Source: a virus. Taken from it: DNA of 64,000 nt. Shown piece after piece: positions 1 to 64,000 of this stretch. How positions within the stretch are numbered: position 1 is the stretch's first letter; every line of letters begins with the position of its first letter. Below the pieces are notes generated by a model. That model was not told where the DNA came from. It ran no database searches and was given only the letters and a program-made list of their open reading frames with translations. The position numbers and the translations under genes were made by a program. The stretch is from positions 47,325-111,324 of the IMG/VR virus record IMGVR_UViG_3300025598_000023. One strand, given 5' to 3'.

Positions 1-3000
1 GCACCTACTGCAACTATTAGTAGCACAAGTGGCAGCGGTGCTATTCTTACACCTGTACTCTACAATGCAAACATTGCAATTGTTTATGAAAGCCATTGGA
101 CAGAGACAAATAGAATTGTCACTGATGACCCACAAGTCGGTGGTTTTGGAACAAGTGTAAGCACAAACTATGATGGCAGTGTTGTTGTAATTGGTGCAGC
201 TAATAGCAGTGCAACATTTAGTTCAACATATAACAATGCAGGTAAAACTTATATCTATGACCGCACTGCGGAAGTATTTGTTGCTGATGGTGCTACAACC
301 ACATTCCAATTAAGCAATGCATTAGCTAATTTAACAACTATTACTACACCTACTCTTACTACAAATCCAACTATATTTGTAGATGGTGTAATTGCACAAC
401 CCACAGTCAATTATAGCACAAATTCAATTACTTTTGGTAATGCGCCTGCACGTGGTAGCACTATCACTGTTCAGACAAACCAATTCATTAATACTAAAAT
501 TGGCACAACTGATGTTGGACAACAAAATAGCAATTATGGAACTGCTGTTAAAATTAGTAGCGATGGTAGCAGTGTGTTCTCATCAGCTACTGGTTATGGT
601 TTAAGTTCAAGTCAGAATGGTGTTGTTTTCTATCTGCTTAACATACCACAAAAGTATGGCACTGCAATAGGTAGTAAATCAAACTTTACAATGACAGCTA
701 ACAATGCTGTGCGTATAAATGACCAATTAGTTACATTTACTGGTGGTAGTGTAACACAAACTGTCAATGATATCAATGCGGCAAATATTCCACATGTTAC
801 TGCTTCTGTATTGTCTAACAATGCAATCTCAATCACTACAACTGATGTTAACAGTGCAGCAAAATTGCGTCTGCGCAATGAAGTAGGTGATCCATTAAAC
901 ACTATGGGTATTGTTCAATGGCACACAATTCAACGTTTGAACAACCCTATTGCACAAGACACAGCACACTTTGGTGAAATCTTAAGTTTAAGTCCAGATG
1001 GCAATAGTTTGGTTGTTGGCAGCACATTAAGTAACACCAAAGCAAAAACAACATTTGATAACAATACTACAACATTTGATATCAATAATATCAAATTTAT
1101 TGATACAGTGTATCGCAGTGGTGCTGCACACATCTATGAATACCAAACACTAAGTGATGAAAACTATTCAAGCTATGGAAGTTATGCATATGGAACATTA
1201 ATTAATGACCAATTTGCAAACAGCTTTGACCGTTATTCAACTGGTGTTGATATTAGCGATAACTTTATTTTAGTTGGTGCTCCACAAGCAAAAATACTTG
1301 GAAACCAAACAGGCGCACTATATGTCTATTACAATCCTAATGCTCAACCAATTTGGCAAAGCATACGCAGCGGTGGTGTAGATTATGATAGTCGTAAGAT
1401 TGACCGTGCTTACATTTATAATAGCACAACTGCAAAACTTATTGCAGATTTGCCAGTTTATGATTTAACAAATGGCTATTTGCCAAATGAAAGTGAGACA
1501 TATCTTGATTTTGTTATCAACTATGATCCAGCAGTTTATAACAAGGTTCCAACTACAATTAGCTTTAACTATGATCGTAAAAATGCTTGGGGCAAAGAAA
1601 AAGTTGGAAAACTTTGGTGGGATATTAATAGTATAAAATACTATGACAACACACAAGGCTCTACACTTGATAGATTTAACTATTGGGGATTAGCTTTTCC
1701 AGCAAGCACAGTTAATGTGTATGAATGGATTGAAAGTAGTGTTCCGCCAAGTCAATATGTTGGCTCAAGTGCAAACAATACTCCACTTTACACTATTAAT
1801 GAAGTGTATAGTTCACATGTAGAGATTGATAGTGCAACTGGTTTGGCTGTTACAAAGTATTACTTCTGGGTAAAAAATAGCACACTAAGTTCTGGTTCAC
1901 GACCAAGTGCATTGGAAATTCAAGGTCAAATCAGCCTACCTCGTGCAAGCAGTGAACCATTTGCAGCAGTAATATCACCAAATGCAATTGCACTATTCAA
2001 TGCTAAAAATCTAATCAGCATTGATACCAATATGGTTATTGAATATAAAGATGTTCTGAAACCACAGCTAACTCATGCCGAATGGACTATGTTTGATGAT
2101 GGCACAGATTTAGGTGTGGCATATGAGTTCTTGAATAAACTTAATGATAGTCTAACTGGTCAAGATAGTAGCGGTAGAATTGTTCCTGATCCAAAACTTC
2201 CTATTGGTCAACGTTATGGCATGGATGTAAAACTACGTCAAAGTTTATTCAAAGATCAATATACTGGACGCAAGCTGTTTGTTGAAAATGTAAATCAAGT
2301 TTGCACAACATATCCAATGGTTCTTACTCGTGGAGCAGCAATTGCAGCATTGGACAGTTATGATCCAATTCCAGATTCAACTCATTATAAAACTGTAGTA
2401 GCTAATATTACTGAATTGGGTTATCTTGATACCAATACATATCTTGCTGGTGACCAAGTTCTTGTTTTAAGCGATAGCAACAGCTATAATAACGGTTGGA
2501 GTTTATATAGACTAAATGTTGTATTCCCTAATACTAGAACATGGGAAATTATACAAGTTCAAACTTATAACTTAAACAATTATTGGAGTTATGCTGATTG
2601 GTATAGCAATCAATATAATCCACAAGCACAACCAAAATATACTGTTACAACAGAAAATGATATTAGCAATTTACAACTTAATGTTGGTGATATCATTTAT
2701 GTTACTAACAGTTCTAATGGAGGTTGGAAACTTGTTCTTGTGACAATTAATAGTCTAGAACTATTAGCTCAGCAAAATGCTACAATACAATTTAATACTA
2801 ATTTGTATGATCTAGTTGCTGCAAACCAAGGATTCCAAACAAGTAGTTTCCAAAGTGTTGGATTTGATAGCGATAGCAATTTAGAATTTAATAAAATATT
2901 CAATATTATTCGTGATGAATTATTAATCAATGAATATCGCAGCAACTTTAAAGATTTAGTAAAACTCATGATTGATACGATTGCTACACAGCATCAGCAA

Positions 3001-6000
3001 ACAGATTGGTTAATGAAGACCAGTCTAGTTGATTTGTATCATCGTGTTCGTGGTTTGGATCAATTACCAGTTTACCTTCCACAGCCAGAAACTACTGTCA
3101 CAAGTTTCTTTAGTGAAGTAAAACCATATCACACTAAGCTAAAACAATATATTGCAACATATGATAATACTGATTCTATTGATGTTGCATACAACAATGT
3201 AACTGATTTTGATTTACAACCATATAAAAACAGTGTTGTAAACAAATATCGCAGTCCACAATTAGGCAATAGCTTGGATACTAACGCTTTAGAAACACAA
3301 AGTGTTTATCAACCATGGCTAAACAACCATTCTTATGGCGTTAAACGTGTTGATACAGTCACTGGCGGAGTTGGTTATGATGCAAATACCACAGTAACTA
3401 TTGTTGGTGATGGCACTGGTGCAACAGCACAAGCGTATGTTGTCAATGGCAGTGTTTACACAATTACTGTTACTAATAGCGGTGTAGGCTACACTTATGC
3501 AAAAGCATATATTTTTGGTGTTGGAACTGGTGCAACAGCTACTGTGATTCTTGGCAATGGATTGGCTCGTACAACAAACACAATTATTAAGTATGACCGA
3601 TATACATATTTTAATAATATTCAAGATTGGGCTGCTAATACTTCCTATACTGTAAACACGGTAGTAGTGTATAATGCTCAACCATACCGTGTTATTACTG
3701 CTCATACAAGCGGAACTACATTTGATTCAACTAAGTTTGTGCAACTTGTAGTAAAAGTTTGGTATCCAGAAACACAATATGCACTCAATGATGTAGTCAT
3801 TTATAAAAATACAAGTTATACAGTCAATGAAACATTTACAAGTGCTCTTACATTTGATACAGCCAATTTGACAGCGTATAACGGTCTATGGCTTGATAAT
3901 GCATGTGACCGTGTTTGGGCATACTATGCCCCAAAAAGCGGTATGGCTGGTCGCGATTTAGCGCAAGTTATGACTGGAATGGAGTATAGTGGCAATCAAA
4001 TTATTGGTCCTAACTTTAATCAAACACCAGGTTATGATGTAAACAATTACGACTACATAGCTTATGATTATGAAACATTTAACGTAGAAAATGTTGCAGA
4101 CGTTTATGGTTCACAAGCAGAAGACACATACATTCAAAGTTTGTTTACTGACACTGGTTTAGGATTGCGACCAGAAGATATTAATATTGTTGGCGGTGAT
4201 TTCTATGATGCTTACAGCAGCCATGCACCAGAAGAATTTGTGCCTGGTCAAGTATTAGATACACTTGATATTAAAGTAACTACCACTCCTATTGCAAATG
4301 GCGGACCAGATATTAAAATCTTTACTGTAAATTATCAAGGTTTAAAAACATTTAGTTTTGATAAAGCAATAACTGGTGTTGACTATCCAGTTGGTGGTAT
4401 TGAAAAGTTTTATATCGTTGACCATTTACAAGGTCCACTTGCTGAATCTGTTAATTATAGTGTAAACTGGCAAAATAAAACTATCAGTCTAAACTACACA
4501 CCACAGAGCGGAACTTATTTTTATTCCATGATGATTGGCTCAAACGGTGTAAATCCAGTATATGATCAAGATTATTATGGTGATGGTGTTCAAACTGATT
4601 TTGCTGTAAACGGTTGGACTCTAAACACAGTTAAGCAAGCATATGTTAAAGTAAATGGTATAGCTGTATCTAATTGGAGTTTAGTGAATATTACACAGAA
4701 TGGTGTTGGAACTCTGGCAGTTCGTTTTGCAACACCTCCACATGTTAATGATTATATTCAAGTTCATTTATATAATGTTGCACTTGGAACTCGTGCGTAT
4801 AGCGAATGGTATGAGCAAACATTTACTGTGCCAAATGCAAGTTATCCAAGTGGATATAATTTTACTTTAGCCAATCCAGAAATATACTCACAGCCAATCT
4901 CTGCTTATGCTATTGTAAGATTGAATAATAGTGACTTATTACCACCACAACAAAGTTATTATATTGGGGATGGTATCACAACAAACTATAGTTTAACAAA
5001 CAGTTGGACAGAAACAATTGCAAATATTGTTGATACAGAAATTATGGTTTTGGTTAATAAGGTTCTACTTACACGTAATATTGATTACACTGTGTATCAT
5101 GATCCACTTAATATTGCAACACCTGTAATACAATTCACAACTGCACCAGCAAGCGGAACTTCAATTGTAATAAGTGATGCAAGCCAATGTGATTTTAGAA
5201 TTTATGATGGAAATCAACTTTGGATTAGCCAAAACGTTGTAATACCACAAAATAGTGTAATTACTGTTTTATCTCAAGGCAATCACGATGCAAATAATCA
5301 ATATACCAAGTTGTTTAGTGGTAGCACAAGCAATAATAGCTTCTTGGATAACGGTTTAGATAGTGGTGGATTTGATGCTCTTGGTTTTGATAATGAACTT
5401 TCTAATTTGATTGGACAAGTTTACTATACATTGCCTACTGCTGTATCAAATATAAATCAAATCTATATAACTTTGAAAACACCTAATACAACTGGTGGTA
5501 AACCATTGTTACCATATACAGATTATGTGTTAGTAAACCCAACAACTATCGTATTAAGTAGCACACTTAATATCAGTGGCGCAAGTGTTATTGCGGTTCG
5601 TATTTTTGGTAATCCAATACGTGAACATAACGTAGAATTTAGAATATTCAAAGATATGCGTGATACTACTCGTTATTATGCGGTGAAAAATAATAAAACA
5701 ATTCTGTCTGCAAATTTAATGCCAAGCGACAGTTGGGTTTATGTTGAAAACGTGGATGTATTACAGAATCCAGAACCATCAACAAATACTGCTGGTGTTG
5801 TTATTATTAATGGTGAACGTATTACATATGGCGTTATTGACACTATAAACAAGCGTTTAGGAAACTTGCGCCGTGGCACGGCTGGCACAGGATTGTATAA
5901 TAACCATGTTGCTGGCAGTGTTGTATATGATAGTGGCAACTTATTAGAAATTCCAAATAGTCGTGAAACTTACACAGTGGCAACTAACCCAACATATATA

Positions 6001-6129
6001 ACAAATGGAAACATTTCACTTTATGTTGCTGCCAATAGCACAATACGACAAAGCCACATGTTTGTAAATTTGGGTGAAAGTATTCAAACAAGTAACACAC
6101 CATATGCACAATTTATTAGGGCACAGTAA
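1..6129 (+). CDS. Giant virion structural protein (baseplate wedge/tail-associated), 5'-truncated by the window
   Basis: Frame 1 is open from base 1 (APTATISSTSGSGAIL...), so the track start at 574 is internal. FG-GAP-like repeats (GFGTSVSTNYDGSVVVIGA, HFGEILSLSPDGNSLVVGS), CBM5/12-like WAANTSY/WYPETQY motifs and GDG-x-T-x-F repeats. Precedes tail fibre genes. Confidence 0.7.
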   Translation, partial: APTATISSTSGSGAILTPVLYNANIAIVYESHWTETNRIVTDDPQVGGFGTSVSTNYDGSVVVIGAANSSATFSSTYNNAGKTYIYDRTAEVFVADGATTTFQLSNALANLTTITTPTLTTNPTIFVDGVIAQPTVNYSTNSITFGNAPARGSTITVQTNQFINTKIGTTDVGQQNSNYGTAVKISSDGSSVFSSATGYGLSSSQNGVVFYLLNIPQKYGTAIGSKSNFTMTANNAVRINDQLVTFTGGSVTQTVNDINAANIPHVTASVLSNNAISITTTDVNSAAKLRLRNEVGDPLNTMGIVQWHTIQRLNNPIAQDTAHFGEILSLSPDGNSLVVGSTLSNTKAKTTFDNNTTTFDINNIKFIDTVYRSGAAHIYEYQTLSDENYSSYGSYAYGTLINDQFANSFDRYSTGVDISDNFILVGAPQAKILGNQTGALYVYYNPNAQPIWQSIRSGGVDYDSRKIDRAYIYNSTTAKLIADLPVYDLTNGYLPNESETYLDFVINYDPAVYNKVPTTISFNYDRKNAWGKEKVGKLWWDINSIKYYDNTQGSTLDRFNYWGLAFPASTVNVYEWIESSVPPSQYVGSSANNTPLYTINEVYSSHVEIDSATGLAVTKYYFWVKNSTLSSGSRPSALEIQGQISLPRASSEPFAAVISPNAIALFNAKNLISIDTNMVIEYKDVLKPQLTHAEWTMFDDGTDLGVAYEFLNKLNDSLTGQDSSGRIVPDPKLPIGQRYGMDVKLRQSLFKDQYTGRKLFVENVNQVCTTYPMVLTRGAAIAALDSYDPIPDSTHYKTVVANITELGYLDTNTYLAGDQVLVLSDSNSYNNGWSLYRLNVVFPNTRTWEIIQVQTYNLNNYWSYADWYSNQYNPQAQPKYTVTTENDISNLQLNVGDIIYVTNSSNGGWKLVLVTINSLELLAQQNATIQFNTNLYDLVAANQGFQTSSFQSVGFDSDSNLEFNKIFNIIRDELLINEYRSNFKDLVKLMIDTIATQHQQTDWLMKTSLVDLYHRVRGLDQLPVYLPQPETTVTSFFSEVKPYHTKLKQYIATYDNTDSIDVAYNNVTDFDLQPYKNSVVNKYRSPQLGNSLDTNALETQSVYQPWLNNHSYGVKRVDTVTGGVGYDANTTVTIVGDGTGATAQAYVVNGSVYTITVTNSGVGYTYAKAYIFGVGTGATATVILGNGLARTTNTIIKYDRYTYFNNIQDWAANTSYTVNTVVVYNAQPYRVITAHTSGTTFDSTKFVQLVVKVWYPETQYALNDVVIYKNTSYTVNETFTSALTFDTANLTAYNGLWLDNACDRVWAYYAPKSGMAGRDLAQVMTGMEYSGNQIIGPNFNQTPGYDVNNYDYIAYDYETFNVENVADVYGSQAEDTYIQSLFTDTGLGLRPEDINIVGGDFYDAYSSHAPEEFVPGQVLDTLDIKVTTTPIANGGPDIKIFTVNYQGLKTFSFDKAITGVDYPVGGIEKFYIVDHLQGPLAESVNYSVNWQNKTISLNYTPQSGTYFYSMMIGSNGVNPVYDQDYYGDGVQTDFAVNGWTLNTVKQAYVKVNGIAVSNWSLVNITQNGVGTLAVRFATPPHVNDYIQVHLYNVALGTRAYSEWYEQTFTVPNASYPSGYNFTLANPEIYSQPISAYAIVRLNNSDLLPPQQSYYIGDGITTNYSLTNSWTETIANIVDTEIMVLVNKVLLTRNIDYTVYHDPLNIATPVIQFTTAPASGTSIVISDASQCDFRIYDGNQLWISQNVVIPQNSVITVLSQGNHDANNQYTKLFSGSTSNNSFLDNGLDSGGFDALGFDNELSNLIGQVYYTLPTAVSNINQIYITLKTPNTTGGKPLLPYTDYVLVNPTTIVLSSTLNISGASVIAVRIFGNPIREHNVEFRIFKDMRDTTRYYAVKNNKTILSANLMPSDSWVYVENVDVLQNPEPSTNTAGVVIINGERITYGVIDTINKRLGNLRRGTAGTGLYNNHVAGSVVYDSGNLLEIPNSRETYTVATNPTYITNGNISLYVAANSTIRQSHMFVNLGESIQTSNTPYAQFIRAQ

Positions 6130-6812
6130 TGAAAAAACCAGAGATTATTAAACCAATAAATACTAATAATACAAAAATCGGAAGTGAAAAGATGAATCGT
6201 CCTAATGAAACAAGTGGTATTGCACTAAGTGGTCATATTAAAATCTTTGATCCGCAAAGTGGCGAAGTGTTTGTGAACAAGCGCAATGCAATTCACTATG
6301 AAAACTTCTCACTTGCACTTGCTCAAAGTATAAGCAACCAACAACAAGGTTGGATAAGTGAGATGGCATTTGGTAATGGTGGTACAAGCGTTGACCCAAC
6401 TGGTGTAATTACATACCTTCCAACTAATACTACTGGTAGTAATAGTGCTCTGTACAACCAAACTTATTATAAAGTAGTTGATAATTATAGCAATTATAAT
6501 ACTGACCCCACAAGAAATAATATTAGTATTCGCCACACCAGTGGCACTGTTTATAGCGATATTTTTGTAACTTGCACACTGGATTATGGTGAGCCAAGTG
6601 GTCAGCAAGCATTTGACAATACTACAAATTTTAATGATACTTTTGTATTTGATGAACTTGGACTTAAAGCATGGAATGGCGTTGCAGTCGATCAAGGTAT
6701 GTTGCTAACTCATGTTATTTTCCACCCAATACAAAAAAGTCTCAACCGTTTAATTCAAATTGATTATACGGTTCGTATTCAAACTCTAACTAACTTGACT
6801 TCACAGGTATAA
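6129..6812 (+). CDS. Conserved virion structural protein (baseplate/tail)
   Basis: 227-aa ORF in the structural operon with FDELGL...LLTHVIFHPIQKSLNR C-terminus. An alternative start at 6192 has GGAAG SD and TAAATA upstream. Confidence 0.6.
   Translation: MKKPEIIKPINTNNTKIGSEKMNRPNETSGIALSGHIKIFDPQSGEVFVNKRNAIHYENFSLALAQSISNQQQGWISEMAFGNGGTSVDPTGVITYLPTNTTGSNSALYNQTYYKVVDNYSNYNTDPTRNNISIRHTSGTVYSDIFVTCTLDYGEPSGQQAFDNTTNFNDTFVFDELGLKAWNGVAVDQGMLLTHVIFHPIQKSLNRLIQIDYTVRIQTLTNLTSQV
6157..6162 (+). promoter_or_regulatory. TAAATA late-promoter-like motif
   Basis: Core of the T4 late consensus TATAAATA, upstream of the ATG at 6192. The same motif precedes many other genes. Confidence 0.4.
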
Positions 6813-6814
6813 TC

Positions 6815-7768
6815 ATGACATTTTACATTAACTATACTAACGGTGCAAATTTAGCAGCAATAAGTGATGGAACAATTAATACAAGTGCAACTAGTATTAC
6901 ACTTATTGGAAAGAATTTTCCAACTTATGGACAATTATTAAACCAAAATTTAGTTAGTATGTTAGAGAATTTTGCAAATACAACAAGTCCAAATAATCCA
7001 TTAGTTGGACAAATTTGGTATAATTCAAGCAATACAAGTTTGCAATTTTATCGTAGTGGTGCTACTAGTAATTTCTGGCAGTATATTCCAAATATTACAT
7101 ATAGTGCATCTACACCTGAAAGTCCACAGCAAAATGATATTTGGTGGGACAGCACAAATCAACAGTTGAAATATTATGACCAAATGAATTGGATTACAAT
7201 TGGTCCACAAACTACTAATGATGGACTAAATCGTGTAAGTGGAACTAATAGTTTTATTGTTCAGATCGGTGGCAATAACGTCTTTACTGTTGATGCTTAT
7301 GGTCGTTTGAATGCTGCATATAATCCAGTTGTTCAAATGCTTGGAGCATCAAGCCCAACTACAAGCAGTGGATTAACATCTCCTACTACATTTACAAACA
7401 CAACGATGTATCTAAACATTGGTAACTTTTTTAATTCATCTACTGGTATTTTTACTTGTCCAGTCTCTGGAATTTATCAAGTAAGTGCTAGTATATCAAC
7501 TATTGGCAATCCATCCAGTCCAAACAGCCAACTTAACACAAAGATTAGTTGGTGGAAAAACCAAGCTGATAGTGGTATTTTGAGTGCATCTATTACTGAA
7601 AATGTAGTAACAAGTGGTGGTGGTAGTGTAAGCACAAAAATACCACTTAATGCTTTTGGTTATCTACAATGCAGTGCTGGTGATTTACTACAATGTGTTT
7701 GGTATGGTGATGTTGGTGACCAAGTAGATAATGCTACTCTAAACCTGAGCATAAGATTAGTTCAATAA
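6815..7768 (+). CDS. Tail fibre-like protein with C-terminal C1q/TNF-like domain
   Basis: N-terminal anchor shared with the next two ORFs (DG..TSITLIGKN...GQ.LNQN...LENFA...P..GQIW). C-terminus FNSSTGIFTCPVSGIYQVSASI matches the C1q signature. Confidence 0.65.
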   Translation: MTFYINYTNGANLAAISDGTINTSATSITLIGKNFPTYGQLLNQNLVSMLENFANTTSPNNPLVGQIWYNSSNTSLQFYRSGATSNFWQYIPNITYSASTPESPQQNDIWWDSTNQQLKYYDQMNWITIGPQTTNDGLNRVSGTNSFIVQIGGNNVFTVDAYGRLNAAYNPVVQMLGASSPTTSSGLTSPTTFTNTTMYLNIGNFFNSSTGIFTCPVSGIYQVSASISTIGNPSSPNSQLNTKISWWKNQADSGILSASITENVVTSGGGSVSTKIPLNAFGYLQCSAGDLLQCVWYGDVGDQVDNATLNLSIRLVQ

Positions 7769-7772
7769 CCAA

Positions 7773-7778
7773 TAAATA
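7773..7778 (+). promoter_or_regulatory. TAAATA late-promoter-like motif
   Basis: In the 29-bp intergenic gap before the ATG at 7798. Confidence 0.5.
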
Positions 7779-7797
7779 ATAATGTTGGGAAGTTGCA

Positions 7798-9426
7798 ATG
7801 TCTTATAGCGTTAAAAATTCAGCACAAACAGTTACATACACAGTTGCAGATGGCGCAGCTAATACAAATGCTATAAGTTTAACATTTCTTGGAAAAAATG
7901 AAACCAATTACGGAACATATCTAAATCAAAACTTTTTATGGTTATTAGAAAACTTTAGTAATACAAGTTCTAATCCACCAAACTATCCTGTGCAAGGTCA
8001 ATTGTGGTGGGACAGCACTCATAAGTTTTTGAATGTATATGACGGTGTTAACTGGAATACAGTTTATGGCAATATTGCAAACTTAAATGTCAATAATAGT
8101 GCAAGTTTTAGCACAATTACTGCTGCCACAATAGGTAATAGTGGAACCATCTATACAGGTTTGAGTGCAAATCTTGTTGGCGGAGTTACAAGTGTTGGAC
8201 AAAATTTTAATGCTAATCCTGTAAGCACAGACGCTGGCAGAATATTTGGGGTTTATAATCTTAACTACATGCCAGGCGCTAGTTATAGCCCTTCTGATAA
8301 TCGTATTTTTGATTTTGGAGTTACTACTGGTAATATTGCATATGTTAGAACAAATGGTTCTAATGGAGTACAATGGTATGCGGCTGGTAATGGAACAAGT
8401 TTTAATAATGCAGTGCTCCCAATTAGTAACGCGAGTATAAACCTTGGCAGTACAACTAATTACTGGAATAACATTTATGGTGCTAATGTTTATGGTGTAA
8501 ATGTTAACGCAGCCAATGGAACATTTCTTACAAGTTTGGGTGTTGGAACAAATTCGCCGCTGTATACACTTGACGTAAAGAGTCCAAGTGGCGAGTACCG
8601 AACTGCTATTTTTGAAACAGCAAGCACACTTGGTCCATCAGTTCAAATTAAAGGTAGTAAAATTTACGAACTAAGAAGCACTGATACTGGTGCAAGTGAA
8701 GGTGCTGGATTATTTTTTATCTATGATAAAGATAATAATGTTTCTCGCTTTACTGTGAATAGTAACGGTTATATAGGTATCGGTGGAGTAACATCACCAA
8801 CTGCACCATTAGATGTAAATGGTAATATTACTGCACGTGCTGCAAATATCTATGCAGCAAATCAAATTGCAAATACTGCAATATACAGTGCATCATATTA
8901 TTGGGCAAATGGCACACCATTTGTAAGTTCAAATTATGGCAACACACAAGTTGCTGGTTATCTTGGTGTTGTTGCAACAAGTATTGTTCCTTCTGTTAGC
9001 AACACTTATACTTTAGGTAGTTCAACAAATTGGTGGACTACAGCCTATACGCAAAGCGTACAGGCAAAATACGCTGACTTGGCTGAAAAATACTTACCTG
9101 ATGCTGATTATGAAGTTGGCACCGTAATGATGGTTGGTGGCGTCAATGAAGTAACACAGCACGATGGCAGCAACGTTCGTGCTATTGGAGTTATAAGTGA
9201 ATATCCAGCTTATACGATGAATAGTGATCAAGAAGGCGGTGTATACATTGCACTTAAAGGTCGTGTGCCCGTTAGAGCTATCGGTCCTATTAAAAAAGGT
9301 CAAGCACTTATTGGAACTGCTCATGGTTTAGCAATCGCGCAAACAGATGACAGCCAGTGGATGTTTGCAATATCACTACAAGACTTGAATGATAGTGTAG
9401 GCATAGTAGAAGCTGTAATACTTTAA
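7798..9426 (+). CDS. Tail fibre protein with C-terminal autocleaving intramolecular chaperone (peptidase G2-like) domain
   Basis: Shared N-terminal anchor, GIGTxxP-type fibre repeats, C-terminal AKYADLAEKY...GVIS..PAY.MN...ALKGRVPV. Confidence 0.7.
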   Translation: MSYSVKNSAQTVTYTVADGAANTNAISLTFLGKNETNYGTYLNQNFLWLLENFSNTSSNPPNYPVQGQLWWDSTHKFLNVYDGVNWNTVYGNIANLNVNNSASFSTITAATIGNSGTIYTGLSANLVGGVTSVGQNFNANPVSTDAGRIFGVYNLNYMPGASYSPSDNRIFDFGVTTGNIAYVRTNGSNGVQWYAAGNGTSFNNAVLPISNASINLGSTTNYWNNIYGANVYGVNVNAANGTFLTSLGVGTNSPLYTLDVKSPSGEYRTAIFETASTLGPSVQIKGSKIYELRSTDTGASEGAGLFFIYDKDNNVSRFTVNSNGYIGIGGVTSPTAPLDVNGNITARAANIYAANQIANTAIYSASYYWANGTPFVSSNYGNTQVAGYLGVVATSIVPSVSNTYTLGSSTNWWTTAYTQSVQAKYADLAEKYLPDADYEVGTVMMVGGVNEVTQHDGSNVRAIGVISEYPAYTMNSDQEGGVYIALKGRVPVRAIGPIKKGQALIGTAHGLAIAQTDDSQWMFAISLQDLNDSVGIVEAVIL

Positions 9427-9427
9427 C

Positions 9428-9433
9428 TAAATA
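9428..9433 (+). promoter_or_regulatory. TAAATA late-promoter-like motif
   Basis: Intergenic, before the ATG at 9455. Confidence 0.5.
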
Positions 9434-9454
9434 TATTTAAAGTGGGTTTTTGCA

Positions 9455-10651
9455 ATGTCTTATACATTAACAGTAGTTAATCACACACCAATTACGATTC
9501 AAAACGGCTCAACCGATAATACAACAAGTTTAACTTTGGTTGGTAAAAATTATCCGAATTATGGTCAACTACTACAACAAGATTTAATTAATTTGCTACA
9601 AAATTGGGCTGGTTCAAGTCAGCCCGTGAGTGCAGTAACAGGTCAACTTTGGTGGAATACAACATCAAATTCTCTACAAATCTATACTGGATCAGCTTTT
9701 AAAACAGTTGGTGGTGCCACTGTAAGTGCTACAGCACCTACTGCAACTCCAATACAAGGTGATTTTTGGTTCAAGAGCGATGACCAGACTGTTTATGTCT
9801 ATAATGGCAGCAGTTGGGCATTAGTGGGACCAAGTTATACAAGTGCACAGCAGTATACTACTTCAATTGGTATGACTATTACTGATAATACTAGTTCAAG
9901 TCATACTGTTTTGGCTTACTTTGTGGGTAACTACCTTACTGGTATTCTAAGCAAAGACCCTGCATTTACACCAGTAAATGGTGTAACTACAGATGGAAAG
10001 ACCATAAGCACTTTGTCAACAAGTGGTTTTAGCACTATATTACCTGGTTATAATATCAATACTACAATCTTTGGTGGTTCAACTCCACCACTAAGTGGAT
10101 TGCTTGTAACTAATGCACAACCTTATATTACAAGCCTTGGAAATTTAACTTCACTTAATGTTAATGGCACGTCTACTTTTACAGGTTCTATTCTTCCAAG
10201 TACAAGTAATGCTTATACATTGGGTAGTTCAACATATTGGTGGGCAACTGCTTATACCCAAAGTATTCAGGCAAAGTATGCTGACTTGGCAGAAAATTAT
10301 TTAAGTGATGATTTGTATGAGCCAGGCACAGTAGTTGAATTTGGCGGTGATGCAGAAATTACAATTTCTACCACAATAGGCGGAACAAATGTTGCTGGCG
10401 TTATCTCTACAAAACCAGCTTATCTTATGAATCAGAATGATAATCCATTTATGTTACCAGTTGCTCTACAAGGACGTGTTCCATGTAAAGTAGTTGGACC
10501 AGTAACTAAAGGTGACCTTTTAGTAAGTAATGGTTCAGGAGCAGCAATGGCTACTGCAGAACCAAAAGTAGGTAGTGTAATTGGCAAAGCATTGCAATCA
10601 ATAGCTGATACAAATATTCAAACAATAGAAGTGGTGGTTGGGGTAAGATAA
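9455..10651 (+). CDS. Tail fibre protein with C-terminal intramolecular chaperone domain
   Basis: Shared N-terminal anchor; AKYADLAENY...ALQGRVPCKVVG. Confidence 0.7.
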   Translation: MSYTLTVVNHTPITIQNGSTDNTTSLTLVGKNYPNYGQLLQQDLINLLQNWAGSSQPVSAVTGQLWWNTTSNSLQIYTGSAFKTVGGATVSATAPTATPIQGDFWFKSDDQTVYVYNGSSWALVGPSYTSAQQYTTSIGMTITDNTSSSHTVLAYFVGNYLTGILSKDPAFTPVNGVTTDGKTISTLSTSGFSTILPGYNINTTIFGGSTPPLSGLLVTNAQPYITSLGNLTSLNVNGTSTFTGSILPSTSNAYTLGSSTYWWATAYTQSIQAKYADLAENYLSDDLYEPGTVVEFGGDAEITISTTIGGTNVAGVISTKPAYLMNQNDNPFMLPVALQGRVPCKVVGPVTKGDLLVSNGSGAAMATAEPKVGSVIGKALQSIADTNIQTIEVVVGVR

Positions 10652-11046
10652 TGTCTACATTAGCAATTGCAAATTATACAGAAGATTCTTATGATACAAA
10701 TTTACTTGTTGTAATTGATGGTGACAAAAGTGGTGTTGCACTTGCAACACAATCACACGACCCACGTGTTTTGGGTGTAACTACTGATTTAACAAATGCT
10801 GAATTAGTTTTAGGTGAATTTGGTAATGATGGAACATTACCTATGATTGCTGTTGGTGGCAAAGTTCAACTTTATGTTCAAGGACCAGTAAATCGTGGTG
10901 ATTGTATTGTTACAAGCAACCAACCTGGTATTGGTCAAAAACTTGATCCTACAAAGTGGGTACCTGGTTGTATCGTTGGTAAAACACTTGATAATATTGA
11001 TGATTCAAGTGTAAGTTTAGTAACAGTGGTGGTTGGTTTACACTAA
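10651..11046 (+). CDS. Stand-alone fibre chaperone-like domain protein
   Basis: Homologous to the C-terminal domains of the two preceding fibres (VLGVTT...IAVGGKVQLYVQGPVNRGDCIVTS...IVGKTL) but lacks YADLAE. TAATG coupling. Confidence 0.6.
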   Translation: MSTLAIANYTEDSYDTNLLVVIDGDKSGVALATQSHDPRVLGVTTDLTNAELVLGEFGNDGTLPMIAVGGKVQLYVQGPVNRGDCIVTSNQPGIGQKLDPTKWVPGCIVGKTLDNIDDSSVSLVTVVVGLH

Positions 11047-11049
11047 ATA
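11044..11049 (+). promoter_or_regulatory. TAAATA late-promoter-like motif
   Basis: TAAATATACTGT before the ATG at 11068. An identical 12-mer occurs on the - strand before 39803. Confidence 0.5.
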
Positions 11050-11067
11050 TACTGTGGGAAATAGAAT

Positions 11068-11973
11068 ATGACTTATGCTAGTGGTGGTTTAATTCAGGCA
11101 AGTGATTATAATGGTTTTGCAACCAGTGTAAACCAATTATGGGGCACTGGTAGCGGTAGCTATGGTTATGGTCAAAGCACAACTATCTCACAATCACAAA
11201 CTGCTGGCACTGTTGTTCCTGCTTCTGATTGGGCAACACTTATTGCTCGTATGAGCACTATGCAACAACATCAGTATAATAATACGACTGGCATTCCTTC
11301 ACAACCAAGCAGCGGTGGTATTGTAACTTATCTTAGTCAGATTTCTACAGCTATCACGAGTTTGCAAAATAACCGCTTCCAATCATATACATCAACAATA
11401 AGTCCTGTTATAGCAAGCACAACCAATTCATCATCTTGGTATACAAGCAGTGTGAAAACATTTACTATAGCTTTTGGCAGCGATAACCAAGCTCGATATT
11501 TCTTTAATTGTGGTGGATACATTAAAATTGATTCCAGTGGTAATAGTATAACCAGTCCAAACGGTGGAACTGCGTGGAATAGTTTTGTTAATACTGGATT
11601 TAATAATTATTTTCTTTTTGCTACAAGTTCTCAACATAGCGGAACTGTTGGAACTTATACTCGTAGCACTTATTTAAGTGCAAGCGGGTTTTATAATTTA
11701 ACAAGCACACCTACATCATTTTTGACAATGACGGAAACTGGAACTGGTAACACAAACTACAACGCTAACTCTATTGATTTAAAATATAGTTATAATGGAA
11801 GTGGAACAATTACTGTAACATTAACACTAACGGATAATGATACAAATCCATTTGGTTACACAAATACTGGTTCAACTAATGCTTTTATTCAATATTGGTA
11901 TCCTGAAACTACGTACATATCTAATACGTGGGGTTCTACTACAACTGTTAATACCGTAAATACCCAAAGTTAA
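11068..11973 (+). CDS. Ser/Thr/Gly-rich virion structural protein
   Basis: 301 aa at the end of the fibre cluster; ARYFFNCGGYIKI motif typical of large-myovirus tail proteins. Confidence 0.55.
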   Translation: MTYASGGLIQASDYNGFATSVNQLWGTGSGSYGYGQSTTISQSQTAGTVVPASDWATLIARMSTMQQHQYNNTTGIPSQPSSGGIVTYLSQISTAITSLQNNRFQSYTSTISPVIASTTNSSSWYTSSVKTFTIAFGSDNQARYFFNCGGYIKIDSSGNSITSPNGGTAWNSFVNTGFNNYFLFATSSQHSGTVGTYTRSTYLSASGFYNLTSTPTSFLTMTETGTGNTNYNANSIDLKYSYNGSGTITVTLTLTDNDTNPFGYTNTGSTNAFIQYWYPETTYISNTWGSTTTVNTVNTQS

Positions 11974-11974
11974 T

Positions 11975-12003
11975 TTGACATTACTATTAACATTTGATAA
12001 AAT
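11975..12003 (+). promoter_or_regulatory. sigma70-type promoter, probably leaderless
   Basis: TTGACA-N17-TAAAAT, then 6 nt to the ATG at 12010 with no SD. Confidence 0.6.
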
Positions 12004-12009
12004 TATCAC

Positions 12010-12330
12010 ATGACTCCAGAAGAACTGCGTGAACGGGCTATTGAAGCCTACAATCGTGATTTAGCAAAACAAAATATTCTAACTGCCATGGAATCACGCA
12101 TGACAGTAAATTATAATGATGGCGTATTCATCGTAACACAAGAACTTATAAGTTTCTTACATGCTTGGCAAGATGAATTGATTTATATGCTTGATGCGTA
12201 TGATGTTCCAATCCAAGTTGATGCCAACTATCTTAAAAAACTTTGCAAGCAACGCTGGCATGAAGTTATGAATGAATTTGCGTTAGAATACGAAGAGTAT
12301 AAAAAGATTCGTAATGCAAAACAACTCTAA
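12010..12330 (+). CDS. Hypothetical protein (possible tail-fibre assembly-like)
   Basis: 106-aa ORF, first gene after the promoter, overlapping the next gene. Confidence 0.5.
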   Translation: MTPEELRERAIEAYNRDLAKQNILTAMESRMTVNYNDGVFIVTQELISFLHAWQDELIYMLDAYDVPIQVDANYLKKLCKQRWHEVMNEFALEYEEYKKIRNAKQL

Positions 12331-13063
12331 AGGTTGTATCATATTTGCATACAACACAGATACTACTGACTATTTTAGTCAAGCAGTAGCGGCTGCTGAC
12401 AGGGTAGAGCATTATCTTAACATACCTACAACTATTTTTACAAACGAACCAAGAACTTGTAAACACAATGTCATACTTACGGAAACACCAGAAACCAATT
12501 ATAAACTTAAAAAACTTTGGCTCAATCGTAGCCGAACACGTGCTTTTGAACTTTCACCGTATGATAAGACGCTAGTAATTGATAGTGATTACTTTTTATG
12601 CACCGATAATCTAAACTATCACTTGCAAAGTTCTAAACAATTTTTAATAGCAAGTGAAGTTTATGAACCACTTACTGGCAAACGCACAGTCTATAATCTT
12701 GGTAAAACACAAATACCTATGATGTGGGCAACGGTAATGATTTTTGATAAGAGTGATGAAGCACGATGCATATTTGAGTGTGCAAGTTATGCTGAAAAAC
12801 ATTATAATTATTATAGTGATTTCTATGGTTTTAAACGACATCCAATACGCAACGACTATATTTTTACAATAGCCTGTCATCTTATGGGTGGTTATGGCAG
12901 CAAGTCATATGCACTACAAAATTATCCACTTGTAAATTGTTATGATATGGCATATCATAGTTGGGATAATAATAAGTTAGTTTACAAATACGATAGCGGT
13001 AAAGTTTATGGCAATCGGTTACAAAATATGGATTTGCATCTTATGAACAAGGATCAACTATGA
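12314..13063 (+). CDS. GT-A fold nucleotide-diphospho-sugar transferase
   Basis: LSPYDKTLVIDSDY with DxD, WATVMIF and RNDYIFTIA (GT8-like pattern). Confidence 0.65.
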   Translation: MQNNSKGCIIFAYNTDTTDYFSQAVAAADRVEHYLNIPTTIFTNEPRTCKHNVILTETPETNYKLKKLWLNRSRTRAFELSPYDKTLVIDSDYFLCTDNLNYHLQSSKQFLIASEVYEPLTGKRTVYNLGKTQIPMMWATVMIFDKSDEARCIFECASYAEKHYNYYSDFYGFKRHPIRNDYIFTIACHLMGGYGSKSYALQNYPLVNCYDMAYHSWDNNKLVYKYDSGKVYGNRLQNMDLHLMNKDQL

Positions 13064-13905
13064 GTCGAGGATTTTTATGCATTGCACAGAATAGTGGTGA
13101 AACAGATTATTTGCGCATGGCATATCTACAAGCATTAAGTTGCAAGATAACACAATATGCACATCGTAATAGTTTTAGTGTTATTGTTGATCGTGAAACT
13201 GCTGATTGTCTTGAACAAAAACACATTGATGTATTTGATAATATCATTGTTTTAAAAAATGATCTTGCACAAAACAGCAAGGTAAAAATGCAGAATGAAT
13301 GTCAAGTTTTTAAGTATAGTCCTTATAAACAAACAATTAAAACCGAAGCAGATATGCTTTTTACGTCTAATTATGATTTTATTTGGGATCATTGGGCTTT
13401 TGACAAGTTCCACTTTTGCACCCATGTTTATACATATGATGGACATTTAATCAAAGACCGTAGTCAGCGTCAATTGTTTGATGATAGTTTATTGCCTGAT
13501 GTGTATAGTGCTTGGACATACTTTACATATGACTTGGAATGCAAAGAATTTTATGATACAATGCGTTTAATTATAGATGATTGGGATTATTATCGTGACA
13601 GTTATCTTGTAAATTGTCGCTATGATGAACCACGAACCGATGAAGTATATGCGCTGGCTTGTAAAATATTAGATATACCTTATAAAGGAAGCGGTTATGG
13701 TTTCTTACATATGAAACCAAAATTACAAAGACTTGGATTACATCAGTCATGGACTGAACAGTTAGATTTAGATGTCAACGCAGACTTAAATGTAACTATT
13801 GGTGGTTATAGACAAAATAAACCGCTGCATTATGTAGAAAAAACCTTTGTTACAGACGAATTGTTAAGTAGATATGAATATGGATATAAGCGAACAAGAG
13901 ATTAA
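13060..13905 (+). CDS. GT-A fold glycosyltransferase-like protein (paralogue of previous)
   Basis: YSPYKQTIKTEADMLF (ExD), YSAWTYF, TDEVYALA, FLHMKP. ATGA coupling. Confidence 0.6.
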   Translation: MSRGFLCIAQNSGETDYLRMAYLQALSCKITQYAHRNSFSVIVDRETADCLEQKHIDVFDNIIVLKNDLAQNSKVKMQNECQVFKYSPYKQTIKTEADMLFTSNYDFIWDHWAFDKFHFCTHVYTYDGHLIKDRSQRQLFDDSLLPDVYSAWTYFTYDLECKEFYDTMRLIIDDWDYYRDSYLVNCRYDEPRTDEVYALACKILDIPYKGSGYGFLHMKPKLQRLGLHQSWTEQLDLDVNADLNVTIGGYRQNKPLHYVEKTFVTDELLSRYEYGYKRTRD

Positions 13906-14104
13906 AGCGTGGTGGGATGAGTTTGAACGTGAACTTGCTACTATGGTTAAACCAAATGATCCAAATCCACCGCCAAAACCAAGTATGGAACCACCTAGAC
14001 TACCTTCTTGGAAACGTGGCAACACATATTACACATTGGCAAATGACCGCCAGTTTCCTGTAGAACCCGAACACCCTAACGCCGTAGGCTGGAATTATGA
14101 CTGA
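13874..14104 (+). CDS. Small Pro-rich hypothetical protein
   Basis: 76 aa, overlaps both neighbours in operon fashion. Confidence 0.45.
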   Translation: MNMDISEQEIKAWWDEFERELATMVKPNDPNPPPKPSMEPPRLPSWKRGNTYYTLANDRQFPVEPEHPNAVGWNYD

Positions 14105-15035
14105 ATTAATTGATATAAGTGAGTTAGATTGTATTTTTTTGAGTTACAAAGAACCAAATGCTGATAGTAATTGGGCATATTTGCGTTCTTTTGTCCCGTG
14201 GGCTAAACGTGTGCATGGCATAGAAGGCAGTGATGCAGCGCATAAAGCTGCCGCTGCTGTTAGTGAAACCGAACGTTTTATTTTGATTGATGGTGATAAT
14301 CAACCAAATCCAGAGTTTTTTAATCAACAGTTGCGCATTAATCAAACAAATGACCGTTGCGTATTTCGTTGGCGCGCTAGGAATGTAATAAACGGTCTTT
14401 GTTATGGCAACGGTGGGATCAGCAGTTGGACAAAAACTTTTGTAAACAATATGCGAACACATGAAGCCAGTGAAGGCGATGCCGACACTGTTGTAGAATT
14501 TTGCTTTGATGACAACTATTGGGCTATGCATGATGTTTGGAGTACTACTATTCCTAATGGTAGTCCACAACAAGCATGGCAAGCTGGATTCCGCGAAGGA
14601 GTTAAACTTTGTCTTGACCGTGGTCGTCGTCCTACACCAGAAGAATTTGAAAGTGTTACATGGGTAGGCAATAGAACTAATCTTGTTATTTGGTGCACAG
14701 TTGGCGCAGATGTAGATTATGGAAAACATGCCATTCTTGGTGCAAGACAAGGTGCTTATAAAACCATGTTTGATGATAGTTGGGATTATACTGAAGTGCG
14801 TGATTTTAATAAACTTGACAAATTATGGAATAATAGTTTAGAATATAGCGATAAAGAAAGTGAAGGATTTGCTCGTATTTTGCGCAACCGTTTAAACCTT
14901 GATATTGCAACATACAATGCAGAACAAAGCAAATGGTTTAAAAAGCATCAGCGAACATACCAGAATATTGATATTATGTTACCAGAAAGAGACGTAGGAA
15001 ATGTCATCAAAAGCGCAGCTAGACAACTCTGGTGA
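14097..15035 (+). CDS. Phage glycosyltransferase-like protein (GT-A)
   Basis: CIFLSYKEPNAD...AKRVHGIEGSDAAH...FILIDGDN (DxD)...YGNGG...AWQAGFREGVKL. Confidence 0.6.
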   Translation: MTELIDISELDCIFLSYKEPNADSNWAYLRSFVPWAKRVHGIEGSDAAHKAAAAVSETERFILIDGDNQPNPEFFNQQLRINQTNDRCVFRWRARNVINGLCYGNGGISSWTKTFVNNMRTHEASEGDADTVVEFCFDDNYWAMHDVWSTTIPNGSPQQAWQAGFREGVKLCLDRGRRPTPEEFESVTWVGNRTNLVIWCTVGADVDYGKHAILGARQGAYKTMFDDSWDYTEVRDFNKLDKLWNNSLEYSDKESEGFARILRNRLNLDIATYNAEQSKWFKKHQRTYQNIDIMLPERDVGNVIKSAARQLW

Positions 15036-16440
15036 TGTCGCCACAGTAAATGTGGACAACACTCTTAAAAGTGATTTTTTATCTGCTGCTGAAAAGATGC
15101 AGTCAAAACTTGGTCATGCCCTTTGTCTTGCAAAGTGGCAACAAACTAGTTTGCATCTAACAACTGGTCATACAAATAGTTGTTACCATCCACCACTACA
15201 CAGGATTAATGTAGATGATCTCACCGATAACCCCAGTGCGCTACACAACACTGAATACAAAAAAGCGCAAAGACAGCGAATGTTACGTGGCGAACGTCCA
15301 GAAGAGTGCAGTTATTGTTGGCGAGTCGAAGCAACAGGAAACCTTAGTGATAGACACTACCGCAGTGGAGAGCCGTGGGCTGCCGATCATTACGATACAA
15401 TTATTGCTAGCGACCCTAATACTTGGAATGTTAATCCTGCTTATGTAGAAGTTAATTTTAGCAATGTATGTAACTTACAGTGCAGTTATTGCTCGCCACA
15501 ATTTAGCAGTGCGTGGCAAAAGGAAATAAATGAGCACGGTGCTTATCCTACTTCTAACCTTCATAATAGTCCTACTTACTTTGGGGGTGATCGTAAACCT
15601 ATACCGAATCGTGAAGTTAATCCTTATGTTGATGCGTTTTGGAGATGGTGGCCAGAACTCTACCCAAATCTAAAACATTTCCGTATGACAGGTGGTGAAC
15701 CGTTGTTAGATAAAAACACATACCGTGTTTTTGATTATGTGTTAGATAATCCTAAAAAAGATTTGCATCTTAATGTCACTAGTAACTTTAGTCAAGATGA
15801 ATATGTATTTGACAAATATCTAACTTACGTCAAACATATGTGTGGCAATGGTGTATTAGAACACTTTATGCAATTTGTTAGTATTGATGGTTATGGTGAA
15901 CGTGGTGAATATGGTCGTCATGGTTTAGATTTTGAACTCATGAAAAGGAATGTAGAACGGTTTTTGACAGAAGTTCCTAGCCGCAATAGCGTGACATTTA
16001 TTATTACAATGAATGTTTTAAATGTAACAAGCATACGTGAATTGCTGCAATGGATTACTGAATTGCGCAGCAAATACAGCACGACCTATCAACGTATTTG
16101 GTTTGATACACCTATTTTGCGTGAACCAGCTTGGCAATGTATTGATATACTACCTGAAAGTTATGCTTGGTTTTTACAGAACGTTGTTCATTGGATGCAA
16201 CCACAAACTGAAACAGTAGATACTCGATTCAATGGATTTAAAGATTATGAAGTTGTGAAACTACAGCGTGTTGTAGATTGGATGCACGAACATCGTCGTG
16301 AAGATAAAAAAACTATGGCAGACTTTTATCGCTTCTTTAATGAACATGATTCTCGTCGCAAAACTAATTTCTTAAAAATCTTTCCAGAAATGAGTGATTG
16401 GTATAACACTTGTAAATATTGGGCTGATAGCAATGTATAA
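15001..16440 (+). CDS. Radical SAM protein with N-terminal twitch/SPASM-like domain
   Basis: CNLQCSYC and TGGEP; N-terminal CLAKW..SCYHP..ECSYCW. Confidence 0.85.
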   Translation: MSSKAQLDNSGDVATVNVDNTLKSDFLSAAEKMQSKLGHALCLAKWQQTSLHLTTGHTNSCYHPPLHRINVDDLTDNPSALHNTEYKKAQRQRMLRGERPEECSYCWRVEATGNLSDRHYRSGEPWAADHYDTIIASDPNTWNVNPAYVEVNFSNVCNLQCSYCSPQFSSAWQKEINEHGAYPTSNLHNSPTYFGGDRKPIPNREVNPYVDAFWRWWPELYPNLKHFRMTGGEPLLDKNTYRVFDYVLDNPKKDLHLNVTSNFSQDEYVFDKYLTYVKHMCGNGVLEHFMQFVSIDGYGERGEYGRHGLDFELMKRNVERFLTEVPSRNSVTFIITMNVLNVTSIRELLQWITELRSKYSTTYQRIWFDTPILREPAWQCIDILPESYAWFLQNVVHWMQPQTETVDTRFNGFKDYEVVKLQRVVDWMHEHRREDKKTMADFYRFFNEHDSRRKTNFLKIFPEMSDWYNTCKYWADSNV

Positions 16441-17461
16441 ATTTCCACTTTGGCATTGGCACATTGAAAATAGTAGTATTTGTAGCTTGCGTTGTCCTCG
16501 CTGCCCTCGCGCAGAAATTCCCGATACACTTGTTCAAACTAGTCTTGGTTTAGATTTTTTTAAGAAGAATTTTAATCCAGAATTTATGCAAGACGTTTGG
16601 CAAATTAGTTTTTGTGGTGATGATGGAGACCCAATTTATGGTAAGGAATTTTTAGAAGTAGTTGAATATTTAAAAACTACAAAACCTAATTTAAGTTTAC
16701 GCATTGTTACTAATGGAAGTTTTAGGAACGAATCTTGGTGGAAAAAACTTTCTCATAACTTGAATCAATATGATGAAATTCATTTTAGTTTGGATGGATG
16801 GGATCAAGAAAGCAACGAAAAATACCGTGTCAATAGTGATTGGGATAGTATAACAACTGCTATAAAAACTGTCAGAGAAAATAGTAATATTATAATGACT
16901 TGGGCTGCAATTGCTTTTAAATTTAATCAGTATGATATTATTACTATGAAAGATTTAGCCGTTAAATGGAATTTTGATATATTTCAACTTACCTACAGCA
17001 CAAAGTTTGGTAGTAAGTATCCTAATTATAATACCGATGGAAAAGACGAGCTTGAACCAAATTCACAATTCATTGCAAAGGGACATAGGTTTAGTCGTGA
17101 AATAACGAATCTCACTGATAGAAAAATACTAGACAATGGTAAAAACCAAATAAATTTAGATTTATATCAAAACATTAATAATGTTAACGATATAATTCCA
17201 CTTTGTAAGATTGGTAATAAAGGTCTTTATATTAGTAGTGAAGGATATTTTTATCCATGTTGTTGGATGGCAAATAGGTATAATCATACACGTTGGCAAG
17301 AGTTTCGTCAGCCACAATATAACTTGAACAAAAGAAACATAAGTGATATATTAGGCGATGAAATGTGGGACAATTTTTTTAATAATTTAAACAATTATGA
17401 TGAATGTAAAAATAAATGCTGTTCACAAAATTTTAATGAGGGATATGCGACATCGTGGTAA
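16433..17461 (+). CDS. Radical SAM protein with C-terminal SPASM/twitch domain
   Basis: CSLRCPRC, GDDGDP, VTNGS, FSLDG; C-terminal PLC...GYFYPCCW...CKNKC. Start moved to the ATG at 16433, overlapping the upstream stop. Confidence 0.85.
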   Translation: MYKFPLWHWHIENSSICSLRCPRCPRAEIPDTLVQTSLGLDFFKKNFNPEFMQDVWQISFCGDDGDPIYGKEFLEVVEYLKTTKPNLSLRIVTNGSFRNESWWKKLSHNLNQYDEIHFSLDGWDQESNEKYRVNSDWDSITTAIKTVRENSNIIMTWAAIAFKFNQYDIITMKDLAVKWNFDIFQLTYSTKFGSKYPNYNTDGKDELEPNSQFIAKGHRFSREITNLTDRKILDNGKNQINLDLYQNINNVNDIIPLCKIGNKGLYISSEGYFYPCCWMANRYNHTRWQEFRQPQYNLNKRNISDILGDEMWDNFFNNLNNYDECKNKCCSQNFNEGYATSW

Positions 17462-18816
17462 GAAGCAAACGTCCAGATGAATCTTTTTTAGAATATAAGC
17501 AGCGTATTCTTGATACTAAAAGTGCATCATTCTGTGGTGCTAAGTGGTATAATGCTACAATTTGGCTAGGTAGTGGGCAAACTACAAGCTGTCATCACCC
17601 ACTGCCGCATCAAGTAAGTGTAGAACAAGTTTTGGCTAACCCTGCTGCATTGCATAATACTCCAGAAAAGAAACAACAACGATTACAAATGCAAAAAGGT
17701 GAGCGTCCAAGTGGTTGCGAATATTGCTGGCGTATTGAAGATTCATCTCCTACTGCCATCAGTGACCGTCCTTATAAAAGCATGCTATATAGTGAAGAAG
17801 AACTAAACACTGCATTTAATACACTGTATAAATTAGATGTTAATCTTCGAACATTGGAGATAGCCTTTGACCGCACTTGTAACTTTGCTTGCAGCTATTG
17901 CAATCCCGCTTTTAGCACTACTTGGGTTAAAGACATTAAAGTTAATGGACCATATACCAATCTGGTTAGTGATGGCCGCAATCATTTTACCCATCTACAT
18001 GATAGTTCTCAGTTATATGGTTTCACTGACACTAATCCATATGTAGAAGCATTTTTTAAGTGGTGGGAAAGTGATCTACATAAGACACTACGTGAATTGC
18101 GTATTACTGGTGGCGAACCACTTATGAGTGGTCATACTTGGAAACTACTTGATTGGTTTAAATTAAATCGTGGCAAAAGTGAAACAAAACTAGCTATCAA
18201 CAGCAATCTTGGCATGGATAATAAAAAGTTAAATGAATTTATTGAAGCTGTTCGTGATATTCCACACGTAGAAGTTTATACAAGCTGCGAGGCATTTGGT
18301 AGTGCAGCAGAATATATTCGTGATGGTTTAGATTATAACCAATGGTTTGATAATCTTGTTGCACTGCATAGCAGCGGTGTAGTTAAACAATTGCATGTTA
18401 TGGCAACTATCAATGGTTTATGTTTGATGTCGCTTCCTAAATTCTTAAAACACATGATGGATTTTAAGATAGGACGAGGAAAAAGTTCTTTAACTTTTAC
18501 GCTCAATATTTTACGTTTTCCTAGTTTCCAAAGTCCAACTGTTATGCCACACAATGTTCGTGAAAATTGTGCAGTTGAATTAGAAAAATTTTTAAATAGT
18601 TACGAACATAGTAATTATTTGCATCAAATGGAAATTGAACATATCAAAAGATTAATTGAATACCTTCGCAAAGTTGAAACACCTCACGAAGGTGCAAGTA
18701 ATAAAAATGTGTTAGAAAAAGATTTTAAAAATTTTTATGAACAATATGATGTTCGTCGTAATAAAAATTTTATAAAAACATTTGCAGAATTGGAAAATTG
18801 GTATAGTGGCTTATAA
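17455..18816 (+). CDS. Radical SAM protein with N-terminal twitch domain (paralogue of 15001)
   Basis: CNFACSYC and TGGEP; N-terminal CGAKW..SCHHP..GCEYCW. Confidence 0.85.
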   Translation: MVRSKRPDESFLEYKQRILDTKSASFCGAKWYNATIWLGSGQTTSCHHPLPHQVSVEQVLANPAALHNTPEKKQQRLQMQKGERPSGCEYCWRIEDSSPTAISDRPYKSMLYSEEELNTAFNTLYKLDVNLRTLEIAFDRTCNFACSYCNPAFSTTWVKDIKVNGPYTNLVSDGRNHFTHLHDSSQLYGFTDTNPYVEAFFKWWESDLHKTLRELRITGGEPLMSGHTWKLLDWFKLNRGKSETKLAINSNLGMDNKKLNEFIEAVRDIPHVEVYTSCEAFGSAAEYIRDGLDYNQWFDNLVALHSSGVVKQLHVMATINGLCLMSLPKFLKHMMDFKIGRGKSSLTFTLNILRFPSFQSPTVMPHNVRENCAVELEKFLNSYEHSNYLHQMEIEHIKRLIEYLRKVETPHEGASNKNVLEKDFKNFYEQYDVRRNKNFIKTFAELENWYSGL

Positions 18817-20095
18817 TTATAACGGTAAAGAACCAATCAAGATTGAAGTTGACCAATTAAGTAATAAGCACAAAGAGCTTATTTTTGAAAATAAAACATT
18901 TTGCATGTATCCGTGGATTCATCTACATGCCTTTCCAACTGGTGAAGCATATCCTTGTTGTAATACAGAGATGAGTGAAACTGTTGGTAATACACGTTAT
19001 GATACTCTTGAAGAAATATGGCATAGCGCACCTATGCGTGATATTCGTAGTAAAATGCTTGCTGGTGAACATGTAAAAGGTTGCAACCGTTGTTATGAAC
19101 AAGAACAAAACGGTTTCTTTAGTATGCGTATGAGTGCCAATAAACATTTTGGGCATCATATTACTTTAACTGACAATCCTACACCACCAATGAAAATGAT
19201 TTATTGGGATATCAGATTTTCTAACTTATGTAACTTAAAATGTCGTAGTTGTGGTCATATCTTTAGTAGTAACTGGTATGATGATCAGGTTAAGTTATTA
19301 GAATTAGAACAAGCTACTGCTGAAAGTTGGAAAACAAGAAATACAAGAATAAATTTTGCTGGAAAAACCGAAGATGATATTTGGGAACAGCTAGAACCAC
19401 AGATTGATAATCTTGAACAAGTATATTTTGCTGGTGGTGAACCACTTATTATGGAAGAACATTATCGTCTTCTCAATGAACTGATTAAACGTGGTCGTAG
19501 TGATGTACGATTAATTTATAATACTAATTTTAGTCAGCTTACTTACAAGAAAACAAATGTGTTAGAATTGTGGCGTGAGTTTAATAGTGTCAGTGTTGGA
19601 GCAAGTCTTGATGCTATGGGTGCTCATGCTGAATATATTCGCAAAGGAACCAAGTGGTCGCAAGTTGAACAAAATCGTGAGCAAATGTTAAAGATTTGTC
19701 CTAATGTAGATTTTTACATAAGTCCTACCCTAAGCATTATGAACGCTCTGCACTTGCCTAAATTTCATCGTGAATGGGTGAATCGTGGCTTTTTAAAACC
19801 ACAGGATTTAAATATTAATATACTACAAGACCCACCACATTATCGTATTGACGCATTGCCATTCCAGTATAAAGTAGATATACAAGAATTATATCTAGAG
19901 CATATTAAATGGTTAAAACCTCAAGATAAATTAACTCGTGCAACAATTGGTTTTGAAAGTGCAATTAACTTTATGATGGCAGATGATAAATCAGATTTGT
20001 TGCCAAAATTTATTCAAAAAACCGCGCAACTAGATAAAATAAGAAATGAAAATATATTAGATGCAATTCCAGAGTTAGGGTATTTGTATGAATAA
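18806..20095 (+). CDS. Radical SAM protein with N-terminal twitch domain
   Basis: CNLKCRSC, AGGEP, YNTN; CMYPW..PCC..CNRC. GTG start at 18806 preferred. Confidence 0.85.
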   Translation: MAYNYNGKEPIKIEVDQLSNKHKELIFENKTFCMYPWIHLHAFPTGEAYPCCNTEMSETVGNTRYDTLEEIWHSAPMRDIRSKMLAGEHVKGCNRCYEQEQNGFFSMRMSANKHFGHHITLTDNPTPPMKMIYWDIRFSNLCNLKCRSCGHIFSSNWYDDQVKLLELEQATAESWKTRNTRINFAGKTEDDIWEQLEPQIDNLEQVYFAGGEPLIMEEHYRLLNELIKRGRSDVRLIYNTNFSQLTYKKTNVLELWREFNSVSVGASLDAMGAHAEYIRKGTKWSQVEQNREQMLKICPNVDFYISPTLSIMNALHLPKFHREWVNRGFLKPQDLNINILQDPPHYRIDALPFQYKVDIQELYLEHIKWLKPQDKLTRATIGFESAINFMMADDKSDLLPKFIQKTAQLDKIRNENILDAIPELGYLYE

Positions 20096-21287
20096 TATTT
20101 GTATATTGCCTTGGATTAGTATAGAAACAACACCACTTGGACAAATGCGAGTTTGTTGTTTAGCAAATGAAAATATTAAAGATACGAATGGCAAAGATTT
20201 GCTCATTGAAAACACAACACTATCATCTGCTTTTGTAAGTGAATATATGAATGATCTTCGTAAGTCTTTTATAAATGGTGAAAAACCATCTGTGTGCAAT
20301 CGTTGTTGGAGCGAAGAAGAAAGTGGACGAACTAGTAAGCGACAAAATAGTTACAATCGTCTTGGTAATCTTGTAAAGCATATTGATTTTAGTAATCCAA
20401 ATAGTGGTGATTTAATATTTCTTGATTTAAAATTAGGAAACATTTGTAATCTTAAATGCAGAATTTGTGGTAGTTTTAGTAGTTCAAAGTGGGCGCAAGA
20501 AGAAATAGAAATTAATAAAGAATATCTTACTGAATATCATAGACCAGCAAAAGAGTTCTTAAGACAAGGACAATGGCCTCGACAAGTTTCTGCTTTTTGG
20601 AATGATTTAGATGTTTTGCTGCCACACATCCGCTATTTGGAATTTACAGGTGGTGAACCATTTTTAATCACCGAACATTTTGACTTTTTGCGTCAAGCTA
20701 TAAATCTTGGTGTTGCAAAAAATATTGAAATTCATTATAACACTAATGGAACACAGTTTCCTGAAGATGCAATAGATATATGGAAACAATTTAAACTTGT
20801 AGAAATCGCACTTAGCATTGATGATATGGGTGCAAGATTTGAATATCAACGTTATGGTGCTAAGTGGGATATTGTTGAAAAAAATTTAAAAAACTTTAGA
20901 GACTTGCGAGATAAAAATAAGAATATTGTGCTACAATTATGTTTAACTGTAAACGCATTAAATTTTTATTATATAGATGAAATATTAAATTGGGTTCCGC
21001 ATCAAATGTTTAATTACCATTATCTTAATGTAGTTCATGATCCACCACATTTTTGTATTAAGAACCTTAATGATGATGCAAAAGAAATGATAACAAGAAA
21101 AATTTCTCAAGCAAATATTCCATCTATATTTGTTGATGAAATTAAAAATTTATTGCAATTTATGAATAGTGGAACTGGCACAGATTGTTCATATCTGATA
21201 CAAGTATTACGTGATAGTGATAAATTTCGCAAACAACATCTTGCAGATCATCATCCAGAGTTGGCGGCAGCGATTGGTTATGAATGA
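20088..21287 (+). CDS. Radical SAM protein with N-terminal twitch domain
   Basis: CNLKCRIC, TGGEP, YNTNG; CILPW..VCC..CNRC. Confidence 0.85.
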   Translation: MNNICILPWISIETTPLGQMRVCCLANENIKDTNGKDLLIENTTLSSAFVSEYMNDLRKSFINGEKPSVCNRCWSEEESGRTSKRQNSYNRLGNLVKHIDFSNPNSGDLIFLDLKLGNICNLKCRICGSFSSSKWAQEEIEINKEYLTEYHRPAKEFLRQGQWPRQVSAFWNDLDVLLPHIRYLEFTGGEPFLITEHFDFLRQAINLGVAKNIEIHYNTNGTQFPEDAIDIWKQFKLVEIALSIDDMGARFEYQRYGAKWDIVEKNLKNFRDLRDKNKNIVLQLCLTVNALNFYYIDEILNWVPHQMFNYHYLNVVHDPPHFCIKNLNDDAKEMITRKISQANIPSIFVDEIKNLLQFMNSGTGTDCSYLIQVLRDSDKFRKQHLADHHPELAAAIGYE

Positions 21288-22584
21288 TTTTTGTGTAGCA
21301 CCGTGGACACATACATATATCTCACCTCAAGGTGAACGCCGTTTATGCTGTGCATCACGTGAACCTGCACAGAACTTTAAACAATATATTGATACCGCTG
21401 GTGGTAATGGACAATTTAATCCGCTTACATTAAAGGAATGGTGGAATGGTGAACATATTAGGGAAATTAGAAAACAATGGTTGTCTGGTGAAGTTCCTTC
21501 TGCATGTGAAGTCTGTGATAAGAAGTTACTTAATACCTCTGTTTATCGCGATTACTTTGGTCACTTGTTTGGTCATATTAGATCAGATATACAAGCTAAT
21601 ACTGATGCTGATGGTTATACAACTTTAGAACCAATCTCATGGGACTATCGTTATAGTAATGTATGCAACTTCAAATGTCGCATGTGTGGCGATATGTTAA
21701 GCAGCGCGTGGGAAGTTGAAGTTCGCAAAAATTCTATGGTTGATTTGTCTAATCCAAAGAATTATTGGATGCAACCAAAGAACCGCCATGCTATCCGTGA
21801 TTTTACTCGTGATGTTGTAATACCAGAATTTAAACAAGCCATTGAAAACAAAAGTGTGCGCGAAATTTACTGGGTAGGTGGCGAACCACTACTTTATGAT
21901 GAGCACTGGACATTCATGCGCCGTATAATTGAATTGGGGTATGCAGATCAAGTTCGTGTGCGATATAATACTAATTTAAGTTATTGCAAAGATTCGCAAG
22001 GAACACTTTGGGATTTATTGCAACACTTTCCGCATTGGGAAATATGTGCAAGTTTAGATGGAACAGGAGCGATTGGTGAATATATTAGAACTGGCCTTGA
22101 CTATGATATGTTTTTACAAAATTTTAGACACGGTGTTGAACAATCAAAACATCCTCGTCAGATGCGTATCGACTTTACTCTTACTACCCCTGGGTTATTT
22201 GATTTGGAAAATATCATCGCTCTTGCTGATGAACTGAATGTTGAATTATTAAGTAAGGTAGTATTTGCTTTCTCGCCTGACATACTAATAAGCCCCTTGG
22301 CACTACCTAGAATGGTGCTAGAACCACTTTTAGATGGTATACAGAAGCGTATTAAACCGCTCATTACTCGTCGCACACAAAGTTTATGGGATGTTCTAGA
22401 ACATCTTAAAACTCGTCCTACATTTGCAGAACAGTTTTCTGATACCTATAAACGTGAGGCAATTCGTGGTAAAACGCATCTTTTAAAATTGGAATCTATT
22501 CGCAAAGATGCTAAAATAAAAATGGAAGATATTCTATCAAGTGAACCAACTGTTCTATCATGGTGGAATTCTATTGGTGAATAA
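21280..22584 (+). CDS. Radical SAM protein with N-terminal twitch domain
   Basis: CNFKCRMC, VGGEP, YNTN; CVAPW..LCC..CEVC. ATG at 21280 preferred. Confidence 0.85.
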   Translation: MNDFCVAPWTHTYISPQGERRLCCASREPAQNFKQYIDTAGGNGQFNPLTLKEWWNGEHIREIRKQWLSGEVPSACEVCDKKLLNTSVYRDYFGHLFGHIRSDIQANTDADGYTTLEPISWDYRYSNVCNFKCRMCGDMLSSAWEVEVRKNSMVDLSNPKNYWMQPKNRHAIRDFTRDVVIPEFKQAIENKSVREIYWVGGEPLLYDEHWTFMRRIIELGYADQVRVRYNTNLSYCKDSQGTLWDLLQHFPHWEICASLDGTGAIGEYIRTGLDYDMFLQNFRHGVEQSKHPRQMRIDFTLTTPGLFDLENIIALADELNVELLSKVVFAFSPDILISPLALPRMVLEPLLDGIQKRIKPLITRRTQSLWDVLEHLKTRPTFAEQFSDTYKREAIRGKTHLLKLESIRKDAKIKMEDILSSEPTVLSWWNSIGE

Positions 22585-22798
22585 CATGATAGAAGATTGT
22601 GGTAAGTGCTATGAATGTCTTAAAAGTAAAACGATTAAGATGCGTTTTAAAGATGATAGTTATTATGATATGCCTATAGTTAATACTCGCATGATACTTT
22701 GCGTGGAATGTGGCAATAAGCGTTGCCCACATGCTACCGACCATCGTTTTACGTGCACTGGAAGTAATGAGCCAGGTCAAATAGGAAGCCGATACTAA
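22577..22798 (+). CDS. Small Cys-rich (Zn-binding-like) phage protein
   Basis: CGKCYEC...LCVECGNKRCPHATDHRFTCTGSNEPGQ. Start at GTG 22577 or ATG 22586. Confidence 0.55.
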   Translation: MNNMIEDCGKCYECLKSKTIKMRFKDDSYYDMPIVNTRMILCVECGNKRCPHATDHRFTCTGSNEPGQIGSRY

Positions 22799-23904
22799 TG
22801 ACTGTTATAATGACCCTTCGCAATCCTTTAAATAAAGAAGATTTATTGCCTGTAATTATTGAACCTAATGAAACACAGTTAGCAGTAGATTGGATGGCTG
22901 CATTAAAAGTAGAACTACAGCGCAATAGTATTTTAGAAAAGAATTATTGTTGGCACGGTTGGCCAAATGGCGCAAGAAACCTAGAGTATCTTACTAGTGA
23001 ATTAAGTCGTCATGCGTTAAACATTTGGAAGTATAATGAACTCGGCATATGGCAAAGTGCTGGTTTAGCTAATATAAAAATTGAAACTGTTTATACACCA
23101 GAAACAGTTATGTTGCCATTAACTGAAGTAAAAAACAGTGGTGGTCCAAATCATGATGTTATGAATATCGTGCATAATTACTTTGAACATTTACAAGGCA
23201 CGGTTGAAAATTTAAGTCCATATTACAAACTAGCTCCACCAAATATCAAATATAGTATAAGACAACTAAACAATCTTTGCCATGAAATTGAAACACTATG
23301 TTTAAGTTTGCGAAAGCAGAAACATAATCCAGATTGGGTTCGTCCAAGCCAAATAACAACATTTCTGAATACCGTTCGTTATAATTTAACAGATGAACAT
23401 CGCAATGGGTTTATAACTAATGGTTATGACCGTAAATTTGCTCATGTTTATATGCATTGGACACAAATTGGTAAAACGCTAATGGAGGTATTCCGTGATG
23501 AAGGTGCTCCCATTTTAGATCAAGCTACATGCGATGCCATCACACATTTGCAATATTACAGTGGAGAGTTTGATATTGAGTGGGGTCGTGATGTTTGTTA
23601 TGGAAAACATGATTGGCATACACGCGAGATTGATGCTTTTAATAAATGGTTGCGGCGTGAAGGTTACAATCCAACTGATACATCACTAAGTCTTGGTTAT
23701 CTGGAACTTGGTTCTATAAATTTAGAAAAAAGTTTTGGAACAACTGATATTACAAAGATTTGGGATATAATGGGTAACTATCTTGACATATATAGTCTTG
23801 AAGTTGATGGACAAACCGCTGTTTACGATTACATTTGGAGTGATGAAGATCACGAACAACGCCAAATTAATTATTTGATGCCTGGTTACAATAGTCATGT
23901 TTGA
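22798..23904 (+). CDS. Hypothetical protein
   Basis: 368 aa, TAATG-coupled; HNYFE and LNNLCHEIE motifs. Confidence 0.6.
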   Translation: MTVIMTLRNPLNKEDLLPVIIEPNETQLAVDWMAALKVELQRNSILEKNYCWHGWPNGARNLEYLTSELSRHALNIWKYNELGIWQSAGLANIKIETVYTPETVMLPLTEVKNSGGPNHDVMNIVHNYFEHLQGTVENLSPYYKLAPPNIKYSIRQLNNLCHEIETLCLSLRKQKHNPDWVRPSQITTFLNTVRYNLTDEHRNGFITNGYDRKFAHVYMHWTQIGKTLMEVFRDEGAPILDQATCDAITHLQYYSGEFDIEWGRDVCYGKHDWHTREIDAFNKWLRREGYNPTDTSLSLGYLELGSINLEKSFGTTDITKIWDIMGNYLDIYSLEVDGQTAVYDYIWSDEDHEQRQINYLMPGYNSHV

Positions 23905-26803
23905 TACCTATTGGTATGATTATGCAGATTGCAATGATATTAAAGAATTAATTGCCAAAGCAATTGCTTCCAGTCGCACCGAATATATTTGGCTGCGTCA
24001 TCGTGCAGTAGATTATACTAATTTTAATTTACGATTTATTCCACCGCGACATCAATCAAACATGTTGCATGCTTGGGCAAGTCATGATAATCCAAAATGT
24101 TACACAACGTGGTTAATACCAATTGAAAATTATGGTGAGATATTTTATCACGATGGTATATTACCTATTGTACAACAACCAACTTGGACAACAAGCGAAC
24201 AAGTATTATATGATGGTTTTAATTTTAATTGGTACCCTGATGTATGGGATTGGGATAAACAACATCACTTTGCAATGGATGGCACTACTCAATTATCTTA
24301 CACAAGTGTAGGAAATGGCAATGAAGTAAAATATCATATTAGCAACTTGCGTTTTAAATCTATAGGTGTTTGGTATGATACAGATATTATAGATGATTCA
24401 CCTTATGAATGGAATTGGATTGCAGATAATCGTATTGACTATACCGATTTTAATTGGAACTGGTTGCCTGATAGATGGGATGCAGATAAAATACATGAAT
24501 TTTGTATGTGGGGCGCGGAACAATTATCTTATACACGATTAATGCGTCGAAATTGTAAAAAAGAAAAAGTCTATCACTCCTCATATCTTACTTTTAAGAA
24601 TATTCCTAAATTGCATCAATTAGAATCTATAGATAGCGAGTGGATTTGGATTATTGACGAGCGTATAGATTATAGCAACTTTAATTTTAATTGGTTGCCG
24701 CCAGCGTGGGATATTAACAAAACACATGCGTTTGTCATGAGTGGCACAACACAACTTGCCTATACTTTTTTACACAATACAAAGCATGCAAGCAAACAAA
24801 TAAAGTATCATATAACAGATTTAAAATTTGATGCTACAAAACAAAATGATGAATGGGTTTGGGAAACAGATGAACGCATAGATTATAGTCATTTTGATTT
24901 TGATTGGTTACCAGATGCATGGGATGCAAATAAAACTCATGCTTTTGCTATGCATGGAACCGAACAGTTGTGCTATACTTTTTTACGCAATACAAAAGTT
25001 GAAAGTGTTGAAACAAAATATCATAAAACAGATTTGCGATTCAAAAGTGATATTGAAAATGATGAATGGGTTTGGATTAAAGACGATAGAATAGATTATA
25101 GTGATTTTGATTTTGATTGGTTACCTGATGCGTGGGATGCCGATAAAACACACGTATTTTGTATGGCTGGCACAAAACATCTAGGATATACTAAACTTAT
25201 AAACACCAATATTAAAAATCCCAAAATAATTTATCACAGCAGTAATTTAAAATTTTTACCACAAGTGCGTCCAGTCATTTATTGGCAAGATTACACTAAT
25301 AGTTTTAATTTAGAAACGTTTAAATCATTAGCAATGGGAAGTGAATGGACATGGATTGCTGATCGTCGCATTGATTATAGCGATTGGGACTTTGATTGGT
25401 TACCTGATGGATGGGATACGAATTATATTCATTGTTTTACAATGAAAGACAAAGAACAATTAAGTTATACTATTCTTATTCACAGAGATGCAATTACAAA
25501 TTTCGTAGATTACAAATATCACACAGCACAGCTACAGTTCAATGATACACATGCTGACATGTGTTTAATTAACACGAACTCATTTGATAATACTATTACG
25601 CAAGACTTTCAAGTTCGTTTAATTACAACAATGGAAGAAGCAATCAAAGCTGCTGTTGCAAAAAGTAAACGTGAATGGTTATGGCTTTATAGTGATTGTT
25701 GTGAATATGATGGTTTTGATTGGTCATGGTTGCCAGACCTTGATCAACGTGAACAAGTGCATTGTTGGCCAAGTGGAACTTGTGAAAAAGGCGATACATT
25801 TTTAATACACGTTCCAAGTTTTAATCCTAATAAAATTAAGTATAATTTTGAACATAGTGCAGTTATCAGAAAAAAATGGACACTTGTCAATTATAAAGAG
25901 GACAATTTAGCCCAAGCCTTACAATACAAAAGCAGTGCAATATACACTATTTTTTGCAAGGAGACTATAGGTAATATTCCTGATGTTTGTTTATGGGATA
26001 AGCGACCTATAATATCTTTAAACAATTCCAATAGTTCAAGTTTAGTGCCTCGTGATTGTATAGTAAAAAAAGAAATATACGAGTATCCGCATCTTATGAA
26101 AATATCAGAAGATATAAAAACACAATATGATATTGTTTTTATAAGTTATGACGAAGTTCAAGCAGATGAAAATTATGTTAAATTATTAGAATCATATCCA
26201 CATGCCAAACGAGTGCATGGTGTAGAAGGAATGGAAAATGCATTGGCTGCTGCAGCTAAATGTAGCAATACTGACTATTTTTATGCTGTTTTTGCTAAAA
26301 CAAAATTATATGAAAGTTGGGATTTTACAACCGAACCAGATTACTGGCGTGATCCTCGCAACTATATCTTTTATGCTATTAATACATCAAATGATTTGGT
26401 ATACGGTGAAATGGGAATTGTTTTGTATAACAAAAAATTCTTACTTACTGCGCCATCTTACGATGAATTAGGAATAGATTTTACTATGAGTTTTCCAGTT
26501 CAGGTAATTCCACAAATTAGTGCCTATGGAGAATTTGCCACTGACCCTTATCGTGCATGGAGAACTGCTTTTCGTGAAACATGTAAGTTAGCATACTTTA
26601 ATAGCCAAAAATCATGCATTGAAACTCAATATCGTATTAACCAATGGAAAACTTATGCTCATGGTGAACATGCAGAAGACGTTTTAAGAGGTGCCAATGA
26701 TGGATATCAATATTTTATTGAAAATAGTGACGATTTGTCAGCACTTAAGAAAACATTTCGTTGGGATTGGCTCAAGAATTATTATAATTCCAAATACAAC
26801 TAA
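23897..26803 (+). CDS. Trp/Asp-rich repeat protein with C-terminal glycosyltransferase-like domain
   Basis: About 8 copies of W.D.RIDY..FDF.WLPD.WD...H.F. C-terminal ~225 aa homologous to 14097..15035. Confidence 0.7.
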   Translation: MFDTYWYDYADCNDIKELIAKAIASSRTEYIWLRHRAVDYTNFNLRFIPPRHQSNMLHAWASHDNPKCYTTWLIPIENYGEIFYHDGILPIVQQPTWTTSEQVLYDGFNFNWYPDVWDWDKQHHFAMDGTTQLSYTSVGNGNEVKYHISNLRFKSIGVWYDTDIIDDSPYEWNWIADNRIDYTDFNWNWLPDRWDADKIHEFCMWGAEQLSYTRLMRRNCKKEKVYHSSYLTFKNIPKLHQLESIDSEWIWIIDERIDYSNFNFNWLPPAWDINKTHAFVMSGTTQLAYTFLHNTKHASKQIKYHITDLKFDATKQNDEWVWETDERIDYSHFDFDWLPDAWDANKTHAFAMHGTEQLCYTFLRNTKVESVETKYHKTDLRFKSDIENDEWVWIKDDRIDYSDFDFDWLPDAWDADKTHVFCMAGTKHLGYTKLINTNIKNPKIIYHSSNLKFLPQVRPVIYWQDYTNSFNLETFKSLAMGSEWTWIADRRIDYSDWDFDWLPDGWDTNYIHCFTMKDKEQLSYTILIHRDAITNFVDYKYHTAQLQFNDTHADMCLINTNSFDNTITQDFQVRLITTMEEAIKAAVAKSKREWLWLYSDCCEYDGFDWSWLPDLDQREQVHCWPSGTCEKGDTFLIHVPSFNPNKIKYNFEHSAVIRKKWTLVNYKEDNLAQALQYKSSAIYTIFCKETIGNIPDVCLWDKRPIISLNNSNSSSLVPRDCIVKKEIYEYPHLMKISEDIKTQYDIVFISYDEVQADENYVKLLESYPHAKRVHGVEGMENALAAAAKCSNTDYFYAVFAKTKLYESWDFTTEPDYWRDPRNYIFYAINTSNDLVYGEMGIVLYNKKFLLTAPSYDELGIDFTMSFPVQVIPQISAYGEFATDPYRAWRTAFRETCKLAYFNSQKSCIETQYRINQWKTYAHGEHAEDVLRGANDGYQYFIENSDDLSALKKTFRWDWLKNYYNSKYN
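24844..25200 (+). repeat. Intragenic ~213-bp tandem repeat (71-aa period)
   Basis: aaatgatgaatgggtttgg...atagattatagt.attttgattttgattggttacc.gatgc.tgggatgc occurs at 24844 and 25057. Confidence 0.75.
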
Positions 26804-27851
26804 CAATATATTCAAGTTCACTTTGTTTAAGTTGCGCAAAAACTGGCAAACTCAAACAAGTGGCTGCTAATTCTTCACTACTTGGCAATTGTAATAAACT
26901 TTTATAAACTGGTTGCTGATGTAATGCTAAAGGAAATTGTAGTCCAGTTTCAATTCCATGTTCTGCTAGATACTGACGTAAAACATCTCTGCTAGGTGAA
27001 ACAATTACAAATTGATTCCATACATGATCGCTATACGGATTGGTAAGAGGTAATATAATTCCGCTGCCTGCAAGATTTTCCAAATAATATCTTGCATTAA
27101 TATCACGTTGTTTATTCCACTTTTTAAGAAATGGAATTTTTGCAGTAACTATTGCTGCTTGCATAGCATCAAGCCGTTCATTGTATCCAATGCCAGTATG
27201 AATATACTTTTCTGTTCGAGCATGGTCTCTGTAGTATCTAATCTTTTCGCATACCTCAACGGAGCCAGTAACAGCGCCAGCGTCTCCCATTGCACTTAAA
27301 TTTTTACCAGGATAAAAACTATAACAAGTTGCATATACAAAATCATTGACATCAACTAGAGTGTTATAACATACTGCGCTTTGTGCTGCATCACGAATAA
27401 GCGGAATACCAACGCTTACGCTGCGCAGTTTTTCAATATCAATAGTTTGCCCATATAAATCAACAAATATTATAGCTTTTGTTTTTTCTGTAATTGCTGT
27501 GGCAACAGCATCAATATTAATTGTATAGTATTGATCTATATCAACAAAGATTGGAGTAGCACCAAGTTGGCTTACGACTTCTGCGGTGCTCATAAAACTC
27601 ATTGCTGGCACAATTACTTCATCGCCGCTGCCAATCCCCAAACTCAACAAAGATAAAAATAGTGCACTTGTTCCACTGCTGGTTCCAGCACAATCTTTAT
27701 TATCGGTATAATTTGCCCATGCAACTTCAAATTGTTTAACTGCATCTCCGCCAATAAAATTACTATTGGCAATACAATTTCTTATAGCATTATCTATTTC
27801 ATATTGACATTCTTTATATTCTGCATACAAGTTTGCATATGGTATTTTCAT
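26772..27851 (-). CDS. DegT/DnrJ/EryC1/StrS PLP aminotransferase (DesV/EryCI-like)
   Basis: SGTSAL, GDEVIVP, DAAQS, SFYPGKNLSAMGDAGAV, GYNERLD. Start at ATG 27851 (ATGA overlap). Confidence 0.9.
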   Translation of the reverse strand: MKIPYANLYAEYKECQYEIDNAIRNCIANSNFIGGDAVKQFEVAWANYTDNKDCAGTSSGTSALFLSLLSLGIGSGDEVIVPAMSFMSTAEVVSQLGATPIFVDIDQYYTINIDAVATAITEKTKAIIFVDLYGQTIDIEKLRSVSVGIPLIRDAAQSAVCYNTLVDVNDFVYATCYSFYPGKNLSAMGDAGAVTGSVEVCEKIRYYRDHARTEKYIHTGIGYNERLDAMQAAIVTAKIPFLKKWNKQRDINARYYLENLAGSGIILPLTNPYSDHVWNQFVIVSPSRDVLRQYLAEHGIETGLQFPLALHQQPVYKSLLQLPSSEELAATCLSLPVFAQLKQSELEYIVSCIWNYNNS

Positions 27852-29221
27852 CCTCGTATCCTTACTGGTCCAATTGACCAATCAATGCCATATTCTGCGT
27901 CATCTCGTGCTTGATTGATTAATAAACTTATTACATGGTCAAAAGCATCAAGAAATCCAACATCCTGTGGCAATGCACGAATTTTCTTTTTATTGTTTAC
28001 GAAAACTTTTGTAACTTCTTCAACTGATGAACCTGCGATATTTCCAATAATGTAACGATCACTGCCTGGTCTATCTAAAAATCCACTTTCGTGATAAACA
28101 TAAACATTGCCTTTTACATCTACGGCAACTGAAACTTGTGGAAAACTTTCTGGAATAATTTCATCCCAATTAATCATCCGCAAACTACCTACATTTTTAT
28201 TATATTTTAACGGCTCAAGCGCATAACCTAAATCAAAATGGGTAGACCAGTTTTTTTTAAAATCATCAATAAGTTTGAATATATCCATTAACTCGCCGCG
28301 CTCGGCATCACTTATTGTACGAATATTTTGACTAAAATCTTCACGCAGTGTAACAAAATCTATTGGTGTTGCGCATTGCTCGTTAATATAATTTATAATT
28401 TTTAAGAGTTCTTTAACATCATTTGCATGTCCTGGCAAAATAATCCAGTTTATACCAACTTTTGTTTTGGCAGCACGTTTTTTAAATTCAATAATATTAT
28501 TAATAATATGTGCAAAACTCTGGCGATTCTTTGTAACAGCATAAGCAGTGTCTTCACTAACGCCATATAAACTAAATCTAACGGCTTCTAAATCTAACAT
28601 ACCAGGATGTTTATCAAGATAACGAGCAGTCATCATATTACCATTAGTATACAACTGCATATTATATCCACGTTGTGCACCATGCGTTATTATATCACCA
28701 AGGTATGGGTTTGTTAGTGGTTCAAGACCGCCGCTTATGCGAAATCTATCTTGCCAATTAACATCTGTTTGTGGGTCTTGGTCAATAATTTGATAAAAAT
28801 AATCACGACCAATTTCTGCATATTTGTTTTCATATTTTGCAACAGGATTGCGTCCACAAAAACCGCAATAAAACATACAACTCAAACCAGTGTATAAACC
28901 AATACGATTTGGATACATCCAACGTCTTTCAATAGCAGATTGCAAAGTGTTGGTTTTTAACAATGGCATAATGGTGTTAGTCCAATATTTTGTTCCTACC
29001 CCATTATGCAAAATTCTATGCTGAGCATCATCGCTATTGCGAATTTCCTCATTAATTTTTTTATGATATTCAAGATTAAAATTATATAACTTAGCAATGC
29101 TTCTTTGACTAATAAAAGGATCATCAGCAAGCATTTGTATAACTTTTTCTGCATCATCAGATAATGCATGATTTTCTATAATATCAGTTGTGGTATCTTT
29201 GTGTTTATAACCAAGTCTCAT
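27848..29221 (-). CDS. desII: DesII-like radical SAM (TDP-4-amino-4,6-dideoxyglucose ammonia-lyase family)
   Basis: IGLYTGLSCMFYCGFC, SGGLEPLTNP, SLYG, IDFVTLREDFS, GYAL, PQVSVAVD..GNVYVYHESGF, FLDAFD are collinear with DesII motifs as I recall them. Confidence 0.8.
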   Translation of the reverse strand: MRLGYKHKDTTTDIIENHALSDDAEKVIQMLADDPFISQRSIAKLYNFNLEYHKKINEEIRNSDDAQHRILHNGVGTKYWTNTIMPLLKTNTLQSAIERRWMYPNRIGLYTGLSCMFYCGFCGRNPVAKYENKYAEIGRDYFYQIIDQDPQTDVNWQDRFRISGGLEPLTNPYLGDIITHGAQRGYNMQLYTNGNMMTARYLDKHPGMLDLEAVRFSLYGVSEDTAYAVTKNRQSFAHIINNIIEFKKRAAKTKVGINWIILPGHANDVKELLKIINYINEQCATPIDFVTLREDFSQNIRTISDAERGELMDIFKLIDDFKKNWSTHFDLGYALEPLKYNKNVGSLRMINWDEIIPESFPQVSVAVDVKGNVYVYHESGFLDRPGSDRYIIGNIAGSSVEEVTKVFVNNKKKIRALPQDVGFLDAFDHVISLLINQARDDAEYGIDWSIGPVRIRG

Positions 29222-30333
29222 TATAATGAATTTATCACAGTTTGTATAACTGTGTCAACTTGTTCATCAGTTAAGTGCCAGTGACTTGGTAAACTTATAA
29301 TACGTTCGTTATTAGTAATATATTCTGCATGTGGACACAATTGATAACCATAAGATTTTACAAATGGTTCACGATTAAGTGGTCTTGAATAATGGCTACT
29401 ATATTCTATGTCGGCAGCCTTTAATGCTGCCTTGACACTATCTTGACGTAATGGTGCTATGCTAAATGAATAATAATTCCATGTTCCCCATTGTTGTCGC
29501 AATGGTAAATCTAATGCTTTAGCATAATTTATAAATTCATTATAATAACGTTTGCAAATTGAAAGTTTTCTTGGTAAATGATCTTCATAGTAAGGAACTT
29601 TTGCTACAAGCGTAGACGCTTGTGTTGATAACATACGAAAGTTAAGACCAGGCAATTCTATTTGACCATAAGGACCACCTTCAATTTTACCCATTGTGCA
29701 TGTGCCATTTAATATAGATGGATGAATTGTTTTACTTACGATAGCACCACCGCCACTGCCGCCAAGATTCTTGAGTGGATTAAAACTTAAACAAATAGCA
29801 TCAGCAATAGTTTGGTCATATTCGTTTGAACATAATCCAAAACTATGAGCAGCATCAATAATCCATTTTATATTATGGTCATCGCACCATTTGCGAACAC
29901 GGGTTAGATCAACGCCTTGACCATATAAATCAACAGTGATAAGAGTGCTTATTTCTTCACCATACTTGGCATACATTTCATCAAGTAGTTCAATATCCAA
30001 CAACCAACTACTATCAATATCAACAAAGGTTGGGATACAACCTACTGCCATGACTGCTTGTGCAGTAGCTGCATATGTTAGTGCTGGCAACAACACTCTA
30101 CTACCGCACTTTGTATATAGTGCCATAAGTGCAGCTATAAGTGAACTGGTTCCGCTATTAGTAAGTTCAACATGAGCATTATTATACTTTACACGAATAT
30201 ATCGTGCAACAGCATCGTGTGCATTACCACTATAAAATTGCCCACTTTTAAAAGCAGATTGCATACCACCAAGTATGTAACCTTTACAATCTTCGTATTG
30301 TTCTTTAAGATTGTAATAATTTATTGATGCCAT
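29221..30333 (-). CDS. DegT/DnrJ/EryC1/StrS PLP aminotransferase (possible DesI-type)
   Basis: NSGTSSL, TYAAT, DAAHSFG, SFNPLKNLGG.GGGAIV, GLNFRM, ISLP. Confidence 0.85.
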   Translation of the reverse strand: MASINYYNLKEQYEDCKGYILGGMQSAFKSGQFYSGNAHDAVARYIRVKYNNAHVELTNSGTSSLIAALMALYTKCGSRVLLPALTYAATAQAVMAVGCIPTFVDIDSSWLLDIELLDEMYAKYGEEISTLITVDLYGQGVDLTRVRKWCDDHNIKWIIDAAHSFGLCSNEYDQTIADAICLSFNPLKNLGGSGGGAIVSKTIHPSILNGTCTMGKIEGGPYGQIELPGLNFRMLSTQASTLVAKVPYYEDHLPRKLSICKRYYNEFINYAKALDLPLRQQWGTWNYYSFSIAPLRQDSVKAALKAADIEYSSHYSRPLNREPFVKSYGYQLCPHAEYITNNERIISLPSHWHLTDEQVDTVIQTVINSL

Positions 30334-31183
30334 CTTCTAAACTTGTCTTTGGCGTGTAGCCAAGATATTGCACAGCACGGCGAGTATCAAGCGCACCACG
30401 TTTTGGCATATCAAATGGTATGCCATCACCATATATAATTTTGCTTTGTGTTTTTGTCCAATCTCTTATTACATTGATAGCATCTTGTAGTGTTCTTGCG
30501 CTTCCATAACTTACATTAGCTATAAAATTATGTGTGTCAAATAGTGCAGCATTTGTGATAGCCTGTGCTACATCTTCTACATATGTAAAATCTAATGTAG
30601 CATGTGGATCATCTACGTGGATTGTTTCTTGATTAAGAGCAGCTTTTATCCATTTAGAGATGACACGATTGCCATCATCACGGTTACCATATACAGCAGT
30701 AGGACGAATGATTACCCATTTCTGTGCAATAATTCTAACAAGTTCTTCGCACATTTTTTTAGCCCTACCATAATCATTGATAGGTTTAAGTGGTGTATCC
30801 TCTGCGATAGAGTCTTTCCAGTCACCATATACCATACTGCTGCTTATATAAACCATTTTTGCATTAGGGTATGTTGTTAATAGATGAATAGTGCTTTGAA
30901 CTGTATTGCGCCAAGCAGACAAGTTGTCTTTGGAAAAAGTTGCTTGATTTGGTTCACCAGCGAGATGGATAATAACATCGACATCTTGAATAACAGTTTT
31001 GCTGCAATCAGCATTGATCCAATCATCATATGCAAATTCCATATAACGACCACGTTCCAAATATAAATCAGTAGTAATATATCGTAAATCATCAATAATT
31101 GTAACACGATGATTAGCATCTATTAGACGTTTTACAACATGATGACCAATAAATCCAAATCCACCTGTAACTAATACATGCAT
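30305..31183 (-). CDS. NAD-dependent sugar epimerase/dehydratase (extended SDR)
   Basis: VLVTGGFGFIG, HLA, ISSSMVYG, YGRAK (YxxxK), DFTYVEDVA. Start at ATG 31183. Confidence 0.9.
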   Translation of the reverse strand: MHVLVTGGFGFIGHHVVKRLIDANHRVTIIDDLRYITTDLYLERGRYMEFAYDDWINADCSKTVIQDVDVIIHLAGEPNQATFSKDNLSAWRNTVQSTIHLLTTYPNAKMVYISSSMVYGDWKDSIAEDTPLKPINDYGRAKKMCEELVRIIAQKWVIIRPTAVYGNRDDGNRVISKWIKAALNQETIHVDDPHATLDFTYVEDVAQAITNAALFDTHNFIANVSYGSARTLQDAINVIRDWTKTQSKIIYGDGIPFDMPKRGALDTRRAVQYLGYTPKTSLEDGINKLLQS

Positions 31184-31184
31184 A

Positions 31185-32027
31185 TTACACCGCCATTTCT
31201 GCTTTGATTGTTGAATGAGATTGATAATTTTGTAAAATAATATTATCCATTTTTGCTGTCCAAATATCTGCAACATTACTTAAATCTAATGTAGGATATG
31301 GATATGGTTCACGACCTAATAATTCTATAACTTGTGGGACATGATTGTTGTAGATATGAACATCGCCAAATGTAAGAATAAGTTCGCCAACTTCTGCACC
31401 AATTGTTTTGGCAATAAGATGTGTGAGTAGAGCATAACTTGCAATATTAAAAGGCACACCCAAAAACAAATCTGCGCTACGTTGATACATTTGGCAACTT
31501 AAAATATTTCTACGAATATAAAACTGCGCAAACATGTGGCAAGGTGGCAGAGCCATCTGATTTAATTCACCTGGATTCCATGCAGTAATAATATGGCGGC
31601 GACCGTTGGGATCATTCTGCAAACCATCAATAAGATTTTTTAATTGATCTACTTCGACACCATCAGCACTACGCCAGTGACGCCACTGTACACCATATAC
31701 ACGACCCAGATCGCCATTATAAGAAGAATTTGGAAGCCAATAATCTGCGTTAGCATTTGCAGTCCAGATTGTTTTCTTGCTTTCATCTCGTGTTCCATAT
31801 AGAATTTCTGCCAATCTTCTTTCATCACCGCTGCCTTCAATAAACCATAATAGTTCACTAACTACACTTTTCCAAGCAAGTTTTTTAGTCGTGATTGCTG
31901 GAAAACCATCTTGTAAGTTAAACCGTAACTGTTCACCAAATAAACTAATGGTTCCAACACCAGTTCTGTCTATAACTTGCGGTCCAGTTAGTATAATTTT
32001 TTTACATAATTCATTGTAATTTTGCAC
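31185..32027 (-). CDS. thyA: Thymidylate synthase
   Basis: DRTGVGT, ELLWFI, YGVQWR, AWNP, LPPCH, YQRSAD, PFNIASY, DVHIY. GTG at 32027 is the likely start. Confidence 0.95.
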   Translation of the reverse strand: MQNYNELCKKIILTGPQVIDRTGVGTISLFGEQLRFNLQDGFPAITTKKLAWKSVVSELLWFIEGSGDERRLAEILYGTRDESKKTIWTANANADYWLPNSSYNGDLGRVYGVQWRHWRSADGVEVDQLKNLIDGLQNDPNGRRHIITAWNPGELNQMALPPCHMFAQFYIRRNILSCQMYQRSADLFLGVPFNIASYALLTHLIAKTIGAEVGELILTFGDVHIYNNHVPQVIELLGREPYPYPTLDLSNVADIWTAKMDNIILQNYQSHSTIKAEMAV

Positions 32028-32514
32028 GACGAGTCCATACTGAAAATATTTTATTCTTTCCATATGATTCATATTGCATATTGAAAGATTTTAATAACTC
32101 TACCACATCTATGCTAACATCGCAATTAAATTCGTCATAAAATGTTGTAAGATATAATTGCTTAAAAAGATGACTTGTACTTTCAATTAGTTTTGGACCA
32201 CCAATTATCCATATATCTTTTTTAGGATGTTGTAATTGCAATACTTCTAAACTTTGTTCAATTGCTGCACCTGCTATTACATCATGCGCTTTTGGGAAGT
32301 TTTCTACGGATTGATTAGTTACTACTGCACAATGACGATCTGGTAGTGGCTTTGGCATTTTTGGGTCTAGCCAAGTATTACTACCCATTACAACTACATG
32401 ACCACGTGTATTGCTACTGAACCACTCCATATCTTGTTTATCATGTGGCCATGGTAGAGTTCCATCTTTGCCCATTCCACCATTTAAGTCTACTGCAAAG
32501 ATGGCTTTTATCAT
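32011..32514 (-). CDS. folA: Dihydrofolate reductase
   Basis: GMGKDGTLPW, VVMG..TW, PLPDR, WIIGG; adjacent to thyA. Confidence 0.92.
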   Translation of the reverse strand: MIKAIFAVDLNGGMGKDGTLPWPHDKQDMEWFSSNTRGHVVVMGSNTWLDPKMPKPLPDRHCAVVTNQSVENFPKAHDVIAGAAIEQSLEVLQLQHPKKDIWIIGGPKLIESTSHLFKQLYLTTFYDEFNCDVSIDVVELLKSFNMQYESYGKNKIFSVWTRRAKLQ

Positions 32515-32819
32515 TAGTCTAATAATTTGTTTGTTTCTGTTTCAACTTCTTCGGCAATTGCGGTAATATTCAAATGAAAATCAACACAATCAATGTCATC
32601 GGCATTTAATTCAAGATATGCTTCAATTAGTGTTTCAATTTCTTGAAATTCCATACCCTTTTCAAGCATGACTTTAATGTCAAAACTATGTGATTGACCA
32701 TCACTAAAAGATGCGTTAATTGATTTAATAAAACGAATGGGAACATCCGAAATTTCTACTGAAGAAATTAAATGTTCCCATCTGTTAAAAAATTCATCAC
32801 TAAAATTAGTATCAGACAC
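32514..32819 (-). CDS. Acidic hypothetical protein
   Basis: 101 aa, coupled to neighbours. Confidence 0.6.
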   Translation of the reverse strand: MSDTNFSDEFFNRWEHLISSVEISDVPIRFIKSINASFSDGQSHSFDIKVMLEKGMEFQEIETLIEAYLELNADDIDCVDFHLNITAIAEEVETETNKLLD

Positions 32820-33519
32820 TGGTCTTGGTCTTAGCAGTCTTGGCTGTTGCTTTCTTTGTAGTAGCCTTTACGACTACTGGCTTAGCACTTTGTAGTTCAT
32901 TAAGCTGCTTCTGCATGCCCTGCATGGTCTTCATCATTTCCATCATAACAGCAGTCATATCTGGCGTAGCGGGTTGTGCTGATACAGGTGCAACGACAGG
33001 TGTTTCAACAGCATTAAGTTTAGCATTTTCTGCTTCAAGATTAATACCAAGTTCATTGGGACGCACACTGTCACTAACTACTGCATCTGTTGTTGCAGTC
33101 TTTGCAGGATCAGCAAATCCTTGTTGATTTTCCATACGTTCTAGACGTGAAACAGCTTCTGGTCCCTTACCAACTTGATTTAAAAGTTTAGTAAGCTCAT
33201 CAAGTCGGATACTGCTTTTGCTATTTGGAGTAACTAAAACATTTGCTGCTGGCACACGTTTTAGATAGTTTTCTGCACTTAATGCTTGCAACATATTTTG
33301 ACCATCTGCCATCATGCGGCGTTCTAGAATATCACGAAACTCATATGCTTGTTGACCTTCGTCACTCTCTAAAACTCTCATGACATCATCATGATATTTG
33401 CTTGGCATGATTTCACTATAAATTACTGCTGCCATATGTTCATCTTCACCAGGTAGCTGGCGTTGAACAATGATAACTTTTTTATTGTTGACACTTCCTA
33501 CGTGTTTAAAAAAACTCAT
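32812..33519 (-). CDS. Hypothetical protein with Lys/Thr-rich tail
   Basis: 235 aa, ATGA overlap, SD GAGGA. Confidence 0.65.
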   Translation of the reverse strand: MSFFKHVGSVNNKKVIIVQRQLPGEDEHMAAVIYSEIMPSKYHDDVMRVLESDEGQQAYEFRDILERRMMADGQNMLQALSAENYLKRVPAANVLVTPNSKSSIRLDELTKLLNQVGKGPEAVSRLERMENQQGFADPAKTATTDAVVSDSVRPNELGINLEAENAKLNAVETPVVAPVSAQPATPDMTAVMMEMMKTMQGMQKQLNELQSAKPVVVKATTKKATAKTAKTKTSV

Positions 33520-33737
33520 TGATTTACTTCCTCTGTAGATGTTTCTGGTGCTGGCTGAGGATTATTAGCAACAATAAAGGCTTTAACTTTATCGTATACT
33601 GCACCTACACTTGAAAGTTCTTCTGCACGAAAAGCACCACGCTGTGCAACTGTTTCTACAATCTGAACCAAGAAAGCAATATCATTGATTGTTACGCTTG
33701 GTGGTGTTGCAGGAACATTAGTAGTTTCGTCTGTCAT
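33516..33737 (-). CDS. Small conserved phage protein
   Basis: QRGAFRAEEL motif; SD GGAG; TAAATA at 33756-33761. Confidence 0.65.
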   Translation of the reverse strand: MTDETTNVPATPPSVTINDIAFLVQIVETVAQRGAFRAEELSSVGAVYDKVKAFIVANNPQPAPETSTEEVNQ

Positions 33738-33768
33738 TATAATCTCCGTTTTTATTATTTAATATAAT

Positions 33769-33800
33769 AAAAAAGGCTCCGAAAATTTTTCGGAGCCTTA
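33769..33800 (-). terminator. Rho-independent terminator after the VWA gene
   Basis: aaggctccgaaa/tttcggagcctt inverted repeat followed on the - strand by a U-run. Confidence 0.85.
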
Positions 33801-33836
33801 TAAGATTGGTGCAAGAAGGAACGTAAACCAATCTTA
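33801..33836 (-). other. 10-bp hairpin with CU-rich loop
   Basis: taagattggt/accaatctta perfect stem; - strand loop UUACGUUCCUUCUUGC. Confidence 0.55.
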
Positions 33837-35090
33837 ATCTTCATAATAGGCATGAACACCAAACGGCGGTTCAATAGTCTTGTTATACTTGTTATGGATA
33901 ATCCATACAGTATCACAATAATTTTCATCACCCCAAGAACCAAAGGGTTCACCGTCAGTAAACACGATAAAAAGTTTAGGTTCAACGCCTTCGTGTTGCA
34001 TCCACCGCCAATTTACATCAAAGTCAGTTCCGCCAAAACCTTTTGGTTCATAGTTTATAAGTTCATCACCATCAGCAGTAGTATATTCTTGTGGGTTATG
34101 AACTTGTGTATCAAAGCACCAAATCTTAATCTTGTAATCATCATAAGATTGCATGATACCATTGATTTCACTAAAAAAAGCAGTCAATTGTTCTTGACCA
34201 ATTGAACCGCTAGTATCGATAGCAATGCAAACATCAATAGCTTGATCCTTACGCATGTTAGGCAGAACAAACCCTTGCGAGAACATTTTCTTGTTAGGAA
34301 TAGTCCAAGTGTAATCATTCTTAACAGTAGATTGGATTTGTTGTGTAATGAGTTCACGCCAGTTGATTTTAGGCTGTGTGAGTTCATTAATCATACGCTT
34401 GACATTGCCAGGACAATCGCCAGCGCCAGCACTTTGTGCTGCTGCAAGCATAGCTTCCTTAAACTCGTCTTTAATCTTTTGGCGTTCTTCTTGTGAAAGT
34501 GTAGGACGGCCCTTACCTTCTTTATCACCGTCTTTGTCTTCACCGCCATTGCCATCTTTTTCAGGATCAAGATGGTCATCAAGCATTTGGTCAAGCAAAT
34601 CTTCAATGTTAATTTTCTGTGCATTCTTGATCAAGTCTTCATAAACTTGTTCAAAGTTCCAATCATCATACTTGCGATCATAAAGAATAGGAAGAACAGT
34701 AATACGTTGACCAAGGTTATACTTGATGCAGTCAGCATTTACCACATAGTCCATTGCAATGTTTGCAAGGTCTTTCTGTTTGCCAATACCACGGTTCATG
34801 TGGTCGTAAGCGCAATGAAGCAACTCATGGCAGAACAAAAACATCATTTGATTGGTAGGAAGTTTGAGGATAAAGTCACTGTTGTAATAAAAGTGACGAC
34901 CATCAGTAGCCGCAGTGGTCAGCCAGCTATCAGCATTGACCAGTTTGAGCCGCATGGCAAGATTTCCAAAAAACGGTTGTTTAATTACAAGGGCAATACG
35001 AGCCTTGAGAATTGCTTGACGTGCATCATAGTCGACCTTTGGGTCAACCGTATCGGACAGTTTGCCAGCACCTTGTTTCATCTTAGCCAT
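33834..35090 (-). CDS. Metallopeptidase-VWA domain protein (DUF2201-type, MoxR partner)
   Basis: TAATDG, HELLH (HExxH), DTSGS MIDAS, GGTDF, FTDG. Confidence 0.85.
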   Translation of the reverse strand: MAKMKQGAGKLSDTVDPKVDYDARQAILKARIALVIKQPFFGNLAMRLKLVNADSWLTTAATDGRHFYYNSDFILKLPTNQMMFLFCHELLHCAYDHMNRGIGKQKDLANIAMDYVVNADCIKYNLGQRITVLPILYDRKYDDWNFEQVYEDLIKNAQKINIEDLLDQMLDDHLDPEKDGNGGEDKDGDKEGKGRPTLSQEERQKIKDEFKEAMLAAAQSAGAGDCPGNVKRMINELTQPKINWRELITQQIQSTVKNDYTWTIPNKKMFSQGFVLPNMRKDQAIDVCIAIDTSGSIGQEQLTAFFSEINGIMQSYDDYKIKIWCFDTQVHNPQEYTTADGDELINYEPKGFGGTDFDVNWRWMQHEGVEPKLFIVFTDGEPFGSWGDENYCDTVWIIHNKYNKTIEPPFGVHAYYED

Positions 35091-35115
35091 AATCGTTCTC
35101 CAATTTCTATAATCT

Positions 35116-35143
35116 ATAATACCACATTATTGGGGGTTGTCAA
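35116..35143 (-). promoter_or_regulatory. sigma70-type early promoter
   Basis: TTGACA-N16-TATTAT with TG extension; SD GGAGA downstream. Confidence 0.65.
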
Positions 35144-35154
35144 GCATTATTTTT

Positions 35155-35568
35155 TCAAGAAAAAGCCATTATTTGTTCGAAAATATTGGTTTTATTTAAA
35201 TTTAAGTCAATATATCCATTAAAACCAACATAATTTGTTGCAATTTTACTTTGGTTTTCACAATTTATTACTATATTTTGCTGTAAATATACTTCATTTA
35301 TTGGAAACATATCTAATTTAATACTGCAAATTTTAACAAATTTATCAGCAATAATTTTATTGTCTTCAATAATTGTGTCATTTTTCATATCTTTTCCACT
35401 AAAATCTATTTTAATTTTTTTGGGAAGATTTACAAATAAACTTTGTTCTACAAACTTTTCACCCGTGGGATTTATCACAATATCATCGCCAATAAATTTT
35501 ACAGTCATTGTTTTATTTTTGACATAGCCAAATTCAAACAAAAATTTTATTTCTACATTATCAAACAT
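35155..35568 (-). CDS. Hypothetical protein (very AT-rich)
   Basis: 137 aa, 8-bp overlap with the B12-radical SAM gene. Confidence 0.55.
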   Translation of the reverse strand: MFDNVEIKFLFEFGYVKNKTMTVKFIGDDIVINPTGEKFVEQSLFVNLPKKIKIDFSGKDMKNDTIIEDNKIIADKFVKICSIKLDMFPINEVYLQQNIVINCENQSKIATNYVGFNGYIDLNLNKTNIFEQIMAFS

Positions 35569-37018
35569 TGTTTTTAATTAAACTTTCTAGCACAAAATGA
35601 TTATCAAGGTTATCAACAACATTGTAACCTAGTTTTTTACTGTAATTCATAAGGTCAATCGTCCATTGCGCCCTTATTTTTGGTGTACTATTAATAGACG
35701 GATTTATCCATTCATTTGGCAAGGGACCAATTTTTGTTATTCCTAATTTTTCTTTATTATTATCTAAAAAAGTATTTGGGAAAATACCTAATGTCCCACC
35801 CCATTGAATTACCAGTGTGTCTTTATACTCAATATGAGTTGCTAACCAATTTTTTATATAGTTAATATGTGTTTGTGTTTCAGTAATGTATCCAACGATA
35901 TTAAGTAAAGTAATTTTTATGTTATATTTTTTAGCTTGTTTTAAATAAAAATCTATAGATTCATTAGTAAATTTTTTACCCATGGCGTATCTAATATCTT
36001 CATTTAGATTTTCAACTCCAACACTTAAAACATTTGCACCAGACTTAGCTATTAACTCCCATTCATGTTCACTGCTTTGAGATATATTTCTAAAAATAAA
36101 ATATCCAGACCAACTAAAAGAATTATTTGGATTTTTTGTATTATAATTTGCCAATAACTTTAAAAATTTTAAAAATTCTTTTTGATTGCCATTAGTCAAA
36201 CTGTCTTGAAATTTAAAATTTCTTATATTATATTTTTTGTTTTGAATTAACATTTCATTGAATATTTCTTCTGCTTCTCTCCAGTGAAAGTTTTTCCAAT
36301 TAGAAATGTAATCACAAAAAGTGCACTTTCTTACACATCCTCTGCTGCCTACTAAAGGCAATATTCTTTTTCTATAATTTGCAAAATTATAATCGTCATA
36401 ATCAGGATACGGTAAACTTCTAACTTCTTCCCTACTCAGTTCTTGCCATGATGGTGTATTAATTCCATTATAATCATTGTTACCATTTAAAAGTTCAATA
36501 AGTGAACGTTCACCATCGCCGCGAATATGCCAATCAGCTAATTTTTCATTTAGCATAAAATTTACAAATTCACTTGGACCAGTAAAGGTATCTAAACAGC
36601 CAGCACCGCCAATTAATATTTTGATTTTGGGATTGAGTTTTTTAATATAGTATGCTATCCATTTTCCACTTTGCTGACAAACATAAGAAAATAGACTTAA
36701 CCCCACATATTTTGGTTTATAAGAAATAATTTTAGTAGCAATATTTTTAAACAAATTATGTAAAAAATTTGCTGCCTCATTATCAGCAACACCATCAAAG
36801 AAAAATTTTATCAATTCATCTTTTAAAGGATGAATTGTTATTATATTAAATATTTCTATATTAAGATCGATTGCTAAACAGCTATAACCACATTTTTCAA
36901 TTATTGGTTTTAGTGCTGCTGGTGCCATCAACGGCAAATTAGTATCAATCCAGGGCACAGTGGTTATAATAAAATCTATCTTTTTATTTTCGGAATTATC
37001 TAAACATTCAATTTTCAT
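35561..37018 (-). CDS. Cobalamin-binding radical SAM protein (class B methyltransferase-like)
   Basis: N-terminal B12-binding-like region (VGLSLF, ILIGG, GDGE), LPYPDYDDY, SRGCVRKCTFC, SVGVEN. Confidence 0.8.
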   Translation of the reverse strand: MKIECLDNSENKKIDFIITTVPWIDTNLPLMAPAALKPIIEKCGYSCLAIDLNIEIFNIITIHPLKDELIKFFFDGVADNEAANFLHNLFKNIATKIISYKPKYVGLSLFSYVCQQSGKWIAYYIKKLNPKIKILIGGAGCLDTFTGPSEFVNFMLNEKLADWHIRGDGERSLIELLNGNNDYNGINTPSWQELSREEVRSLPYPDYDDYNFANYRKRILPLVGSRGCVRKCTFCDYISNWKNFHWREAEEIFNEMLIQNKKYNIRNFKFQDSLTNGNQKEFLKFLKLLANYNTKNPNNSFSWSGYFIFRNISQSSEHEWELIAKSGANVLSVGVENLNEDIRYAMGKKFTNESIDFYLKQAKKYNIKITLLNIVGYITETQTHINYIKNWLATHIEYKDTLVIQWGGTLGIFPNTFLDNNKEKLGITKIGPLPNEWINPSINSTPKIRAQWTIDLMNYSKKLGYNVVDNLDNHFVLESLIKNNV

Positions 37019-37022
37019 TTCT

Positions 37023-37028
37023 TATTTA
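37023..37028 (-). promoter_or_regulatory. TAAATA late motif 4 nt before ATG
   Basis: TAAATA-AGAA-ATG, no SD. Confidence 0.45.
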
Positions 37029-37033
37029 CACAC

Positions 37034-37072
37034 TAAAATAGGGGAGAAGTGCTGTGAACACCACCCCCCTAT
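37034..37072 (-). terminator. Rho-independent terminator after the ATPase gene
   Basis: AUAGGGGGG...CUCCCCUAU stem followed by UUU. Confidence 0.7.
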
Positions 37073-37074
37073 AG

Positions 37075-37112
37075 TCTCGCCCTCACTGTGATGGAGAACG
37101 ATAGGGGCGAGA
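37075..37112 (-). ncRNA. Candidate 3'-UTR RNA hairpin with anti-SD loop
   Basis: 8-bp stem tctcgccc/gggcgaga. The loop AUCGUUCUCCAUCA is complementary to phage RBSs. Confidence 0.4.
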
Positions 37113-38237
37113 TTAACGCAATGCAGACATGATGAAGTCACCATTCTTAGCGTGGAATTCTTTATAGTTTGCCAGTTTACTTGTTTTCATTGGCAGACTA
37201 TAAACACGGACAAGAGTAGCAATCATCATAACTTGCAATTCTGTATCCATGTGATCAAGGAAGAAACGGATAACATTATCAATTTCACCATGCCAAGCAG
37301 TGTAGTCGGCATCTTTCATCTTGTCACCGCCGCGACGAACACAGCTATCCTTGAGTTCATAGCAGCATGAGACTGTAAGAGAATACTTTGCACCAATGTC
37401 TTTAGCTTTGAGTTCCTTGATTTTACCAGCAAGAATATCGCTTGGATTTGGCATTTGGCTTGCAACCTTGCGATGTGCAGAGAATTTAAGTGCAACACCT
37501 TCACCAACCGTGCCCGCAACAAGGTCATTCAATTCGGTATCACCAAGGTCTTCTTGCAAAAGGTCGCTAACAAACGACCAAGAACGAGGCGTAGCGAATG
37601 ATGCACCGCTTGAACGTGGGTCAAAGTTGAACAAATCACCTTTGTTACAGGTCACGTAAGCCACAACATCAGGGCTGATACCATGGTTCAATGCCCATTC
37701 ATTCCACGACTCAAAGTCAACACGCAAGTTCAAGTGAACAAAACGGTTAGCAAGTGGCGATGGCATACGATACACGACACCACGGTCAGTATCACGGTTA
37801 CCAGCGGCAACGATAACAACATTGTCAGGAAGTTCATAAGTGCCGACACGACGATTAAGAACCAATTGATATGCGGCAGCTTGAGTTGCAGGTGCAGCAG
37901 AGTTCATTTCGTCGAGGAAAAGCACCACAACAGGATACTTTGCGGCTTCCTCGGCAGTAGGCAAATCAGGCGGTGCATTCCACATCGCATTACCCACGGT
38001 AGGATTGTAGTAGAGAACACCCTTAAGATCGGAAGGGTCCATAAGTGCAAGACGCAAGTCATACAACTTGCCGCCCATGCTTTCGCAAATATCAGCAACC
38101 AATTCAGACTTGCCGATACCAGGCGCACCCCACAAGAAGATTGGGCGCTTACGCTTCATACATACCATAATTTCACGCTTAGCAGATGCAAGCGTAACTG
38201 TCCGCACTTCGGACACAGCATCATTAACTTTAGCCAT
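37113..38237 (-). CDS. MoxR-like AAA+ ATPase
   Basis: GAPGIGKS Walker A, LFLDEMN Walker B, AAGN, PLANRF, TPRSW. Confidence 0.9.
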   Translation of the reverse strand: MAKVNDAVSEVRTVTLASAKREIMVCMKRKRPIFLWGAPGIGKSELVADICESMGGKLYDLRLALMDPSDLKGVLYYNPTVGNAMWNAPPDLPTAEEAAKYPVVVLFLDEMNSAAPATQAAAYQLVLNRRVGTYELPDNVVIVAAGNRDTDRGVVYRMPSPLANRFVHLNLRVDFESWNEWALNHGISPDVVAYVTCNKGDLFNFDPRSSGASFATPRSWSFVSDLLQEDLGDTELNDLVAGTVGEGVALKFSAHRKVASQMPNPSDILAGKIKELKAKDIGAKYSLTVSCCYELKDSCVRRGGDKMKDADYTAWHGEIDNVIRFFLDHMDTELQVMMIATLVRVYSLPMKTSKLANYKEFHAKNGDFIMSALR

Positions 38238-38267
38238 TTGTTTTCTCCATCAGTTGACTATAATATT

Positions 38268-38295
38268 AATATAACAGATTATTCTTGGTTGTCAA
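38268..38295 (-). promoter_or_regulatory. sigma70-type early promoter
   Basis: TTGACA-N16-TATATT with TG extension. Confidence 0.7.
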
Positions 38296-38971
38296 GCACT
38301 TTTTTTGTCTCTAAAAGTGGCTGAACCTTCATTTTAATCCGCACATAATGCAGACGTGTTTTGCTGTCCTCATCATGTTTATGGATGCGGGCTGTCAAAA
38401 TAATGACACTTCCACGCTCAAATTTTTCGGCAAACGGAAATAACACAAGGCAGTTATCTTCTGTCAGTCCAGTATGATACCACTTGTTATAATTATAGCT
38501 AAAAACTGCCGAAATAATGGTGATTTTTCCTTCAAAATTATCACCTACTTTGCCAAAATGTCGGCTATTTGCTTGCAAAGTATTAATTTCATCACGTGCA
38601 TTTTCACGAGCAATAGCATTTTTATATGAGCTTGGAACACTAGCAATTAGTGCTAAAGTCTTGTAATCATTAGCTAAAAATTCTTTCTGTTCAGTCAATA
38701 GAACCAAATTTCGCCAATAATCGTGCAATGTGCCGCCAATAAGTTCAAACATTTTACCATCAAGATATTCAATAATTTGTTCAGCACTTTCAATATCTTG
38801 TGGCAAAGCATTAACGTGTTCAATTTCAGGATTAAGGATATCACGCATCAATGCACCGTTGCTTTCCTCCCCCTTTTCTTTGTCAGCTTCATAGCGTTTG
38901 ATATAACGACCATTAATTCGTTGTGCCGCACAAGCAGCAGAAATAGCGTCTTTTAAGGTAATATTAGTCAT
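38279..38971 (-). CDS. Hypothetical protein, possible C-terminal OB-fold
   Basis: 230 aa; SRHFGKVGD...TRLHYVRI beta-rich end. Confidence 0.6.
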   Translation of the reverse strand: MTNITLKDAISAACAAQRINGRYIKRYEADKEKGEESNGALMRDILNPEIEHVNALPQDIESAEQIIEYLDGKMFELIGGTLHDYWRNLVLLTEQKEFLANDYKTLALIASVPSSYKNAIARENARDEINTLQANSRHFGKVGDNFEGKITIISAVFSYNYNKWYHTGLTEDNCLVLFPFAEKFERGSVIILTARIHKHDEDSKTRLHYVRIKMKVQPLLETKKVLDNQE

Positions 38972-39084
38972 TTTGCACCTTTATGCTTGTTTTTACGGCT
39001 ATAGCTACCCTTGCCCTTACGGGGGGTGACAATTTTTTGACGATATTTGGGGTCCGCAAGTGACTTTGCAATAAGGCTACGCAT
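38968..39084 (-). CDS. arfA: ArfA-like alternative ribosome rescue factor (38 aa, not in ORF track)
   Basis: MRSLIAKSLADPKYRQKIVTPRKGKGSYSRKNKHKGAK; KGKGSY core; SD GGAGA; own promoter; ATGA overlap with the downstream gene. Confidence 0.7.
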   Translation of the reverse strand: MRSLIAKSLADPKYRQKIVTPRKGKGSYSRKNKHKGAK

Positions 39085-39108
39085 CGCTAGTTCTCCATCT
39101 ATAATGCT

Positions 39109-39136
39109 AATTTAGCATATTTTTGGGATTTGTCAA
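39109..39136 (-). promoter_or_regulatory. sigma70-type early promoter
   Basis: TTGACA-N16-TAAATT with TG extension. Confidence 0.6.
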
Positions 39137-39513
39137 CCTAAAATTTCAATAGCTTGGCGTAAATTTCCATCGCACATAGCCAAAATTGTGGATAATTCTG
39201 TATCCATTAGGAATAATTCCCCACTGCTCATTTTCAAAAACCACGGGAATTTATGATATCGATCCATTAATACTAGTTCTTTACCATTTATTTGATACTT
39301 TTTCTTATCAATAAAGTGCTTATGAAAAGTATAACCAGCATTTGTTAATAGTTCAAATGAAGTATTGTTTAGCCTAAACCCAAAGTTTTTATTATTATGA
39401 TACCAATATAGAACATAGATGTTTTTTAAATTAGGATTTGGTATAGGCGCGTCTGCACCGTGAGCAAAGTGGTATAATTCGTGTGTCCAATCAGTTTTTG
39501 ATTTATCTATCAT
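39133..39513 (-). CDS. Hypothetical protein
   Basis: 126 aa, ATGA-coupled. Confidence 0.6.
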   Translation of the reverse strand: MIDKSKTDWTHELYHFAHGADAPIPNPNLKNIYVLYWYHNNKNFGFRLNNTSFELLTNAGYTFHKHFIDKKKYQINGKELVLMDRYHKFPWFLKMSSGELFLMDTELSTILAMCDGNLRQAIEILG

Positions 39514-39803
39514 TTTGTGGGATAAACAGCAGCACCACTGTTCAATAGCACAACACTAAAACGGTTTGTCTTGAATTGTGCATTTAACTTTTTACATAAA
39601 TTGATTGCATGACCAGGATTTGAAAAACTAGACTTCTTATACTTTGGTCCGCTATATTGTGCTAACATACTGGTAGTTTTAAGATTTACTGGTTTATTAT
39701 CCAAGAAAATTGCCCAAATGCCTTCACTAGCCAGAACTTGCTCTGACTTATATGTTTGCTTATTTGTAATTTCAAGCAGTACTTGAGGCTTCGGTCTTGA
39801 CAT
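39510..39803 (-). CDS. Conserved basic phage protein
   Basis: MSRPKPQVLLE...PKYKKSSFSNPGHAINL; TAAATA at 39823-39828. Confidence 0.7.
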   Translation of the reverse strand: MSRPKPQVLLEITNKQTYKSEQVLASEGIWAIFLDNKPVNLKTTSMLAQYSGPKYKKSSFSNPGHAINLCKKLNAQFKTNRFSVVLLNSGAAVYPTK

Positions 39804-39844
39804 AGTTGATAATCTTACAGTATATTTATCGGTTCGAATCGATC

Positions 39845-40066
39845 TTAAAAATCTTTCCCTACCATTTCTACTTGAATAACATTACTGTTTAATAGATTTT
39901 CTTCTAATTCAGCAACTTTACTTTCAAGTTGCAAAACATAACCGAGCAAATCTACGAGTTCACTTTGCACTTTTCGCAATTCATCATTATCAATAACTTG
40001 TTTACCAACAGCCATAGTAACACGATTATTAAATTCACGAATATAATGGGTATTAGGCGGTCTCAC
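39845..40066 (-). CDS. Small coiled-coil hypothetical protein
   Basis: 73 aa in operon. Confidence 0.55.
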   Translation of the reverse strand: MRPPNTHYIREFNNRVTMAVGKQVIDNDELRKVQSELVDLLGYVLQLESKVAELEENLLNSNVIQVEMVGKDF

Positions 40067-40529
40067 TATTGCAAATCCTTAAACGTTCTTGTTGTTCGAG
40101 TTTAGTCTTGAATGGACCCTCATACTCATATCGTTGTAATGTAATAAGTTTTGGTGTAAATTCTGGGACATACACTTTGTTATATTTTATGATATAATAT
40201 CCAGCACAAAAGTATGAACTACTTTTGCTGTTTTTAGTATAGATAGGAAGTTTAAGTTTTACATTCCATAAGATATTGTGTGGCGTATGGTTTGTGGGAA
40301 AGTCATAAACCATGTTTTCTACAGTAGTTTTTGCTTCACGACTACGACGAACAAACGTAATTCCCTTTTCAGCAATCATTTGTTGCATGTCTGGAAAAAT
40401 TTCTACACTATCTTCCATAGTGCAGCGAACACCACTTGTTGTTTGCGCAATGTTTCCAATGCGCTCGCCACGATCATTTTCAATAATCCAAAAACGATTT
40501 TCTACGATGTTTTTAGCTTTGAGACTCAT
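40053..40529 (-). CDS. Hypothetical protein
   Basis: 158 aa; KSSSYFCAGYY...YEGPFKT. Confidence 0.65.
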   Translation of the reverse strand: MSLKAKNIVENRFWIIENDRGERIGNIAQTTSGVRCTMEDSVEIFPDMQQMIAEKGITFVRRSREAKTTVENMVYDFPTNHTPHNILWNVKLKLPIYTKNSKSSSYFCAGYYIIKYNKVYVPEFTPKLITLQRYEYEGPFKTKLEQQERLRICNSETA

Positions 40530-40731
40530 TTTCTGTAATCCTTATGACAGTATTCGAAAGTTTATCATATTTGCTACGCATTTCCAAATATGAAATCCAT
40601 CCAAGCGTAGCAGCAATATAAATTCCAGTTTCTTTGTAATCAGTAAAAAATGAATTTACAGTTAAAATTCCAAAAGCTACAAGCATCATCCAAGGTATAA
40701 CAACATCAAAAATTTTTAAAAATTTATCCAT
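40513..40731 (-). CDS. Small two-TM membrane protein
   Basis: Two hydrophobic stretches; ATG at 40731 with GGAG SD. Confidence 0.5.
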   Translation of the reverse strand: MDKFLKIFDVVIPWMMLVAFGILTVNSFFTDYKETGIYIAATLGWISYLEMRSKYDKLSNTVIRITENESQS

Positions 40732-41722
40732 AAGAAGTCTCCATAAGAGGTTTAGCCAAAATATCGGCAATGGGTTGAACATTTTCAGAAAGTTTTACAA
40801 GTTCCCATTTACTGCAGAACTTGATTAGTTGACTGCCAATTTGACGATTGCTCTTGGGCTGAACTTGTAACAGTGCAGCATCAATAGCATCACGTATTTC
40901 TTGTGGTTGTGCAGTCAAATCTACAAGGATACGGTTTTCTTCATACCGATCAAGCACACGGTGTTCTACGCCTTCATGATCTACCCAACGCTGTAGCATC
41001 ATGTTATTCCATGCCCAACCACGTTTTTCACGGTCGGCAAAGGCTTCTACAAGACCAACTTTTTTGGTGCTGCCTTTAGTGCGAACACCAGGATAAGCAG
41101 TCATAATATTATCAGTTGGATCACCACGCATGCATTTTTCAAATAGTACAAACTTAGGGTCACCAACTGTTTTGGGTGCTTTAGTTTTACTATCAACAAC
41201 TACTTTCCCGTTATCGTCAAAATAACCTTGCAAAGTAATATGTTGATTTGTCAACCCATTGTAAATGCTGACATTTTCAGCAAGCAGTTGGTGGAAGTCA
41301 CTGTCATTGCTTAGTATAATATGTTCATCTTGTGGATGAAGTGCAATCCAACGAGCAATAATATCATCGGCTTCTGCACGTGCAACCTTGATTACACTGC
41401 AATTTGTTTTGTCATTAACCCAATTAGTAAAGTCCTCATAGGCTTTCCAAAACTCTGCATCTTCTTCTGCTTCACGTGCAGTCATTTTACTTTTAATAAC
41501 CGCACGATTTGCTTTATAAGTGCCTTTGTGATCCTTGCGCCAACTACGGCTTTCAAGGGCAAAAATAACATGGTCAGGCTTATGCAACCGATTTACCTTT
41601 TGAATAACGTTAAAGGTAATATGCAGTGCAAGCCCAATTTTCTGCCAAGTATCCGTTCCACGATTTGTGGAGTGACGGGCACGTGAGAACAGATTAGCTG
41701 TATCAACGAGAAGATATTTCAT
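40724..41722 (-). CDS. rnh: 5'-3' exonuclease / T4 RNase H-like flap nuclease
   Basis: LLVD, WRK..YKANR, EADDII, SNDSDFHQL, GDPTDNI..PGV. Confidence 0.85.
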   Translation of the reverse strand: MKYLLVDTANLFSRARHSTNRGTDTWQKIGLALHITFNVIQKVNRLHKPDHVIFALESRSWRKDHKGTYKANRAVIKSKMTAREAEEDAEFWKAYEDFTNWVNDKTNCSVIKVARAEADDIIARWIALHPQDEHIILSNDSDFHQLLAENVSIYNGLTNQHITLQGYFDDNGKVVVDSKTKAPKTVGDPKFVLFEKCMRGDPTDNIMTAYPGVRTKGSTKKVGLVEAFADREKRGWAWNNMMLQRWVDHEGVEHRVLDRYEENRILVDLTAQPQEIRDAIDAALLQVQPKSNRQIGSQLIKFCSKWELVKLSENVQPIADILAKPLMETSYG

Positions 41723-41728
41723 AATACC

Positions 41729-41757
41729 AATATAATATCTGGAGTTTATTTTGTCAA
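41729..41757 (-). promoter_or_regulatory. sigma70-type promoter, probably leaderless
   Basis: TTGACA-N17-TATATT, then 6 nt to the ATG at 41722. Confidence 0.6.
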
Positions 41758-41760
41758 GGG

Positions 41761-42201
41761 TTATTTAAATTCACTTAAACCATTACCGATATCGGTTCTA
41801 GTGACATAACGGGTATTATCCAAATTAGGTGGATTTTGCTCATTGGTTCGTATGATATTACGTGCCACATCATTAAGCCATGCATCTACAAGGTCTTCGG
41901 GATTAACACCACGGTAGCCAGCAGAACGCAACATTTCAATAAATTCTGCGTTCCAATCTAACTCCATGCTACCCATGCTTGGATTTTGTGGATCAAAGTC
42001 AAATCCAAGCACAGTAACACGTGGTTCTACTTTTTTAGGTTCTTCTTTTTTAACTCGTGGATTGCGAGTTTTTTTAGGTTTTGGTTCACTGCTAGTTTTA
42101 GTAACGGCTGATGGTGCGCTTTCTGTAATTACAGAAGAGGCGTCAGCGGTTTTGTTAATTTCATTATTTGATTTACCAAATAGTTTGTCGAATATTCCCA
42201 T
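41761..42201 (-). CDS. Hypothetical protein
   Basis: 146 aa; ELDWNAEFIEMLRSAGY motif. Confidence 0.65.
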   Translation of the reverse strand: MGIFDKLFGKSNNEINKTADASSVITESAPSAVTKTSSEPKPKKTRNPRVKKEEPKKVEPRVTVLGFDFDPQNPSMGSMELDWNAEFIEMLRSAGYRGVNPEDLVDAWLNDVARNIIRTNEQNPPNLDNTRYVTRTDIGNGLSEFK

Positions 42202-42209
42202 GTTTCACC

Positions 42210-42521
42210 TTATTGGTTTGGCACACGATAACAGTGGCGTTCCACACCAAGAAAATTACCATAGCGGTCAAAAACTTGCTCACGGCGACACTCTGTGTGA
42301 TAATAATTTTCATCATCATAACGAGGCTGATTTGCAATAGCACCGCCAACAATTCCACCGATAATAAGACCACCAATAAGTGGTGCAACCCAATTACCAC
42401 CACCGCCACTATGATAGCCAGGACGTGGACCTTCATAACGACGATCACGCCATTGTGCATTTGCTGACGTTGCAGAAATTAATGTAGTAGCTGCGAGTAG
42501 GATAGCTAATGTCTTACGCAT
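42210..42521 (-). CDS. Secreted glycine-zipper protein (Rhizobiales BA14K-like architecture)
   Basis: Signal peptide (..SANA|Q), G/H/R-rich linker, GGLIIGGIVGGAIA zipper, terminal Cys pair. ATG at 42521 with GGAGA. Confidence 0.6.
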   Translation of the reverse strand: MRKTLAILLAATTLISATSANAQWRDRRYEGPRPGYHSGGGGNWVAPLIGGLIIGGIVGGAIANQPRYDDENYYHTECRREQVFDRYGNFLGVERHCYRVPNQ

Positions 42522-42546
42522 TTGGGTTCTCCAATGAACTATAACC

Positions 42547-42574
42547 AATATAACATATTTATGGGGTTTGTCAA
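42547..42574 (-). promoter_or_regulatory. sigma70-type promoter with embedded TAAATA
   Basis: TTGACA-N16-TATATT; the spacer contains TAAATA (42556-42561). Confidence 0.65.
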
Positions 42575-42577
42575 GAG

Positions 42578-42811
42578 TTAATTTAAGTATGGACGGTATT
42601 TTGCTTCAAAATCTGCAATATAGCGTTTTGCACTGGATTTTAGGACAATTTTCTCATCTTCCATGCCTTCTGGCATTTCTGTTCCAAGATACTCATATAA
42701 TTCACGTGCTTCAACATAATTTTTACCATTTTGAGTTTCTTGTTGAATATATTTCAAGATCAAATATTCTATTTCTTCTTCTGTTAGATCAAATTCTTCT
42801 TGGCTATCCAT
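42578..42811 (-). CDS. Acidic hypothetical protein
   Basis: 77 aa, overlapping operon. Confidence 0.55.
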   Translation of the reverse strand: MDSQEEFDLTEEEIEYLILKYIQQETQNGKNYVEARELYEYLGTEMPEGMEDEKIVLKSSAKRYIADFEAKYRPYLN

Positions 42812-43064
42812 TTGCGACCTGCAATAATGTTATGTAAATTTTCCATGCTTCTTCAAGCGATGGGTGTTGTTTTTGAAGTGTTTTTTGTTTTGCATAAGGA
42901 ATGTTAAAAAATAAACTATCGTCACAATCTGGAAGTGCGTTGTCGACCCAAACTAACAAACCTTGTTTGCGAGCATTAGCAAAGTTTTGCCAACCTACAC
43001 TATCCCGTGGAATAGCCCGTCCTGTATCATACTCAAAATCATATTCGTATTGAGTGCTGCTCAC
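42804..43064 (-). CDS. Hypothetical protein
   Basis: 86 aa; HPSLEEAWKIY tail. Confidence 0.55.
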   Translation of the reverse strand: MSSTQYEYDFEYDTGRAIPRDSVGWQNFANARKQGLLVWVDNALPDCDDSLFFNIPYAKQKTLQKQHPSLEEAWKIYITLLQVANG

Positions 43065-43357
43065 CTATTACTTATCACATATAGAGTAATGATTTCACTT
43101 AATCGTTCACCGAAATTTTCACCCTCGTTGATAACATGCAGTTCATTCATATAACGATCTTTACGATCATCATATCGTTGAAACTCTAAAATATAACCAC
43201 CATTGGCAACATGCAATTTCATATTGATACCATTAGCATCAATTCTATCTGGATTGCGTAATTTATTACTTTCAACGGTCAGTATGTTACTTTCTTGGTT
43301 AGCTGTATCCCAAGCCTTTTTTGTTTGTTTAAGGAACCATCGATCAAACCATTTCAT
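43061..43357 (-). CDS. Hypothetical protein
   Basis: 98 aa; ANGGYILE motif. Confidence 0.6.
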   Translation of the reverse strand: MKWFDRWFLKQTKKAWDTANQESNILTVESNKLRNPDRIDANGINMKLHVANGGYILEFQRYDDRKDRYMNELHVINEGENFGERLSEIITLYVISNR

Positions 43358-43662
43358 ACTTCTAAACCATCCTTTGGAAAAAATTTTAACTTCATAGCAG
43401 CATAAGTTCCCGCTTCTTCATTTTTAAAAATTATTTGAACTTTGTCTAAACCACAAGTTGAAAAAAAGAAATCTTCGTTATATTTGTAACCCGCTTCACC
43501 TAACGCATTACTAATAATACAAGCAGCCTCTACATCACGATAATTTGCATTAAGCGCACCACCTTCTACATAATCACCTGGTCCAAATGAATAACTATTT
43601 GATACAGGTCGCTGTGTTAGTGATGAACTTGGAAAATCAAGTATTAAGGGTTTTTTTGACAT
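43354..43662 (-). CDS. Hypothetical protein
   Basis: 102 aa. Confidence 0.55.
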   Translation of the reverse strand: MSKKPLILDFPSSSLTQRPVSNSYSFGPGDYVEGGALNANYRDVEAACIISNALGEAGYKYNEDFFFSTCGLDKVQIIFKNEEAGTYAAMKLKFFPKDGLEV

Positions 43663-43928
43663 TGATATAATAACATAAAATAACTTGTATTTTCTTCATT
43701 TGTAAACAAAACACTTACATTCTGATTATCATAATATTGATCTGTCCAATAATAATCAACACCATGTTTTAACCCGTGTTCTTGAAATAATTCTTTTAGT
43801 AGATACATGGTTTGTGTTCGTTCGTTCCAAGTTTTAGATTTATATTTTTCATCTGTAGTTTTTATTGGAAACTTTGCTGTATTTTTATTTAAAGTTTCTT
43901 CATAACTATGGTATGTAGGCACTGGCAA
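43644..43928 (-). CDS. Hypothetical protein (likely paralogue of 43354..43662)
   Basis: 94 aa; similar C-terminal pattern. Confidence 0.5.
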   Translation of the reverse strand: MPVPTYHSYEETLNKNTAKFPIKTTDEKYKSKTWNERTQTMYLLKELFQEHGLKHGVDYYWTDQYYDNQNVSVLFTNEENTSYFMLLYQCQKNP

Positions 43929-43939
43929 AGTTCCACTAA

Positions 43940-44161
43940 TTAGTGAGCGTTTCCGATTTGTTTTTCGTCAAAGAGTCGTGCATCCACATCCCAATTGTTT
44001 GGGATTTTTTCACCACGCCGCACTCGTTCAAATTGCGAGTACGCGTGAGTGTTACGCTTATAAAGATCGGCTTCGTTAAAAACAAAGCCATATTCCACAC
44101 AAAAAGCCTTGAAATTATCAAGGTCGTTAAAAACACGATTTACATTCTGGTTCTTAATCAT
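43940..44161 (-). CDS. Small conserved phage protein
   Basis: VFNDLDNFKAFCVEYGFVFNEADLY; own promoter. Confidence 0.65.
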   Translation of the reverse strand: MIKNQNVNRVFNDLDNFKAFCVEYGFVFNEADLYKRNTHAYSQFERVRRGEKIPNNWDVDARLFDEKQIGNAH

Positions 44162-44218
44162 TTACATTTCCGTTGTATTAGAGTTACATGATATGGACTT
44201 GCCAGTGCCACAATTCCC

Positions 44219-44246
44219 AATATACAGCAAACTTATGGTTTGTCAA
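44219..44246 (-). promoter_or_regulatory. sigma70-type early promoter
   Basis: TTGACA-N16-TATATT. Confidence 0.65.
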
Positions 44247-44568
44247 CTACTTTTTTATCGTTATTTTCCAATAACTTATTAAAGTGATCGATTGCCGCTT
44301 GAAGTTTAGGAATATCTTCCCTAGCCACAAGCACATCATCCCAAACTAAATCTGCACCAAAAATATACTTTAGCGCAGCCCAAACTCGCTTGTAAAATGG
44401 ACGGTAATTTACAGCCTGAATATTAACAATAAAGTCTGGCGTATATGGCATTTCATTGCCCCAATCATACACTTGGACAACAATAGTATGTTCAGCACTA
44501 CTGCATTCACACGAAAGAAATACTTTTAGGTCGTCGTGCTTTACTGTAATATCTTCAATATTGCTCAT
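44233..44568 (-). CDS. Hypothetical protein
   Basis: CECSSAEH and FYKRVWAALKYIFG motifs; TAATG coupling. Confidence 0.6.
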   Translation of the reverse strand: MSNIEDITVKHDDLKVFLSCECSSAEHTIVVQVYDWGNEMPYTPDFIVNIQAVNYRPFYKRVWAALKYIFGADLVWDDVLVAREDIPKLQAAIDHFNKLLENNDKKVVDKP

Positions 44569-45296
44569 TATTTTGCCTTTGCTGGCAGTAGATACTCATA
44601 TGTAATTAAACCACTATTGACAACAACCTTGGCAACACCATCATCACTGAACTCAACAGTCTTGTCACCTTGCAGATTAAGAATGCTGATAAACAATCCA
44701 ACTGGCCAAGCCCAACCTTTTGTTAATGTTCCCGTAACATCACTTTGGAATACAAAATTACCAGCATGTGTAGAAACATCACCAAAGAAGAATTTTAAGT
44801 TGGTGCCTTCTGTTTTGGCAACAAACATCTTTTCTTCACTATTTGCCTGCGACTGGAACTTGAGGCGTTGAATGCTACCAACTGATGGTTCAAATGTAAT
44901 ACCAAAGTTTGCACCACGGAACTTAACAGTTTTCAACTTTTCATTAATAACTTCTGTAGTCATAAAACGATAGTCGTTCTTAAAATCACCACCAGCGTTT
45001 TCAAAGTGAATACCAACAGGAGTTTGTGCGCCATTGCGTTGTTCACGCTTAAGTTCAATTGTTGCGTCACTTGCATATTCTGGAATATTAAGCACAGTGT
45101 TTAACTTGCTCAAGTTTGGCATACCAAAAATACCAGCAAAATCTGGATTTACTTCATTAAATTTAGCATTAAGAATTACTGAACGGTCTTCGGTAACGCT
45201 TTCAATTTTAGTTTCATTGGCATCGCCAGTGACCTTAACTACATCAATTCCAGTAGGAAGTGTGTGTTGAACAATATCTGTGAGAAAGTCTTTCAT
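44568..45296 (-). CDS. DNA polymerase sliding clamp (gp45-like)
   Basis: 242 aa, FGMPNLSKL, clamp-like size, C-terminal YEYLLPA; near polB. Confidence 0.6.
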   Translation of the reverse strand: MKDFLTDIVQHTLPTGIDVVKVTGDANETKIESVTEDRSVILNAKFNEVNPDFAGIFGMPNLSKLNTVLNIPEYASDATIELKREQRNGAQTPVGIHFENAGGDFKNDYRFMTTEVINEKLKTVKFRGANFGITFEPSVGSIQRLKFQSQANSEEKMFVAKTEGTNLKFFFGDVSTHAGNFVFQSDVTGTLTKGWAWPVGLFISILNLQGDKTVEFSDDGVAKVVVNSGLITYEYLLPAKAK

Positions 45297-45316
45297 TGAT
45301 TTTTCCTTTGATTTTT

Positions 45317-45345
45317 AATATAACAAAATACGAGTTAGTTGTCAA
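45317..45345 (-). promoter_or_regulatory. sigma70-type early promoter
   Basis: TTGACA-N17-TATATT with TG extension; SD AAGGA. Confidence 0.7.
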
Positions 45346-46180
45346 TAATTTCTGCATACCCACCCTTAATTTTGTGTCGCAATTCCGTAGTGCCTGGTCT
45401 TTTTACTACAATATAACTACTTCTGGAAGGTTGGATTTTATAATTTTCAACTTGATACCCAAAATCTTCAAGATTTGCAATTAACTCTTTATAATCAATA
45501 GCACCAAAATTACAACCAAGATTGTATTCAATTGCCCAAAATTCATCGTGAGGTATAAAGTTAAAAACAAATCTGCCACCTTTATAGAGGTAATTAAAAA
45601 TTGAACGTGCCCAATTTAAAATATAGTTTTGGTCAGTATAATAAAACTCATTAAAACAATATATAAGACCAAAAGATTCTGTAGGTAATTCAGATAGATC
45701 AAAATCTTCTACTGTGTATTTTCTAAGTCTACGTGTTGCATAAAATTCATTATTAAGAGATTGCGCAGCAAAATCATTTATTTCTTTGTAACGGTCTACT
45801 ATATAAAGAGGTTCACTTGCAACTACATACGGTAAAAATTGTCCTGTGCCAGGAAATAGTTCCATAGTGGGAATATTATTTCCAACATAACCTACAATTA
45901 TTTTAGACAAATTTTCAACATCAATTTCATGCAGTGCATTTCTTTGCACAAAATCTAATCTTGTTTCAGGTGTTTTTTGAAGTAAATCATCAGTTAACAA
46001 TCTACTTTTTGCCAACATGCGAAGTTTGCTATAAAGTAGAGTATCATCTAATTCAAACAATAATTTGTCGAATGCACGAAGAGTGTTTTTGTAATTGGCA
46101 TGAGCAGTTGCATAACTCGCATAAAAATTACGATTTTTTACAATTTCTTCATACATTTTGTAAGATTGAAGGTCATCCAT
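45335..46180 (-). CDS. Class I SAM-dependent methyltransferase-like protein
   Basis: MELFPGTG motif I, LSELPTESFGLIYC, LYKGGRFVF. Confidence 0.6.
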   Translation of the reverse strand: MDDLQSYKMYEEIVKNRNFYASYATAHANYKNTLRAFDKLLFELDDTLLYSKLRMLAKSRLLTDDLLQKTPETRLDFVQRNALHEIDVENLSKIIVGYVGNNIPTMELFPGTGQFLPYVVASEPLYIVDRYKEINDFAAQSLNNEFYATRRLRKYTVEDFDLSELPTESFGLIYCFNEFYYTDQNYILNWARSIFNYLYKGGRFVFNFIPHDEFWAIEYNLGCNFGAIDYKELIANLEDFGYQVENYKIQPSRSSYIVVKRPGTTELRHKIKGGYAEIIDN

Positions 46181-46183
46181 ATC

Positions 46184-48850
46184 TTATTCCTCAAAATCAA
46201 ATAAATTAGTAAATGTATTGCTGATGTTTGTTGCGTTAGTAATATCCCAACCAAGAACATCAAGAAGATTTTCTACTTTTTGTGTTACAATAGTATCTTC
46301 CATTTCATCACTATCAAATGGCATTTCTTTAAACCATTTTGGAATACGAGTTTCATCTGTTGGATAACCAATGCTTGTAAGTCCAAGTGGATTATCTTTT
46401 AACTTACAAACAATAGTTTTCATACCGTCAACAATCTCAATACTGCGAGTATCGCTGTGCATTCTGCGAAGATTATTCCAATTAATCGCCGCACGAACGT
46501 GACCTGGCATATTTGCTTTGCCTTGTTTCTTTTCTAAATCGCCATAATAAGTTAGTTTATTAACGCGCTTTGGTGTGCCCTTTTCCCAACTTGGTAATTC
46601 TTTAAACTTTGTTTTAAAAGTGCGCACTTCTTCAATGATCTGCTCGCGTTCTGCACCGTCAAGAACTTTCTTCAAGATATCGGACAAGAAATCTTGTACA
46701 AGTTTAGGTGTATCGCTGCGTTTAAGGTCAAGACCCATAGCTTTAACTTTGCCAGTCTTGCCTTCAACATCAAGTCGCTTGCCTTCCAAATCAAAAATTA
46801 ACACAGCATAACGTTTTTTGGTAATAAACAGTCCTTTACTAGCAATAAGTTCACGACCACCTTTAATGATAGAACCAAGTTCTGGCGTAGTGTGAAATGC
46901 TTCATACATAAATTTTGGGAATGTCATATTGACTTGTTCACCAATACTGTCATAAAGCTGAATACAAATCTCTTTATTCCATTCCATGCGACCAGAAGCT
47001 ACATCATCTTTAATAACTGGCCAAGCACTAAAATACACAGAGTCAGTATCGCCATATATGATTGCTTTGCCAACGTGATCTGCTTCACCAGTGATAAGTT
47101 GATTAACGGTAGCATCCATATGTTTTGCAATTGTGCGACCGCATAAAGTGGTGCTTTGTCCAATGCGTTGGTCAAAGAAACGACAACCTGCGTTTAGAAT
47201 AGCACCATACAAACTGTTCAAGTTAATCTTTTTAACCAACTGACGTTTATCCCAGAAAGCAATTTCTTTTGGATCGGTTGCTTCTTTCTTTTTAGCTTGT
47301 AATTCTTTACGCTCACTATACCAACGTTCAAGCAAACTTGGCACAACGCCTTGTCGTTCAAGGTTAAAGATTGTGCCATTTGCACTTAACGCCCATGGTG
47401 CATAATTGTCAAAAATCATATCATATATTTGTGCAGCACTATAAACTTCACTGTTACCATTTTCCCAATCAATAGTAATTTCTGTTCCAATTTCACGGTT
47501 CATAACAGCACTATATTCTAAAGTTGCGAATAGACCTTCCCATGCGCCAGCAAATGATTTGCCTTCATCCATGCGTTGTTTAAGTAGTGCTTCTGTCATA
47601 ATAGGTCGTAACTGACCAACAACGGTCTCTGGACCCATATTAAGTGCACGAATTGTTGATGGATACAGCGAGTTAATATCAATAGCACCAATCCAATCAT
47701 TTAATCCTTTTTTGGGATAAGCAACATACGCACCAGCAACTTGGCTATTGACTTCTTCATCACGTGAACGGCGATTAGGAACTACCATACCACGACGATG
47801 TGCTTCGTTGATAATTGCTTGTTCTGTGACCGCAACCGCGCCCATTGTAGTTTGTAGCAACACAGTATTATCGTGCGCAATTTCATTTGCCAAATCAAGA
47901 AATCGTAGTTTTTTATCTAACTTATTGAGCAGTGCAACGTCTTGTCGTGAATACTGAATAAATGTTTCAAAGTCGCGGTTATATAACTGGTCAAGTGTGC
48001 CTTCATAAGCAGTCTTGCGTTCATTTAACTCATATTCACCAATAGCATCAAGACTATAACTATGGCGTTCTTCATATGTATATTTGCGATACAGTTCCAT
48101 ATAATCCATGTGAACACGACCAACCAAGTCATATGTTGAACTTGTCTTTCCATATTTTTCATATTCACGTACTTTTGGAAACTGGTCCCACAAGCAAAAA
48201 CGGCGGGTGTCATCTTTACTTAAAATGCGTGTTACACGATTGATAGTGTATGGAATATCAAAACCTTCACTGTTCCAACCACTTAACACATCTGCATCTT
48301 CGATAAGTTCAAGAAATGTTAGCAGCATTTCTCGTTCACTATCAAACATAAAAGTATTTTCAAAGATGCTTGCTACTTTATTCGCATCTTCCATAGACAT
48401 GGCACTTGGTGGCAGTGCTAATGTGATAAGTTGGTCTAACCAATCCAGATAAACTGTAATTGCAGTAATTTTTGTAAAGGGATCATCTGGTGTGCTGTAG
48501 CCTTTTTGCGGATCAAAATCCGTTTCAATATCGAAGAAGGCTGTTTGTAGCTGTGGCGAATCACTGCCAAGATAATTTTCTGCCAAACATCTAAAAATAG
48601 GATTGATATCGCTTTCAAATATTTGGTGTTTACCTTGTCGCAGATTTAGTTCCTTGCGGAAATCCTTACTACTGCGACAAGTTATACGGCGAACTGGAGT
48701 ATCAAATATGCTTTTGTGGTTGCCCTTTTCATCGCCGTAATAAAAAACATAATTTACAGGATATTCCTTATAAACACGTTTTCCATTTACACGCTCAACA
48801 ACATGAATACGCTCATGCTGTCTATCAATAATTGCATCTACATAACTCAT
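46184..48850 (-). CDS. polB: Family B DNA polymerase (gp43-like)
   Basis: FDIETD, GWNSEGFDIPY, DINSLYPS, KINLNSLYG, YGDTDS, KKRYA. Start at ATG 48850 with SD GGAGA. Confidence 0.95.
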   Translation of the reverse strand: MSYVDAIIDRQHERIHVVERVNGKRVYKEYPVNYVFYYGDEKGNHKSIFDTPVRRITCRSSKDFRKELNLRQGKHQIFESDINPIFRCLAENYLGSDSPQLQTAFFDIETDFDPQKGYSTPDDPFTKITAITVYLDWLDQLITLALPPSAMSMEDANKVASIFENTFMFDSEREMLLTFLELIEDADVLSGWNSEGFDIPYTINRVTRILSKDDTRRFCLWDQFPKVREYEKYGKTSSTYDLVGRVHMDYMELYRKYTYEERHSYSLDAIGEYELNERKTAYEGTLDQLYNRDFETFIQYSRQDVALLNKLDKKLRFLDLANEIAHDNTVLLQTTMGAVAVTEQAIINEAHRRGMVVPNRRSRDEEVNSQVAGAYVAYPKKGLNDWIGAIDINSLYPSTIRALNMGPETVVGQLRPIMTEALLKQRMDEGKSFAGAWEGLFATLEYSAVMNREIGTEITIDWENGNSEVYSAAQIYDMIFDNYAPWALSANGTIFNLERQGVVPSLLERWYSERKELQAKKKEATDPKEIAFWDKRQLVKKINLNSLYGAILNAGCRFFDQRIGQSTTLCGRTIAKHMDATVNQLITGEADHVGKAIIYGDTDSVYFSAWPVIKDDVASGRMEWNKEICIQLYDSIGEQVNMTFPKFMYEAFHTTPELGSIIKGGRELIASKGLFITKKRYAVLIFDLEGKRLDVEGKTGKVKAMGLDLKRSDTPKLVQDFLSDILKKVLDGAEREQIIEEVRTFKTKFKELPSWEKGTPKRVNKLTYYGDLEKKQGKANMPGHVRAAINWNNLRRMHSDTRSIEIVDGMKTIVCKLKDNPLGLTSIGYPTDETRIPKWFKEMPFDSDEMEDTIVTQKVENLLDVLGWDITNATNISNTFTNLFDFEE

Positions 48851-48861
48851 TTTATTCTCCA

Positions 48862-48879
48862 AGTCACTTGTGGCTGACC
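48862..48879 (-). promoter_or_regulatory. Candidate translational operator hairpin of polB
   Basis: GGUCA-GCCACAAG-UGACU (5-bp stem, 8-nt loop) immediately 5' of the SD. Confidence 0.4.
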
Positions 48880-48927
48880 AAAACCTTTCTACATGCACGT
48901 GTGGTGTGCGAACCATATATTAATTTA

Positions 48928-49194
48928 TTATACGGAATCTTTTAAATTATCCGTAGATTGCAAAATACTTTCGATGATATCAAGGTCTTCACGAGCCTTG
49001 TCATAGTCGCGCTTCATAGCCATCTTAACTGCCTTTTTAAGCAGATTTGGTTTAAGTTGCATTTCTTCTGCAATAGCAGCAATGGTATCATTCAATCCAC
49101 CTTGTAGCGTTTCAACTTCTGTTGTTACGCCAATTGCTTCGGTAATAAGTTGTTTAAGTTTTGCACGTTCTTCAGTGCTAAATGCTCTTGCCAT
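48928..49194 (-). CDS. dsDNA-binding protein (T4 DsbA/GapR-like)
   Basis: 88-aa helical protein; IAEEMQLKPNLLKKAVKMA. Confidence 0.55.
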   Translation of the reverse strand: MARAFSTEERAKLKQLITEAIGVTTEVETLQGGLNDTIAAIAEEMQLKPNLLKKAVKMAMKRDYDKAREDLDIIESILQSTDNLKDSV

Positions 49195-49206
49195 AGATTA
49201 GTCCTT

Positions 49207-49659
49207 TCATTTTGTTGTTACTATTGCTTTAAGTGCTTGATATTCATTATATGCATCACGCAGTTCTTTATCAATATTCATTTCCCATTTTTTACGAGCA
49301 GCTTCATATTTTTCATACGCATCTGCTAATATAGGAAACTCGCCGTGTAATTCATCGTTTTTTGTAATTAAACAAATTGCTTCGCATACATTTTCATAAA
49401 AGTTATCAAGATTTATTTTATTGTGATTTGTGTTAATAAGTGCATCGGCGTTATCTCGTGGTGTAATGTCCAAACTATTAGAAGTAATTGCAACCGTAGG
49501 AGATTGTTGAACACTCCAACCAGAGGTAGTTAATATAGAACCACTACCGCCACCGCCACCACCAACTGTATTGATTGTATATGTTGTAGTTGAACCTGTT
49601 GCACCAATTGCGGGTGCGTATGTAGTTTTAGACGGACTTTGGACGATGTTGACGGTCAT
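49207..49659 (-). CDS. Hypothetical protein
   Basis: 150 aa; Thr/Gly-rich N-terminus, FPILADAYEKY tail. Confidence 0.55.
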   Translation of the reverse strand: MTVNIVQSPSKTTYAPAIGATGSTTTYTINTVGGGGGGSGSILTTSGWSVQQSPTVAITSNSLDITPRDNADALINTNHNKINLDNFYENVCEAICLITKNDELHGEFPILADAYEKYEAARKKWEMNIDKELRDAYNEYQALKAIVTTK

Positions 49660-49981
49660 GCTTCAATTTAGCAGCAAAAGCATCAGGAGTCAATTTATAT
49701 TTCTTAATAAAAGCATTATGCAAATCTTTTGGATCAATTTGGAAAGCACCACAAATACTACGCATTACATCATCAATACTAACATAATCAATATGTTCCA
49801 TGCCATCTAAATTATCTGCAAGTCTTGCAACAGCATTGTCCATATTGGTGCTTTCTGCACTATCAATTATTTTATTATATTTCCAACGTGCAGCCATTAG
49901 TCCACGTGCACCAGCACTGATTGGATGACGACCTTGAATACCTACACTCATTGCTGCTTCAAGTATTTCTTTAATACGCAT
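49628..49981 (-). CDS. Putative internal head protein
   Basis: N-terminus MRIKEILEA; TAAATA 5 nt upstream (49987-49992). Confidence 0.55.
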   Translation of the reverse strand: MRIKEILEAAMSVGIQGRHPISAGARGLMAARWKYNKIIDSAESTNMDNAVARLADNLDGMEHIDYVSIDDVMRSICGAFQIDPKDLHNAFIKKYKLTPDAFAAKLKHDRQHRPKSV

Positions 49982-49985
49982 AAGA

Positions 49986-51083
49986 TTATTTATCGGTTAC
50001 TGACCACACTTCTGGTGGAAATAATATACTGCTATCAGTATTCCTGTAACTATCTAATTTCTTTAATCTTAAAATTGCTTGTTCAAGTTGTTTTTTGTTG
50101 CTTGGTTGTTGTAATTCATTTATAAGATAAGAAAAATTAGGAATGGTATTCAAGTCATCAATTAATTTTTCCTTGACAGATTCTGGTAAATTTCTTGCTG
50201 TATAATAAGATGGATTTATTACCAAGTTTGGAACAATTTCACAATTAAAGCGTTTTTTCAAAATTTCAAAATCTTCTTTTGTGTTATATGCGTTTAGTAA
50301 ACTATAAGTGTAGATTATATAAAGATTTGCATTTGGTATTAATTTTAGTCTATTAAAATTTTGTAAAGTAGTGTCCCAAGAAGCTGGCCATCGTATGGTT
50401 GCAAATCTTTCATAAACTCCATCAATACTAAATCCAATATTAACTGATTTAAATTTAATTAATTTGTTAACAATACTTTCATTTAATACTGTTCCATTAC
50501 TAAAAAAATGCAAATCAATTTGTTCACTAAAATTATTATCGACTGCCCATGATAGTATTTTTTCTACCTTTTTACTATACATGGGTTCACCACCATAAAT
50601 TGTAAGTTTCTCTATATTTTTCCAAATTTCGTTTAATAAAATTTGGTCAATATCGTTGTTAATTTTATTTTTAGATGGGTCATGTTCACCCATTCTTTTT
50701 AATTCGGCAGACCATCTTGTGCTGCTATCACTAAAACATGTGATACAAGCAATATTGCAATTATTATCAACTCTAATTTCTAAATTTTTTAATTGGAATT
50801 TATTTTCTAAAAATAATTCATAGTCAAAATCATCATAACTTGATTTAAAATTTAATCTATGACTTTTTGTATTTCCATCTTGTTCAGTTTTTTTGCAATT
50901 ATAACAACCAGGGTGCCATTTGTTATCTTTGATGTATTCTCTAACCTCTGAATTTGCAGTTTGAATATCAGTAAAATTTTTGTTAAAATTTGGTAAGAAG
51001 TAACAACATGGTTTTACTTTATTAGAATCAAACACCAAATCAGTGAATGGTCTTAAGCAAAACGTATCAGTAAATTGTGTCAT
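49986..51083 (-). CDS. Radical SAM protein with N-terminal twitch domain (AT-rich)
   Basis: CLRPF..KPCC..GCYNC; CNIACITC; YGGEP; FSIDG. Confidence 0.85.
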   Translation of the reverse strand: MTQFTDTFCLRPFTDLVFDSNKVKPCCYFLPNFNKNFTDIQTANSEVREYIKDNKWHPGCYNCKKTEQDGNTKSHRLNFKSSYDDFDYELFLENKFQLKNLEIRVDNNCNIACITCFSDSSTRWSAELKRMGEHDPSKNKINNDIDQILLNEIWKNIEKLTIYGGEPMYSKKVEKILSWAVDNNFSEQIDLHFFSNGTVLNESIVNKLIKFKSVNIGFSIDGVYERFATIRWPASWDTTLQNFNRLKLIPNANLYIIYTYSLLNAYNTKEDFEILKKRFNCEIVPNLVINPSYYTARNLPESVKEKLIDDLNTIPNFSYLINELQQPSNKKQLEQAILRLKKLDSYRNTDSSILFPPEVWSVTDK

Positions 51084-51289
51084 ACCTTGCCGTTTGGATT
51101 TAAAATTGGTGGACGACCAAGTTTATCAGTTTTATTGCCAAATTTAGCAGCTTGCTTTTGTGTTTCACCTGGATGAATATCAACAGTTAGCGCATTAGCA
51201 TAACGTGGGTCACGTGCCATCTTTTTATTAGCAGGCACTACGCCTACACCAGCCGCTTCATCAAGGTCAAATAATTCAGTTAGTAACAT
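51080..51289 (-). CDS. Putative internal head protein
   Basis: MLLTELFDLDEAAGVG. Confidence 0.55.
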   Translation of the reverse strand: MLLTELFDLDEAAGVGVVPANKKMARDPRYANALTVDIHPGETQKQAAKFGNKTDKLGRPPILNPNGKV

Positions 51290-51294
51290 TCATA

Positions 51295-52236
51295 TCACCA
51301 CTTACGGCAAGACCAGTATCTTGCCTTTGTGCGTGGACCTGGATTTTCACAGTGATGTCTTGCACGGAAACTCTTGCGACGTTTTGGATTGCTTTTCTTA
51401 ATGCGCATATTAGGATCACCAAAGTTTACTTTCTTTACATTGCCAGTCTTTGGGTCTTTAACAAATACTTTAAATTTTTTTACATCGCCTCGCATTGGTT
51501 TACCAAGTGGAACTTTGCGACCATGATATTCTGCTTCTGATACCATTTCTTCATAAAGGTCATCCATAAAAAAACGAATCTCTCTGCCACCCTTATTCAA
51601 TACAATATCATCATCGTCTTCGGCAATATCCCAACCCATGTTGCTTAACATTTTGGATGCTTGAGCATGTTTTGCTTCATCACCATGCCACCACATTTTT
51701 GCTAATCGCTTTAAACTTTGTGGGTTGTCGTGCAGTGATACTACTTCACCTTCACTTACGTTACTTGAACTTGCAATAACACGGTCTGCTGCTTGGTTTA
51801 TTTCATCACGTGTTGCACGATATGGACTTACTTTAAGAACTGCAATTTGTTGGTATGCTGGTGTCGCTTCGTCATCAGTTTTGACCATTTTCTTTAATAA
51901 AACATGATCTACTTTACGACTATCACCATCATCATGTGTGTTTGTTGCAATAAAGTAATCATCACGATAATGCATTACATTATTGTTGCCACCAAAATCT
52001 CGTGCTCGCCAAAGTTTTGCTTCGGTTAAATTTTTGTTTTCAATTTCATTTAGACTTTCTAAAACTTTAAAAAGTTTTTCATCACCAAGTAGAGTAATGC
52101 TGTCACCAGTCATTTCCATAATTTCTGTATCTACCTGAAGTATATTACCAAATTCAAGATAAAAACCATCGCCAACTGTTGGACGATCTTCGCTAATGGC
52201 GGTAAGTTTTTCAATTAGGGAACGCATATCACTCAT
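51295..52236 (-). CDS. Putative modular internal head protein
   Basis: C-terminal EAEYHGRKVPLGKP...KVNFGD...SFRARHHC...ARYWSC module; TAAATA at 52253-52258. Confidence 0.65.
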   Translation of the reverse strand: MSDMRSLIEKLTAISEDRPTVGDGFYLEFGNILQVDTEIMEMTGDSITLLGDEKLFKVLESLNEIENKNLTEAKLWRARDFGGNNNVMHYRDDYFIATNTHDDGDSRKVDHVLLKKMVKTDDEATPAYQQIAVLKVSPYRATRDEINQAADRVIASSSNVSEGEVVSLHDNPQSLKRLAKMWWHGDEAKHAQASKMLSNMGWDIAEDDDDIVLNKGGREIRFFMDDLYEEMVSEAEYHGRKVPLGKPMRGDVKKFKVFVKDPKTGNVKKVNFGDPNMRIKKSNPKRRKSFRARHHCENPGPRTKARYWSCRKW

Positions 52237-52266
52237 GATTAAATCCTCTTATTATTTAGTGGATTA

Positions 52267-52761
52267 TCACTTCTTTTTTGCGAATGTCTTTACATAAATT
52301 GGCTTCTTGCCGCTTCCGCCAGTATCTTTGCCACCACGACCAGCAGCATTTTGTGCTTTGCGCTTGCGGGTAACTGCACTCTTTTTCTGTGCAGCAGTCA
52401 TTCTACGTGCCTTCGCTGCTGGCACACATTTGGCATAACCACGCTTGCTGCCACTTGTTCCGCAAGGTGGATGTTTGCCTTTTACTTTTTTACCAATATT
52501 AACCCATTTATCAGTAAACCACTTATGAAGATTACTGCTCGCTTCGCCTAAAATTTCTGGAATAATTAAGTTACCACAATTTACACAATAATCAAGATTT
52601 TCTAAAATATTTTGTTCTGTAATTGGTTCGCAAATAATATCTGTGCTTTCGGTTTTCTTATTCTTGACACAGTTTGGATATGTCTTGCCAAACATTTTTT
52701 TGTTACCTTCTTTGTGGTAACCTTTCCAACATGCTTCGCCAAGAACATCTTCCATCTTCAT
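52267..52761 (-). CDS. Putative internal head protein (basic, Cys-containing)
   Basis: MKMEDVLGEA; CWKGY...PNCVK; LHKWFTDKWV..PCG...KCVP. Confidence 0.65.
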   Translation of the reverse strand: MKMEDVLGEACWKGYHKEGNKKMFGKTYPNCVKNKKTESTDIICEPITEQNILENLDYCVNCGNLIIPEILGEASSNLHKWFTDKWVNIGKKVKGKHPPCGTSGSKRGYAKCVPAAKARRMTAAQKKSAVTRKRKAQNAAGRGGKDTGGSGKKPIYVKTFAKKK

Positions 52762-53435
52762 TTGGATTTATTGCCCCAATTCTTTGCGCCTGCTTTGCGG
52801 CACTTAACTAGCGCACCACTTGCATATGCACTTGGCCATACTTTATAACGGCTCTTTACTTTATAATAGCAAGCATCTTTCTTTTCATCTACTCGTGATT
52901 CTGGTAACATTAAGCCACCACAATGTGGGCAACTTTCTTCTACGTTGTCATGTGCAGCAGCCCCAACGATTTCATCATAATTTTCCATGCAAAGATAATC
53001 GTGATGTTTAGACAATTCAATCATCTTTTCAGCAACATCATGCAAATCTTCGTCGGTCTTTGCATCTTCACGAGCATATTCCATCATACGAAGCAGTAAT
53101 GGAATATCCATACTGACTGTATCAGTGGCATCTGCTTCTGGAATCATTTCAACATTTTCAGTTGAAGAAATTTTAGGTTTACGAATAGCACTGCCTGGTA
53201 AAATTTTATCCATGGCTAAATCAATGCCAGCACGTTGTTTTTTAGTTTTGCCAGCGGGATTTGCAGTTAAAACATTTGGATTGCGAGCAAGACGTTTGCC
53301 AACATATGATTTTAATGTATTTGTTTTCAATTCGTCAACGTGTTTTGGCTTTTTACCGCGCTTCTTCATATTAATAGCAATCGCTGCTTGTTGCGCTGGA
53401 CTACTTGCTTCTAAAATAATATCTTTGATTTTCAT
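52758..53435 (-). CDS. Putative modular internal head protein
   Basis: MKIKDIILEA; AQQAAIAI; MDIPLLLRMMEYAREDA; KKDACYYKVKSRYKVWPSAYASGALVKCRK. Confidence 0.65.
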   Translation of the reverse strand: MKIKDIILEASSPAQQAAIAINMKKRGKKPKHVDELKTNTLKSYVGKRLARNPNVLTANPAGKTKKQRAGIDLAMDKILPGSAIRKPKISSTENVEMIPEADATDTVSMDIPLLLRMMEYAREDAKTDEDLHDVAEKMIELSKHHDYLCMENYDEIVGAAAHDNVEESCPHCGGLMLPESRVDEKKDACYYKVKSRYKVWPSAYASGALVKCRKAGAKNWGNKSK

Positions 53436-54358
53436 TAGTCGCCACCTACCAATTTGTTACCTGGTGGACCTTTGTCTATGCCTTTCCAATATCCAGTAAA
53501 CTTTGGACCACTTGGATTCTTTACTGCATCACTCATTGCACTTTCAGTTTTTTTCTTGCGTTTCTTTTGGTTATAAGTGCCACCAAACAGTGAACCAATT
53601 TGACTGCGACCCATCATACCCATTGCACCAACGCCGCCAGCAATACCACCAGCACTACTTGCGCCAGCACTTGCACTTTCACCAATTACGTGAAAGCCAG
53701 CTTGCTGCTTGCTTTTAACTTGCGCACTTGGCACCATAACTGGAACGCCCTGAACATTACCATTGGTATCAAGTTTTGCCATTTTAACCATGCCAGGTGT
53801 CTTACTCATACCAGGTGCCTTTGGAGGTGTGCCTGGTTGTTGTTGAGTTTGTTGTGTTGGACTTGGATTCGGTGTTGAACCAGTTTGCATACCCATTTGC
53901 TGACCATCTTCATTCATTTCACTTGGGTAACGCATTTCATAATCAAGGTAATCAAAAACACTTTCAATATAATCTGCTGCACGTGTTAGTTTACGTTGGA
54001 CCCAACCTTCTAATCCCTGGTTTTCACCAACATTTTTCAACATGTCATGCAACATAAGTGATAGCTTTGCTGTGCGATAAAGTTCTTGACGTGCCATTTG
54101 AACTTCATGATCTGGATACTGATTATAAGTTTGTGGCATCAACTGTCCTGTTGGCTCATTGTTACCCCATCCACATTCTTCAATATTGTTGGCAGTTTCT
54201 GGTAATTTTACCATATATCTACCATCATAAACTTTCCATAGTGTTCCATTATAATGAGCAGCAAGTTTGTCTGCTTCATCATAGTTTGTAATTACTGGTC
54301 GACCATTTTGAGCTAAAACTTTACCATAAACTGAGCTATTATGAATTTCATATTTCAT
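53435..54358 (-). CDS. Putative modular internal head protein
   Basis: DHEVQMAR..LEGWVQRKLTRAADYI; ESASAGASSAGGIA; TAAATA at 54376-54381. Confidence 0.6.
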   Translation of the reverse strand: MKYEIHNSSVYGKVLAQNGRPVITNYDEADKLAAHYNGTLWKVYDGRYMVKLPETANNIEECGWGNNEPTGQLMPQTYNQYPDHEVQMARQELYRTAKLSLMLHDMLKNVGENQGLEGWVQRKLTRAADYIESVFDYLDYEMRYPSEMNEDGQQMGMQTGSTPNPSPTQQTQQQPGTPPKAPGMSKTPGMVKMAKLDTNGNVQGVPVMVPSAQVKSKQQAGFHVIGESASAGASSAGGIAGGVGAMGMMGRSQIGSLFGGTYNQKKRKKKTESAMSDAVKNPSGPKFTGYWKGIDKGPPGNKLVGGD

Positions 54359-54390
54359 GAAGATATCCTCTAAATTATTTATGAAATTTG

Positions 54391-54708
54391 TTACATACTA
54401 AATGCTAAGTTTTTAAACATAAAATTAATTTTTTTACCATTTTTTGGTAAATTAAAAGATAAATCGTCTATAAAAATTTTAGTCGGTCTGGCTGTTTTGG
54501 TTTTTAAATTATTAAATATTAAGTTATTTGTTTTGCTATCGTCTAATTTTAAACTAAAACAATCAAAAAATTTTTGGTTTTGTGTTAATTTTGGTAAAGC
54601 ACGTTCACACATAAGTTGACCATTTATAAAAATTCTATAAACTATTTCTTCGTCGCCATAGTCATAATTTTCTGGTTCAATCTTTAATTTAATTTCATAC
54701 TCACTCAT
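54391..54708 (-). CDS. Hypothetical protein (AT-rich)
   Basis: 105 aa. Confidence 0.5.
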   Translation of the reverse strand: MSEYEIKLKIEPENYDYGDEEIVYRIFINGQLMCERALPKLTQNQKFFDCFSLKLDDSKTNNLIFNNLKTKTARPTKIFIDDLSFNLPKNGKKINFMFKNLAFSM

Positions 54709-54979
54709 CTAATACTCGTTGAATCTCTTTCAATAATTTATCTTCTTGAAATTTAGCTTCACGATTCTTAGATTTTTTGATTTTGTTTATCTTTGCATTA
54801 AAACGGCGCAAGTCGCTACGAGTTAATTTTTTATTTTTCTTTGTAAGGAATTGTATTGCTTGACTTTTTATATTAGAAGTTTGTATATCTAAATTACTGT
54901 TTAGTTGATACTCTTCCCAAATTTGAACAATTGCATCCCATTGTGTTTGGGTGAGAGTGGTGTTGTTTTCGTCAAGCAT
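54701..54979 (-). CDS. Hypothetical protein
   Basis: 92 aa; SD GAGGGGAG. Confidence 0.5.
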   Translation of the reverse strand: MLDENNTTLTQTQWDAIVQIWEEYQLNSNLDIQTSNIKSQAIQFLTKKNKKLTRSDLRRFNAKINKIKKSKNREAKFQEDKLLKEIQRVLDE

Positions 54980-54992
54980 GTTACTCCCCTCA

Positions 54993-55505
54993 TTAATTAT
55001 ATCTCCCTAATTTTGCAAAACTAGAGAGTTCACGTGCTACACGTGTGTAGTCATGATCTTCGTATTTTATACCAATACCACCTGCACTACGCCAACTTGC
55101 AATATTTCTACCATAATCATCCACGAGGATACATGGATTACCCCCAAGTGTAGCAAACATAGCTTTGTTGTGTGTAAGTTCAATATGCTTTGGTGGCATA
55201 TCACTGAAATGCATGCCAACCCATGCTAGCTTACCAGATTCACTGCGTGGGTCACCAGTTAATGGTGTGCTGCAAATATAATAGCTACCAAACTCTTTTA
55301 TAACATGTGCAACAAGTTGTCGTGCATGTGGAAGTAGGGGTAGATCAACCCAAAACGTAGGATGATCTCGCACAAGTTGAAGTTTTGCTTCTGGATTGTC
55401 AATGTCTTTATAGTGGTCTTTGCCATCAAGTCTAGCCCACTCACCAAAAAAATCAGCAAGAACGCCGTCCATATCAAGGTAAACTCGGAACTTTTGGTGT
55501 GCCAT
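54993..55505 (-). CDS. HAD-family 5'(3')-deoxyribonucleotidase-like protein
   Basis: YLDMDGVLADF, K..W, ILVDD, GGIGI. Confidence 0.85.
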   Translation of the reverse strand: MAHQKFRVYLDMDGVLADFFGEWARLDGKDHYKDIDNPEAKLQLVRDHPTFWVDLPLLPHARQLVAHVIKEFGSYYICSTPLTGDPRSESGKLAWVGMHFSDMPPKHIELTHNKAMFATLGGNPCILVDDYGRNIASWRSAGGIGIKYEDHDYTRVARELSSFAKLGRYN

Positions 55506-55535
55506 ACGATATTTATCCCTATTTGAGCCTGATTT

Positions 55536-55563
55536 ATTATACCATAACCACTTGAATAGTCAA
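55536..55563 (-). promoter_or_regulatory. sigma70-type promoter (divergent pair, leftward)
   Basis: TTGACT-N16-TATAAT with TG; also TAAATA at 55510-55515. Confidence 0.65.
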
Positions 55564-55577
55564 GCCTAATTTTCCCC

Positions 55578-55617
55578 TTGACAGACTGGGTAATTGTGGT
55601 AATATAAGGTATAAATA
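55578..55617 (+). promoter_or_regulatory. sigma70-type promoter plus perfect T4-type late box (rightward)
   Basis: TTGACA-N16-TAATAT (55578-55605) followed by TATAAATA (55610-55617); SD GGAG. Confidence 0.65.
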
Positions 55618-55632
55618 TTAGCGGAGTTACCG

Positions 55633-55815
55633 ATGCGTATCAAGGAAGTTATTCCTACAAATGAGGATTTTTCAAGTCAAATTATGGCTGCTGATCCTGT
55701 AATTTCAGAAGAAGATACTGCTCGTATCCTTGCAGTTAAGGAAAGCGATTTCAGCCAACCCATGACTGGCGATGAACTCATTGAACATATGAAAACTGTT
55801 CTTGGGATGCAATAA
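55633..55815 (+). CDS. Small acidic protein, putative antitoxin
   Basis: 60 aa, acidic, TAATG-coupled to a toxin-like gene. Confidence 0.5.
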   Translation: MRIKEVIPTNEDFSSQIMAADPVISEEDTARILAVKESDFSQPMTGDELIEHMKTVLGMQ

Positions 55816-56174
55816 TGGCAACAGTTTTTAGAACCTGTGCGTTATTTGATGAAACATTAAAAACACACGGTGCTGCGGTTCTAAAAGCGTTTGTTGATTT
55901 TAAGAAAACAAAAGAAATAAATGCCATGATGCCATACGGTAGCAAAGATCATCCGTATAGAGGCAATGGTCCGCTTGGTTTACATAAACCTAAACTCATA
56001 CATGCTGGTATGACTTTTGATATAAGTTTGATTTATAGTTTAAGCGGACAAAATCCACATGTTATAAATTTGTATGGTTTCTTTACCCACGACGAAAGTG
56101 GAACAGGAAATCCACCTAAATCTAAAATACAAAAATCTTTACTTACAAAAATTTCTAATCAACAGATGAAGTAA
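55815..56174 (+). CDS. YafQ/RelE-like mRNA interferase
   Basis: KDHPYRG...IHA..DISLIY...INLYGFFTHDE follows the YafQ pattern DH.L.G...H...D.LLIY...GTH.E. Confidence 0.5.
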   Translation: MATVFRTCALFDETLKTHGAAVLKAFVDFKKTKEINAMMPYGSKDHPYRGNGPLGLHKPKLIHAGMTFDISLIYSLSGQNPHVINLYGFFTHDESGTGNPPKSKIQKSLLTKISNQQMK

Positions 56175-56178
56175 TTCA

Positions 56179-56952
56179 TTATTTTTCGGCTTTTCTTTTT
56201 GCCCACCATGCCTTTATTCTGATACTCTGTTCTTCTGCATACTTTGTATCATTTTTTCTATTTTCAGAAAACTGTTTTCTTTTTTCTTTTCGTTCTGGTG
56301 TATTTGCCGCTTTTTTTTGTCTCTCAATTCTAATTTGTTTTTGCTCTTCGGTTTCATTTTGATAGTATTTTTTTATTTTTGCACTGCATTTTTCTGAAAA
56401 TTCTGCATTGTTTTTCTTTTTATTATTATTTTTTTGTGTTTTTTCTAACCATTGCTGGTCTTGTGATCTTTTTTGTGCAGCAAGAAGTATTTTTTCATAA
56501 TATTCTATATCTGTTTCATATTTTAATTTTATTGCGTTGCTTGTTTTAATTTTATTATTTTCATTAGAATAATATTCCGTTAACTTGTCTGATAGTTTTT
56601 TACTTCTTTTTGGATCATTATATATTTTTCTTTTTTCAAGGTCTGTTTTAAATTTATTTGTTGCGCCGCCATCTCCACCATTTGCAATATTCATACATAA
56701 AAAATTATCTTTTATTTTGTGTTCATTTATTACTATTGTTTCAAAAACATCCGCTTCTTTTTCATTATTACATATATGAATAGTTTCTCTTTCAAACTGT
56801 TCTATACCATATTTTTTTATAGCTCTACGTAATAAAAGACCACTTCCCAAATACCCATCAAATGCATGTGGATCATCTAATAAATTTAAATGTTTTCCAA
56901 TATAATATTTTCCGTTAATTTTATTTGTTGTTTTGTATATAATCCAAATCAT
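56179..56952 (-). mobile_element. Free-standing GIY-YIG (Seg-like) homing endonuclease
   Basis: IIYKTTNKINGKYYIGKH...YLGSG...E...NIANGGDGG plus Lys-rich tail. ATG at 56952, 5 nt after TAAATA. Very AT-rich. Confidence 0.8.
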
Positions 56953-56956
56953 AAAG

Positions 56957-57127
56957 TTATTTATCAAAAAACTTTATTCGGCGTTCTACTTTTTTAACCC
57001 ATTCTTTGCTTGGATGACCACTACCACGATAATATTGCAGCACTTTTTTAGGGTTGGACTTGCTAACTAAAGCCCAACGACCCTTTACTTTTTTAAGCGT
57101 TTCACTTATAAACTCATGCGCTCGCAT
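56957..57127 (-). CDS. 56-aa putative internal head protein (not in ORF track)
   Basis: MRAHEFISETLKKVKGRWALVSKSNPKKVLQYYRGSGHPSKEWVKKVERRIKFFDK; SD AAAGGTGA. Confidence 0.6.
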   Translation of the reverse strand: MRAHEFISETLKKVKGRWALVSKSNPKKVLQYYRGSGHPSKEWVKKVERRIKFFDK

Positions 57128-57138
57128 TTATATCACCT

Positions 57139-60100
57139 TTAAACTTCACGAATAAAATATATTCCTCGTTCATAACCATTTCTTAATGTATCATCAAGAC
57201 CTTGTTCTTTATAATATTGTAATAATAGTTCATATGCTTCTGTAGGTGTAGCCGCACCAACATCCATAATTGGTGAAGTGCCATTAAAAGTTGTGTACAA
57301 TCTAAACACCTTTGGTGCAGTAGGACTACCAATACGGTTTAGAATTTCATCATTTGGTTGTGGTTTTGGTTGTGGTTGTGGTTTTGGTTTTCTAACACCT
57401 GCTGCGTATTCTTGTGGTGTCCATAATTCAAAATCACCATGATTGTATTCTATGCTACGTGCTATTCTGTAATAATTTTGCTTTAGTTTTGTTATAGCAT
57501 CATCATAACTATTAGCACGAACACGCAAGTATACCCATCTGTTAGCTGTGCTTATTACATAAAACTCTTGTTTGCCTGAACCTATTACGTGAGCAAGATT
57601 TATATCTTGTTTGCCCAAATTAGGAACACCATAGCCAGTTCCAACACCTTCTAATCTGCGAGTACCACGATAGATTAGCATAGTGTTATCATGCGCTGCT
57701 GCATATTGTGTTGCAATTTCTATAACTTGTTGTAGCGTGTATTTTGCTGGATCAAACATACCAATTACATGGTCGTTGTAATCTTCAATACGATATGCAA
57801 ATGCTTCATATGTTAATTTGGCAGATGGTTTAAAATCTAATTTTTCTGCTTCAATCTTATTGATTTCTCTTGCAATAGCAGCAATACTACTATTAAAATA
57901 ATCATATGTGCTTAAATTTACAGCATTTCGCTGCTCTTTAGTCATATTAGGTATAAAATAATTTTCTATAGCACTTTCTGCTTCTTCTCTACTATATGTT
58001 TTAGGTAGCAACATTACTGTTTCTGGGTAGTATCTGCTTGTTCCTGTTGATAGAGTCATTGTTGCATGCCAAACAGAATAAAACGGCCAATTAAACACAT
58101 AATTGCTTGGGTTTTGATTACGTTCACGTAACCAATCATTTGCAAGTTTAACTATTTCATTTATTCCTTCGCCACGAACTTCTACAACACTATCGCCATC
58201 ATTTGATTCAATATTGGCTACAATTTTACCCTGACCAATTGGTTTTACAGGCTCACGTTTCTTTTGTGCAGCAGTTACTTGTGCAATCAATTCATCTTTG
58301 CTGATGCCACCAGCAACATATTTTGCAAAAATATCAACTGTGCTTGTAGGTTGTTTAATGCTATCTACAATAAGTTTATAAAACTTTTTAGCATATTCTT
58401 GTTTGCTATCTTCTGGGTCAGCAGCAGCAGCCATTGCACGAACATAACGCAACATAGTATTGCGTATTTCATCATATTGTTCAAAGTAATTGCCACCAGC
58501 ACTGCGGAACTCAATATAGTTAGACTTGATATTCACGCTTACATAACGGTCGCCACGTGTGCCACTAATAATTTTGTTTATTTCTTTATTAGTTTGGTCA
58601 AGTAAACCAACACGTGCATCATCCAATATTTGTGGTAGCGTCTTGCGGAAATCACGCATTTCTGTTGCTTTCTTGGCTTGGTCAAGCATACTTTTAGTCC
58701 AACGGCTGTTTAGACGACCAAAACGTTCTAATACATATTTGTCACCAAGCAACAACACAAGTTTAAGGTGATTTATGTTTTCCATAGTTTGTTCTGGAAT
58801 ACTAACGCCAATATGGAAACCAGTTGTTCTATTGGTATAATAACCATTACTTTTTGCCCATTTAAACACGGTTTGAAGCGCAGCAAGACCATCATCAAGC
58901 AGCATAGGTGGTGATACAAGTTCAATGCCACCATCTTCATCATCATTTGGACTATCAAGTGAACTATCTGGTTCAAATATCCAAGTGCTTTCATCACGTG
59001 ATGCATTATGATAGCCACTGCTTGCTCGTGCTTTATAACCAGTTGTGCGTCTAAAATCATCTACAACATCACCAATATCTGTTGTTGGTTCTCTACTGCT
59101 GGTATATGTATAATACGGCCATGACAGTGATTCACGAGTATTGCGATTTACCCAACGCATAAAGTCATACATATCATCAATGCTATTGCGACTTATGAAA
59201 TTACGCCAAACTTCATCTTCGTTGTTTTCCATCCAAGCGGTGCGAACATTATCTTTGGCATCATCAAGTTCACTTTCACTTGCTTCATCCATAGGCGTGT
59301 CGCCTAATTCTTCTTGAACCTCTGCTTTCCAATCTGTAGTATTTTCATAATTCTCGTCATAAAACTCATATTGGTATTCACTAAATGCTTCATAAAAAGA
59401 TTCTAATGCACTTTCAACCTCACGACGAGTATTGATTCCATTACCGCCAGTAAAGAAGTTCATAACATCACGTTGACGATCACGATAGGATGCACTGCTT
59501 GGAAACTCTTCGTTGGCATCCATATCCTCTTCTTCTTCCTCTTCGCCTTCTTCACCGCCAAGACCAGGAATATACATTTCGGTTTCAAAACCAACCTTCA
59601 TGCTCTTTGCAAATGGTGTATCAGCAAACTTTTCAAGAGATGTAGGACTCATATTGATTTCATTGAGGATACTTTCTTCAATGCTTTCGTTGCGAGGAGC
59701 AAGTTGAACTTCATAACTCTCATCACCAAGATGTTCGTTTGACCAAGATTCAGCATAGCGTTCAGCACCACGAGGTGATGCTGCACGGAACTCATGGACT
59801 ACACCGCCTCTGGCAATAATTTGATATTTTACACCTTCGGCAGCAGTGATATTAGTTTGCTGTCTTGGGATAGCATTGCCCGCAATATCATAACCACGAT
59901 CAATTTCTATTTGTGAATATTGGCGTGGTTGTTCTGGTTGTGGTCTTGGTTGAGGAATTGTTTGACCTTGTGTATCCCATAAATTATCATTGTTGGGTGA
60001 TCTTATAGCAATAGTTGCTAATGGAAGACCACGCTCTTGCGCAAATCTTTGTGCTGCTTGACTTGCTTGGTAAAAACTGCGTGCTTGTGTTGCTAATAAT

Positions 60101-63100
60101 TCTGTGCCATCGCTGCGATTTACAACAACATATGTTCCACCAACATTACCAGATTGTGTTTGTGCTTGTGTGCCAGCACCAGCAATAGGTGTCATTGTAT
60201 CATCATTTGCTAATGTCAAGTACCAAGAGTCTTGATTATAACCATATTCACTTGTTAATCGATTAGCCGTTTGAAGAGCATAATTTACATGTCTTTCACG
60301 GAACTGTGCTATTGCAGTATTATCGCTTGCTTTACGGATAACATATAATTCACCATTACCAGGTATTCCAACTGTGCGTGTTTCTTCACCAGTGGTAATA
60401 TTATAATAGTGTTTAACACCCATATAATCTTGGCGCAGTTCTACACGACCATTGGAAATATCGTGTTGATGCAACCAACGATCTGCTAAATCACGTGCAT
60501 CATTAAGATTATCCGCACGAATTTTTTTGAATTCTATATCTGTATTATAAAAAACTATTGTATATTCATTAGAACCGCTACCAAGTGCTTGTTCATCACC
60601 AGTAAAACTAATTGGCGGCAATGTTGGCACAAGATTACCTGTAACTGCACGTGTTTTTACACGAACCAATCGTGTATCGCCAAAACGATAACCATTATAA
60701 TCTGCCCAATCACGTGCGGTTTTATAAGCAGCGTATGGATCATTACTATAAAAAGTATGGACCGTTTTGCCAGCCACACGATCCATAATTTGATATTCTT
60801 CTGTGCTTGGATTTTTACCACGACTAATATCACGCTTTGCTTGGACATTGCGAATTTGTGATAGCAGTGCTGCTTTTGGTATAGTGCCGCTTACATATTG
60901 TGAGAAGTATTTGATTGTATCTGTATCTTCTTTTTTAGCACCGCTTGCTAAAAGTTTATAAAACTTTTTAGCATATTCTTCTTTTTCTGCTTCTGGATCA
61001 AGTGCTATGCTTAACGCATAAACCGTGCGATAAAGTGTATTGATAACCGCATCTAAATCCATATCTAACCAATTACCACCAGGACTGCGTATTTCTATAC
61101 GATTATCTTTGGTGTTGATACTTGTAAACTTGTCAGTATATGTATCATGGATAATTTTACTTACTGTGCGATTTAAGTTAGAACGCATAAGTGATAATGC
61201 TTGTTCTGCTTTGGTAGGATCACGCTTAATAACATTTTCAATATTATCAAGTGCGCTCTTTGTATAGGTATTACCCAAACGACCAAAAGTATCTAATACA
61301 TACTTGTCGCCTAAAAATAATGCCATCTTTACATAATCAAGATTTTGTAAATTATAACCTGGTAAACTTACATTCATATGCAAGCCAGTAGTTCTGTTGG
61401 TATAGGCATTACCTTCTTTTGCCCATGCTGCTACTTTCTTAATAACATCAACCATATCAGGTATTTTAAGTGCTGGTGCAACAAACTCCCAACCTTCACC
61501 GCCACGACCACTACTTGCGTGTAGACTGCTATCAGGTTCTACTTTAAAGTATCCAGCTTTTTGGGCTTGTGCGTGATAACCGCCGCTAACTTGAACTGGA
61601 TAACCAACTGCCTGTCTAAAACTTTCTGCTGGTGGACCATTGCCTCTTGATGGACGATTATCATAATCTGGTTCTGTCCAATATGGCCAATTTAAATCAT
61701 AATTATTTGAAAAATTACTAAAATAACTACCGCCAGTAGTATCATCAAGAAAATCTTCTATTGGATCGCCATTTTCTTCATAATTTTCAAGCCAATCATC
61801 ATAATGTGATTTTTTAAATGCAGCATATGTATCTAGCGGTGGCAATTCAGGAAATAGTTCAGTTTGGTTTGCAATATCACGACCATATGTTTTGTCTAAC
61901 CATTGTTGATATCGTGTATCGGTTTGGCCGCTTTCAGGACTGTTAGCCCATGTATCAAACCTAATAGGCAACCATTCATCATAGTCTTCTCTTGCTCTTT
62001 CCAATGCAGATCGAACATCGCGGCGACTATTATGATCGCCATAGAAGAAATCCATGATTTCACGTTCAAAATCTTGCCAATCACTTGCCCTTACGTAGCC
62101 ATCATAACCAGCATAGTCTGGTTCGCTTTCAAAGTCCTCATATGGATCATAATCATCATCATCCGCATCTTCAAACTCGGTAACGATAAGTTCAAACTCT
62201 AAACCAGCCTTTGCAAGTGGTAATTTATCAACTGCACTTTTAAGCGCACTTGGACTCATATTCACTTCATTAAGTAGTTCTTCGGTAATTATATTGCTAT
62301 CACCTACTTCAATACCTTCAAGCCATGGAATCTTTGGACTGCTTGGTTCACCCATCATATGTTTATCCCAAGGAAATACACCAGTTTTACGGTCGGTTAG
62401 CACAGCACCGCCTCCAACAGTTCCTAAAATACTATTTGCATGTTCAATTTTTTGTTCTGGACCAAACTTCTTAATGAATTTTGCTTTGTCTTTTGGCATT
62501 TCGTAGTCCAGTGAAATTTGGTTATCAATTTTCCCACTCTCATCAGTTATTACATCAACTGCAATATGCTTGAATCCAAGTGCAGTTTGTGCATATACAC
62601 GATACATCTTTTTAAGATCATCCAAGAAACCTTGAACAAAAAATGTGAGAGTTGCTTTTGCAAAACGCACATATCCAAGTTTAAATGCTTCTTCATAACC
62701 ATCAATGTTTTTACTATAAAGCCACCCCAGATGTTCTTCTTTCGTAACATAAACAACTTTACGATCAGGCAATATCCAACCATGTGTTTCATTTGGATCA
62801 AGTGCTTCTTCAACACTTTCTTTCTGCTGTGCTTCTGCATCCCACTTCTTGTGCAAGAATGTCAGTAAACCCTTTACATCATTGGCACCAATCTTGCGCA
62901 TAGCAGCGATAATTTTAGTTGCCGCTTCATAACCACTGTTTCCTGGTTTACGAGCATTGGTAATTTCATTGCGTAGTCCAAGGTCATCAGCAAACTGACC
63001 ACCATTCCAATAGGTCAAACTATAACGCAGTTTATTTGCTTCTTTGGATAACTCACTGCGGCTCTTCTTAAAGATGAGTTCTAACCAAGGTTCAAGATAT

Positions 63101-64000
63101 TTCTTGCCATTGTAAGTGCTGATATAACCAGTCTTCTTTTGTCCACGTAGTAAATCTTGCGCTTTACTTACTGGTATTGCTCGCTTGGTATCTTGTAACT
63201 TCCACGCATTTTCATCACTATAAAGATAAGTTGGTAAACCACGCTTCTTTGCGGTCAACATCAACTGACGAGTAGTTGGACTTGCAAACTCACCTGCTTC
63301 TTTAAGCAAGATATGAATTGCTGTAATAGCATCTGCTGGTATAGTTGGCTCACGTGAGAATACACGGTCTTCACTTTCACTGTGCTTTTGCTTATCAAAT
63401 CCTGCCCAATAATCAATAGCCTTTACTAGATAACGACGATTGAACCAGTTGCCATCAAGGTTAAACATAACGGCAGTGCCGCCAGTAAACTCGTGATAAC
63501 CACCTACCTTGCTACGTGTTGTGGATAAGAAATAGTTGTAACCTTTCGGTGCATACTGGTCTTCTACACTACCAGTAGAAATGCTCAACATAAACTCATT
63601 GTTTTTAAGAATGTTTAATGCTGCACCCACGGAACCTGTATAATGGAACAACACTGGTGATGCTGCTTCGTCAAGTTCTGTTTCTTCTAAATCTTTACGA
63701 TGACTGCGCTTGTAATATGAACACCAACCATTTGCCGCAATCTTGCCACTAACAGCCGAACAACCGTGCGGTGGACGCCACATAGTGCAGTGGTCACAAC
63801 GCTGACCATCGTGTGGCATATCTTGATACTTTGCAACTGCTTTGGTTGACTTTTCTGCTGCTTCATTCGTTCTATACTTTGGTAAACCATATAAGTCTAA
63901 ATCAACACCGTGAGTTGAACCATAATCTGTATTATCTACATTAGGTTCATATGGCTTACGACCAAGTTTCACAAGTTTTGGGTTATCACCCCAATCACCG
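57139..64000 (-). CDS. Giant modular protein: HiPIP domain, unknown domains, two putative amidoligase domains and repeats; start lies beyond the window
   Basis: Frame open to the window edge (..GDWGDNPKLVKLG). CxxC..C..GWC HiPIP motif. Two copies of GxExE..EPDSSL..E[F/L]V.P..TNRTTG.H..V..IE.RS.GG. Confidence 0.75.
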   Translation of the reverse strand, partial: GDWGDNPKLVKLGRKPYEPNVDNTDYGSTHGVDLDLYGLPKYRTNEAAEKSTKAVAKYQDMPHDGQRCDHCTMWRPPHGCSAVSGKIAANGWCSYYKRSHRKDLEETELDEAASPVLFHYTGSVGAALNILKNNEFMLSISTGSVEDQYAPKGYNYFLSTTRSKVGGYHEFTGGTAVMFNLDGNWFNRRYLVKAIDYWAGFDKQKHSESEDRVFSREPTIPADAITAIHILLKEAGEFASPTTRQLMLTAKKRGLPTYLYSDENAWKLQDTKRAIPVSKAQDLLRGQKKTGYISTYNGKKYLEPWLELIFKKSRSELSKEANKLRYSLTYWNGGQFADDLGLRNEITNARKPGNSGYEAATKIIAAMRKIGANDVKGLLTFLHKKWDAEAQQKESVEEALDPNETHGWILPDRKVVYVTKEEHLGWLYSKNIDGYEEAFKLGYVRFAKATLTFFVQGFLDDLKKMYRVYAQTALGFKHIAVDVITDESGKIDNQISLDYEMPKDKAKFIKKFGPEQKIEHANSILGTVGGGAVLTDRKTGVFPWDKHMMGEPSSPKIPWLEGIEVGDSNIITEELLNEVNMSPSALKSAVDKLPLAKAGLEFELIVTEFEDADDDDYDPYEDFESEPDYAGYDGYVRASDWQDFEREIMDFFYGDHNSRRDVRSALERAREDYDEWLPIRFDTWANSPESGQTDTRYQQWLDKTYGRDIANQTELFPELPPLDTYAAFKKSHYDDWLENYEENGDPIEDFLDDTTGGSYFSNFSNNYDLNWPYWTEPDYDNRPSRGNGPPAESFRQAVGYPVQVSGGYHAQAQKAGYFKVEPDSSLHASSGRGGEGWEFVAPALKIPDMVDVIKKVAAWAKEGNAYTNRTTGLHMNVSLPGYNLQNLDYVKMALFLGDKYVLDTFGRLGNTYTKSALDNIENVIKRDPTKAEQALSLMRSNLNRTVSKIIHDTYTDKFTSINTKDNRIEIRSPGGNWLDMDLDAVINTLYRTVYALSIALDPEAEKEEYAKKFYKLLASGAKKEDTDTIKYFSQYVSGTIPKAALLSQIRNVQAKRDISRGKNPSTEEYQIMDRVAGKTVHTFYSNDPYAAYKTARDWADYNGYRFGDTRLVRVKTRAVTGNLVPTLPPISFTGDEQALGSGSNEYTIVFYNTDIEFKKIRADNLNDARDLADRWLHQHDISNGRVELRQDYMGVKHYYNITTGEETRTVGIPGNGELYVIRKASDNTAIAQFRERHVNYALQTANRLTSEYGYNQDSWYLTLANDDTMTPIAGAGTQAQTQSGNVGGTYVVVNRSDGTELLATQARSFYQASQAAQRFAQERGLPLATIAIRSPNNDNLWDTQGQTIPQPRPQPEQPRQYSQIEIDRGYDIAGNAIPRQQTNITAAEGVKYQIIARGGVVHEFRAASPRGAERYAESWSNEHLGDESYEVQLAPRNESIEESILNEINMSPTSLEKFADTPFAKSMKVGFETEMYIPGLGGEEGEEEEEEDMDANEEFPSSASYRDRQRDVMNFFTGGNGINTRREVESALESFYEAFSEYQYEFYDENYENTTDWKAEVQEELGDTPMDEASESELDDAKDNVRTAWMENNEDEVWRNFISRNSIDDMYDFMRWVNRNTRESLSWPYYTYTSSREPTTDIGDVVDDFRRTTGYKARASSGYHNASRDESTWIFEPDSSLDSPNDDEDGGIELVSPPMLLDDGLAALQTVFKWAKSNGYYTNRTTGFHIGVSIPEQTMENINHLKLVLLLGDKYVLERFGRLNSRWTKSMLDQAKKATEMRDFRKTLPQILDDARVGLLDQTNKEINKIISGTRGDRYVSVNIKSNYIEFRSAGGNYFEQYDEIRNTMLRYVRAMAAAADPEDSKQEYAKKFYKLIVDSIKQPTSTVDIFAKYVAGGISKDELIAQVTAAQKKREPVKPIGQGKIVANIESNDGDSVVEVRGEGINEIVKLANDWLRERNQNPSNYVFNWPFYSVWHATMTLSTGTSRYYPETVMLLPKTYSREEAESAIENYFIPNMTKEQRNAVNLSTYDYFNSSIAAIAREINKIEAEKLDFKPSAKLTYEAFAYRIEDYNDHVIGMFDPAKYTLQQVIEIATQYAAAHDNTMLIYRGTRRLEGVGTGYGVPNLGKQDINLAHVIGSGKQEFYVISTANRWVYLRVRANSYDDAITKLKQNYYRIARSIEYNHGDFELWTPQEYAAGVRKPKPQPQPKPQPNDEILNRIGSPTAPKVFRLYTTFNGTSPIMDVGAATPTEAYELLLQYYKEQGLDDTLRNGYERGIYFIREV

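Follow-up and report, generated by a model that had tools for sequence, protein, structure and literature searches.

Gene layout of the locus

The window analysed here, a 64,000-nucleotide stretch of an IMG/VR record, carries four sugar-related open reading frames, all on the minus strand and ordered as an SDR, the aminotransferase AT-B, a DesII-like radical SAM enzyme and the aminotransferase AT-A (Table 1). The window is regarded as phage DNA because of its IMG/VR record, a T4-like DNA polymerase (phrog_262, 651 bits) and the tail-fibre-like genes found in it. The record that holds the operon is 111 kb long and 33% complete (CheckV; IMG/VR), and it is a fragment of a phage of roughly 330 kb. 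The glycan block begins straight after the tail-fibre-like genes, and a Pfam search over the open reading frames from 6129 to 15035 found only a C1q domain.

Table 1. Features of the sugar operon and its surroundings in the window
Feature	Position	Strand	Remarks
p968 GT-A-like domain paralogue, intact DGD (DxD)	14097..15035	+	BLASTP
Radical SAM array, six genes	15001..22584	+	Pfam, PHROG, NF033640
p368, conserved, travels with the module	22798..23904	+	Orthologues in related loci
p968, N-terminal repeats and GT-A-like C-terminal domain	23897..26803	+	Converges on AT-A, 32-nt overlap
AT-A, predicted QdtB/DesV-type NDP-3-keto-sugar C3 aminotransferase	26772..27851	-	359 aa; PF01041 286 bits
DesII-like radical SAM enzyme	27848..29221	-	457 aa; TIGR04426 327.9 bits
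AT-B, divergent DegT-family PLP aminotransferase	29221..30333	-	370 aa; PF01041 177 bits
SDR, extended, predicted GalE/4-epimerase type	30305..31183	-	292 aa; first gene of the operon; PF01370 129 bits
Thymidylate synthase (ThyA)	31185-32072	-	NF002497 342 bits, cut-off 327
DHFR	32011-32514	-	PF00186

Start and stop codons overlap throughout the operon. The open reading frame of the SDR spans 30305-31276, and its true start is placed at 31183 because a TAA-t-ATG junction follows ThyA. The SDR overlaps AT-B by 29 nt, AT-B and the DesII-like gene share TAATG, and the DesII-like gene and AT-A share ATGA; because of this last overlap with the DesII-like stop, AT-A is taken to start at the ATG at 27851 within an open reading frame of 26772-27881. 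The Pfam and NCBIfam E-values place the family matches beyond chance. The first-pass annotation had described a full-length DesII-like radical SAM enzyme coupled between two DegT aminotransferases, together with an SDR, and this is borne out by the open reading frames, domains and junctions; the motifs that it quoted (DAAQ and SFYPGKNL in AT-A, DAAH in AT-B and SSSM in the SDR) are all present.

ThyA and DHFR lie directly upstream and are probably co-transcribed with the sugar operon, while standing outside the sugar pathway. Their adjacency to the operon is not kept in relatives, where ThyX or other genes occupy this position. A role in DNA hypermodification, suggested by these two neighbours, was rejected on the lack of conserved adjacency and on a ThyA score above the equivalog cut-off for true thymidylate synthases.

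The four sugar enzymes and their relatives

The radical SAM enzyme matches the rSAM_desII profile TIGR04426 with an E-value of 1e-97 and 327.9 bits over model positions 35-460 of 468, and its only solved relatives are DesII structures (8hzv/8hzy, E 1e-66; 8hzv over residues 72-453). The likeness to DesII that had been proposed for this gene is therefore upheld at the family level, with a score below the curated DesII equivalog cut-off of 450 bits; the authentic-clade representative P0155 reaches 722.7 bits and the phage relatives 321-341 bits. The cluster, GGE, ribose, beta-6 Asp and Glu features are those of DesII from Streptomyces venezuelae, a TDP-4-amino-4,6-dideoxy-D-glucose deaminase (8HZV/8HZY). 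C115/C119/C122 of the cluster motif CMFYCGFC align with DesII C141/C145/C148 (CX3CX2C), GGLE aligns with G187-E190, the ribose motif R..S.Y with R238/S240/Y242, and RED(F) with the beta-6 residue D323, with Phe replacing DesII Y324. E378 aligns with DesII E408 and is invariant across 14 diverse homologues. The catalytic residues of DesII include E408 as the proposed active-site general base; the Glu contacts the 4-ammonium and has been proposed to link 3-OH with 4-NH3+ in the substrate, and DesII performs both deamination and dehydrogenation (PMC11434129).

The phage enzyme is about 35% identical to the authentic-clade representative and falls in a separate clade. In a quick maximum-likelihood search rooted on a single long-branched outgroup row, it lies in a 14-row clade with 12 phage rows (SH-aLRT 93), and authentic DesII (P0155) lies in a separate 26-row clade (SH-aLRT 98). 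On sequence grounds, we assign the enzyme to the broad DesII family, in a clade that consists mostly of phage sequences and does not contain authentic DesII. The same broad family includes uncharacterised homologues, either stand-alone or as GFO/IDH/MocA-DesII-like fusions, from SAR11, Thaumarchaeota, Elusimicrobia and Omnitrophota (33-45% identity; 320-430 bits to TIGR04426). As in the phage, their context is one of nucleotide sugars or surface glycans, in clusters with NeuB, a PseB-like gene and GT1. However, the cellular homologues are partnered with an NAD(P) oxidoreductase, often as a fusion to a GFO/IDH/MocA sugar oxidoreductase, and not with DegT aminotransferases. Such fusions fit a radical SAM enzyme that makes a keto sugar, which the partner then reduces or, in the phage, aminates.

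Explicit consensus strings describe the lysine motifs of C3- and C4-type aminotransferases. We typed AT-A and AT-B against characterised enzymes by bit-score rank and lysine motif, with the motif classes following bioRxiv 10.1101/2021.09.04.459008. AT-A is closest to the characterised C3 enzymes QdtB (3frk, 247 bits) and DesV (2oga, 222 bits), followed by WbpE (183 bits) and DesI (81 bits). It contains RDAAQ and SFYPGKNL, and its Schiff-base lysine lies in a C3 motif, SFYPGKNLSAMGDAG, that recurs unchanged in the orthologues encoded after the DesII-like gene in relatives. AT-A shares DAAQ and the lysine motif SFYPGKNL.A.GD[AG]G with QdtB (3FRK) and DesV (2OGA), although it has Ser where those enzymes have Gly after KNL. 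The first-pass view of AT-A as DesV-like thus holds, and AT-A is predicted, with a well-supported family assignment, to be a clear QdtB/DesV-type C3 aminotransferase.

AT-B contains IIDAAHS and SFNPLKNLG and keeps the lysine in SFNPLKNLGGSGGG, while lacking the acidic residue of the GDGG/GEGG motifs. Its lysine motif reads KNLGGSGGG, in contrast to the C4-type K..TTGEGG. The best PDB matches are C3-type enzymes (104-109 bits) as against 53 bits for DesI (2po3), and the DesI model TIGR04427 gives 72.6 bits against a 650-bit cut-off. In equivalog score, nearest similarity and the motif K..(T/S).GEGG, AT-B therefore departs from DesI-type C4 enzymes. The aminotransferase at this position in relatives is C3-like too, and it is missing from four related loci (L002/L003, L017 and L019). 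As such, AT-B does not appear to be the DesI equivalent that it had been taken for, and its best matches and lysine motif are those expected of a C3-like enzyme.

The SDR carries TGGFGFIG, YISSSMVYGD and YGRAK, with TGGFGFIG, SSSMVYGD and YGRAK kept in all nine phage orthologues, and so possesses the GxxGxxG, catalytic Ser and YxxxK of extended SDRs. Its best PDB matches are the UDP-GlcA and UDP-GlcNAc 4-epimerases 6zl6 and 6dnt. The T-(D/S)-E motif of 4,6-dehydratases is absent (SSSMVYG as against STSEMFG in the GDP-mannose 4,6-dehydratase, Gmd, of relatives), and TIGR01181 gives 88 bits against a 365-bit cut-off. Judged by its sequence, which epimerase, reductase and oxidase activities would share alike, the SDR is of the GalE type (SSS...YxxxK) and not a 4,6-dehydratase, in agreement with the earlier view that it is not RmlB-like.

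The operon contains no 4,6-dehydratase, nucleotidyltransferase, 3,4-ketoisomerase or N-methyltransferase; for this fragment, it had been correctly noted that RmlA and DesVI are missing from it. No 4,6-dehydratase was found in the window record. Complete relatives encode Gmd (399 bits to 1rpn) along with further sugar genes; their Gmd is more than 100 kb away from the operon locus, and no nucleotidyltransferase, FdtA-type isomerase or GFO/IDH/MocA dehydrogenase was found in them.

Conserved neighbours and the glycosyltransferase-like proteins

Of 20 related phage loci from IMG/VR, 16 keep the order SDR-(AT)-DesII-like-AT-A, on contigs of up to 345 kb, and 16 have p968 adjoining the sugar genes with the N-twitch radical SAM array nearby. 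The DesII-like gene with AT-A is the commonest pairing across the lineage. Most relatives also encode a carbamoyltransferase, which is the neighbour of p968 in 12 related loci. In the relatives of 345 and 342 kb, the locus includes, besides a carbamoyltransferase, a flavin-dependent Trp-type halogenase (306 bits) and an AMP-binding adenylating enzyme (200 bits), two genes that this record and most relatives lack. At the deep-branching locus L004, DesII-like genes occur together with an aminotransferase that bears the C4 motif KNMTTGEGG and DAAH. Neither the operon nor the radical SAM enzyme found a match among 50,697 deposited phage genomes by blastn and tblastn, and the lineage is therefore known from metagenomes alone.

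The protein p968 has internal repeats at its N-terminus, and its C-terminus is formed by a conserved domain of some 400 aa. The top Foldseek matches of its AlphaFold model (pLDDT 81) are all GT-A proteins, namely SunS, TarP, WrtF, RmlT and ppGalNAc-T (E ~1e-4, probability at least 0.97). Structural comparison (VIA) gave Z 11.1 with B4GALNT1 (rmsd 3.0, 139 residues aligned) and Z 9-11 with GT-A matches over model residues 173-318, a range in which nucleotidyltransferases of the same fold also score Z 9-10. The model thus predicts a GT-A (nucleotide-diphospho-sugar transferase) fold for the C-terminal domain. The DxD motif is replaced in p968, which has VFAK where the paralogue encoded upstream has DGD (28% identity over 164 aa of the p968 C-terminus, E 4e-15), and the ESM Atlas placed p968 in unnamed viral clusters only.

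The proteins that p968 matches in fold include the capsid glycosyltransferase A64R of PBCV-1 (2P6W/2P73; Z 9.0-9.1), and phage and giant-virus glycan machineries likewise encode GT-A-type transferases beside structural genes. The glycosylation of mycobacteriophage virions represents a comparable phage glycan machinery.

The radical SAM array comprises five N-terminal-twitch proteins (NF033640, 284-407 bits, cut-off 170) and one radical SAM/SPASM protein, and it is syntenic with the sugar genes in relatives. Among the phage systems known to us, none has a radical SAM step towards a deoxy or amino sugar, and none an N-twitch radical SAM array. A full-text literature search on DesII in phages gave no relevant paper, and neither did a search on radical SAM enzymes and glycosyltransferases in jumbo phages. 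Orthologues of p368 occur in L002-L004, L010-L012 and L019; Foldseek returned no significant match for its model (pLDDT 67), structural comparison gave only generic helical bundles with Z below 8, and the ESM Atlas yielded nothing useful for it. Every short open reading frame with hits in relatives proved to be an alternative-frame shadow of a large gene, and the Cys-rich open reading frame at 22541-22798 found no counterpart in the retrieved loci, which stop short of the GT-like region upstream in relatives.

Candidate product and its destination

We consider the operon to be the nucleotide-sugar tailoring part of a larger glycan-building island conserved in an uncultured jumbo-phage lineage, with a probability of roughly 0.55. 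Its role is probably to supply a rare amino sugar to a sugar-attaching system that the phage itself encodes; the product is most likely an NDP-3-amino sugar, which may be 4-deoxy, destined for a glycan built by the phage. The GalE-type SDR may act at C4 of an NDP-hexose supplied by host or phage, by epimerisation, oxidation or reduction. The DesII-like enzyme, using [4Fe-4S] and SAM, would then take a hydrogen atom off one of the carbinol carbons of the sugar, C3 in the case of DesII; where AT-B or another aminotransferase has placed an amine on the adjacent carbon, Glu-aided loss of ammonia would give a 3-keto-4-deoxy sugar, a chemistry demonstrated for DesII and inferred for the phage enzyme. 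AT-A may transaminate the keto group to yield the NDP-3-amino sugar, and p968 and its GT-A-like paralogue may transfer it, most plausibly to a virion or tail-fibre protein or glycan. Conserved synteny suggests that the N-twitch radical SAM enzymes, along with the carbamoyltransferase in relatives, could tailor the sugar further.

Several observations were counted against this explanation. They comprise the sub-cut-off score of the radical SAM enzyme and its place outside the clade of authentic DesII, the lack of a DesI-type partner, the single aminotransferase in four relatives, the pathway genes missing from the operon, the distant Gmd and the replaced DxD of p968.

The full desosamine logic is one specific case of the glycan-building explanation, and we consider it rather unlikely. 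Here, AT-B would act as a functional DesI on an NDP-4-keto-6-deoxyhexose that comes from the host or from a dehydratase of the phage, and C4 deamination followed by AT-A would give an NDP-3-amino-3,4,6-trideoxyhexose. The genes are colinear with DesI, DesII and DesV, the radical SAM gene is followed directly by a C3-type aminotransferase gene, as it is in the Des pathway, and AT-B is translationally coupled to the radical SAM gene. DesII residues are kept, including the Glu that contacts the 4-ammonium (PMC11434129), the pairing in L004 involves a C4-motif aminotransferase, and Gmd in complete relatives makes a 4-keto-6-deoxy sugar. However, AT-B is unlike DesI in score and motif, the upstream aminotransferase is not universal in the lineage, the operon SDR is GalE-type in a record without a 4,6-dehydratase, and the radical SAM enzyme scores under the equivalog cut-off. 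Unlike the Des pathway, the phage operon also has no DesI-type partner, DesIV dehydratase, DesVI methyltransferase or macrolide context. The desosamine-like route as first proposed is therefore only half supported: the placing of AT-A among C3 aminotransferases stands, whereas AT-B is not DesI-like. The 4-amino to 4-deoxy step, and with it a 3-amino-3,4,6-trideoxy product, is no more than one possibility.

It is also conceivable, if improbable to a similar degree, that the DesII-like enzyme is a radical C3 dehydrogenase of a 4-hydroxy NDP-sugar, with AT-A giving a 3-amino-3-deoxy sugar that is not 4-deoxy and AT-B serving a second amination or another sugar. The dual deaminase/dehydrogenase activity of DesII is documented, with TDP-quinovose as the substrate dehydrogenated (PMC11434129), AT-A and AT-B are both C3-like, several relatives that retain the common pairing have no second aminotransferase, and complete relatives offer neither isomerase nor GFO/IDH/MocA dehydrogenase as an alternative source of a 3-keto sugar. 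Contrarily, the Glu proposed to bridge 3-OH and 4-NH3+ is invariant, although it could be used for dehydrogenation too; an aminotransferase lies immediately upstream of the radical SAM gene in this phage and most relatives; and the cellular GFO/IDH/MocA fusions would be redundant if the radical SAM enzyme merely dehydrogenates.

A further alternative concerns the destination of the sugar and not its chemistry, and we regard it as the least probable: instead of decorating the virion, the island would yield a glycosylated natural product that diffuses, or would act on the host surface or some other non-virion target, with the operon as the deoxy-amino-sugar arm of a secondary-metabolite-like cluster. 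This is suggested by the halogenase, adenylating enzyme and carbamoyltransferase of the 345- and 342-kb relatives, by the antibiotics that authentic DesII pathways serve and by the top fold match of p968, the peptide S-glycosyltransferase SunS, but the first two enzymes are lacking in this record and in the majority of relatives, the block begins right after tail-fibre-like genes, and no PKS, NRPS or exporter was seen.

Within the glycan-building explanation, a bolder proposal is possible but doubtful. The phage DesII-like clade, with two C3-like aminotransferases and a GalE-type SDR, may perform a radical deoxygenation and amination sequence that departs from desosamine biosynthesis in regiochemistry or nucleotide carrier, yielding an undescribed deoxy-amino sugar. 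GT-A-like proteins would couple this sugar to proteins of the virion or tail fibre, and N-twitch radical SAM enzymes would edit it further. If true, a virus would for the first time be seen to run a radical-SAM-based sugar pathway and to build a heavily radical-edited glycan.

To our knowledge, DesII chemistry, in which a radical enzyme strips an oxygen off antibiotic sugars, has been studied solely in actinomycete antibiotic sugar pathways. The family is found here in a giant aquatic phage lineage and in abundant marine microbes, SAR11 and Thaumarchaeota among them, with different partner enzymes, and this wider spread implies a broader biological role for radical-SAM sugar deoxygenation or oxidation. 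For experimenters, the operon would represent a compact four-gene cassette for rare amino-sugar production. If the product decorates virions, it would amount to a new phage surface chemistry, with a bearing on host recognition and defence evasion.

Operon layout and the DesII-like radical SAM enzyme

The IMG/VR record carrying the window is 111 kb long and rated 33% complete by CheckV, so the whole phage genome is probably about 330 kb; two near-complete relatives (G001 and G002) measure 345 and 342 kb. Genes in the window include one for a T4-like DNA polymerase of family B and others for tail-fibre-like proteins, and there are also a C1q-domain gene and two giant ORFs. The sugar operon consists of four real genes with coupled junctions, namely an extended SDR, a DegT aminotransferase (AT-B), a DesII-like radical SAM enzyme, and a second DegT aminotransferase (AT-A). 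The ThyA/SDR junction reads TAA-t-ATG, the SDR and AT-B genes overlap by 29 nt, and the junctions of the radical SAM gene are TAATG with AT-B and ATGA with AT-A. The first-pass annotation had described the same four genes, and all of its motifs (DAAH, DAAQ, SFYPGKNL, SSSM, and CxxxCxxC) were found in their products.

Table. Features in and around the sugar operon (window coordinates)
Feature	Position	Strand	Remarks
Giant ORF, >2042 aa	1-6129	+	runs past window end
C1q-domain protein	6815-7768		
Paralogue of p968 GT-A-like domain	14097-15035		intact DGD where p968 has VFAK
Six radical SAM genes	15001-22584	+	five tandem N-twitch (NF033640, 284-407 bits), one radical SAM/SPASM
Cys-rich small ORF, 70-85 aa	22541-22798	+	several CxxC pairs; between last radical SAM gene and p368
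p368	22798-23904	+	travels with module
p968	23897-26803	+	repeats and GT-A-like C-terminal domain
Sugar operon	26772-31183	-	four genes
AT-A, DegT aminotransferase	26772-27851	-	true start ATG 27851, end 26772
Radical SAM, 457 aa	27848-29221	-	
AT-B, DegT aminotransferase	29221-30333	-	
Extended SDR	30305-31183	-	true start ATG 31183
DUF2201/VWA protein	33834-35090		
B12-binding radical SAM	35561-37018	-	PhpK/RiPP C-methyltransferase-like, ~75 bits
MoxR ATPase	37113-38237		
Further N-twitch radical SAM, sixth copy	~50010-51068	-	above NF033640 cut-off; 28 kb away, beside replication genes
Giant ORF, >2277 aa	57139-64000	-	runs past window end

The radical SAM enzyme matches the DesII family both by profile (NCBIfam TIGR04426, E 1e-97, model positions 35-460 of 468) and by solved structure, where the DesII entries 8hzv and 8hzy (E 1e-66) are its only relatives. 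In a residue-by-residue alignment with DesII, using the residue roles of the DesII structure paper (PMC11434129), the three cluster cysteines, GGLE, the R-S-Y ribose motif, and the beta-6 Asp are kept. The proposed general base of DesII, E408 (PMC11434129), is conserved as E378, which is invariant across 14 diverse homologues. On TIGR04426 the enzyme scores 327.9 bits, short of the equivalog cut-off of 450. Members from phages, SAR11, and Thaumarchaeota all fall between 320 and 341 bits on this model, and the authentic DesII representative P0155 (599 bits to 8hzv) scores 722.7 bits. In a quick maximum-likelihood tree, the enzyme groups mainly with phage proteins, in a clade where 12 of the 14 rows are phage (SH-aLRT 93), and authentic DesII, SAR11, and fusion proteins share a different clade (SH-aLRT 98). 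Because the catalytic residues are conserved, yet the score is below the cut-off and the clade is separate, we predict from its sequence that the enzyme belongs to the broad DesII family with its mechanism intact but is not a DesII orthologue. The family is small: 1.84 billion cluster representatives include about 50 members at E <=1e-30.

Aminotransferases and SDR

C3 and C4 aminotransferases differ in the motif around the Schiff-base lysine (bioRxiv 10.1101/2021.09.04.459008). AT-A has its highest scores with the C3 aminotransferases QdtB (247 bits), DesV (222 bits), and WbpE (183 bits), with DesI at only 81 bits. Its lysine motif, SFYPGKNLSAMGDAG, is of the C3 type and recurs in all the orthologues located downstream of the radical SAM gene in relatives. 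The DesV-like assignment made earlier for this protein from DAAQ...SFYPGKNL is thus borne out.

AT-B retains the Schiff-base lysine but is divergent. Its top PDB matches, at 104-109 bits, are C3-type enzymes, and DesI reaches 53 bits. Against the 650-bit cut-off of the DesI equivalog model, AT-B scores 72.6 bits. Its motif, KNLGGSGGG, has neither the acidic residue of the C3 class (GDGG) nor that of the C4 class (GEGG). The aminotransferase in this position in relatives is only ~26% identical to AT-B, is C3-like (top matches 7b0d, QdtB, and DesV), and is likewise without the acidic residue; it is missing altogether from the related loci L002/L003, L017, and L019. Since AT-B and its positional counterparts are C3-like and the counterparts are sometimes absent, the DAAH motif is not diagnostic of DesI, and the proposal that AT-B is the DesI equivalent is unsupported, though conceivable.

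The SDR carries a GalE-type signature (GxxGxxG, SSSMVYGD, and YGRAK) common to 9 of 9 phage orthologues, and in sequence the solved structures nearest to it are 4-epimerases acting on UDP-GlcA and UDP-GlcNAc. These motifs indicate that it is not a 4,6-dehydratase, in agreement with the earlier caveat that it is not RmlB-like; the phage GDP-mannose 4,6-dehydratase, an enzyme type whose product is GDP-4-keto-6-deoxymannose, instead has the dehydratase motif STSE. The two near-complete relatives carry this bona fide dehydratase (399 bits to 1rpn) with a methyltransferase gene as its neighbour (L031 9250-10227, minus strand, in G001), and also a second sugar cluster (L032 5440-10739 in G001) encoding GT1-like, SDR, B12-radical SAM, and truncated DegT proteins. 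Both are distant from the DesII locus. Genes for an NTP_transferase, an FdtA isomerase, or a GFO/IDH/MocA protein were not found in either of these relatives.

Gene neighbourhood in related phages

Twenty related IMG/VR phage loci were fetched, on contigs of up to 345 kb, and 16 have the same neighbourhood. On one flank, a MoxR ATPase, a DUF2201/VWA protein, and small ORFs are followed by the SDR, usually an aminotransferase, the DesII-like gene, and AT-A; most relatives keep the MoxR and VWA pair in synteny with the sugar operon. In the window, a B12-binding radical SAM gene sits between these two. In L007/L008, a Na+/H+ exchanger-like membrane protein is encoded immediately upstream of the SDR.

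On the opposite flank are p968, usually a carbamoyltransferase, p368, and radical SAM genes, and the p968-side genes converge on the sugar genes in most loci. In the window, p968 and AT-A share 32 nt at their 3' ends (26772-26803), which leaves no space for an intergenic terminator. The carbamoyltransferase adjoins p968 in 12 related loci and was not found in the window's 111-kb record (33% complete). The Cys-rich ORF has no counterpart in the fetched related loci, and no conserved micropeptide was found within the sequence covered. We know of no reaction for the N-twitch family.

In p968, N-terminal repeats of varying number precede a conserved C-terminal domain of ~400 aa. The AlphaFold model of this domain (pLDDT 81) matches GT-A glycosyltransferases, with SunS, TarP, WrtF, RmlT, and ppGalNAc-T as the top Foldseek matches, and compares with B4GALNT1 (VIA) at Z 11.1 and rmsd 3.0 over 139 aligned residues.

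Proposed pathway and cellular homologues

We propose, with a probability of roughly 0.55, that the DesII-like enzyme would generate a keto-sugar intermediate, that this would be converted to an NDP-3-amino sugar, and that the adjacent GT-A-like proteins would transfer the product. Within this reading it is possible, if doubtful, that the radical step is a C4 deamination, giving the 4-deoxy product of the first-pass annotation. In L004 (1326-5787), a deep-branching phage relative, two DesII-like paralogues flank an opposite-strand aminotransferase with the canonical C4 motif (KNMTTGEGG) and DAAH. This pairing argues for C4 deamination, but AT-B in the role of DesI is C3-like by score and its motif is without the C4 acidic residue. 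C3 dehydrogenation is an equally tentative option for this step, and DesII itself also dehydrogenates TDP-quinovose (PMC11434129).

For the NDP-3-amino sugar, virion decoration is favoured as the destination because the gene block follows tail-fibre-like genes. A natural-product-like destination seems improbable, although in G001 and G002 the sugar operon is accompanied at this locus (L007/L008 17419-21369) by genes for a Trp-type flavin halogenase, an AMP-binding adenylating enzyme, and a carbamoyltransferase, a set that together resembles a natural-product cluster.

No homologue was found in deposited phage genomes (blastn and tblastn against 50,697 genomes), and full-text literature searches yielded no publication about DesII in phages. 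The radical SAM enzyme also has cellular relatives (29-41% identity), among them proteins of SAR11 single-cell genomes, a Marine Group I thaumarchaeote, Elusimicrobia, and Omnitrophota. Their genes have NeuB, PseB-like, SDR, and GT1 genes as neighbours, and in most cases no DegT gene nearby. Many cellular DesII-family proteins are fusions of an N-terminal GFO/IDH/MocA oxidoreductase to a C-terminal DesII-like domain (P0127, P0129, P0132, P0141, P0144, and P0153), of which P0153 exceeds the DesII equivalog cut-off. To our knowledge, this architecture has not been described. These proteins point to a general arrangement in which the radical SAM step yields a keto sugar that a partner then reduces, as in the fusions, or aminates, as with DesV and AT-A.

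Follow-up and report, generated by a model that had tools for sequence, protein, structure and literature searches.

Immediately downstream of the stop codon of a MoxR-like ATPase gene, in the DNA of an uncultured phage, lies a GC-rich hairpin whose loop is complementary to the ribosome-binding sites (RBS) of several of the phage's early genes, and the question raised by this locus is which message, or messages, such a loop would address. The original prediction, derived from the DNA letters, held that the hairpin and the adjoining terminator constitute a 3'UTR-derived small RNA that shuts down early-gene translation, to which leaderless genes would be immune. The comparative analysis described here points to one principal partner: with a probability that we put at roughly 0.65, the hairpin is a cis-encoded 3'UTR regulatory element whose loop pairs with the leader and Shine-Dalgarno (SD) sequence of the ATPase's own message, thereby controlling its translation. 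The element is better described as an auto-regulatory 3'UTR anti-TIR hairpin (TIR denoting the start region of a gene, here taken as -30 to +3), with possible further effects on other early genes bearing the same leader.

The analysed stretch, hereafter the window, covers 64 kb at the right-hand end of a viral contig of 111 kb (G000) with a G+C content of ~35%, and the sequencing runs that carry it are freshwater metagenomes, with no RNA run listed among them. An ATPase 90% identical to that of the window (locus L035) is part of a complete record of 338,435 bp with direct terminal repeats (G004), while CheckV rates ~100-kb contigs of the same phage group as ~30% complete; taken together, these data indicate that the window is a fragment of an uncultured freshwater giant phage. 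The contig would thus represent about one third of a ~338-kb genome; it also encodes a 4665-aa ORF (up to position 6129 of the window, plus strand) and a 1754-aa ORF (57139-62403, minus strand). From ~27 kb onwards, the genes of the window lie mostly on the minus strand. A nucleotide search of cultured phages returned distant ATPase matches only, and a search of the window DNA for tRNA and tmRNA genes found none.

The usual partner of the ATPase is a DUF2201 metallopeptidase/VWA protein, the window copy of which is located at 33834-35090. The two genes are separated in the window by a B12-binding radical SAM gene (485 aa) and a 137-aa ORF (35155-37018, minus strand); most close relatives have a gap of just 121-166 nt from the ATPase stop to the start of the VWA gene, and loci L255 and L259 carry other inserts of ~1.2 kb at this position. 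The radical SAM cassette has no sigma70-type promoter of its own, only a TAAATA 4 nt ahead of its ATG, and would thus depend for expression on either transcription that reads through the weak terminator or a T4-like late promoter.

The stop codon of the ATPase (TAA) occupies 37113-37115 on the minus strand, and the sequence beyond it is exactly as originally described: both the letters and the predicted fold contain the 8-bp stem right after the stop, the anti-RBS loop and the terminator next to it (Table 1). The 102-nt stretch that holds both hairpins has a minimum free energy of -37 kcal/mol (z = -4.0 against shuffles), and the apical UUCUCCAU has a predicted unpaired probability of ~0.9-1. 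The first hairpin does not have the make-up of an intrinsic terminator, as its stem is followed by ACUAUAGGGG, without U's, and a U-tract is found only at the second hairpin; it shares the intrinsic terminator of the ATPase gene, which is directly adjacent and is strong in relatives. Rfam 15, applied at gathering threshold to the whole 64 kb, matched no family, neither the phage C4 antisense RNA nor any known sRNA, and a search by E-value over 201 nt gave a best local score of 17 bits (E 1.7), the gathering score being 55. A reading of the element on the opposite strand, as a leader plus ATG, was discarded, given that the ATG is ATA in the window group and that an upstream promoter is absent.

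Table 1. Coordinates of the ATPase transcription unit, its 3' element and the start regions complementary to the loop (positions in the window).
Feature	Position	Strand	Basis or remark
MoxR-like AAA+ ATPase gene, 374 aa, bearing the element in its mRNA	37113..38237	-	PHROG 1297, E 2.8e-89; Pfam AAA, AAA_3, AAA_5
Early ATPase promoter, sigma70-type (TTGACA, 16 nt, TATATT, extended -10 TG)	38268..38295	-	11/12 consensus matches; conserved in relatives
3'UTR hairpin, 8-bp GC-rich stem (UCUCGCCC/GGGCGAGA) around a 22-nt loop	37075..37112	-	fold; near-invariance in 30 distinct relatives
Hairpin 5' arm, UCUCGCCC	37105-37112	-	
Hairpin loop, 22 nt, CUAUCGUUCUCCAUCACAGUGA	37083-37104	-	
Hairpin 3' arm, GGGCGAGA	37075-37082	-	
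Anti-TIR loop segment, AUCGUUCUCCAUCA	37089..37102	-	complementarity and fold
Loop core predicted to pair with the ATPase leader, UUCUCCAUCA	37089-37098	-	complementarity and fold
Intrinsic terminator (hairpin 37038-37072 and short U-tract)	37031..37072	-	weak here (4 U), strong in relatives (6-8 U)
ATPase leader/SD, proposed cis target, ACUGAUGGAGAA	38243..38254	-	10 nt contiguous here (38243-38252), 12 nt in most relatives
RBS of VWA/DUF2201 partner, possible secondary target, UGGAGAACGAU	35092..35102	-	11-nt complement, exact match
RBS of ArfA-like gene, possible secondary target, GAUGGAGAAC	39090..39099	-	10-nt complement, exact match
RBS of gene 42210-42521, UGGAGAAC	42526..42533	-	8-nt complement, exact match

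All of the complementarities named in the original prediction were found, i.e., those to the start regions of the VWA gene (11 nt), the ATPase itself (10 nt), the ArfA-like gene (10 nt), gene 42521 (8 nt) and polB (7 nt, at TGGAGAA), and the minus strand of the whole 111-kb contig holds just one further match to the loop of at least 10 nt. The contiguous match to the ATPase leader is cut to 10 nt by a CA insertion in the window loop; most relatives are without this insertion and thus possess a 12-nt perfect complement (UUCUCCAUCAGU versus ACUGAUGGAGAA). Predicted duplexes between the loop and the TIRs of the five listed genes range from -13 to -18 kcal/mol, and those of the three TIRs that match over 10-11 nt from -15 to -18 kcal/mol, as compared to -7.2 +/- 3.5 kcal/mol for all 110 called genes. 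Since loops bearing UCUCC will match many GGAGA Shine-Dalgarno sites in any case, a Monte Carlo test, which asked how often the third-best of 111 start regions reaches a match of at least 10 nt, was also conditioned on the core: the probability is 4e-4 for random 22-mers of genome composition, 0.002 with TCTCC fixed and 0.014 with TTCTCCA fixed. The contig has 33 intergenic regions of at least 35 nt, and few places were therefore open to choice; among those flanked by two genes on one strand, the hairpin region is the only one with TCTCC on the sense strand.

The loop matches the motif YUGAUGGAGAA, which is common to early genes with sigma70-type promoters, and the short ATPase leader (...UAUAGUCAACUGAUGGAGAA..AUG) is kept in all close relatives. 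The UGAU part of this motif would not pair with the textbook 3' end of 16S rRNA, which may not be that of the host. Within G004, the 9-mer GATGGAGAA occurs eight times on both strands, where a composition estimate predicts ~2.4; seven of these copies are early-gene ribosome sites, each following closely on a strong promoter of the TTGACA/TATATT type (at 39, 79 (two), 214 (two), 215 and 318 kb), and the eighth is the hairpin loop, in antisense. As several early genes of the clade use the same leader, they too could be touched by the loop.

Of note, strong TTGACA-N17-TATATT promoters that place the ATG 7-9 nt past the -10 element are numerous in G004 and are also present in the window (41723-41760, minus strand), as exemplified by the promoter at 41757-41729 ahead of a 5'-3' exonuclease gene (40724-41722). 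Such spacing points to a leaderless class of early mRNAs in addition to the leadered YUGAUGGAGAA one, and the existence of early genes that are devoid of the loop's target, as originally proposed, was thus borne out. Furthermore, in L010-L031 several early genes located ~300-1300 nt upstream of the ATPase start carry an identical whole leader, UUAUAGUCAAUUGAUGGAGA, which holds an 8-bp palindrome, TCAATTGA, just past the predicted transcription start; the shared leader and palindrome suggest duplicated promoter-leader cassettes or a putative operator. The ArfA-like gene (38968-39084, minus strand) is a 38-aa ORF, MRSLIAKSLADPKYRQKIVTPRKGKGSYSRKNKHKGAK, with its own promoter (39136-39109) and a stop codon that overlaps the ATG of the next gene, and three sequence variants of it occur among relatives. 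Its match to Pfam ArfA (PF03889, E 3.8e-10, 39.5 bits against a cutoff of 25.5) identifies it as a predicted phage-encoded alternative ribosome-rescue factor, in a short, already 'truncated' form.

Relatives of the locus were collected as 36 viral contigs through the ATPase protein, with more obtained by a pattern scan of metagenomes, and 30 distinct sequences were aligned. The hairpin, CUCGCCC-[C/U]AUCGUUCUCCAUC-[A(CA)GUGA]-GGGCGAG, was found to be almost invariant in this alignment. The last 90 nt of the ATPase gene vary at many third-codon (synonymous) positions, the post-stop spacer ranges from 0 to 5 nt, and the stem sequence of the terminator has been altered repeatedly with its pairing retained. 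The conserved block corresponds exactly to the inverted repeat, indicating that the hairpin itself is the selected unit. Hairpin, terminator and anti-RBS loop all show strong purifying selection and depart statistically from chance. The stem has been kept as strictly as the loop, a constancy for which pairing with a leader is by itself an insufficient explanation and which could point to a protein partner.

The conservation of the complementarity differs among the candidate targets. The ATPase leader (ACTGATGGAGAA) is conserved, and a 10-12-nt perfect complement to it is present in every listed hairpin-bearing relative of the window clade except L034, in which the loop has diverged, the leader is unchanged and 8 nt are left; hairpin variants comprise this locus (loop ACCCGUCUCCAUCCGUUAGG), L007 and L174. 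The match to the VWA gene, 11 nt in the window, amounts to 6-8 nt in the closest relatives, and that to the ArfA-like gene is 10-11 nt in one subgroup and 8 nt or broken in another. An apparent compensatory change in L034 between the loop (CGUCUCCAUC) and the ArfA-like RBS (GAUGGAGACG) was rated as weak, because the leader is divergent throughout and a two-position agreement has a chance of ~1/16 with several candidate genes available.

A search of viral contigs with the bare 14-mer ATCGTTCTCCATCA proved too unspecific, as nearly all of the matches listed were unrelated and without hairpin context, and among them this context was seen only in contigs of this phage group. A metagenome scan with stem plus core recovered the same clade, one new loop variant (L174, with its leader off the contig) and many GC-rich-looking false matches. 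In L021, L063 and L183, which represent one contig end, the sequence past the terminator loop is the exact reverse complement of itself, forming a palindrome centred on GTTGCAAC, most probably a product of fold-back during assembly rather than of a genuine inversion.

The evidence that carries the assignment to the ATPase comes from more distant relatives. For example, L032, whose ATPase is 56% identical, has an unrelated leader (CUCACAGGAA), and its first post-stop bases (UUCCUGUGAG) are the exact complement thereof. To place such cases on a quantitative footing, 80 loci retrieved with a profile of four ATPases, among the matches listed (at least 599 stretches), were compared with respect to the TIR (-30 to +3) and the first 60 nt past the stop codon. 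Start codons in this set were assigned by a simple rule, and loci with homologous leaders or tails were collapsed into 40 sequence-distinct lineages (ATPase identity 52-95%), which are not fully independent of one another. A perfect complement of at least 9 nt was detected in 9 of the 40 lineages listed, against 1.0% of mismatched TIR/UTR pairs (binomial P 2.6e-10), and one of at least 10 nt in 6 of the 40, against 0.26% (binomial P 1.0e-9). Within-locus controls for matches of at least 9 nt yielded no direct repeats, no reversed matches and a single complement-only match, and likewise none with the last 63 nt of the ORF, with positions +60 to +123 past the stop or with the ORF interior. An energy test gave a concordant result, with 10 of the 40 lineages listed surpassing at least 95% of mismatched UTRs (P = 2e-5). 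The statistical test suggested alongside the original prediction thus came out clearly in favour of a non-random match, both for the window loop (the Monte Carlo value of 4e-4) and across the lineages.

The TIR segments that are mirrored after the stop are ACTGATGGAGAA in the window clade, TTGGAGGTGC and TGGAGGTGCC in L261 and L262, GAAAGGAGTA in L270, GTGACTAAGG in L288, AACACAGCCATG, GAACACAGCC(C), GAACACAGCCC and GACACAGCC in L299, L315, L320 and L318, respectively, CCCAAGTAC in L301, AGCCCTATG(TC) in L304 and CTCACAGGAA in L309. All of them fall within -21 to +3, and hence comprise SD, spacer or AUG. In most of the matching lineages that were folded, a GC-rich hairpin with a large loop stands a few nucleotides past the stop and holds the anti-TIR segment in that loop; the sister clade L261/L262, for instance, has the same hairpin layout with a different pair of sequences (loop GCACCUCCAA versus TIR UUGGAGGUGC). 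At least eight different sequence pairs demand as many co-changes, despite the incomplete independence of the lineages, and on the ATPase tree the trait requires at least five to seven changes. Loop and own TIR have consequently changed together in distant relatives, from which we conclude that the 3' tail of the message most probably pairs with the start of that same message. The feature is dispensable for the ATPase gene, as ~70% of the lineages listed are without it, including the closest cultured relative, PA5oct (46% identity), and it is not clearly present in either of the cultured relatives PA5oct and Sinorhizobium phage Phosso.

The covariation between loop and RBS that was anticipated for related phages was accordingly found for the ATPase's own TIR (9 of the 40 lineages listed), and not for the VWA gene (1 of 25), the match to the ArfA-like gene varying from less than 9 to 11 nt. 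Among 131 genes of G004 with a 3' non-coding flank, only the ATPase and its VWA partner attain a 10-nt complement to their own TIR, the pair of the latter being ATGGATAGGA versus UCCUAUCCAU. In this VWA gene (211373-212635, minus strand, locus L228), the first ten post-stop nucleotides, UCCUAUCCAU, are the exact complement of the leader AUGGAUAGGA, and a predicted pairing of the VWA gene with its own 3'UTR is also present in L251 and L260; the VWA 3'UTR of the window (33738-33833) has a different hairpin, with a complement of only 5 nt to its own TIR. The L288 loop, AGUCCCUUAGUCACGGAC, complements two overlapping alternatives at the ATPase start (GUGACUAAGG at -18 and GUCCGUGACU at +2..+11), and in the related loci L279 and L286 the same loop type matches the TIR of the VWA partner, UCCGUGACUAUG, instead.

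The significant covariation with the ATPase's own start makes a 5'-3' pairing on the ATPase mRNA, akin to that of icaR, the best reading of these data. The message would, according to consensus predictions, run from the early promoter (38295-38268) to the terminator (~37031-37072), and its stem would display a large open loop, of which UUCUCCAUCA (UUCUCCAUCAGU in most relatives) could base-pair with the leader and Shine-Dalgarno sequence ACUGAUGGAGAA. Such pairing may take place within one mRNA molecule, between molecules or via a stable 3' fragment; the intramolecular contact would be a pseudoknot-type interaction, which is beyond the scoring of the folding tools used. Once the 3' end has been made, the 30S binding site would be occluded, and ATPase translation would be limited or timed, with a possible link to mRNA stability. 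It may be speculated that ribosomes load mainly during transcription of the 1.1-kb gene. We infer from the sequence that leader and hairpin reside on one transcript and that the loop-leader duplex would form in vivo, and the effect is inferred to be repression rather than, for example, protection of mRNA ends.

The model that comes closest to the original prediction, and which is compatible with the cis reading, is a trans-acting 3'UTR-derived sRNA, in which a stable ~80-nt fragment consisting of hairpin and terminator would repress the early genes with YUGAUGGAGAA leaders while leaderless genes escape. We consider this a tentative possibility. It would account for all eight copies of GATGGAGAA in G004, seven as promoter-proximal TIRs and one as the loop, and for the three window TIRs that match over 10-11 nt with duplexes stronger than the TIR mean of -7.2 kcal/mol; the layout of hairpin and terminator resembles that of known 3'UTR-derived sRNAs, many early promoters would give leaderless mRNAs, and in other lineages the loop also finds matches at neighbouring TIRs, those of the VWA partner (10 nt each in L304 and L279) and of upstream genes (L301 and L270). 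However, the closest relatives retain just 6-8 nt of the VWA match, which shows no enrichment among the lineages listed (1/25, P = 0.22), the ArfA-like match is 8 nt or broken in one subgroup, and the co-change of loop and ArfA-like RBS in L034 sits in a leader that has diverged throughout. The lineages of G005, G006 and G007, moreover, have the motif solely in the TIR of the ATPase and in the 3'UTR of that gene, a few apparently CDS-internal copies aside. A conserved internal promoter for such an RNA was not found, and the TATATT seen in some relatives, which was considered as a candidate, corresponds to a Tyr-Ile codon pair that is missing from the window. Of the proposed early-gene shut-off, then, the correspondence between loop and early-gene motif stands, whereas the significant signal concerns the ATPase's own start and the VWA match is neither conserved nor enriched. 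The likeness to alphaproteobacterial sRNAs such as AbcR and cuckoo/CcsR, which had been invoked in its support, is an analogy only. A broader and slightly more doubtful proposal combines both modes of action: a widespread phage class of 'mRNA closure', spanning many giant and T4-like phages, in which the tails of MoxR/CobS-like ATPase messages, and in some phages also that of the VWA partner, would pair with their own start, so that ribosome loading would be confined to the period of transcript synthesis and a co-transcriptional timer would govern protein yield. In the present clade the same loop would, in addition, act in trans on a half-dozen early genes with YUGAUGGAGAA leaders, leaderless ones being exempt, which would amount to an early shut-off by RNA alone, in analogy to T4 RegB/RegA.

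The remaining explanations dispense with the pairing as the primary function. The hairpin might serve in stability, processing or antitermination as the binding site of an RNA-binding protein from phage or host, with the leader complementarity being secondary; the location of the element immediately upstream of the terminator and a stem that is as invariant as the loop, whereas the neighbouring terminator stem varies, are in keeping with this. It is nevertheless improbable, as it leaves unexplained why unrelated loops in at least eight lineages mirror the TIR of their own gene, and the Rfam searches returned no known RNA family or protein-binding motif. Still less probable is a function at the DNA level, whereby the 9-13-bp inverted repeats that flank the 1.1-kb gene would serve recombination or inversion, as an on/off flip or a cassette boundary. 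Gene content downstream of the hairpin is indeed variable, as the radical SAM cassette and the inserts in L255 and L259 demonstrate, but the left repeat lies on the SD or AUG (-21 to +3) in every matching lineage and the right one within a hairpin loop in most of them. The VWA partner is found downstream on the same strand in 60 of 60 tblastn loci (only such hits having been kept), with no flipped copy, and the sole palindromic contig end (L021, L063 and L183) is centred on the terminator loop and has the appearance of an assembly fold-back. That an ordinary stabilising or terminator hairpin carries an anti-SD-like CUCC in its loop by chance is scarcely credible: a UCUCC-containing loop does match many GGAGA sites and the 64-kb window had been searched for anything notable, yet the chance probabilities, with and without the core fixed, lie between 4e-4 and 0.014, relatives have kept the loop almost unchanged, and the covariation in independent lineages has a P of ~3e-10.

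If the cis reading is correct, these phages time or cap the expression of a chaperone-type ATPase by closing its mRNA on itself, and the present clade could further reveal an RNA-based shut-off of early genes. The natural variants would, if confirmed, offer a ready set for testing how loop-leader contacts block initiation, and since the promoters are near the sigma70 consensus, E. coli should suffice as a test system for the complete unit, in place of the phage's own host. A full-text literature search did not find a description of an element in a phage gene whose 3'UTR pairs with the SD of the same gene.

Known systems resemble the element in part. The phage P1/P7 c4 antisense RNA possesses loops complementary to the ribosome-binding region of a gene of the same unit, the translation of which it blocks (PMC12197685), although c4 is a separate RNA, produced by processing, that is encoded ahead of its target in the immunity region of a temperate phage, while the element described here is downstream of its target gene. 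Trans-acting sRNAs derived from the 3'UTRs of bacterial genes, and candidate 3'UTR-derived ncRNAs of virulent phages, have been reported (PMC5502269; PMC10914365). The likeness to these consists of a location at the mRNA 3' end, an intrinsic terminator shared with the gene and a seed complementary to TIRs; the statistically supported target here, in contrast, is the parent mRNA itself. The T4 RegB and RegA factors, which shut off early mRNAs through the SD or TIR, are proteins, and in T7 gene 1.1/1.2 a 3' sequence of the unprocessed mRNA pairs with an upstream RBS in a manner that depends on an RNase III site. To our knowledge, neither the T4 nor the T7 system has a conserved loop that covaries with its own TIR, and pairing between the 3'UTR and SD of the same mRNA has been demonstrated experimentally for very few bacterial genes, with icaR as the textbook case. 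In the icaR mRNA of Staphylococcus aureus, an anti-SD motif in the 3'UTR pairs with the SD region of the same mRNA and is reported to inhibit its translation (Ruiz de los Mozos et al. 2013, PMC3868564). What the phage element has in common with icaR is that part of the 3'UTR complements the gene's own SD/TIR, over 10 nt in the window and 12 nt in most relatives; the likeness is one of functional class and not of homology. The phage element differs in that its anti-TIR segment lies within the large loop of a short GC-rich hairpin located a few nucleotides past the stop, in that the predicted pairing can span the spacer and AUG besides the SD, in that the 10-12-bp duplex is probably too short for RNase III, and in that it belongs to a giant phage of the lytic type. 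The support for it is comparative, from covariation over many lineages, and not experimental; it thereby comprises natural compensatory variants, with at least eight sequence versions of one element on one orthologous gene, such as single-gene studies do not have.

Follow-up and report, generated by a model that had tools for sequence, protein, structure and literature searches.

Gene Layout and Promoter Class at the Locus

The window analysed here, a 64,000-nt stretch of a 111-kb IMG/VR virus record (CheckV completeness 33%), carries on its minus strand a 38-codon open reading frame (ORF) that is preceded by a σ70-type promoter and a Shine-Dalgarno sequence and shares an ATGA with the gene for a 230-aa protein (Table 1). 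The initial annotation had described an unannotated ORF with a promoter, a Shine-Dalgarno sequence and ATGA coupling at this place; we located each of these elements and recovered the same 38-aa sequence. The −35 hexamer contains the stop codon (39135..39133) of the upstream 126-aa gene, the promoter spacer carries an extended −10 TG, and the ribosome-binding GGAG (39096..39093) lies 8 nt from the ATG. The overlap between the stop codon of the ORF and the start codon of the 230-aa gene suggests that translation of the two may be coupled.

The 230-aa gene belongs to the same transcription unit. The AlphaFold model of its product had a pLDDT of 69.5, with values above 85 in a C-terminal five-strand barrel (residues about 145–216), and this C-terminal domain is predicted to be an OB-fold-like β-barrel; a Foldseek search of the model against the PDB returned nothing at E ≤ 0.001 and only weak OB-fold, S1/IF1-like rows. 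The next gene encodes a MoxR-like AAA ATPase that is only 46% identical to its counterpart in PA5oct-like jumbo phages, and a megablast search of GenBank phages with the 4-kb region gave no match. This phage lineage is known solely from metagenomes; its DNA occurs in freshwater metagenomes, and there was no RNA run among the sequencing runs listed.

Table 1. Positions of the features described in the text, numbered from the first nucleotide of the window.
Feature	Position	Strand	Details
38-aa short-form ArfA-family ORF	38968..39084	−	ATG 39084..39082; stop TGA 38970..38968
Promoter of the ORF, σ70-type	39109..39136	−	TTGACA 39136..39131; 16-nt spacer; TAAATT 39114..39109
Extended −10 TG	39117..39116	−	in the promoter spacer
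Leader of the ORF	39091..39104	−	TTATAG 39104..39099; Shine-Dalgarno GGAGAA 39096..39091
ATGA overlap	38968..38971	−	stop TGA of the ORF; ATG of the 230-aa gene 38971..38969
230-aa gene	38279..38971	−	downstream of the ORF; no family match
MoxR-like AAA ATPase gene	37113..38237		next gene after the 230-aa gene
97-aa protein gene	39510..39803	−	
Promoter-class copies	35116..35143, 38268..38295, 39109..39136, 42547..42574, 45317..45345	−	TTGACA-N13/14-TGnTAnnnT
Promoter-class copies	11975..12003, 55578..55605	+	TTGACA-N13/14-TGnTAnnnT

The pattern TTGACA-N13/14-TGnTAnnnT was found in seven copies in the window, as compared to 0.23 expected, and none of 100 shuffles reached seven; a loose σ70 scan of the window was without enrichment (22 sites, 22.2 expected). 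Four of the minus-strand copies (those starting at 42574, 39136, 38295, and 35143) also have a TTATAG...GGAGAA...ATG leader in common. The promoter and Shine-Dalgarno sequence of the ArfA-like ORF are members of this statistically real promoter class, which may act early in infection, the timing that the initial annotation gave to the promoter of the ORF. In the shared leaders, the TTATAG 3′ of the −10 hexamer is conserved.

Family Membership, Conservation, and Distribution

The 38-aa peptide matched the Pfam ArfA family (PF03889) at 39.5 bits, above the gathering cut-off of 25.5 bits (E = 3.8e-10), with residues 9–35 aligned to model positions 18–44; the same model also found the protein when run over the whole virus record. 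A phmmer search against PDB sequences returned six E. coli ArfA sequences (E about 2e-5; query residues 5–35, ungapped). Both searches confirm the ArfA-family identity for which the initial annotation had suggested an HMM search, and the alignment with the PDB chains showed that the E. coli ArfA core sequence given there was correct. No NCBIfam model matched the peptide, and PHROGs placed it in an unnamed family only.

The ORF was intact in all 15 syntenic relatives, and 14 related phage contigs keep it with changes that were mostly synonymous; the related contigs in IMG/VR include a complete 338-kb genome with terminal repeats. The gene order p158-p73-p97-p126-ArfA-like-p230-AAA ATPase was kept in 15 related contigs, with p230 directly following the ORF in all 15 and the ATGA junction kept in the closest relatives (L004–L012). 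An alignment of eight related loci showed conservation of the −35 hexamer, the Shine-Dalgarno sequence, the start codon, and the ATGA junction; the TTGACA was invariant in seven related contigs, and the TTATAG...GGAGAA leader was also conserved in relatives. Variable columns within the ORF numbered 9, 3, and 19 at codon positions 1, 2, and 3, respectively, and codons with synonymous changes outnumbered those with non-synonymous changes in six of seven comparisons. Conservation together with this third-position bias indicates that the ORF is translated and under purifying selection. Among its neighbours, the 97-aa protein was 97–100% identical in the closest relatives and 82–94% identical in more distant clade members, while p126 and p230 were 50–88% identical among relatives and, therefore, far less conserved than the 97-aa protein.

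The initial annotation had called this gene hidden; however, the exact protein is present in IMG/ENA gene calls, where 4 of the 28 proteins in its 90% cluster carry the name “stalled ribosome alternative rescue factor ArfA”, and tblastn with the phage protein found GenBank phage genes annotated as ArfA that are 45–58% identical. Phage genes annotated in this way include g10 of Citromicrobium phage vB_CbaS-RXM and genes of Brevundimonas jumbo phages such as Kikimora (KIKIMORA_04590; a 111-nt CDS encoding 36 aa). Phages of hosts outside the β- and γ-proteobacteria, such as those of Caulobacter, Brevundimonas, Citromicrobium, Pelagibacter, and Microcystis, also carry relatives. Phage ArfA is mentioned in PMC8953757 and PMC12753301, and the homologue gp30 of pelagiphage HTVC027P is reported to be highly expressed both early and late in infection (PMC12753301). 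Phage ArfA is, as an idea, not new, as annotation pipelines and a few phage genome papers already use the name; a functional or bench study of any phage ArfA was not found in the literature searched. The annotated phage proteins (RXM g10, Kikimora, and HTVC027P gp30) are, like the protein described here, small PF03889 proteins with their own stop codon, but they belong to alphaproteobacterial phages with unrelated genome contexts, whereas the gene described here lies in a freshwater jumbo-phage p126-ArfA-p230-AAA ATPase context.

An HMMER search that covered all 1.8 billion representatives gave 32 clusters at E ≤ 0.001, most of them of 35–67 aa, and one scan of IMG/VR placed relatives on at least 220 viral contigs. 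Among the best 80 of these (at least 220) contigs, the stop codon was located no more than 13 residues from the motif in 66, and the same start position was found in 19. A separate arrangement was observed in 11 viral contigs (L021–L023, L044, L047, L049, L066, L071, L073, L074, and L082), where the ArfA-like segment forms the N-terminal part of a 117–163-aa protein with a conserved C-terminal domain (motif ...GQWSARKAQ...GGGY) that has no Pfam match. ORFs of 38 codons often arise by chance in AT-rich DNA, and the 3.5 kb surrounding the locus overlap with 54 ORFs of 20 aa or more, so that the ORF might in principle have arisen by chance or be a non-functional remnant in the spacer between genes. 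However, the Pfam E value, the third-position bias, the conserved promoter and Shine-Dalgarno sequence, the 28-member cluster, and the many viral relatives make this explanation extremely improbable.

No RF-1-domain protein, tRNA, or tmRNA was found in the 111-kb record, and the complete 338-kb relative, which carries the ArfA-like gene, has no RF-1-domain protein and no tmRNA; a phage without an RF-1-domain protein would need a release factor from its host. A 4.6-kb contig of a closely related phage (RGPR01000123.1), with an ArfA-like ORF 95% identical to the one described here, was binned in a 2.1-Mb freshwater gammaproteobacterial metagenome-assembled genome. This genome encodes RF1 and RF2 (RF2 with the SPF motif) and no ArfA of its own, and its GC content is similar; the binning may represent either mis-binning or a weak hint at the host.

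Retained Residues, the N-terminal Minidomain, and mRNA Design

The phage protein and E. coli ArfA (YhdL; PDB 5MGP, 5MDV, 5U4I, 5H5U, and 7OJ0) share the DP kink, the RF2-docking strand (F/Y-R-Q-basic-I/V-V), the KGKGSY and KH motifs, and a basic tail reaching past residue 45. In the ungapped alignment, phage D11-P12 corresponds to E. coli D22-P23, Y14 to F25, Q16-K17-I18-V19 to Q27–E30, and K33-H34 to the KH motif K44-H45, while KGKGSY is identical in both proteins. In E. coli ArfA, Q27–E30 add a β-strand to the RF2 domain II/IV sheet, F25 makes hydrophobic contacts with RF2, and the basic tail and KH motif occupy the mRNA entry channel (PMC8012679). The 1–40 truncation of E. coli ArfA is inactive and residues beyond about 48 are dispensable (PMC8012679); the last phage residue, K38, corresponds to position 49 and thus lies past this truncation. 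Judged from these correspondences, the phage protein keeps what the ribosome-sensing and release-factor-docking parts require. The two proteins differ in length (a 72-aa ORF with a roughly 55-aa active product in E. coli as compared to 38 aa in the phage), and the phage protein, which is phage-encoded and expressed from a phage promoter, does not have the hydrophobic C-terminal extension of E. coli ArfA.

The first residue of the phage protein corresponds to residue 12 of E. coli ArfA, so that the first 11 residues of the latter, including Thr7, Lys8, and Ile11, have no counterpart. Only eight residues precede the segment matched by the Pfam model, and model positions 1–17 are unmatched; for comparison, the match covered model positions 1–44 in Pseudoalteromonas ArfA (86.8 bits), 5–42 in Halomonas ArfA, and 12–43 in Pseudomonadaceae. 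In E. coli, the minidomain made up of residues 2 to about 25 takes shape only with RF2 open, Thr7 and Lys8 contact h44, Ala18 packs between C1914 and Ile11, and RF2 Trp319 is held by Leu19, Leu24, and Phe25; the A18T substitution abolishes activation of RF2, which is still recruited (Demo et al., PMC5378476). The phage protein has K7 at the position of Ala18, S8 at that of Leu19, and Lys at that of Leu24, and of the Leu19/Leu24/Phe25 patch only Phe25 is retained, as Tyr. The part that opens RF2 in E. coli is, therefore, largely absent or rebuilt, and the statement in the initial annotation that the phage encodes only the active core goes somewhat too far. With these minidomain residues missing or replaced, the E. 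coli way of opening RF2 cannot be copied as such, and we, therefore, file the gene as a short-form ArfA subfamily rather than as a mechanistic equivalent of E. coli ArfA. The N-terminus is nevertheless not random: across 30 relatives it has the consensus RN..AK.L.DPKYRQ, and at least 90% of rows have A6 and L9. We found no data on N-terminal deletions of ArfA in PMC4245945. A two-chain complex prediction for the peptide and RF2_ECOLI, run with no controls, scored 0.27 as compared to a mark of 0.32; the method suits this pair poorly because PMC4245945 reports in vitro binding of E. coli ArfA to the ribosome and none to free RF2.

The mRNA of E. coli arfA is truncated at an internal hairpin, and its product appears only when trans-translation is overwhelmed (PMC8012679). 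The phage gene, unlike E. coli arfA, ends in a real UGA stop codon and has no RNase III or terminator hairpin; folding of 176 nt at the ORF gave z = +0.93 as compared to dinucleotide shuffles. As a control, 120 nt of every fetched locus were folded, counted from a point 15 nt upstream of the end of the KGKGSYxR motif. Chromosomal loci with tails of at least 13 residues, mostly gammaproteobacterial, presented a median z of −3.27 (n = 24; z < −2 in 19), while the median was −0.95 in this phage clade (n = 14; z < −2 in 2), −0.57 in other viral contigs (n = 64; z < −2 in 9), and +0.15 in short chromosomal forms, mostly from SAR11 (n = 56; z < −2 in 3). The 120-nt window of the gene itself gave z = −1.84 as compared to mononucleotide shuffles, a signal that is absent from its closest relatives. 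A putative processing-site hairpin (CCC-CGTAA-GGG) over the PRKG codons was rejected as it is weak, explained by the coding sequence, and without a fold signal. The real stop codon and the unstructured 3′ region indicate that the gene does not follow the design of E. coli arfA, in which the mRNA is non-stop and synthesis is gated by tmRNA (PMC8012679). The term deregulated used in the initial annotation is, therefore, partially supported: it applies to the design of the gene, with its real stop codon and no 3′ hairpin. We conclude that the ORF is real and under purifying selection, and that it is an ArfA family member without non-stop design.

Chromosomal ArfA proteins of Pseudoalteromonas, Paraglaciecola, Psychrobium, and Pseudomonas/Stutzerimonas were observed to end in ...LKAA, ...LMAA, ...FLAA, or ...LLAG (L133–L135, L139, L140, L148–L152, L155, L157–L159, and L161–L163, all from gammaproteobacterial genomes). 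These ends resemble the C-terminus of the ssrA degradation tag, and the corresponding 3′ regions are strongly structured; the full-length gammaproteobacterial ArfA product may carry a built-in degron.

A genome scan found a 38-aa, real-stop gene of the same layout in dozens of Pelagibacteraceae genomes (L085–L132 and others), while a review describes ArfA as restricted to β- and γ-proteobacteria (PMC8012679). The SAR11 form shares with the phage form its length (about 38 aa), its start position relative to the motif, the N-terminal (K/R)N..AK.L, a real stop codon 5–8 residues after KGKGSYxR, an unstructured 3′ region, and a match to the second half of the Pfam model only; it differs in being a cellular gene, often with a TTG or GTG start, and most copies do not have the DP and KH motifs. 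The SAR11 gene is located among housekeeping genes (for instance L087:1492-1608); one copy has as its neighbours genes for an L,D-transpeptidase, a response-regulator-like protein, a PfkB kinase, and a DNA glycosylase. The presence of a chromosomal short form among SAR11 housekeeping genes favours a working cellular factor rather than a crippled one.

Proposed Mode of Action and Alternative Explanations

The reading that we favour, with a probability of about 0.6, is that the ORF encodes a short-form ArfA-family factor whose expression is constitutive and which senses non-stop ribosomes and brings in a release factor of the host. The product would be a basic peptide of 38 residues, translated from an ordinary mRNA that comes with a promoter, a ribosome-binding site, and a UGA stop codon of its own; since no internal hairpin is present, it would be made whenever the promoter fires and not only upon failure of trans-translation. 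By homology, where a ribosome has stalled at the 3′ end of an mRNA that is cleaved or has no stop codon, the basic tail of the peptide (KGKGSY...KH) would thread into the empty mRNA channel, and the YRQKIV segment would, through β-strand addition, hold a class-I release factor of the host, most likely RF2; hydrolysis of the nascent chain and recycling of the ribosome would follow. In an infected cell, ribosomes trapped on broken mRNA would thereby become available again for the translation of phage genes. The parts of this scheme that we infer are binding to the ribosome, the choice of release factor, its activation without an E. coli-type minidomain, the timing of expression, and the benefit to the phage. 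The freeing of ribosomes after host mRNA cleavage and the countering of RelE-type defences, both put forward in the initial annotation, are candidate roles and speculative.

The proposed mode resembles that of BrfA (Bacillus) and ArfT (Francisella), two rescue factors that depend on a release factor; both are also small and basic, and on sensing an empty mRNA channel they recruit a release factor of class I. BrfA, in addition, has a KH motif and uses β-strand addition (PMC8012679), but it is made from a non-stop mRNA, unlike the phage gene. The comparison with BrfA and ArfT made here concerns their mode.

Two further explanations accept the gene as a functional ArfA relative. The peptide could be an ArfA-derived plug that fills the empty mRNA channel, and perhaps recruits closed RF2, without triggering hydrolysis, so that it blocks or diverts rescue by tmRNA-SmpB, ArfA, or ArfB or sequesters RF2 in host takeover. 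The minidomain that opens RF2 in E. coli is indeed missing or divergent here, with Lys at the A18 position, and E. coli ArfA(A18T) binds and recruits RF2, yet is inactive (PMC8012679, PMC5378476). However, Pelagibacteraceae have a conserved chromosomal gene of the same short architecture, and an inhibitor of rescue makes little sense there; the N-terminal motif (R/K)N..A(K/R).L is conserved across short forms (at least 90% of rows have A6 and L9), which suggests that the N-terminus is functional and has not simply been lost; and trapped ribosomes would probably cost the phage translation capacity. We, therefore, regard a plug as quite unlikely.

Alternatively, the peptide may be a rescue factor with another partner or mode, such as RF1 or both release factors (as for ArfT), or a different way of opening. 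The RF2-specificity residues of E. coli ArfA (Leu19 and Leu24) are not kept, and relatives are found in phages of hosts outside the β- and γ-proteobacteria, both of which would fit such a change, but the RF2-docking strand is conserved, as is the residue equivalent to Phe25, and this explanation, too, seems unlikely, though less so than a plug. In a further, tentative reading, which we hold to be possible rather than probable, the phage and SAR11 short forms may represent a mechanistically distinct class of rescue factors that plug the mRNA channel as ArfA does, switch on a release factor (RF2, RF1, or both) without an E. coli-type minidomain, and are made constitutively instead of under tmRNA control; phages would spread this minimal module to hosts without an ArfA of their own.

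If the peptide works as the favoured reading proposes, many phages bring with them a minimal, unregulated factor that clears ribosomes on broken messages, and they would have a simple means to preserve their capacity for translation while host mRNA decays or a nuclease-based defence is at work. For the ArfA family, the short form represents a natural experiment in which the sensing tail and the docking strand are kept while most of the minidomain is dropped; what stands out is how activation of a release factor could work in a 38-residue form from which most of the minidomain is gone, and a peptide of this size is easy to synthesise and test.

Follow-up and report, generated by a model that had tools for sequence, protein, structure and literature searches.

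The site of the phage T4 prohead protease gp21 is L/I-X-E, with the cut after the Glu. The internal proteins have propeptides of 10-19 residues, which are capsid-targeting sequences (CTS; PMC9026906). The internal proteins IPI, IPII and IPIII, as well as Alt, carry a short N-terminal leader (e.g. MKTYQEFIAE) that ends in L/I-x-E and is often followed by Ala (PMC9026906, PMC3012670); Alt, which has an ADP-ribosyltransferase (ART) fold, is packaged and cut by gp21. Each of these cargo proteins is the product of a single gene and has one propeptide at its N-terminus, apart from Alt, which has another at its C-terminus. Many head-internal proteins of phiKZ, 201phi2-1 and SPN3US are likewise cut behind a Glu that belongs to a three-residue motif, and their propeptides hold redundant sites (PMC9026906); there the motif is S/A-x-E, the protease (gp175/gp245-type) is a diverged homologue, and the inner-body and ejection proteins are described as losing propeptides rather than as strings of swappable enzymes. 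The polyvalent proteins (Iyer, Burroughs, Anand, de Souza and Aravind 2017, PMC5512222) are very large, combine several unrelated enzymatic domains, are extensively shuffled and are proposed to be delivered together with the DNA. Their processing is proposed to be carried out by metallopeptidase domains within the polypeptide, and PMC5512222 makes no mention of CTS.

We report a giant open reading frame (ORF) from an uncultured T4-type jumbo phage, located at the end of the window, i.e. the 64,000-nucleotide stretch of DNA that was analysed. The encoded protein probably represents a polyvalent head-cargo precursor, which is packed, cut at the joints between its modules and delivered with the DNA. 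As in T4, the phage genome encodes a gp21-type protease and the unrelated cargo proteins have only the leader in common, and as in T4 Alt one of the modules has an ART fold; as in the phiKZ-type phages the predicted cuts follow Glu and the sites are redundant. Unlike in the T4 cargo, the motif also recurs, usually in tandem, between the modules of a precursor that is 2286 residues long or longer, where it marks points of fusion, split and swap, and the enzymes are different, viz. amidoligases, a HiPIP-like domain and a Tpt1/DarT-like ART. With the polyvalent proteins it shares the very large size, the unrelated enzymatic domains (ART, and ParB-like parts in relatives) and the shuffling. It differs from them in that Pfam detects no peptidase domain, and in that the joints match the site of a separate head-maturation protease. 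The features are listed in Table 1.

Table 1. Features of the giant ORF and of the neighbouring gene cluster (positions are those of the window; a slash marks the predicted cut)
Feature	Residues	Position	Strand	Remarks
Giant ORF		57139..63999	-	2286 codons and stop at 57139-57141; 5' end cut by contig end
Upstream-module tail	1-46	63862..63999	-	ends YRTNE; relatives compared
HiPIP-like four-Cys domain	47-111	63667..63861	-	starts AAEKSTKA; PF01355
Module A	112-398	62806..63666	-	ART-fold domain (about 112-270) and helical C-terminal part
Module B	399-578	62266..62805	-	poorly modelled; residues 515-571 pLDDT about 30
Amidoligase module 1	579-1447	59659..62265	-	GS-like fold about 580-1060
Amidoligase module 2	1448-2286	57142..59658	-	Pfam Amidoligase_2, then further small repeat domains
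Joint YRTNE/AAEK	46/47			from translation
Joint LEETELDE/AASP	104-111, cut 111/112	63667..63690	-	tandem L-x-E pair
Joint ESVEE/ALD	398/399			from translation
Joint ITEELLNE/VNMSP	571-578, cut 578/579	62266..62289	-	tandem pair
Joint IEESILNE/INMSP	1440-1447, cut 1447/1448	59659..59682	-	tandem pair
CTS-like five-gene cluster		49628-53435	-	four with Ala after Glu; several small basic proteins

That the ORF runs past the window, as the preliminary description had it, was borne out: its 5' end is open, the end of the window is also the end of the contig, and comparison with relatives suggests that approximately 335-390 N-terminal residues are missing. In orthologues the N-terminus reads MTLSHRTIFNE/AP, which with Phe at P3 is only a loose match to a CTS. 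Five Glu-ending joints had been claimed, and all were found in the translation. Canonical L/I-x-E motifs, each as a tandem pair, are present at residues 111, 578 and 1447; the other two joints are non-canonical, with Thr (TNE, residue 46) and Val (VEE, residue 398) at P3.

For the HiPIP-like part the Pfam score was 20.9 bits, just below the cut-off of 22 (21.5-21.9 bits in relatives); the C-x2-C...C...GWC pattern is present, the AlphaFold model is of low confidence, and the start of the domain after Glu is kept in all five relatives compared (ATEKSTKA in one). Module A is modelled with pLDDT >90 from residue 112, and its best structure matches are to Tpt1 (7yw4, Z 10.8, rmsd 2.6, 114 aligned) and DarT (Z 8.6-9.8), the rest of the best 50 being mostly ART-fold enzymes or toxins; the best Foldseek matches were also to DarT and Tpt1 (E about 1e-3). 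Judged by its model, module A is a predicted ART-fold enzyme, closest to Tpt1/DarT, and its near-invariant residues H119, Y120, S159-T160-x-R162 and E208-x-E210-D211-R212 resemble ART motifs in sequence. No clear cut site was found where the fold of module B ends.

Amidoligase_2 (PF12224; the GS-like carboxylate-amine ligase superfamily) was detected in module 2 well above the Pfam cut-off (47.9 bits versus 22), and glutamine synthetases (Z 9.3-11.2, about 180-210 aligned residues), Dop/PafA and glutamate-cysteine ligases are among the structure matches to the model of module 1. The C-terminal part of module 1 consists of five small strand-strand-helix-strand domains (about 1067-1433). Aligned to each other, the two modules share 33% identity over 551 residues, beginning exactly at the joint. 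This subfamily differs from Amidoligase_2 in having a long insert, an invariant mature N-terminus, (I/V)-N-M-S-P, right after the predicted cut site, and small repeat domains thereafter. Further parts in relatives are cytidylyltransferase-like and ParB_N-like, with scores under the Pfam cut-offs in both cases. No peptidase family was predicted by Pfam in the window protein (E <= 0.1) or in three orthologues (E <= 0.01).

The motif is conserved at the joints. Among 88 aligned amidoligase homologues Glu at P1 is invariant and Leu/Ile at P3 is at least 90% conserved, and E111 is at least 90% conserved among 87 aligned module-A sequences; the joint at 1447 is kept as ESILNE/INMSP among the orthologues with two amidoligases. 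The giant protein has 12 [LI]xE motifs, compared to 21.5 +/- 4.2 in shuffled sequences, and six of these 12 form the tandem pairs at three joints. Module interiors are motif-poor (6 observed, 19.7 expected), and the scaffold protein of the same phage is motif-rich (18 observed, 6.8 expected). Since the interior of module A is also depleted in homologues from protease-negative phages (ratio 0.48), the depletion is not specific evidence.

The suggestion that the joints are module boundaries, and that modules are shuffled among relatives, was upheld in that a gene starts at 578 in relatives, modules are gained or lost at joints, and confident folds start after E111 and E578. When five related giant proteins were compared, 21 of 33 indel breakpoints were located within 8 residues of an [LIV]xE motif (18% for random positions), and inserted or deleted modules fall between joints. 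Relatives carry modules of 61-154 residues between the halves of the tandem joint 104-111, and at the position of joint 46 they have KYELDE followed by an extra module of roughly 72 residues that is absent from the window. In the relative L014 most of module B (about 399-518) is gone, the deletion starting at joint 398. The models agree with independent domains, with confident folds from residue 112 and from approximately 579-580; the joints at 111 and 578 lie outside these, and the joints, anticipated to be disordered linkers, are modelled as short helices of low confidence (pLDDT <55) and not as long loops.

Joint 578 provides some insight into how the ORF arose. In relatives that are approximately 70% identical a gene begins here, its leader running to LNE and followed by VNMSP, and in L005 and L008-L014 the joint is the N-terminus of a separate gene. 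At this joint four relatives have a ribosome-binding site and, 13-16 nt from a stop codon, the ATG of the next gene (M..KDLILEEILNE/VNMSP). Since the joint is an ordinary gene boundary in these four, the single ORF of the window reflects the fusion, in one lineage, of two cargo genes that were neighbours, and not a fixed design. The same gene boundary, together with the origin of the contig (a metagenome assembly with an estimated completeness of 33%), could also mean that two naturally separate genes were joined into the 2286-codon ORF by an error of assembly or sequencing. We regard this as very improbable: the window differs from the relatives at 578 by many substitutions and indels and not by one base, the fused sequence is a well-formed tandem joint, a similar internal joint precedes the amidoligase in other relatives (YVDDLDE/VNMSP in L005, L013 and L014), and of the five joints an artefact would concern just this one.

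At the N-terminus of hundreds of stand-alone homologues of the modules the motif recurs as a leader of 9-16 residues, MRAxEF[LI]xE. In the wider form MR/MK..E[FIL]..[LI]xE the leader heads 83-85 homologues of the amidoligases and, for module A, about 100 stand-alone homologues, and clear leaders are present on the second gene of relatives as well. The leaders (MRAxEF[LI]xE and MR..E[FI]....LxE) are, in sequence, close to the T4 CTS, fit the gp21 rule and, as in T4, often have Ala behind them. A T4-type prohead protease (Peptidase_S77; C1:8078-8527, 91.9 bits, cut-off 27) is encoded on the contig (C1:7940-8566) within a T4-like head module. The comparison of leader and protease covered 11 phages, cultured or complete, that have a homologue of a module; some of them are interrelated. 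The leader is present in all six with S77 (RsoM2USA, Atu_ph07, SCTP-2, Vibrio K566, Slickus01 and LR756508) and in none of the five without it (Dickeya JA13, Lu11, HRDY3, RHph_I42 and Sen-NF), where the homologue starts at the mature domain.

The CTS-like cluster reported beside the ORF is real, with five genes whose products have CTS-like starts ending in Glu (MRIKEILE/AA, MLLTELFDLDE/AA, MSDMRSLIE.., MKMEDVLGE/A and MKIKDIILE/ASSP), and it is conserved in relatives. Otherwise the giant gene is surrounded by replication and nucleotide-metabolism genes (DNA polymerase, nucleotidase, radical-SAM enzymes and sugar enzymes) and not by a head operon, with no structural gene adjacent; no T4-type late promoter box was found upstream of it within the window, and in cultured phages module-A homologues adjoin RNA or DNA ligase genes, as they would in a repair pathway. 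These observations fit a cytoplasmic multi-enzyme protein that is not virion cargo, the leader and joints of which would act as a flexible acidic linker, an assembly tag or sites for regulated proteolysis by another protease. We find such a role quite unlikely, given that the leader resembles the T4 CTS in its length, its E-F-[IL]-x-E core and its cut rule, that it tracks the S77 protease, and that many unrelated small basic proteins next door start with the same leader, as the T4 internal proteins do. Moreover, in relatives the sole TATAAATA box in about 20 kb heads the block DUF6267 gene - giant - giant.

Another possibility is that the protein is packaged by its leader and that the internal joints are uncut fossils of former gene starts, the cargo remaining one multidomain polyvalent protein. 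That a gene starts, or once started, at joint 578 is demonstrated by the relatives; the N4 virion RNA polymerase, a polyvalent protein, is packaged unprocessed (PMC5512222), and the helical models of the joints point in the same direction. Fossils should decay, however, and among 126 amidoligase junctions Leu/Ile at P3 is kept in 96% of the internal joints (from 43 diverse fused homologues, clustered at <=50% identity), similar to the 99% of N-terminal leaders, with the tandem second site also kept. In addition, gp21 needs little beyond L/I-x-E (PMC9026906), such that joints exposed in the prohead would be hard to protect. For these reasons uncut joints seem unlikely to us.

Returning to the cut precursor, we infer packing into the prohead, cutting there and injection of the pieces as follows. 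Entry of the entire precursor into the prohead's scaffolding core would be mediated by the N-terminal leader. In front of each module there is a short acidic joint that ends, in its canonical form, in L/I-x-E, the motif expected to be cut by a gp21-like Peptidase_S77, and the protease would cut after the Glu of each joint, with the tandem sites providing redundancy. The predicted products are a small HiPIP-like protein, an ART-fold enzyme, module B and two amidoligases of roughly 95 kDa with small repeat domains. These would remain associated with the DNA and pass into the host when it is infected, in the manner of T4 Alt and the internal proteins. With the same joint at every module, genes could fuse, split and swap modules without losing delivery, which would explain the cassette-like differences among relatives.

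More generally, one short peptide might serve as capsid address, protease cut site and recombination joint, so that a head-packaged polyprotein could accept any enzyme and deliver it along with the DNA, i.e. a general and evolvable cassette system for protein injection; we consider the case for this wider proposal to be evenly balanced. The family comprises hundreds of clusters in metagenomes, and the cassette cargo here would be a nucleic-acid-type ADP-ribosyltransferase, two amidoligases and a small iron-sulfur protein.

The MR..E[FIL]..[LI]xE leader together with an S77 protease would offer a sequence rule for predicting virion cargo and mature N-termini in metagenomes, and the Tpt1/DarT-like ART and the amidoligases are named as candidate early effectors. 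The natural leaders and joints may also be used to load several proteins into T4-type capsid delivery vehicles. Finally, if our reading is correct, protein delivery by T4-type phages would extend far beyond Alt and the few internal proteins of T4, and large uncultured phages would carry enzyme kits that work ahead of all phage gene expression and that are rebuilt by recombination at a universal joint.

The contig (111,324 bp, the window being its final 64 kb) is an IMG/VR virus record classed as linear and, by CheckV, 33% complete, implying a genome of roughly 330 kb. A nucleotide search with 24 kb of the window against the phage collection gave no match. The giant ORF, a candidate head-cargo polyprotein, lies on the minus strand; it closes with a stop codon but lacks its 5' end, which would lie beyond the end of the contig. 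Its translation contains all five Glu-ending joints that the preliminary description had placed between its modules. They end at residues 46, 111, 398, 578 and 1447, and two of the five are non-canonical. Using Pfam, Amidoligase_2 scored 47.9 bits (cut-off 22) and HiPIP 20.9 bits, just below its cut-off of 22, with a four-Cys pattern present there. The two amidoligase modules share 33% identity across 551 residues in an alignment that starts exactly at ITEELLNE and IEESILNE. We also considered joining the contig ends as a route to the N-terminus, which keeps the frame open for 179 codons more, into a LamG/concanavalin-like ORF starting MVTIVGPG. The join was rejected as coincidence since the record is linear and ~33% complete, and since the relatives read ...TEAPGIG before GDWGDNP and not the wrap sequence; most likely the frame stayed open by chance (1 in 3).

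Coordinates of the giant ORF and associated features (G000:C1, whole contig; L005, L008 and L013, related viral contigs)
Feature	Location	Strand	Remark
Giant ORF	window 57139-63999	-	2286 codons; stop at 57139-57141
HiPIP-like module	residues 47-111		
Module A	residues 112-398		
Module B	residues 399-578		
Amidoligase 1	residues 579-1447		
Amidoligase 2	residues 1448-2286		
Contig-end join	window 63999 to G000:C1:1-540		rejected
Peptidase_S77 gene	G000:C1:7940-8566		91.9 bits, cut-off 27
Scaffold-like protein	G000:C1:6827-7924	-	adjoins Peptidase_S77 gene
CTS-like small proteins	window 51295-53435	-	
GIY-YIG homing-endonuclease-like gene	window 56179-56967	-	directly downstream of giant ORF
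4665-codon ORF	window 1-6129	+	continuing from G000:C1:39456
TATAAATA box	window 55610-55617	+	sole window copy
TATAAATA box	G000:C1:13906-13913	-	30 nt before head/tail structural operon
TATAAATA box	L008:3143-3150, L005:678-685, L013:189-196		head of block DUF6267 gene - giant - giant
DUF6267 gene	L008:3155-4282, L005:690-1817, L013:201-1328		upstream of giant genes

Comparison with the relatives (ten viral contigs, about 70% identical) indicates that the joints are module boundaries. Specifically, in L005 and L008-L014 the two-amidoligase part is its own gene, starting MSDKDLILEEILNE↓VNMSP or MKNNKDLILEEILNE↓VNMSP (arrows mark presumed cuts), and the upstream part constitutes a second giant gene of 1066-2115 codons. 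At the 578 joint, which is coding sequence in the window, the DNA alignment reveals a stop, a ribosome-binding site and an ATG in the relatives, hence the window ORF represents two adjacent genes fused there; the two versions differ by many substitutions and indels, not by a single base. The module shuffling expected from the preliminary description was borne out in the upstream gene, where whole modules have been gained or lost exactly between x-L-(D/E)-E motifs. The relatives have a 72-residue module between KYELDE↓ and NLDE↓AAEK, which the window lacks, leaving the hybrid YRTNE↓AAEK. At the site of the window's bare tandem LEE↓TELDE↓ they have modules of 61-154 residues, flanked by DL(D/E)E↓ and LDE↓AASP. 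Moreover, L014 lacks most of module B (about 399-518), the deletion beginning at the 398 joint, and 21 of 33 breakpoint clusters lie ≤8 residues from [LIV]xE (18% for random positions). In the AlphaFold models the first confident residues are 112 and about 579-580, directly after Glu, with pLDDT <55 at the joints; at these testable joints the linkers are therefore predicted to lie outside the folded domains, which argues against the objection that they are parts of folds.

The same motifs start homologous proteins. Searching for amidoligase homologues among 1.8 billion representative proteins gave 972 clusters at E <= 1e-30. Among the best 150 of these 972 clusters, 85 begin with a leader, MR/MK..E[FIL]....[LI]xE (median 15 residues), followed by (I/V)NMSP, and 40 more have the same motif internally. 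In this set P3 (P1 and P3 being positions before the cut) is occupied by Leu/Ile in 99% of the leaders and in 96% of the internal joints, and about half of the junctions have a second L-x-E five residues upstream. An alignment of 88 amidoligase sequences has an invariant Glu at P1 and at least 90% conservation of Leu at P3, level with catalytic residues. The module A homologues (about 200, mostly stand-alone and about 290 residues) start with MRAxEF[LI]xE↓(A/S)AT, MRANEFLTE being one such leader, or a 14-residue double version, and E111 is at least 90% conserved in their alignment. Judged by sequence, internal joints and N-terminal leaders are one motif.

Tagging by capsid-targeting sequences (CTSs) and processing by gp21 are textbook T4 biology, and CTS-based expression and packaging is an established system in T4. 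Replacing the Glu before the cut by Asp prevents processing in T4. The leader core, E-F-[IL]-x-E, matches the CTS of T4 IPIII, MKTYQEFIAE. The propeptides of T4 internal proteins, 10-19 residues, constitute CTSs that are removed by gp21 (PMC9026906; PMC3012670), which cleaves after L/I-X-E; CTS residues 4 and 7 serve targeting, and residues 8 and 10 processing (PMC9026906). In the leaders, residues 4, 7, 8 and 10 would fall on corresponding positions. The precursor N-terminus in the relatives (the window copy lacks one) is only a loose CTS match, with Phe at P3.

A gp21-type prohead protease (Peptidase_S77) is encoded in a T4-like head and tail module at the other end of the contig. Its start, MNNLLIE, recalls T4 gp21, which has an LIE site close to its own N-terminus, and the adjoining scaffold-like protein has 18 [LI]xE motifs (6.8 expected), as would befit a gp21 substrate. 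A protease search of two relatives' contigs (fragments, 17-26% complete) gave no match, which is uninformative. Among 11 cultured or complete phages with a module homologue, an [LI]xE leader immediately precedes the conserved domain in 6/6 that are Peptidase_S77-positive (RsoM2USA, Atu_ph07, SCTP-2, Vibrio K566, Alishewanella Slickus01 and the uncultured LR756508), e.g. MKLIQKLSE↓LKMDMS in Ralstonia phage RsoM2USA gp26, ..KKLTE↓LKMNSS in Agrobacterium phage Atu_ph07 AUZ94978 and MKKFNEFANELAE↓AV in Vibrio phage K566_0173. In contrast, the leader is present in 0/5 negative phages (Dickeya JA13, Lu11, HRDY3, RHph_I42 and Sen-NF), where the homologue starts directly at the mature domain, e.g. MKPLYHFT or MILYHFT. 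Such a split has a chance of about 1 in 460 if the phages are independent; some are related and its true weight is lower. Depletion of [LI]xE inside the modules was also considered as a sign that they are exposed to the protease. The window protein shows it strongly, but the ratio is only 0.58-0.81 across homologues and, since depletion is seen also in those from protease-negative phages (0.48), it is not specific and was kept only as weak evidence.

As to the modules themselves, module A has a confidently predicted ADP-ribosyltransferase (ART) fold, with Tpt1 as the closest structure (Z 10.8, rmsd 2.6, 114 aligned), DarT at Z 8.6-9.8 and mostly ART-fold enzymes or toxins among the rest of the top-50 matches. 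T4 Alt, a head-packaged and gp21-processed ART, is a parallel by virtue of this fold. Module A homologues adjoin a gene for RNA ligase or for DNA ligase in Vibrio phage K566, Dickeya JA13 and Sen-NF, which hints at a role in nucleic-acid repair or end modification. For the amidoligase, the predicted structure has matches in glutamine synthetases (Z 9.3-11.2), Dop/PafA and glutamate-cysteine ligases. Five small strand-strand-helix-strand domains are predicted after amidoligase 1, and similar units after amidoligase 2. Fold matches to the small domains (AcrIF9 at Z 5.0-5.4, T7 Gp2 at Z 4.6) are weak and non-specific. Module B gave no usable match in the protein-atlas search. The relatives carry in addition an N-terminal domain that resembles cytidylyltransferases and a segment with weak similarity to ParB_N.

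The giant ORF neighbours replication and metabolism genes, which weighs against the head-cargo reading, as do the two non-canonical joints and the loose CTS match of the relatives' N-terminus. The CTS-like cluster reported near it is real and conserved, comprising five genes with CTS-like starts, several of them encoding small and basic proteins. The small proteins have basic C-terminal tails in common (two end ..SAYASGALVKCRKAGAKNWGNKSK-like, with a weak DUF5872 match, and one ..RRKSFRARHHCENPGPRTKARYWSCRKW) and could be DNA-binding internal proteins. The DUF6267 protein of the relatives starts MFINQIISE↓AP, another CTS-like leader. At the position of the GIY-YIG gene the relatives have other genes, consistent with a mobile insertion. 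The 4665-codon ORF is preceded by baseplate/tail genes and followed by fibre-like genes. The 64-kb window has 1 copy of the T4 late-promoter box TATAAATA where about 10 would be expected, a strong depletion. No box precedes the giant ORF within the window, the true promoter region being beyond the contig end; in the relatives the box heads the giant block, which is a hint of late, T4-like transcription but no proof, as a mere 4 nt separate it from the ATG.

Our literature search for cargo polyproteins jointed by prohead-protease sites found no published description among the papers it covered. Polyvalent injected proteins have been described with their own peptidase domains, CTSs not being mentioned (PMC5512222), and a review has already suggested the CTS as an evolutionary means by which T4-like phages could take up diverse protein cargo (PMC9026906). 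All computational tests agree with the polyprotein reading and support it in part; as for the remainder of the preliminary description, we infer that the precursor would be packaged, cut in the capsid at the Glu sites and injected as separate effectors.
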